Notes: generated from the sequence alone by a model not told the origin. A stretch of 23,302 bases of DNA from Atractiella rhizophila (GCA_021432655.1 MU271350.1:62001-85302), one strand, 5' to 3'; positions 1 to 23,302 are shown, numbered from the stretch's first letter. A program made the numbers and translations.

Positions 1-2306
1 AAGGTCTTCGACGGCATCTTATCTGCCAGACTCACCTTCCATGCTGATAGCAAGAGGGCGCTCCCGACTCACCACTTTGGGGCTAGGCCGGGTCGTTCCA
101 CCAACGACGCTTTAATCACAGTCACGGAATACATTAGGGAGGGCTGGAGAAAAGGACTAGTTACAGCCTCAGTTTCGCTCGATGTTAAAGGAGCGTTTCC
201 AACAGTAGTGCACCAGCGTCTCATCAGCAACTTGAAGAAAAGAGCTGTCCGGAAACAAAAGTAGAGCTGATCGAATCCTGGCTGAAAGGAAGAGAAACAA
301 CCTACAACTTGAACGGCTATACATCCAACCCTTACAAATTGGCAATAGGACTTGCCCAAGGATCCCCACTCTCTCCGATTCTGTACCTTTTTTATAATGC
401 TGATCTTTTGGAAATACAGGCACCAGGGGTGGACTCGCTCAAATGCGGATTCGTAGATGACATCCACATGAACGCCCGTGCAACTAACCCTTCCGAGGCC
501 ATTGCTACACTCGAGGTGATTCTCGATAAAGCAATGACCTGGAGTGAGAAGCATGGTGCGATATTTGAGGAGGCGAAAACAGACTTTGTCCTTTACGGTA
601 AACGTAAGAAGATGAAGTCTCGATTTGGCCAACTCACCATTCGTGTTGGATCTACGACGATATCGCAGTCGTCTGAGATGAAATACTTGGGAGTGCTCCT
701 TGACTCCAGGTTAAGTTTCAACTCTCACCTAAAGGCGATTGAGACGAAGGCGAAGAAATCGTTATCCCTCCTGGCAACACCCTCCAACACTACGAGGGGC
801 ATCCCCCTCCGATTGTATCGGCGCCTCTATGAGGCTACAACATGCGCAATGACGGACAACAACGCCATCATATGGCACCATCTAGGGAAGAAAAGTGGAG
901 GAGCCTCAAGACTCGAGGCAGTGCAACGATACGCTCAACGACTTATGCTGGGAGCTTTCCGCACCACTCCCACATCCGCCCTATCACACGACTCCAATCT
1001 CCCCCCAACAGTGGCGAGGCTGGACAAAGTTGTCTCACGAGCCACAGTCAGATTACTAGCACTTTCTAGAGACAACACAGCAGGCAACCTGACGAGCTCA
1101 TTCCACCAATCCCAAACACCGAAAAAGCACCTTTCCCCCCTGATCACATTTTCAAAGCCAACAACATCAGATTTCCAGACGACCTAGAAATCATCCCAAC
1201 CTTCACAGTGCACCCAGGACACACCCCTCCATTCGACACCTTCATTGCAGATTCAAAGGAAGAAGCGACTAAGCACTTCCATGACCTCAAAAACGAAGAA
1301 GACGAATACTGGATTTTCACGGACGGCTCACGAACTGAGGACGGGGTGGCATTTGGACTGGCAATCACCAATCCGGAAACTATGGCAGGCTACAGGATAG
1401 GAGAATGCGACGAAAACACGGTGTTCGAGGCTGAATTGCTTGGGATAGAGCGTGGCTTGGCATTGAGCCTCGCACTCAATGATCAGCGGGGACTACGATC
1501 CATCGGTCCGTATCTTCACGGATTCACAAGCCGCTATCAAAAACCTAGCAAAAAAACCAAAGAGTAAACCCGGTATAGGAATCGTCCTGAACATCCTCTC
1601 CCTCGCCGCCAAACACCGACGCCTTAATCCTCTATGCGGAATCCACATACACTGGATACCGGGCCACACCAAAATCAAAGGCAACGATCTGGCAGACAAG
1701 GCAGCAAACAGAGCCACAGATGGGAAGAAAGCTATTGGTCGAGTGAAAATTCCCAAGAGCCCATCAGCCATCCGCGCTACCCTCAGCATCTCCAGATTCA
1801 ACAACGGATACACTGTCTCCCGAGACTCAGGCTGTCATCACCGTTCACTTGCCTCAAGGCTGTCACCAGAGCAAACATATGCCATGCTGTCGGAAATGAC
1901 ACGAGCTCAGGCATCCATCTTCATCCAGCTACGTTCGGGTCATGTCGCCAATAACAACTACCTGAATCGGATAGGAATCAAGGATGACCCGGGTTGCGAG
2001 TACTGTGGCATGCGAGACACGGTGACGCATCTCTTCTTTGAATGCGAGGAACACGAGGAGGAAAGGAAAAAACTAAGGGAGAGGCTGAGAAAGAAGGACG
2101 TCCGGTTCAGATCACTCAGTGACGTCCTGAGTGAACCGGAGGCAGTTCAAGCGGTCTGGGAATTCATTAGAAAGAGCGGTAAGTTCAAGCTTTGGATTGG
2201 ACGGGCGCAGCGAGTCCTGGACAGGAGGAAGGCGAAGAGAAAGGAAACGGCGAAAGGAAAGGAGGAAGAAGAAGCAGAAAAACAACGCGAGGACTGGGAA
2301 GACTGA
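1..2306 (+). mobile_element. Non-LTR retrotransposon (LINE, Tad1/I-like), 3' part; begins before the window
   Basis: Continuous RT - RNase H - CCHC knuckle pol architecture typical of fungal Tad1/I-group LINEs. No LTR or integrase. No clear poly(A) or repeat tail after the stop at 2306. Confidence 0.93.
1..2306 (+). pseudogene. LINE ORF2 (reverse transcriptase, RNase H, zinc knuckle), frameshifted at ~249, ~1140 and ~1475
   Basis: Frame 1 from nt 1 reads KVFDGILSARL...HFGARPGRST...SLDVKGAFPTV. ORF 309-1187 has GLAQGSPLSPILY, GFVDDI (catalytic xxDD) and KYLGVLLD. RNase H motifs: IFTDGS, VFEAELLGI, IFTDSQAA, HWIPGH, GNDLADKAA. C-terminal QLRSGH and CEYC-x7-H-x4-C. Confidence 0.92.
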
Positions 2307-2885
2307 ATGCAATAAGTTACGTATCATCTCAACCGGTACTATATCTGAGGTACTTGTTTTAGGCCATACACCATCGGGGATGTCAACTACTTCCAATCCC
2401 TTTACACGAAGGAATATTAGGGCGAAAGATACATCACGTAGTGGCTTTATAAAGGACTCTTTCATTTAAACCATTTAGCCATCGCGACTTAGAGATCCAC
2501 CTTACAGTTCTTCATATTTTCAGGCACTGTTCCTTTGATGGGGAGTCATGGGGTCTTACTTTATCCTTTTTCCAGCGAGCTAATCATATAGATTTCTATC
2601 TTCTCAGGACAACATTCACCGTTAACATTTACATACTTTCTTTGATCACCACCCCATACATGTAGAGCTCCGTTGACTATAGTCTTTATGCTCTCTAATA
2701 TGATCACAACAACAACACAACAATCCTCTTTTTCGCACGAGCTCGAACAGGAGGATAAGGCGTAGAAGAGGCTCTGGTGGATCTTATGACATTGGAAGAA
2801 GGAATTGGATGGGAAGAACTCGACTTGGAAGTCCCCGAACACGAGGTGTTGATGGACATAATGCATCTGGGTCTCAGTCGAGGTA

Positions 2886-4880
2886 ATGTCAGCCTTTTCT
2901 GTGTTGCGAAGAGAAGTTCTAATGCTTCCCTTCTTCTGGTGCATGCACTCCAAGTTGTGCATGCGCAAAGTCCAAACAAACTTGTATTTTCGTTGTGGCC
3001 GAAGATTGACGACGACGCAGCCTGCTCCAGACTCTCTCGCCTTAGAAACTCTGCAACCCTCTCAATTTCATGCTCGAATAACGCCCTGCAGCAACCCTCT
3101 TAGAGATATTTGCAACATGATCACCCCAGAAGACGCTTCCTTTATCGACTACATCCAAATTGCCACTCGACGCGACCTCTCTTCAAATCCTTACGTGCAG
3201 GAGCTGGAATCCAAGGTGTTTGATCTAGATACATCTTTGGAGAGAGAAAGAATAGACAAAGAGAAGTGGAAGAAGTTCTACACGGAGAAGAATGAGGAAG
3301 TGGAACGGTTGCAGCTGGAACTCGAGAAGATTAGAAAACCTCCCCCGCCGTCTGCAAACTCGACTGCACAAATTCGCATCAAAGGCACCCCTGTCTTGTC
3401 CACCGATCCTGTCGCTGATTCAGATACAAAGGACTGGGTCACGAAGCCAGTACGACCCTACAGATCCTTTATCGATGAAAAAGAGGCTGAGAGGCTCCAG
3501 GTCTTTTGGGAACGTAAGCACGCTGTAGCTGCAACCCGTACTGGCGCTCAGAACAACCTCCTCGATCCATTGCGAGTTCTGCGGCAGCTTGTCTTCGACG
3601 AATTGGATGATACCGTCACTGGCTCGATACCACTATCAAAGGGAACTGCCGATGTTATCCGAAACGACGCTACTGTCTACGTCAGATCCTACCTGGACAC
3701 GTCGAGGTCAATCAAGAACCAGGAAGGAATCTGCAAGACTACCTACCTTCCCAACATACTGCGCAGGCTTGAAGATGACTACAGCTCGGTACTTCGTCCC
3801 GGAAAGAACGACTGGATGGCTCGCATATTTGTCACAGCAGTTCTTAGAAATGCGAGCGGAAGCAATCATGACGATGACGACAAAACTCCTTGTGGTGTTG
3901 GCGGAGATCAAGATAGCGGGGGAACTCTAGCTCTTAAGGAAGCACCGAAGAGAAAGGGCGGTATTGATGGTGTGAAGAGGTTGAATGAGAAGAGAAAGAG
4001 AGTGGAAAGCTTCGACGGAGAACAAGGTATGCACCTTTTATCGTGGATATGACCGGGTTTGAGATTGGGTGCAGGGAGCGGAGGACATGCTTTGAGCAGC
4101 GGGACAATGGTCCCAGTTATCGGGAACAGAAATGGGAAGAAGTCTACAGCAATGGTGTGTCATTTCTTCTTGACCTCCAAATAGTACTTTGTGTTTTATG
4201 CAGGCAGACCTACCCATTGATCCCTTAAGAGAGAAGAGGATTAATCAGAATCCGGTGGCTACGGAGCAGAAAGATCTGCCTGGCACATCTAACACCATTC
4301 CTGCCGTAATTAGTTTGTGTTCCCCATCCATGTCAGATCCACAACTAACCATAGCTAGATGAGCTTCGAGCCATGGTTGTTGACCATGACAATCTCACAA
4401 ATCTCGATGTACTGGCCACGTTTATCGTCGAAGGAGTATTGCCCCCGTGGCATGCCGATTCCCACTCCGGTGCAGGCGAGACCGTCGCGAATGCAGCCAC
4501 CAAACGCCTTCTCAAATCAATCACACAAGCGGAATACGACATTAATCTCCCAATCGAAGCTGACGAGGACGATTACAGCTCTGAAGATCTGCAGAACAGC
4601 GCTCGAGGGGATATGTTGGGCCACAATAGCCTCGGAGAAGATACCCTTTTTCGCTTAAAGAGATGGGAGAACGTTGGCTCGCGAGATGCAATTGGGGAAT
4701 TGCTGAGAGTCATCGTACGAGGTGCACATGTCGCACGACGGTTAGGCAGGCGGTGGAAGAATGCACATCCTGATTGGGAGGAGACGACGCCAACGTTGTT
4801 GAGTTTTACCTGCATAGGAAGACTTGCGGAGAGTCTGGCCGATGCTTGGCTAGAAGGCGGTGGCAGCAATTCCGTAATCG
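2886..4880 (+). CDS. Spliced hypothetical protein with coiled coil; 3' end abuts or is cut by the pogo fragment
   Basis: Exon from 2886 (or ATG 3117) to 4026, then 4075-4154, 4204-4305 and 4355 onward. GT-AG introns 4027-4074, 4155-4203 and 4306-4354 (CTAAC branch at 4345) all keep the frame and join ORF 2886-4052 to ORF 4373-5029. Heptad E/K-rich segment VQELESKVFDL...LQLELEKI. Family not recognised. Confidence 0.65.
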
Positions 4881-5882
4881 TGAGTGCGGGATGGTGCAGA
4901 AAGCGAGGACATTGTGAGCTGGTGCGTACTCCAAGAACTCGATCATCTGATGTGAGCCGTGGCCATCCATCACTAGCAACTGCCATTCCTCAGGATCCAA
5001 AGGTTGTGTTTCCTCCTCCCAAATTGTAAGCCATGCGACACCTTCCTTCTCATCTGTCCATCCGCTCGGAGTGTTACTGTATGTTGCCCCAGGGACCGGA
5101 TTATCAACCCAAGAAGACATGAAGTTGTGGCCTGCCAAAATAATGTAGGGACTGCTGCTTTGTCCTTCCACACTGACACATTCAATGACTGTAATCCATT
5201 CCCTATTCCCATCTTTTCAGGCCCCACATAAGCTGGTCATGTTGCAGAATAGAATCAGGACCACACACCTTGAACATACTGAATGTCTCCAACCTCCCTC
5301 CTCCTTCTTACCACAACATGTTCTTTCTGGGCAACTCCAATCATAAAACCTTTCTCATCAAAATTATTTTGATCCCATAGTCTTGACAAGTCCTTGAGAG
5401 TTCCTGATACCATTTCTCAATCTCATCCGCTGAAAATGCAACTCTTTCTTTCCCAATCTGATGAACTTTACGATTTCTAAAATCTGGATGGCGAGACATA
5501 AAAGCATGGTACCATACATTTCCAGGAAGAGTCGATTCAAGAGCATGAGGATACTTTTTGACGAAGATTTTCTTTGCAATGGAGATAATGTGGGATTTGG
5601 TAACGGGGAAAAAAAGGTCAAAAGATCGATCACAGATGTTGAGAATGCTGGTCTCTTCCTCCGGCGTAAGTTTCTGTCGAGAACGCATCTCTTCACTTCT
5701 TGATTTTGCACCGTTGAGCCTCCCGGCCAAGCTGGTGCGAGGGACAACCGAAACGCTTCGCAACCGCCGTAATGTTGATACATGATGCTTCGTTTCAGTT
5801 CTCGTGCGTACGTTTCGGCAGCATTTAGAATCATTTCCCGTGACTTAGGTGAGGGCTCGGATGGTTTTTTAGGATGTGTCAT
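4881..5882 (-). mobile_element. Truncated pogo/Fot1-type (Tc1/mariner superfamily) transposase: HTH, CENP-B HTH, partial DDE_1
   Basis: VPRTSLAGRLNG and QKLTPEEE...GNVWYHAFMSRHP (CENP-B-type HTH). NFDEKGF (first Asp, 5357-5359). Intron 5213-5268 restores QDGNREWITVIECVS. SGWTD and LLVMDGHGSH (second Asp, 4965-4967). Homology stops at FCTIPHS (~4881), before the expected QPLD motif. Frameshifts near 5365 and ~5780. Confidence 0.9.
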
Positions 5883-6261
5883 GCTGTTGACGAGGGTGAG
5901 GAGGGTTTTGAAAAAGTTGTTTGGAAGCAGACGCGCGTTGCACCCGTTGACGTAATGGTCAAATTAAGATTCACGGTTGACCATGAAGCGGAATTTCACA
6001 CTGGCAAACACCATTTCCTGCTGAATATGGCTGCAATTGTGCCTCAATTTTTAAGAAAACTGGTCATTGTGTTGGCAGGAGTCAAGGTACTGACATGTTG
6101 TAGATTATCAATTCTATGAGAGTGTAGTCTTGAAAATTATATTTTGGTGTTTCAAATTACAAAGTTGTGACGCTTGTCCCCAACCTCCCGTTATGGGACA
6201 ATGAGCCAATACTTCCGACTTACGCTCACTCTGGGTTGGGAAGGGGCATTGTTGGAAAGAT

Positions 6262-7380
6262 TTGCCACAAGAAACCCGCTCAGCACTCAAGCGTGAATTT
6301 CTCTACACAACGGTGGATCAAATTGAGAGCTTAATGCCTCCGCCAACATTGACCCTTCAACAACTTCACAATCTACCCCTCCCTCAGAGATCTAGTACTC
6401 GGCGAATCTACCTATCAACGCCTCCTAACCTTGTCCCTGCCAGTCATAAGGACGTCTGCAACAATTTCTTTCACAATATCCCTGCCAACGATGGCAGTTT
6501 GTGGAACCAGTTGCAGCGGGAGGCCCTGCAGTCTCGTCTGGACGGAGCGACGTCTGTTAGTGCACCAGGCTCTCTCATCCACTTTCCGGTGTGGATTCTC
6601 GAATCTGGCGCCGATGGCAATACTCCAGTGGTCACCTTCAGGTTTGCGAGAAGTTGAGAAAGATCCTACAATGGAGCGATGGGGAATTAGATCGGCAAGA
6701 AAAGATGCACTCGACTCAATACTCCGATCCACCGCCTGGAAACAAGACTGGCTTGCTTTCAAGCTGACCGACCATTCATTCGATACTCTTCGAGTCTGCA
6801 GGACTCTTGGGAAAGAGTGGTATTCGGATGCCAACCTTGATTTCCTGATAGAAGCTTTCTCCAGGAATTTTCTTCATCCAAATCCTGCCATGGTACATTG
6901 TTTTATTGCTTCATGTTCTTTGTGGACCCATATCTTTGATTCCTTTTGTTTTGGCTGGGGATGTTATCAGTTTCATTCTGATTATTATGGCAATCTATCA
7001 AAAAGTGGTGCATGCACATTTTTATCTTTCCAGTCAATCAGCAGTTGAATAATTTGCATTGGATTCATATTACCATCTCAACCGTTCATCGTACTATTTT
7101 CATGTCAAATTCCATGGATATCACCCCATCTGATGCATATGTCAAAGAATCCGTTCAAGCTATACAGTTATGGTTATCAGAGTTTCTACCTTTTACATTT
7201 ATGGTTAATTTTAATGCTCTCATTATTCCTTCATTTGTGATCAATTCAATATTTCATCTTTTTGCTCCAATCGGCATTCCTATTATTCAAGATCAAGATC
7301 AGAACAGGTGGCGGTTACAACTTACTCGTATGCTGGTGGATTTCAATGGATCTGTAAGTGTTATGTCCAATTGTAAGTAA
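6262..7380 (+). pseudogene. Degenerate Ulp1/SENP-like (C48) cysteine protease domain, probably transposon cargo
   Basis: Across three frames: TLGKEWYSDANLD (W-x2-D motif), IFIFPVN...LHWIHITI (His, 7057-7059), IFMSNSM (Asp position reads Asn) and ...INSIFH...QNRWRLQL. No Q-x-[DN]-x2-[DS]CG catalytic Cys segment is visible. Confidence 0.6.
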
Positions 7381-7961
7381 TGCTGATTACGGTTTGGAAG
7401 CAGCGCGCAATGAAGCACGAAAAAATTATGCTTATCGGAAGAAGTGGATTCTCAAGTATTGTGCCCACGGCATCACAGGATGTTCCTGTATATGATGTTC
7501 CACCTGGCTTGCAATGCAGACAGCATTGCCAGACAATCACTCTTGTACCCGTCTTTCTGTCAACGAAATCTGTTCCTCAGGATTCCCTCAATCTCTTGCT
7601 TGCAGCTTGCCTTCAAGGCGAAGTTAATGATTCAGAAATATTTGACGATGTAGAAGACGACAGAACCATGCATCCAGACTTGGACGGCGATGTGTACCTA
7701 CAGCTTTCAACCAACTCAACCCCTTTGCCAAGTTCAACAGCACCCTTGAAGAATGCTTTCGATCTCCTTCAACAAGCAAATTTCCAGGATGTTCGGTTAT
7801 CCCCCCAAAAAAGAACAAGCTTGCAACCAGAGCGAAAAAAGAAATCAAACGGAATAGAAAATAAGTTGGAGAGTTCTATGCCCAATAAAAGAGTTGGGGC
7901 CCGCAAACATTTCTGGGTTGTTGGAAAGAATGATCGCTGGACATTCGATCAGCATGACAAG
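7380..7961 (+). CDS. Linker ORF of unknown function whose 3' end reads in frame into the integrase-like transposase
   Basis: 196-aa ORF with acidic, S/P-rich and basic (ERKKKS) patches. Preceded by a GTAAGT donor at 7354 and ends at ...FDQHDK|gtcagt. Confidence 0.4.
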
Positions 7962-8375
7962 GTCAGTTAAATATCCATAGTCCTTAGGGTTAATTAAGGC
8001 TGACTAGTACCTTTATGTATGGAGCTGAAACGATTCAGTATCCGTTTTCATGTTGGAATTGAGCCATATTCTGGTAAGATAATGTGGCTGAGAGTTGGAG
8101 GTTCCAACCATCCTCGATTTATTGCCAGCTATTACTTCGACTGTGTGCGCACTACTGATCCGAACCGCAAGAGTGTGCCTCTTCTTTATTTTGCAACTCC
8201 AAAATTAAAAGATGTTTCAGTTATTTCTACAGGAACACAATCTGATCGAGGTACAGACAATCATGGTATTTGCAATTCCCAGACCTTGATGCGACGAATA
8301 ATGGAAAACAATGGGTCTGAAGGACCCCTGATCTTATATCACAAGTTTCTTTTTGGCCATGGAAATAGAGAGTAG
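7890..8375 (+). mobile_element. Truncated integrase-core (rve-fold) DDE transposase, IS3EU-like
   Basis: RKHFWVVGKNDRWTFDQHDK|LKRFSIRFHVGIEPYSGKIMWLRV...SNHPRFIASYY...TQSDRGTDNHGI matches the G-x-N-x2-W-x2-D-x-HDKLK...SD-x-G-x-[ED]N pattern. Asp at 7947-7949 and 8244-8246. Intron from 7962 (acceptor ~8024, non-ideal). Stops at GHGNRE*, before the usual catalytic-Glu helix. Confidence 0.72.
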
Positions 8376-8723
8376 TCATGATGGAAGCGATGATGAAAGT
8401 ACTGATTTTTGGGAATAATGTGAACAGTAAAGATGTGTTTAAAAAAAATACTTGGAGTAATAAAGCAAGCGACCTATTACCATAATTGTACGATGCCTCG
8501 CCTTTGCCTGTATGATGACTTTGTAACTTTATCGTCCAGTTCAATAGTCATTTTTCTATCAGAATCCTGTTGGAGGAGCAAGCAAATAGAGTAGCAAACT
8601 GTAAGATTGAGCATATATTCTCTCGGTACTTGATGAGACAAGTATTGGATAAGGAGAGCATTGGAATCACATCACAAGAAAGTTAGACTACAACTCTCTA
8701 ACCTTATCACCTGATAAAGCAAC

Positions 8724-9559
8724 CTATATCTTGTTCATATACCATGGGAACGAATCCTCAATTGCCTTTCCATCCCATCCAGGAGCTTCAATTACATCAA
8801 TCTTGGTCTGGAACCAATGAACTTTGCATAGAAGATGTTCCACATTGGCAGGAGAAGGCTCAAACCATGTTCTGACTTTAGGAGAGAGGCCATTTTCCGA
8901 ACGCAAGTATTGAACGATAAAAGTGAATAGATCGCCTAAATCCACATTAAGTCCTTCAGGCAGAAGTTGTCGCAGCATATCTCGTGAGCCTGGTGTAGTA
9001 TTGTTAGGAGAAGACATTAGAGTAGCCAGATCGTTAATTTCTGCTTGCTGATAGAACCCAAGATCGGCTAAATCATGACACAGATGCAGCGGACTTAGTC
9101 CTGATCCAAAAGGCGGGATATCCAGTGAGCGTATCCAGTGTTTCATGATCTTCCAACTAGGCAAATCGGTAGAGGAATTCTGAGGTCGTTTGTCCCAGTG
9201 GAGGCTCGCTGTCCAAGTCTTCTGCACCTGTTCAGGAAATCCCCTGTGTCCTCCTCCCGACATGTTTGACTATAAATTGAAGGATTTGAATAATTCTCCT
9301 GATAGCAACCATAGGCATCAGTTTTGACCCAGTCTTGAACCGCCCTCAGTACATCATCAACTGATTCAAAGGGTTCAGGATGGGAATCGAGAAAGTGACG
9401 GGTAAAATGACCCTGTCCAGTTCCTCGGAGGAATAGAAGGTTGAAAAAGAATAAGGGGGAAGACCTCTTCAAAACACTCAAGCATGTATGGAATATGAGA
9501 GCCTGGGCATTCCCACTTCTCTTCAGTTGATACCAATCGGGATTAGATGCAATCGGCAT
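8724..9559 (-). other. Helical HhH-glycosylase-like domain resembling aG/P-T pyrophosphorylase / amino-acid:DNA transferase
   Basis: IPPFGSGLSPLHLCHDLADLG (HhH-like hairpin followed by DL), PGSRDML (position of the G-A-x2-G-L motif) and NVEHLLCKV (E-x2-LC motif, 8823-8840). Confidence 0.58.
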
Positions 9560-12500
9560 GGATCAGATAATTGTTCAAAGTTCCCAAGTTGATGCGATAA
9601 TGGGGAGTGGATGCAGATGGTGGCAAAGGCAAAAGATGAGTGTCTGGAACAGTTTTCCTTGTTTGATTCCTATTGTTATGTAGATTGCTCGCTTGGTAGC
9701 TGTTTTCTGGTGTATTTTTTTGTTTAGAAGGATCAGTTGTAGCACCTTGACAGATCTGATGGGTCAGCGTGGCGAGTCTGGAGATGGTGTCTAAGGTTTT
9801 ATCATATAGCTCAAGATGAGCTAACACGTTATAGTCGTCGGATAAGGGTTCTGCCTTCCTTCCAAGAACCTGAGATTTGGCCTCGCTTGTTGTGAACAAT
9901 AAAGGACATGGGTGAAAACAAACTTCTTGAACAGCGGCCGTCCAAAAGATGTCCTCTTTCTTATGGCCCAGTTTCCAGAAAGCTGTGATCAAACGCCATC
10001 TTGGAAGCTCTCTGCTTAACCAGTCCTCAAAATCACTAGCCTTTTTTACAGGTTGACCAGTATCGGTACGATCATGATTTCGTAGGATGGGATAGACAAA
10101 TCCTTGTAATAAGGTGTGGATGAAAAGAGTGATAAAGGTTTGGCGGAAACGACTGTCTTCCATTGCTTTTGGACCTTGAGGTAGGTTTCCAATTGGTTGG
10201 AGAGAAACAATCCCTACAGCCTTTGAATGGCGAACTGAAGCAGGAAAGATTGAGAAAAGATCCAAAGTCGACGGGGGTAGATCTCTTGGCTGCTGAGTCT
10301 GACGGCACTTGTCAAGGTGACCAAGCATTTGACGCCCATAGTCTAAATACTGAGAAAGTGCGGGATCTGACACCTCTGCTGTATTGTTCTCACTTGCAAG
10401 GACAGAAAAGACCCAACTGGCCATGGCAGGAGCTTGAATCGATGTCCAGAGATGTATTCTTCGTCTGAAGGAGAGTTGGACATATTTTGCAAAGCGAAAG
10501 AGGATGTGAGCCGTAGATTCAACAGTCTGTGCTACTTCAATCTTTGTAGCCAAATCGAAGAGATGGACAGGGGACTTGAAGGTACCGATTGACTGGGACT
10601 GCTCATCAGAGAGTTCCGTTGAGAGCAAGAGATTTGAGATGGCAGGAATATTGTCCAATCTGATCAGTGATCGGTCCATTGACAGAAGGCCTTCCAAATC
10701 TTTCAGCTTTCCGCTCTTGAGTGATTTTCCAGCCACATAGTATCCTTTGACAACTTCAAGCTCCTCTTGAAGGCAATCAAGACTGAGATCCTTAGTAAAG
10801 AAATCCATATTCACGGGATTCTTGATGCGGATAGGGACATTGGTTCATGGTCGAGAGAGAGATGCAGCTTTTCCGTTTGCCTTTGTTGATGTTTTTACTC
10901 TTTTTCGTCCCTGATATAGCTATGTTGATATAAGAAAAATTTCCATACCTTTTTAAGCTAGCGAAAGATGTTTGCTTACATCTTGATCTAAATCAGCCGA
11001 GTCTTCAGCTGCTTCTCCCAAGGTGTTTGCCTTCCACTATGACGGGATTAGTTGATACTCTGAAGAAATTACAAAATATGGTACCTTGTTACGCTGACCT
11101 GTAAATTGATTATGAACATGCTGGAGAATATATTTAGGCTGAGAGATACAAATAAAAGTGGCAGAGACCTACTGAAGAACCTTTTACAGACATCTGGCCC
11201 TGAAAGAGCACCTCACGACTATGAGAATCAGCCATTAGGATTCGCTGGAAATCTGGGGGTAGTTGATGTTGAATTCGGGAGATATAGGTACGAGCAGCTT
11301 GTTGTTCAACGTCCGTTTGCCTAATATATGGTCAACAATATGTAAATCCGGGTACTAAAGCTTACAATTCCTCAATACCAACCCATAAACCTGTTTTAGC
11401 CCTACGTTTTAGCTGAAACTGCATACCATAAATAGGTTATACCTTCAGATATAAGAATCCGTCTTACCAATGACTGCCTCTCATAAAACCTCCAATCACT
11501 GAACTCCAAGCCATTCGCCTCATCCACCTCCAATTCTTCATGACCAATCCCTTCGTCACAGTGTAACAGTGAGATAACCTTTGGAGAAACCTTTCCAATT
11601 TGGCTAGGCCGAATGTTGAGGTGAAATTTATCTTCCACCGCAAACAGTTTCTGAGCCAACTTCAGCGCTTCTTCACGTCCCACAATATCTTGTGGGTCTA
11701 ACTTAAGTCTTCCAATACTTTGTCGCTTGCCATTCTCTCTAGGAAGAAAAGTAATACCATCTCTAATTTTGTTGAAATCAAACTGGATTTGATAGATTCG
11801 GATTGAAGTAATGTGTGGACTCGTATAACTGAAGTAGACGTTCATGAAGGATGGAGGTAACGTGGTATGAGGGATCGCTCATGACAAGAAGACCATGTTG
11901 TGTCCAGTTCTTGTCTTTTCTTTCGTTTGGAGGGGCCACCCGTGTGTGAACAAGGTTTGGAATAAAACTCGATGTTGGAAAACGCTGGCGGATAGTTGTT
12001 GTTCCTTCGCTAGCCTCATCCTCTTTGTCTGAGTCTATGTTGGGCATTCTGAACTTTGTCTTGTACTTTGAAGGTAAGGACTTTGTAGTGAGCTCCGTGT
12101 TGATATCTGCGGGCTGGAGAGAGAGTGGTATCTGACGGTGGATTGCCAATTCAGTTGCGTAGTTGATGTAACCAATACGAACGGAATCGGCAGGGAGTTG
12201 CTCAAAGGTTCTTTGATCCATGTCGCTTGTCGAGTCCACCTCCATCTCACCATTTGCCACGCTCTCTTGCAAGTCCCTCAAGCTACATAACCTGCTCCCT
12301 CCATGCGGGTTTCTTCCATTCAGGACCATAATGACGAAATCATCTCCAATTTCACAATATTCGCCTGAATGAACGAGACCGAATCTTCCTCCATGAATGC
12401 CTAACCAATCCAATAATTCATCAGCTCAAAGCCTTGCTTGAGGAGAAGGACATAAATTTGAAGACAAAAGGACCTACCACAACTATGATTTAAGAAGAAC

Positions 12501-13517
12501 AATACTACCGTTCTTCCCAAGATTGCGTCCTTCATATCCACATGTAGTTGGCCATACTTTCCTAACCAGGTGCTCAAATCCTTATCTTCATGGAGAGTTG
12601 ATTTTGACTGAAGACCGTGTTGGAAAGAAGAGGTTGCTTTTGACTGTAGGGATATCTCGGCAACATTGAGTTGAAGCGTGGTGAAAGTATAGTTCTTGCT
12701 ACTGCCATATGTAAAAGGGTGGACAAGTTTCGCATGCGCTTTGAGGCATTCAATATATGAGGGTCTCTCCGCCATTTCTAACACCTATCCATTGTCTCTC
12801 GTAAATGATTGGCTCATAGCGGTTTGATGATAAACAAATACATTACCTGTATTGCAATTTCGGCATTCAACCTGTGAATCTCCTTCATGCGTTCCTCAAA
12901 CCCTTCCATCACCGCTCCTTCCTTGCCAGCTACACTAGCAGGAGGCTGCACACACGGCGCATTCAATCCATATGAGCGATTTACTTGTCCGCCTCCCATC
13001 GTATGCGCCACACTAACTTCAGCTTGATGACCTAGACCTCCCTTCCAACTAGGTATTGCACCGCCCAGCCCATCTTGCAAAGCAGAACCTACGACAGGAA
13101 TGCCATCTGGTCCAAACTTTTGCCAAAAGTAAAGAGTTTTAACTTCTCCACCATCTTAATGACAGCAGCTCCTCTCTCTCCCATAGATTCCATTGAGCAG
13201 CGGTTGTGAGCATAAGAGATCAAGGATACTTCAGAGCAGTTGTCCTTGTTTTCTGCAAAAGTAGGAATCCCGAAGTCAATAGCTCGCATGTTGGGGATGA
13301 CTGTGCAGTGTGCATTGTAGAACTCAGCCGGATGGCCAGCAGCAGCCGAAAGCTGAGCTTTGAGGAACATTTTCCCCTCTTCACTCAGATCATGGGAGAT
13401 AATCCGTACTTGATGATACGCCAGCTTGCCGGCTTTGGCGAAGATTTTGAAGGCCGGATGTTTCTGGGCTTGAACCATGGATCCTGTTTGGAGTTGAGGG
13501 TACCAGGGTTCTGACAT
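8724..13517 (-). CDS. Large multi-exon gene: TET/JBP-like 2OG-Fe(II) dioxygenase plus C-terminal HhH-fold aG/P-T pyrophosphorylase (amino-acid:DNA transferase)-like domain; disrupted as sequenced
   Basis: Eight co-directional ORFs joined by GT-AG introns (12785-12846, 12401-12477, 11391-11442, 11321-11365 and further ones in 10913-11172). Frameshifts at ~13155, ~11790, ~9550 and ~9265, and an in-frame TGA at 10845-10847. Start ATG 13517 is a best guess (frame open to 13715). Last exon uncertain. Confidence 0.66.
12160..12784 (-). other. 2OG-Fe(II) dioxygenase (TET/JBP-like double-stranded beta-helix) domain
   Basis: After removing intron 12401-12477: NYTFTTLQLNV...GKYGQLHVDMKD (HxD, 12536-12544)...TVVLF...GGRFGLV...IMVLNGRNPHGG (distal His, 12303-12305)...VRIGYINY (Arg, 12177-12179). 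Order and spacing fit the HxD...H...R signature. Confidence 0.72.
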
Positions 13518-13776
13518 AGTTCTGACAGAACTGGCAGCAAAATGAAGGGCGGGCTTTATGAGCTTTGGTTGGTTCGTTGTTCCTTTGCTAGAGGTGGCAA
13601 CAAGTCGTAGGGGTCTTTGCTCCGTCATGTGACTTACAACCCTCCGAAGGGTCCTACGAATAACATTCCAACTTTGAGTCTTCTGACTGCAATGATTGGC
13701 TGGAAGGTTAGGCACCCGGCTTTGTGCGGATGTAAACGGTAGACGGCGTTAGGAGGATCAAACCATTGCATACCAA

Positions 13777-13807
13777 GTGCACCAAATTCGTGCACCAAAT
13801 TCGTGCA
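13777..13807. repeat. 13-bp tandem repeat GTGCACCAAATTC x2.4
   Basis: Exact copies at 13777-13789 and 13790-13802, plus partial GTGCA at 13803-13807. Confidence 0.9.
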
Positions 13808-14072
13808 GCACACACAATAGAGACCTGAAGTTTGTGTCAGCCACAGTGCCTTTCACAAAAAAACTAGCTCAAAGTTGAGCTGAAGGCTCTTGCCAACCGT
13901 AGAAGGGGTTACCCTGACACTCTGTGAGAGAAATCTGTGGTAAAAACGGCAGCGACAGACCTAGTACGTTAACATCCATGCTGAAGAATACTTCAGGCTA
14001 CCCTGAGACCATCCACGTCTTTGTCAATTCGAGATCAATCTTGATGGAGGGTGTTTTTTGGTCCCGTCAACC

Positions 14073-14107
14073 TGGGGACAGCCGGACAGCCTTGGTTGGG
14101 GACAGCC
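14073..14107. repeat. Clustered GGACAGCC x3 just outside the hAT left end
   Basis: GGACAGCC at 14076, 14084 and 14100. TGGGGACAGCC at 14073 and 14097. Confidence 0.8.
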
Positions 14108-14141
14108 CCACTGCTCCCTCGCTGAGTGCCATGCTCCCATC

Positions 14142-14157
14142 TAGGCTTGGTACACGG
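14142..14157 (+). repeat. hAT terminal inverted repeat TAGGCTTGGTACACGG
   Basis: Exact reverse complement of 18425-18440. Preceded by TSD CTCCCATC. Confidence 0.97.
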
Positions 14158-14400
14158 GGAACCCGTGGCCCTGTGGGTTTTTCCGGGAGGTTTTGGCGCT
14201 CTGATGCCATCCCGTACCCGCCCTCGAACCCTCAAGGGTTTCCCCGTCGTTGCAGGGGCATTCCCGCAGGATTGCTGGGAGGGGACGGGAGCCAAAGGGT
14301 TCACGGGACACTGACGGGATGGGAGGGGCGATATCAATATTATTATCCATGTACTCTACTAACCTCTCTGCACAGTTCAATAATCATTAATCATTCACCT

Positions 14401-14420
14401 ATCAATCAATCAATCAATCA
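14401..14420. repeat. (ATCA)5 microsatellite overlapping the transposase stop
   Basis: atcaatcaatcaatcaatca read directly. Confidence 0.85.
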
Positions 14421-17400
14421 TCATGCTTCCCTCCCCACGCTCCGCCTCCGCCGCCACCTTCTTCCTTGCCGCCTCTGCTCCCTTCCTCTTCTTCCTGTCA
14501 TTCTGTTTCACAGCTCCAAATAACTCCTTCATAGGAGGCATGAATCCATCCTGCTCCCAGAGCTTGAGCATCATGGCCGAACAAAAGACGGGGTCCGACA
14601 ATTGATGACGTAAGTAAGAAACCATCAGACGACCCCCTGAAAAGGCACGCTCAACGTCCACCGAAGTTGCTAGCACCTTCAATCAATGTAAAAAACAGAG
14701 ATGAATGAAGCTGCATACCTGGGACTGCCATAATATCCATGGCCATCTTGTGGAACTTCACATGGAAATGCTCCTTAGCGCGCTTCGCCTCTCGCCATTA
14801 CTGATAGTGGTACTTGAGGCCATCCAATTCTGTTGTCCCAGAATCATCCTGCAGGGTCTTGATAGGCAACGGGACACCTTTGATAAACTCTACAAGGTAG
14901 TCGGCAGTGGAGGTATCGTCTGCGTCGTCAATCATTGCGTCGAGTTCGTACAATGTCCGAGCCTTCTTTCGTAGGCGTGGCACAGAGGTGGATGCCTGTG
15001 AGCAACAAATTAGGACTTAATTGTGGGAAGGAAAGTATAGAGGTTCCGGGTTGGACGCACAGAATTACCCGTTTTTGCTTTGTAATGCTGCTGCTGAAAC
15101 TCCTGTAAGCTATCCATGGCTTCCATGATCCAAGCCTCTTCCCAATCCAATTTTTTCAAGTATGCAGCCCGGCGGTTGGGATGAAGCACTTGAGTATCTG
15201 TCAGTTTCAATGCTGAAATGTTTGAGTAGTGAAAACCTGCAAAGAGCCCATAGATAGATCTTCAAATCTTCAACTACTTTCAGAAAATATTTGTCCAAAA
15301 CTGCCTGTGCAGTTGCAGCGCCGGCTTGGACAGCAGCGTGCTTGTCAGGGAAGTGGATTTCACCATCAAGCTCATAAGTTTCATAGAGGCGAGAGAGATG
15401 GACACCGATATTATTGAAGAGGGGGATGACACTAGCTAAATTGGAGAAGTTGGCCCTCGACATCCAGTCTGTTGCCTGTTGGAACAGCTAAAGCAAAGTC
15501 TTAGCTTTTGGATAAAAAAAATAAACAGGAAAAACATACTTGCAGGGTCGGATTTGCTTGCTCCATAATTTCCCACTCCGTTCTTGTCAATCAGCATCGC
15601 TCAAGTTTTAAGCTCGGTTTACCACAAAGATTTCACAATGCGTCCTTCAAGTCTATTGCTCGATCAATCATCGCACCTTCGCCATTCCAACGTGTGGGAC
15701 AGGCTTTGACAAGGTGCACAGGAGGAGATAGAAACTTAAGAGGTCCTTCAGGATCCTCTTTTTGGAGAGCGGCAACCTCGTCGTCAAGTTTGCTTCTAAG
15801 CCCATCGTTCAAGGCTGTCCTTTTGGCCAGATTCGCAAGCTATTTTGTTGATTAAAGGACGGTGAAGGGTGAAAGACAATGCATGCAGTGTACCTTCGTG
15901 AGCATGAAACGCGCCTCTAATTCTTCCTTTGGAGAACAAGTTGCTTTCGGAGCAGCCTCTTCCCGAATTAGATCAATTGCAGCGGCTTGTGCTTGCACTT
16001 CTTCACTTTGGTCTATAGCAAAAGCGTTAGATTGTTAGACCAATTGGCTAAACCATACCTTCTAGTTCTGCTTCTTCAGTGAACCCCGACTCTCTCAGTT
16101 CTGCTTCCAATTGTGATAATGCCACTTCATCCGCAGTAACGGAAGTCCCAATACCTGCTATGACCCGTTTCTTCCTAACTGGCTCCTTGAAACGACTCAA
16201 AAATCCCTGGACATTGCATCATCTAATCAGTCTCCCATCACATTTTACTGCCAGAACTGTACCTTTGCAACCAAGTTGAGTATGTGGTCAAAGCATCGCA
16301 CTCGCAAATCCGCTCTCCAGAGAAGCATCTTCGGATACTTGACCCTGTTTTCCATTGCCATTGTAAATGTATCGTTGTTAGATGCACTGTCGCATCTTGG
16401 AGCCATGACCTGCGCAGAATGTCAACTCTCGAAGAAAGACTCCATGAGCAGACTTGAACACACACCCTCTCGCACACTTCATATGAATCTAATAAGCCAT
16501 AGACCAAAGCAGCAATGTTATCTCCCGTATGTGAATCAAGAACCCTGTTCCTACATTAAATGGGTTCTCACAACGAAGGACTTTGTACCGAATGAAACCA
16601 AGAGCAACTTTCTTTGCATCTCCCCACTCGCGGAAGTGAAGATAGACAAGGACATAACTGAAGTCCTGAGGAGCTGTCCAGCCGTCCACCATAATGAAAA
16701 AGTTCCCAGGAGCAGCCTTTGACAGTTATTAGTATTGTATACAGGATTCAAACTCGGCATGTACCGAAATTCTGGCCTTCACCTTAGCGCGCACGTACTC
16801 CTGCAAGAATTTCGCATCCTCTACTACTCTGTGACAATCAATGTTTGGAACACTCTCTGATCCACCGTTCCCAAGCTTGAGGATCTCTCGGAAATAATGA
16901 TCGTGTGTGAAATTGAACGGACGAGCTGAAGTGGTGCACCAGAGAGCAGCAAGGACACGTCGGTACGTGTCGCGGTCCGTCTGGTCCATCGCATTGACCA
17001 ATAGCTGATTCTCGCTGACCACAAGTTTTGTTTGCTGACTCTTTGAAGATCCTTCGTCGCCCTGTAGACAGTCTTTTTAGATCCTTATCTAAAGCTCACA
17101 AAAGACCAACCTCGACGCATTTGTCGGCACTAACTTGCAAGCCTTTGGTGCTTCCGTCATCGCGAGCACGTTCATACGTGTGGTTCGGGTTGGTCTTGCA
17201 GACAAATGTGTAGAAAATGCGAAGTTCTCCTGACTTTCTACCAGATCGTGTGTCCTTCAGATAGGTACCGCAACGAAGAATTGGGCGTTTGTGATAATGA
17301 AGATATACGCTCGGTTTGTTGCTATTCTTTTGAACTTTGGACCTTCCCCAGCGTTGAATATCGAAGTCTATTGTAATATCAGAAAAAGATTTGGATGGAG

Positions 17401-17647
17401 TCTCGGAAGAAGACCAACCAATGATCTCATCATCCTTCCAACCGTCAAAGCTGCTGTCCATCTTGAAGTCCACCCCTCGTGGTAGTTCCCGAGCGTGCTT
17501 TCGAGGGGACCTACGAATGGAATCCCCAACATCATCATCTGATGAATCAAGCTCGATGGTAGCAATATTTTGAGGGTCAGGGGTTCGGCAGCGGGTCTGA
17601 TGACTGGTGTCGGAATTCATCGAATCTTTCCGAGTGCGCTTGGACAT
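14410..17647 (-). CDS. hAT transposase, multi-intron, at least one frameshift (~16320)
   Basis: ATG 17647 (MSKRTRK). BED-like FVC...STKGL...KC, SARPFN, MVDGWTAP (Asp 16684-16686), SHTGDNIA, CDSASNNDT (Asp 16389-16391), RVRCFDHILNL (CxxH), CPTRWN, VLHP and C-terminal ATSVDVERAFS (Glu 14650-14652). Confidence 0.93.
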
Positions 17648-18424
17648 GATGGAATACCAGACAAGAAATGAGTGCAAGTGATTGCCAAGAAATCAGTCCT
17701 GTTTTATAACTTTTCGCCTCTGCGTACGGCCGATAGAGGCAATCCTCTACCAATTTCAAAGGTCAACAGAGCACACGGATGCGGTATGTCATCCCCAATG
17801 GACTCGTCCGAAGCAGGCACTGACATTTTTTGTGTTCCCGCAGCCAGACAGAAGCTGCCGATAGCCATCAACGGCACATTCATTTGCTGGGAATTTGAAG
17901 GTTTCATTTATGTCTTCGTGCTGCTCTCATCGCAGGGACTCAAACCCATCTGCACAGTTATTGAAGGAGGAGCACATTCGGTACACTCAACTTCAGAGAA
18001 CTTCTTTGGAATCACTTAATTTTGCCAATATTCTCATCCGGGTTCTTTCAGAAGCAGATTGTACTCTAAGCTTTTCATAGCTCTTTCTCCCATGCCCGCG
18101 CAGAATCGAGTGGAAGGCATCCAATTCTCTCTCCCGCTCACCCATGACATAAAAAAGGAAGGAATGACGGACTGTTCGAGGACTGGTTAAAATCTCGGGC
18201 TCTACTTTCAAGTTGGGACAGGAGTGAAGCATAGGATCAAGCGTGAAAACTTGTGCGCAGTTGCTCGAGAAACCGTGCAAACCCACGGGTAGCCACGAGT
18301 GTCGAATTCGTAAATGTGTTTCCCGTCCCCTTCCCTTCCCCAGCAAGGATTTTCCCGCCGCTCCTGTGGGATACCCTTAAGGGGAAGGGGATGGGAGGGT
18401 CACAGGTTGTGACGGAATCCAAAA

Positions 18425-18440
18425 CCGTGTACCAAGCCTA
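18425..18440 (-). repeat. hAT terminal inverted repeat CCGTGTACCAAGCCTA
   Basis: Exact reverse complement of 14142-14157. Followed by TSD CTCCCATC. Confidence 0.97.
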
Positions 18441-19730
18441 CTCCCATCCCACACTCTCTCCTCTCGCATGATTCCCGTTTGCCGCCTCTAGCTCTCTCGC
18501 ACTTAGACGTAGTCGTCCCCCAATCAACCCTGATAACGTAGCCCCTAGTTCCTGCGGTTTCCACTGTTGCTGCCGTCAATGGTCCCAGTCTGAACAAAGT
18601 AAAACGAGGTTCGTGCCGAAGAAATTTGTTATCCCACTGCCACTCAGGGTTAGGACGTTCAAGTTGGGATCAGATTCATGGCAATTATCGGAATGTTTCA
18701 TGACATAAGGACGTGACCGCCTTGGTGACAAAATATCTCACCTTCCGCAGCGGCATCTGAGCTGTCGTGCTTGATATTCTACCTTCTGTCTATCTGCATT
18801 GACGACCAAAGTGATACACAGCGGCTTCACATGGGCATCATTATGATCACGATCTGATCCGACCCAGCCGATCATTGCTTCAACTTGAAGCCGACCTGCA
18901 CAGTCCTGCGGACACCCATATCAATCCCAGGTTGATCTCCTCTCTCTCACTTATCTTTAGAGCTGTTCTGACTGTTCCTAGTTGTCACCGCTGTTCGACA
19001 TGTTTCAACGTTCTGGCGCCAGTTCTTATCCAAATCTCTAGAAATTACCATCGCAAACATGGAGTGCGTCAACTTACAAGGTATCATGTCGGCGTTTAAG
19101 CAATTACTTTCTATAGTGCATAAGCAAAGATTATGCTGTCTGTGAACAAGCCTACCGCTCAAGTCTGAACTTTGCATGACCTTGGAATTCCGCTCTGGTA
19201 GAGATGTTGCTTTTACCCAGGCATCTGGGTAGAGGCAGCTTGTCTTGATTTCAGACAACCCTCCTGCGCAAAGCAATTTCATATATTTCGGATATGGCTC
19301 CTGTGTGCGTCAAATCAACTGTAGCGATGTTTGTTTCTGGACTCGTATCGACGTAGGAAGGAGCCGAATATGCCACACCTCCATGGATACATCAAATTCT
19401 GCCGAAGACATTTAATCTGAAAAGTTCAATAGTCAGCCTGACAATTTCGTCGATCGACTTTCTTAAGCTACTGTCAGCTGTTACCTCACTGTCCCTTCTT
19501 CCTTCTGCACCTCCCCTCTTTGCTCAATTCTCGGCAGTCTTCCTCTTACAAGTTCTGTGCTTATACCAACAAGGGATCAGTGTGGACACATTGCAACTTT
19601 CGGTTCCTACATGAAGCAGCATCAAGCCTCCATTCAAGATAAAGATGACGAAGCAGAAGAGATCTTATCAATCTTTCATTCCCTTGCCGTCTTTCCCATA
19701 CCAGCCACCCTCAGATCTTAAATCCGCACC

Positions 19731-20652
19731 ATGTGTTCGACTTCAGGAAACTTCTTTCCCTTTCCGCCACATAGCAAGTTTCCCCCTTACCAGGAAAGAT
19801 CCGACCCACCTATTCCGTACTCTGCCGCTGTTGTATATCCTCTCTATAGCCAACCATTTTCACCAACTTCCGAAGGAGTACCAGAGCGACCTTCTCCAGT
19901 TAGTGAACACCAGGAAGCCACCAGCAGAAGACCTGCATCAAGAAAAGCTACGGTGGTGAAGGTACAACTCTTGAGCGAACTCCCCGACAACTAGCTCACG
20001 TTGTTTACGGTGAGTCGGTGTCCTGTTGATGTACTACGTCAATGAAGCTGATGATTGCCGTTTGCAGAACAGAAACGTAGGGAAACCATTAATCGAAATT
20101 TCGAAGAGCTTCGTCAGCTCATCCCTTCGAGTGCGAACAATCCGAGAGCCACCATTCTGGAGAAAGCTTCTCAGCGTATTATGGTAAGCTGCATTCCCGT
20201 TTTTCCTTGCACAATCGTCAATCGCACGAACTGAACTTCTACTTCACGGGTAGCAACTGCAAGAAGAGAACAACAGATTACGATCCCACATTCAATCATT
20301 GGATTTGGGACCTCTTACGAATGATCGTCAAAGTGATTTGTGTTCCTGTTGCATGAGACACATCGAGGAGAGCAAGTCCCCGCATGGTGAGCTCCTTGAA
20401 CGAACCTACAACTTTGACATATACGGTTCAGCCTGCTCTTCAGACATGTCTTCTGCTTCTGCGACGATATCAGGAGAAAATCAGATCTTCCAGTTTGGAA
20501 GAGAAGGATCTGCGTGCAGTCTCAAAGGTAGTTTACCTCATCCTTCAGTCCACCCAATGGAAAGCGAAATGGAGATCGATGAATTGGCGTCACAGTATGA
20601 GATGGAGATTCTAGGCCTTTCTATGGCGAAGAAAGACTTGGAGAGAACGTAG
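19731..20652 (+). CDS. bHLH-leucine zipper transcription factor (Ino4/Mlx-like basic region)
   Basis: Introns 20010-20067 (GTGAGT...GCAG) and 20184-20253 (GTAAGC...TAG) give LLSELPRQLAHVVYEQKRRETINRNFEELRQLIP...RATILEKASQRIMQLQEENNRLRSHIQSL. One extra C is needed in the C-run at 19982-19985 to link the P/S-rich N-terminus. Start uncertain (19731 or 19645). Confidence 0.87.
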
Positions 20653-21381
20653 GTCCAACGTAGGTAACCGAGCTCCAAGCTAGAAGACACGGCGCAAGAA
20701 GATTTAAAGAGGAGGATTGCTTAATTTTATCGGTCGTCAACTGGCAACATGCCAAACATTAAAATTGCTCCCATGTTTTGATCCTGGGGACTATTTGCTG
20801 TGAATCCTATCCTCTAACATTCATTAGTCATACCTCCCTCACCAGGTTACTGCATATGTTTGTGCATTTCTGAAGTTGCAAGGAAATCTTACGTTAAAGT
20901 CGTGAAAAAAAGTGTTATCTCCTGGATTTGAACCAGTGAAGTTGAAAACAAAGCCAATAACACCAAGTGCAGCTGCCCTGCAAATTTCATGATGTGCCAC
21001 AAGCGACGCACGCAATTTCTAGAGCATGTGTTGGGTTTTCTCGGATTGTATGCCAGTTGGTCATGTTTGCCTACCATGAAGGGAAGAAAGTGAGCACATG
21101 TGAGTAGGAATATACTGGCTTGCATTATGTCCTGATGCAATCTTAGAACCATCATGTCCTATCCTCAGAAAAAAATTGGTGTAAACCAATGTATCCATGC
21201 TCAGCAACAAAAGTGGCAGGAGAGCCCATCACTCAGGTAGCTCCAGGCTGCACAGAAAGATTGTCGCATCACTTCCAGGTCATACAAGTGACAACACCTC
21301 AGCATGTGACCGGTCAAATTCATATGCAGCAGTAGCAGGAGGATGAACCTCCTAGAGGATGCCAACGCTGACAGTAGCCAG

Positions 21382-23302
21382 ACCAACAAAGATGGTTATC
21401 CCACCTACCGGCGACGTAACAATGGACGCACATTTCAGAAGACACCGAACGGATTTATTTACGACAATCGCTGGGTCGTACCATTCAGTGCTTATGTCCT
21501 TCTGAGGTTTGTAGCTCACATCAATGTGGAGCTTTGCATCTCCATTAAATCAGTCAAATACCTCTTCAAATATGTCTCCAAAGGACATGATCGGGCACAA
21601 GCTGTACTTCATCATGCAAGAGGTGAAGGTGTGAGGGTTCTGGATGAGATTCAAGAGTACTTGGATGCCAGATTTATCGGATCTTCTGAAGGTAATGCTT
21701 AACATGATATTATGGGTAATCTGATATATCTTTCTAGCCTGTTACCGGATCTTCCACTTCCCACTACACCAGCACTTCCCTGTGGTTATCCGCCTGGCAA
21801 TACACCTTCCTGATAGGCATTTTGTGACCTTTAATCCCCAGGATGAGTCACTGGGAGACATTCTCAACAGGAATAATGTCACCAAAACGACGTTGACTGA
21901 GTTCTTCACCTACTGTAGGGAAAACCCCAACATTACTGAAGACCTTACCTATCCAAGAGCGCCGCAATTCCTTACTTGGAAGTCAGCCACACGCTCTTGG
22001 AAAATTCGGGAGCGCCAAGAAGCCATTGGACGCATATATCACGTTGCACCTTCACAAGGGGAACTATTCTATCTCCGAATGCTCCTCCATAAAGTTGTCA
22101 GCCCAAAATCTTTTGAAGATATCCGGACAGTAGATGGAACCATCCACGAGACTTTTAAGGCTGCATGTATGGCTCTTGGGTTGTTAGAAAGTGATCAAGA
22201 ATGGGATTTCTGCCTTGATGAAGCCAGTGCAGTTAAGAATGGCTTTGCAATGCGGTCTCTCTTCATCTATATTCTATTATTTGGTGTTGCCAGTGAACCT
22301 AGAAGACTATGGGATGGCCATAATGGGCAGCTCAGCGATGATTGTAAACACCTTCTACAAACAAAGTATGGCACAGCCGATCCGACACAGGAGCAGATTA
22401 TCAGTCTTTGTCTCCTTGAAATTGAAGATCTTCTCCAGGCGTACGGTAAAACTCTAACGGATTTTGGACTACCACAACCAGCAGAGCGGTTTGAGAGATG
22501 GGGAGGGGAGACAAGGATTATTGGTGAAGAGCTTGCATATGATCAATCATTACTTCAGACACGCCTTGAGACAGAGTTGCCATTATTAAACGAAGATCAA
22601 CGTCATGCTTATGACACGATTGTAGCAGCATGGCAAGGTGGAAATGGTGGATTGTTCTTTATCGATGGACCAGGAGGGACCGGAAAGACATTTATGGAAA
22701 ATTTACTCCTTGCCAAGGTTCGGTCATCTAGGAAGATTGCACTAGCAGTGGCCTCTTCAGGTATTGCCGCTATCCTGCTGGAAGGAGGACGAACGGCCCA
22801 TACACGCTTCCGGATCCCACTGGACATTGATGCCGACTCAGTCTGTAGTATTACTGCTCAGAGTGATCATGGACGACTTTGCCGTGAGGCAGAATTGATA
22901 ATTTGGGATGAAGTAGGAATGAGCCATCGATGGTGCTTTGAAGCAGTTGACCGGATGCTTAGAGACATGCGCAAAATAGATGCACCTTTTGGTGGAGTTA
23001 TTTTGGTCCTAGGTGGTGAGTGAATCAAGTTAAAGAGTTCAGCTCTAATAATTTTCAGGTGATATGCGACAATGCCTATCAGTGATTCCCAAAGCTTCAC
23101 GGGCACAGATTGTCAGTGCATGCGTTATCAACAGTCCTTTCTGGCCAGCAGTTCAAGTCCTCCCTCTGACCGTGAATATGCGCCTTCTTCGTCATCAAGC
23201 TGAAATGACACGGCGGGACTTTACGACTGCCTCTCGCTTTGCTGAATGGTTGCTGTCAGTTGGGAATGGTGCAACCGACAACCCAGAAGACTGTGGCCAT
23301 GG
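21382..23302 (+). mobile_element. Helitron RepHel gene, 5'-truncated, continuing past the window end
   Basis: DGYPTYRRR, DNRWVVP, HINVE and KYLFKYVSKGHD (Rep YxxKY). Intron 21692-21737, then RLAIHLP and GELFYLRMLL. Pif1 helicase motifs FIDGPGGTGKT, VASSGIAA, GRTAHTRF and IWDE. Intron 23016-23058 restores GGDMRQ, followed by LTVNMR and FAEWLLSVGNG. Confidence 0.95.

Follow-up and report, generated by a model that had tools for sequence, protein, structure and literature searches.

The locus described here raises the question of whether a fungal gene has joined a TET/JBP-type dioxygenase and a phage-type helical domain in one polypeptide. The window is a 23,302-nt stretch of DNA from Atractiella rhizophila (GCA_021432655.1, MU271350.1:62001-85302). 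The original prediction proposed that it holds a single minus-strand gene encoding a TET/JBP-like dioxygenase fused to an aG/P-T pyrophosphorylase/AADT-like domain. Our preferred reading, to which we give a probability of about 0.6, is that the locus represents a degenerate copy of a gene repeated in A. rhizophila; on sequence comparison, an intact copy would encode a single ~1,400-aa protein made up of a TET/JBP-type dioxygenase, a middle region and a phage-type helical domain.

Minus-strand ORF pieces are present at 13089-13748, 12814-13155, 12401-12784, 11778-12425, 11402-11878, 9543-10844, 9143-9562 and 8724-9269. When chained via canonical GT..AG introns and frame changes, they give ~1,420 codons running from 13516 to 8724, which bears out the proposed single multi-exon gene. 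From N- to C-terminus its parts are a TET/JBP-like dioxygenase, a middle region of ~600 aa and a domain of the aGPT-Pplase superfamily.

8724..13516, minus strand: whole pseudogene, ~1,420 codons, multi-exon (from the ORF pieces, the sequence and the mapping of gene models P0001-P0004 onto the window)
12847..13516, minus strand: N-terminal region; ATG at 13516-13514; a 1-nt deletion near 13121 disrupts the frame
10845..10847, minus strand: premature in-frame stop, TGA

The window copy is a pseudogene and is unable to make the protein, because it carries one frameshift, one TGA stop and two further frame changes. At the deletion near 13121 the window reads FTFGK..., whereas paralogue P0002, the reference for this call, has FTFGQKFGPDGIPVV; the reading that is lost, GIPVV, is conserved as IPV in P0006, a relative from Lentinula. 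The stop is a CGA-to-TGA change at a CpG (RP-stop-TNVP in the window, RPRTNVP with Arg in P0003 and P0005), and the basic stretch LYQGRKRVK lies immediately upstream of it. The two further frame changes lie near 9555 and near 9260, with P0004 as the reference. The "few small frameshifts" noted originally are therefore real lesions when judged against the paralogues; that the copy is a pseudogene had not been stated outright.

The window is packed with transposon remnants. DNA transposons carry TET/JBP genes in Pucciniomycotina, according to Kojima 2025 (PMC12730594). Next to the pseudogene lies a DNA transposon that does not contain it:

14142..18440, minus strand: hAT-like DNA transposon, 4,299 bp, with TIRs and TSD; separate from the pseudogene

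Its TIRs are 16 bp long and perfect (TAGGCTTGGTACACGG), and its 8-bp TSD (CTCCCATC) is found at 14134-14141 and 18441-18448. A transposase remnant at 17647-14216 gives leads of 0.76-0.82 to ZBED1/Hermes-type clusters in a protein-language-model atlas; Pfam detects no hAT transposase domain in 14142-18440. On TSD length, TIRs and atlas leads, we class the element as hAT-like. It is a separate insertion, and the depositors' gene model, P0001 (1,872 aa, 100% identical to the window and using most of the same exons), is therefore chimeric: it joins the pseudogene to the hAT-like element.

Parts of the gene are common to five Atractiella gene models (P0001-P0005), which makes it a repeated gene; the family was seen only in Atractiella. 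All the paralogues used are gene predictions, and P0002, like P0001, is clearly mis-joined to transposon genes. In P0001, P0002 and P0003 the dioxygenase continues into the middle region. In P0004, which is 55% identical, the middle region and the C-terminal domain stand in one model, unbroken over 743 aa. These models overlap in the middle region, and from them we infer a single polypeptide. The fusion claimed originally is to this extent upheld; it falls short in that no paralogue gene model spans all three parts, neither an intact copy nor a transcript was seen and the window copy is broken.

The same models could be read otherwise, as showing no single polypeptide at all: the dioxygenase and the helical domain would then be adjacent genes of one repeat unit, merged by gene prediction or by read-through. 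The missing three-part model and the chimeric P0001 and P0002 would fit this, as would the short atlas neighbours of the helical domain (only 159-232 aa long) and the database entry P0007, in which the C-terminal ORF stands by itself as a 179-aa protein. However, it is the frame change near 9260 alone that sets P0007 apart. The continuity of P0004 on one side of the middle region, and of P0001, P0002 and P0003 on the other, also argues against two genes, as do the short GT..AG introns between the coding pieces of the window, which leave no space for a promoter or terminator. We consider two merged genes improbable and continue with the single-polypeptide reading.

The dioxygenase core is laid out as follows.

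11829..12784, minus strand: core of the dioxygenase, split over two exons, 12784-12476 and 12401-11829; introns 12846-12785 and 12475-12402
12545-12537, minus strand: HxD (LHVD), read from the sequence and followed by GGRFGL
12305-12303, minus strand: distal His (PHGGS), read from the sequence
12179-12177, minus strand: Arg (VRIGYINY), read from the sequence

The HxD...H...R signature predicted near the N-terminus is thus present, at 12545-12177. Its order and spacing fit a double-stranded beta-helix core, with ~38 aa inserted between distal His and Arg. In a phmmer search of 1.84 billion proteins, the window core matches P0006 from Lentinula with an E-value of 9e-4, with HxD, GGRF and HGG aligned. 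LHVD, PHGGS and VRIGYINY of the window align with VHID, LHGGT and YRSVVVLY of P0006, and these align in turn with HRD, VHGVTP and YRIS of the Cooper-like phage family. Compared by hhalign with a profile of that family (21 representatives of 78), P0006 reaches a score of 38.4 (P 5.4e-5), and the alignment pairs HxD, His and YR. The window dioxygenase alone scores 17.4 against this TET/JBP profile, which is not significant (P 0.13); window and P0006 together score 25.8 (P 0.008), a value reached by 1 of 150 shuffles. P0006 also matches phrog_24024 with an E-value of 0.025, compared with 3e-9 for Cooper gp2.

Pfam Tet_JBP (PF12851) has no match to the ORF pieces, P0001, P0002, P0003 or P0006 at E up to 1 or 10. 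Cooper gp2, an accepted member, itself reaches that model with 4e-6 and 26.6 bits, below the family cut-off of 34.9 bits. An AlphaFold model of a 977-aa stretch has a mean pLDDT of 33.2 and is unusable. The TET/JBP likeness of the N-terminal domain is partly supported, and only via the chain from the window to P0006 and from P0006 to phage TET/JBP; that part of the original prediction stands through this chain and fails for the window taken alone and in Pfam.

The N-terminal 2-oxoglutarate oxygenase might instead act on a substrate other than a DNA base, such as a protein or a small molecule, and share just the fold with TET/JBP. The Pfam result and the P of 0.13 are in line with this, and TET/JBP was the sole double-stranded beta-helix family among the profiles compared. 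Yet the other Pfam oxygenase families also have no match to the same ORF pieces and proteins, and P0006 aligns with phage TET/JBP at the HxD, His and YR positions given above. At its end P0006 has a chromodomain-like stretch (Swi6, E 0.019), the fusion partner belongs to a family of DNA-base enzymes, and transposon-borne TET/JBP genes are known in the subphylum (PMC12730594). A substrate of this other kind seems to us rather unlikely, and a dioxygenase acting on DNA bases is the reading we retain.

9555..11746, minus strand: middle region, ~600 aa, matching no recognised family

Searches of Pfam, PHROG, NCBIfam and PDB sequences with the middle region gave no match. A string at 10745-10722, GYYVAGKS, looks like a Walker A motif, though P0004 has Arg in place of the first Gly. 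The gene product has no likeness to the PaMx11 gp49 kinase, and neither the ORF pieces nor the gene models match a kinase family.

The C-terminal part ends the gene.

8724..9553, minus strand: C-terminal aGPT-Pplase/HMUDK_hel/ADDT-like helical domain (from the atlas, hhalign and motif alignment)
9110-9096, minus strand: FGSGL, read from the sequence
8843-8823, minus strand: VEHLLCK, with Glu at 8840-8838 and Cys at 8828-8826

The motifs occur in the order TDAY, FGSGL, TPGS, VEHLLCK; FGSGL and EHLLCK were both found as originally described. In the atlas the domain has feature matches of 0.95, 0.94, 0.94 and 0.93 (200-212 of 256 features in common) to four clusters that carry PF18723 or PF18724, except one without a family. 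PF18724 and PF18746 occur in a further cluster, at 0.89. The model provided by the atlas itself (pTM 0.69) has a TM of 0.62 to a cluster with HMUDK_hel in 28%; the AlphaFold model of the domain is unusable (pLDDT 42.5).

Profile comparison points the same way. Against a phage clade-1-type profile, built from 55 representatives of 79 IMG/VR loci plus 6 annotated phage proteins, the domain scores 34.6 by hhalign (P 2.8e-4) over 257 collinear columns. Shuffles give 14.4 +/- 3.2, and 0 of 120 reach the observed score; unrelated controls score 19.0 and 19.2, and as a yardstick the two related phage families give 34.8 when compared with one another. The window C-terminal ORF alone scores 27.7 (P 0.0015). 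The score against the proven clade-2 transferases is 21.8 (P 0.023), and comparisons with small profiles were non-significant (E 0.16, 0.056 and 0.23). The Pfam ADDT, HMUDK_hel and aGPT-Pplase models and the PHROG models have no match to P0007, P0004 or the ORF pieces; the same Pfam models detect PaMx11 gp46 (1.6e-27) and gp50 (HMUDK_hel, 5.6e-41). PHROG and NCBIfam models and PDB sequences match neither this domain nor the dioxygenase of the gene. The N-terminal family motif F.N..RE.D is absent, as are several residues invariant in the family. In alignments, VEHLLCK pairs with VETILCK of PaMx11 gp46 (Glu243, Cys247) and with VEHTLCE of gp50, and it is identical in the diverged P0004, which suggests selection on those residues.

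Membership of the C-terminal domain in the aGPT-Pplase/ADDT/HMUDK_hel helical superfamily is supported by these comparisons, and by score it is nearer to clade 1 than to the proven clade-2 transferases. The predicted pyrophosphorylase/AADT-like domain therefore survives at the level of the superfamily, with Glu and Cys kept; the transferase likeness proper is limited to P 0.023, and Pfam gives no match.

If the fusion is real, the C-terminal domain could still be non-enzymatic, a module for base flipping or modified-base binding that steers the dioxygenase to DNA or holds its product. A helical domain attached to 5-hmdU DNA kinases offers an analogy, and the best score is to the family of gp50, the HMUDK_hel match, not to the proven transferases. 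Another clade-1 protein, M6 gp55, was omitted from an M6 lysate reaction in which the glycinylated intermediate was still made, as described in the relevant part of PMC8989533. The gene product has no kinase to make a leaving group, and the lost invariant positions point the same way. Against it, Glu-x3-Cys-Lys is exactly of the clade-2 active-site type (VEHLLCK vs VETILCK), and its identity in P0004 suggests that it is selected. We rate a non-enzymatic module at around one chance in four.

On the reading of a fused enzyme, the N-terminal domain would be a 2-oxoglutarate/Fe(II) dioxygenase of the TET/JBP kind, hydroxylating 5mC or T in DNA at the methyl group. The oxidised base would then be flipped out by the C-terminal domain, whose Cys would attack C6; by analogy with the phage enzymes, the retained Glu and Cys could serve a Michael attack on C6 of a pyrimidine substituted at C5. 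This attack would open the C5 substituent to chemistry, in which a nucleophile replaces it or it is removed. Repeats targeted by cytosine methylation would be the likely beneficiary. That an intact copy is such a kinase-free eukaryotic enzyme, oxidising 5mC (or T) and then carrying out thiol-at-C6 chemistry directly on the oxidised base, is a long shot. Were it true, the oxidised C5 substituent might be cut off, giving a repair-independent one-protein DNA demethylase, or a new group might be attached, giving a hypermodified base in fungal DNA; in either case repeats would escape methylation-based silencing.

TET/JBP genes on fungal transposons are already known, as is the pairing of TET/JBP and aGPT-Pplase genes in phage contigs. 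A fungal one-chain protein joining both, with Glu and Cys kept and the kinase absent, would be a new arrangement. It would make two questions testable: whether fungi have bases beyond 5mC and 5hmC, and whether an enzyme removes oxidised 5mC by direct C5/C6 chemistry and not by base excision. The abstract of Iyer et al. 2013 reportedly mentions such systems in basidiomycetes, and the link may therefore already be listed in that paper.

Among known proteins, the fungal helical domain is best matched by the clade 1/HMUDK_hel-type phage proteins (PaMx11 gp50, M6 gp55), with which it has T[GD]AY, G.G, PG[SA] and VEH.LC in the same order. Unlike them it is eukaryotic and forms the C-terminal part of a putative ~1,400-aa protein, it does not have their N-terminal motif or come within reach of their Pfam model, and it has Lys after the Cys where clade 1 has an invariant Glu. 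Clade 1 has no shown activity in the part of PMC8989533 concerned. Glu-x3-Cys-Lys is common to the fungal domain and the clade 2/ADDT amino-acid:DNA transferases (PaMx11 gp46, which is PUGT; M6 gp51; ViI gp247), whereas the overall likeness is weak. In M6 gp51 and ViI gp247 both the Cys and the Glu near it are essential (PMC8989533, in part), and Cys247 of PaMx11 gp46 is proposed to attack C6 (PMC11472151, in part). The clade-2 substrate is 5-phosphomethyl-dU from a separate kinase, which the fungal gene product lacks, and residues such as Trp146 and Lys150 of PUGT have no evident counterparts in the fungal domain.

The transposon-encoded fungal TET/JBP proteins of Kojima 2025 (PU, AG and PE types; CcTET) likewise have an HxD...H dioxygenase in a transposon-rich Pucciniomycotina region. 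By description, the window gene resembles the PE type, being present in multiple copies and highly diverged from the Pfam model, as section 3.2.3 of PMC12730594 reports for that type; it differs in that the adjacent hAT-like element does not include it. Atractiella has 0 occurrences in the paper's main text, from which the words "helical" and "fused" are also absent. The mycobacteriophage Cooper gp2 family, the TET/JBP reference used here, aligns with P0006 at HxD, GG, HG.TP and YR; the window sequence, with its insert between distal His and Arg, reaches only the P of 0.13 against it. A methylpyrimidine dioxygenase is likewise paired with an aGPT-Pplase-family protein in metavirome contigs (Lee et al. 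2021, PMC8989533, in part), where TET_JBP beside thymidine-hypermodification genes is interpreted as producing the hydroxymethyl starting point in situ. There the partners are distinct phage genes, and a 5-hmdU DNA kinase accompanies them, whereas the fungal pairing would be one polypeptide with no kinase.

The source organism of the window, Atractiella rhizophila, is a basidiomycete (Pucciniomycotina). The original prediction was of one minus-strand gene, split into separate ORFs and recoverable through canonical introns and frame changes, and the assembly bears this out. Eight minus-strand ORF pieces, running from 13748 to 8724, make up a gene of about 1,420 codons once short GT..AG introns are removed and a small number of frame changes allowed for; the start ATG lies at 13516-13514 (minus strand). 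Every motif named in the prediction is found in the gene. The following were read in the sequence:

12545-12537, minus strand: LHVD (the HxD motif)
12305-12303, minus strand: distal His of PHGGS
12179-12177, minus strand: Arg of VRIGYINY
9110-9096, minus strand: FGSGL
8843-8823, minus strand: VEHLLCK

The ORF at 9543-10844 (433 aa) has 100% identity to part of P0001, the depositors' model of this copy ('hypothetical protein BT69DRAFT_1297867'). In P0001 the gene is fused to a transposase-like N-terminus, which maps to 17647-14216. This stretch lies inside a second feature, located upstream of the gene at a distance of about 620 bp:

14142-18440: hAT-like element (4,299 bp) whose terminal inverted repeats, perfect and 16 bp each (TAGGCTTGGTACACGG), lie at 14142-14157 and 18425-18440
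14134-14141 and 18441-18448: 8-bp target-site duplication CTCCCATC flanking the element

Since the repeats and the duplication enclose the transposase-like stretch of P0001, the element is a separate hAT-like insertion and P0001 is a chimera. The hAT assignment is based on the 8-bp duplication, the inverted repeats and weak leads from a protein-language-model atlas; Pfam finds no hAT domain in the element, and an atlas query with the whole of P0001 returns leads of transposase type only. The gene could also be considered a passenger of the element. This was rejected, as the repeats and duplication bound 14142-18440 only.

Homologue searches yielded relatives only among Atractiella paralogues and in one Lentinula protein; the close relatives of the gene product, P0002-P0005, all come from Atractiella. 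No relative turned up in two metagenome scans, tblastn of P0006 (the Lentinula protein) and P0007 (a 179-aa database protein covering the C-terminal ORF) against phages gave nothing under E 5, and searches of PDB sequences gave no relevant match. Fusion in one polypeptide had also been proposed. The paralogue models overlap: P0001 and P0002 contain the dioxygenase together with the middle region; P0003 links the middle region to the final dioxygenase exon, which lies downstream of the catalytic motifs; and P0004, from a contig of 3.7 kb, has the C-terminal domain attached to the middle region. Only short introns separate the pieces in the window. None of the gene models seen spans all three parts. 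A three-part single protein, pieced together from gene predictions, is likely, with a probability of roughly 0.8. The P0002 model (966 aa) opens with a stretch containing a zinc-knuckle string of CCHC-like form (spotted by eye only), and this stretch is fused to its dioxygenase copy; upstream neighbours thus differ between copies.

The dioxygenase has no match to Pfam Tet_JBP. A phmmer search with a 977-aa stretch of P0001 against 1.84 billion representatives returned five proteins: four paralogues from Atractiella, and P0006 of Lentinula edodes (E 9e-4, 33% identity across the core). The window's LHVD, GGRFGL and PHGGS have VHID, GGRFHL and LHGGT as their aligned counterparts in P0006. An LHED string was considered as an alternative HxD metal site and set aside, as its stretch is missing from P0006. 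P0006 matches phrog_24024 (E 0.025), as does Mycobacteriophage Cooper gp2 (3e-9), which is a phage TET/JBP reference in the legend to Figure 7 of Kojima 2025 (PMC12730594). Cooper gp2 itself scores 4e-6 against Pfam Tet_JBP, under the cut-off of that family. Its best PHROG is phrog_6059 (9.5e-166; L013:785-1753), labelled 'queuine tRNA-ribosyltransferase'; this label is contrary to Pfam Tet_JBP and the literature, and looks wrong.

A Cooper-like profile was built from 78 of 80 loci (21 representatives); TET/JBP was the sole oxygenase family used in the profile comparisons. P0006 alone scores 38.4 against it (P 5.4e-5), with HxD, GG, HG.TP and YR aligned. The window sequence together with P0006 scores 25.8 (P 0.008), a score reached by one of 150 shuffles; for the window by itself the score is 17.4 (P 0.13), in a slipped register. 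The TET/JBP reading thus stands on a two-step chain through P0006, on the motif pattern and on the setting; the predicted motifs and the chain favour it, but the window sequence by itself and Pfam do not. AlphaFold models of the 977-aa stretch and paralogues have a mean pLDDT of 33.2, too low to use. P0006 (581 aa) carries a C-terminal chromodomain-like stretch (Swi6, E 0.019), and no Pfam model matches its dioxygenase; its arrangement suggests a chromatin-targeted fungal TET-like protein.

The C-terminal domain has no match among the curated models of Pfam, PHROGs and NCBIfam, nor among PDB sequences. In the atlas, ORF 8724-9269 adjoins clusters carrying PF18723 (HMUDK_hel), PF18724 (ADDT) and PF18746 (aGPT-Pplase3), with scores of 0.89-0.95 and 176-212 of 256 features in common; one of these clusters is for the most part from Basidiomycota. 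The atlas's own model of the ORF matches, with a TM of 0.62, a cluster 28% of whose members have HMUDK_hel. Two phage proteins serve as references: PaMx11 gp46, a clade 2 amino-acid:DNA transferase (Pfam ADDT, 1.6e-27), and PaMx11 gp50, of clade 1 (Pfam HMUDK_hel, 5.6e-41), the gene for which is labelled aGPT-Pplase1 in a related phage.

When single sequences or profiles of seven members are used, hhalign comparisons of the domain fall short of significance (E 0.16, 0.056 and 0.23); these runs still paired VEHLLCK with gp46's VETILCK and gp50's VEHTLCE. Larger profiles give a clearer result. For a gp50-type profile, 79 of 80 IMG/VR loci were thinned at 70% identity to 55 representatives and combined with six annotated phage proteins; the fungal alignment consists of the P0004 C-terminus and two window ORFs. 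The two score 34.6 (P 2.8e-4) over 257 collinear columns, which run through TDAY/TGAY, G.G, PG[SA] and VEH.LC. A column-shuffle null gives 14.4 +/- 3.2 and the observed score is reached in none of 120 shuffles; for unrelated control pairs the scores are 19.0 and 19.2. Compared on its own, the window ORF reaches 27.7 (P 0.0015). The gp50-type and gp46-type phage families have a mutual score of 34.8, so the fungal domain is about as close to the clade 1 type as two accepted phage relatives are to each other. The fungal alignment scores 21.8 (P 0.023) with the gp46-type family, for which 73 of 75 loci gave 47 representatives. The predicted aGPT-Pplase/ADDT-like identity is thus upheld by the gp50-type profile and by retained active-site residues, but not by the curated databases and less clearly by the gp46-type family. 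AlphaFold models of the C-terminal ORF and P0004 were again too low to use (mean pLDDT 42.5). Confidence in both domain calls, made from sequence comparison, is moderate.

No family is recognisable in the middle region (about 600 aa) by Pfam, PHROGs or NCBIfam. It contains GYYVAGKS at 10745-10722 (minus strand), which fits GxxxxGK[ST]. A hidden-kinase P-loop was rejected, as the first Gly is replaced by Arg in P0004, and the region has no likeness to PaMx11 gp49, the phage 5-hmdU DNA kinase; GYYVAGKS is probably not a P-loop.

The window copy of the gene is broken, judging from its reading frame. Near 13121 a deletion of one nucleotide puts the sequence out of frame, giving FTFGKSLDQ... where the paralogue P0002 has FTFGQKFGPDGIPVV; the 'IPV' at the deletion site is also present in the distant relative P0006. 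Codon 10847-10845 is TGA (RP*TNVP) where P0003 and P0005 have Arg (RPRTNVP); this CGA-to-TGA change is bypassed in the deposited model by a different splice. Further frame changes occur near 9555 and again near 9260 (with P0004 as reference), and an intron could not fit at either. Observed/expected CpG is 0.57 in the gene (8724-13516) and 0.70 in the whole window, and TpG (1.20) and CpA (1.13) are in excess in the gene. The CpG depletion, the TpG/CpA excess and the new stop fit deamination of methylated cytosines in repeats. Other contents of the window are:

189-2306, plus strand: non-LTR-type retroelement remnant (RVT_1 8.7e-12, RNase H 3.1e-5, zf-RVT 7e-4)
4806-5963, minus strand: pogo/Tc5-type DNA transposase remnant (DDE_1 1.3e-10 at 4806-5216; weak HTH_Tnp_Tc5 0.017 at 5341-5844)
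6205-8375, plus strand: run of overlapping ORFs, with no family match, converging on the 3' end of the gene; may be a further decayed gene
21310-23023, plus strand: PIF1-type helicase ORF (PF05970 3.9e-51, match at 21725-23023), heading towards the window end; may be part of a Helitron

The arrangement of TET/JBP-like and aGPT-Pplase-like domains is unusual, though the window copy is dead. An intact protein would first hydroxylate a methylpyrimidine in DNA through its dioxygenase. The C-terminal domain would then flip out the oxidised base and its Cys would add to C6. After this, a nucleophile might replace the C5 substituent, as in phages; the substituent might be lost; or the domain might merely bind. 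Such a gene could shield repeats from methylation silencing. A 2013 abstract by Iyer and colleagues reportedly mentions systems of this kind in basidiomycetes; the association may therefore already have been recorded. Literature searches gave, among the matches listed and at the level of titles and abstract openings, no paper concerned with the aGPT-Pplase-like domain in fungi, and narrower searches likewise brought up no description of it. The same shielding role is proposed for transposon-borne TET/JBP genes by Kojima 2025, the main text of which does not mention Atractiella or use the words 'helical' or 'fused' (PMC12730594).

Three observations speak against a transferase role for the fungal domain. 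The nearest phage clade, clade 1, is without demonstrated activity; when its member M6 gp55 was omitted from the M6 lysate reaction, the glycinylated intermediate formed anyway (PMC8989533). The N-terminal F.N..RE.D motif of the phage family is missing. The phage reaction requires a phosphorylated base, and the gene product does not resemble the PaMx11 gp49 kinase; with a kinase absent from the protein, the phage pathway is not simply transferable. The active-site string of the gene, Glu-x3-Cys-Lys, is nevertheless of clade 2 type, and its Glu and Cys are retained in P0004, which is 55%-diverged, as well as in the window. In the clade 2 enzymes M6 gp51 and ViI gp247, the conserved Cys and neighbouring Glu are essential, and the route is by an exocyclic C5 methylene intermediate (PMC8989533); in the PUGT-type enzyme, Glu243 holds a metal at O4 and Cys247 is proposed to attack C6 (PMC11472151).
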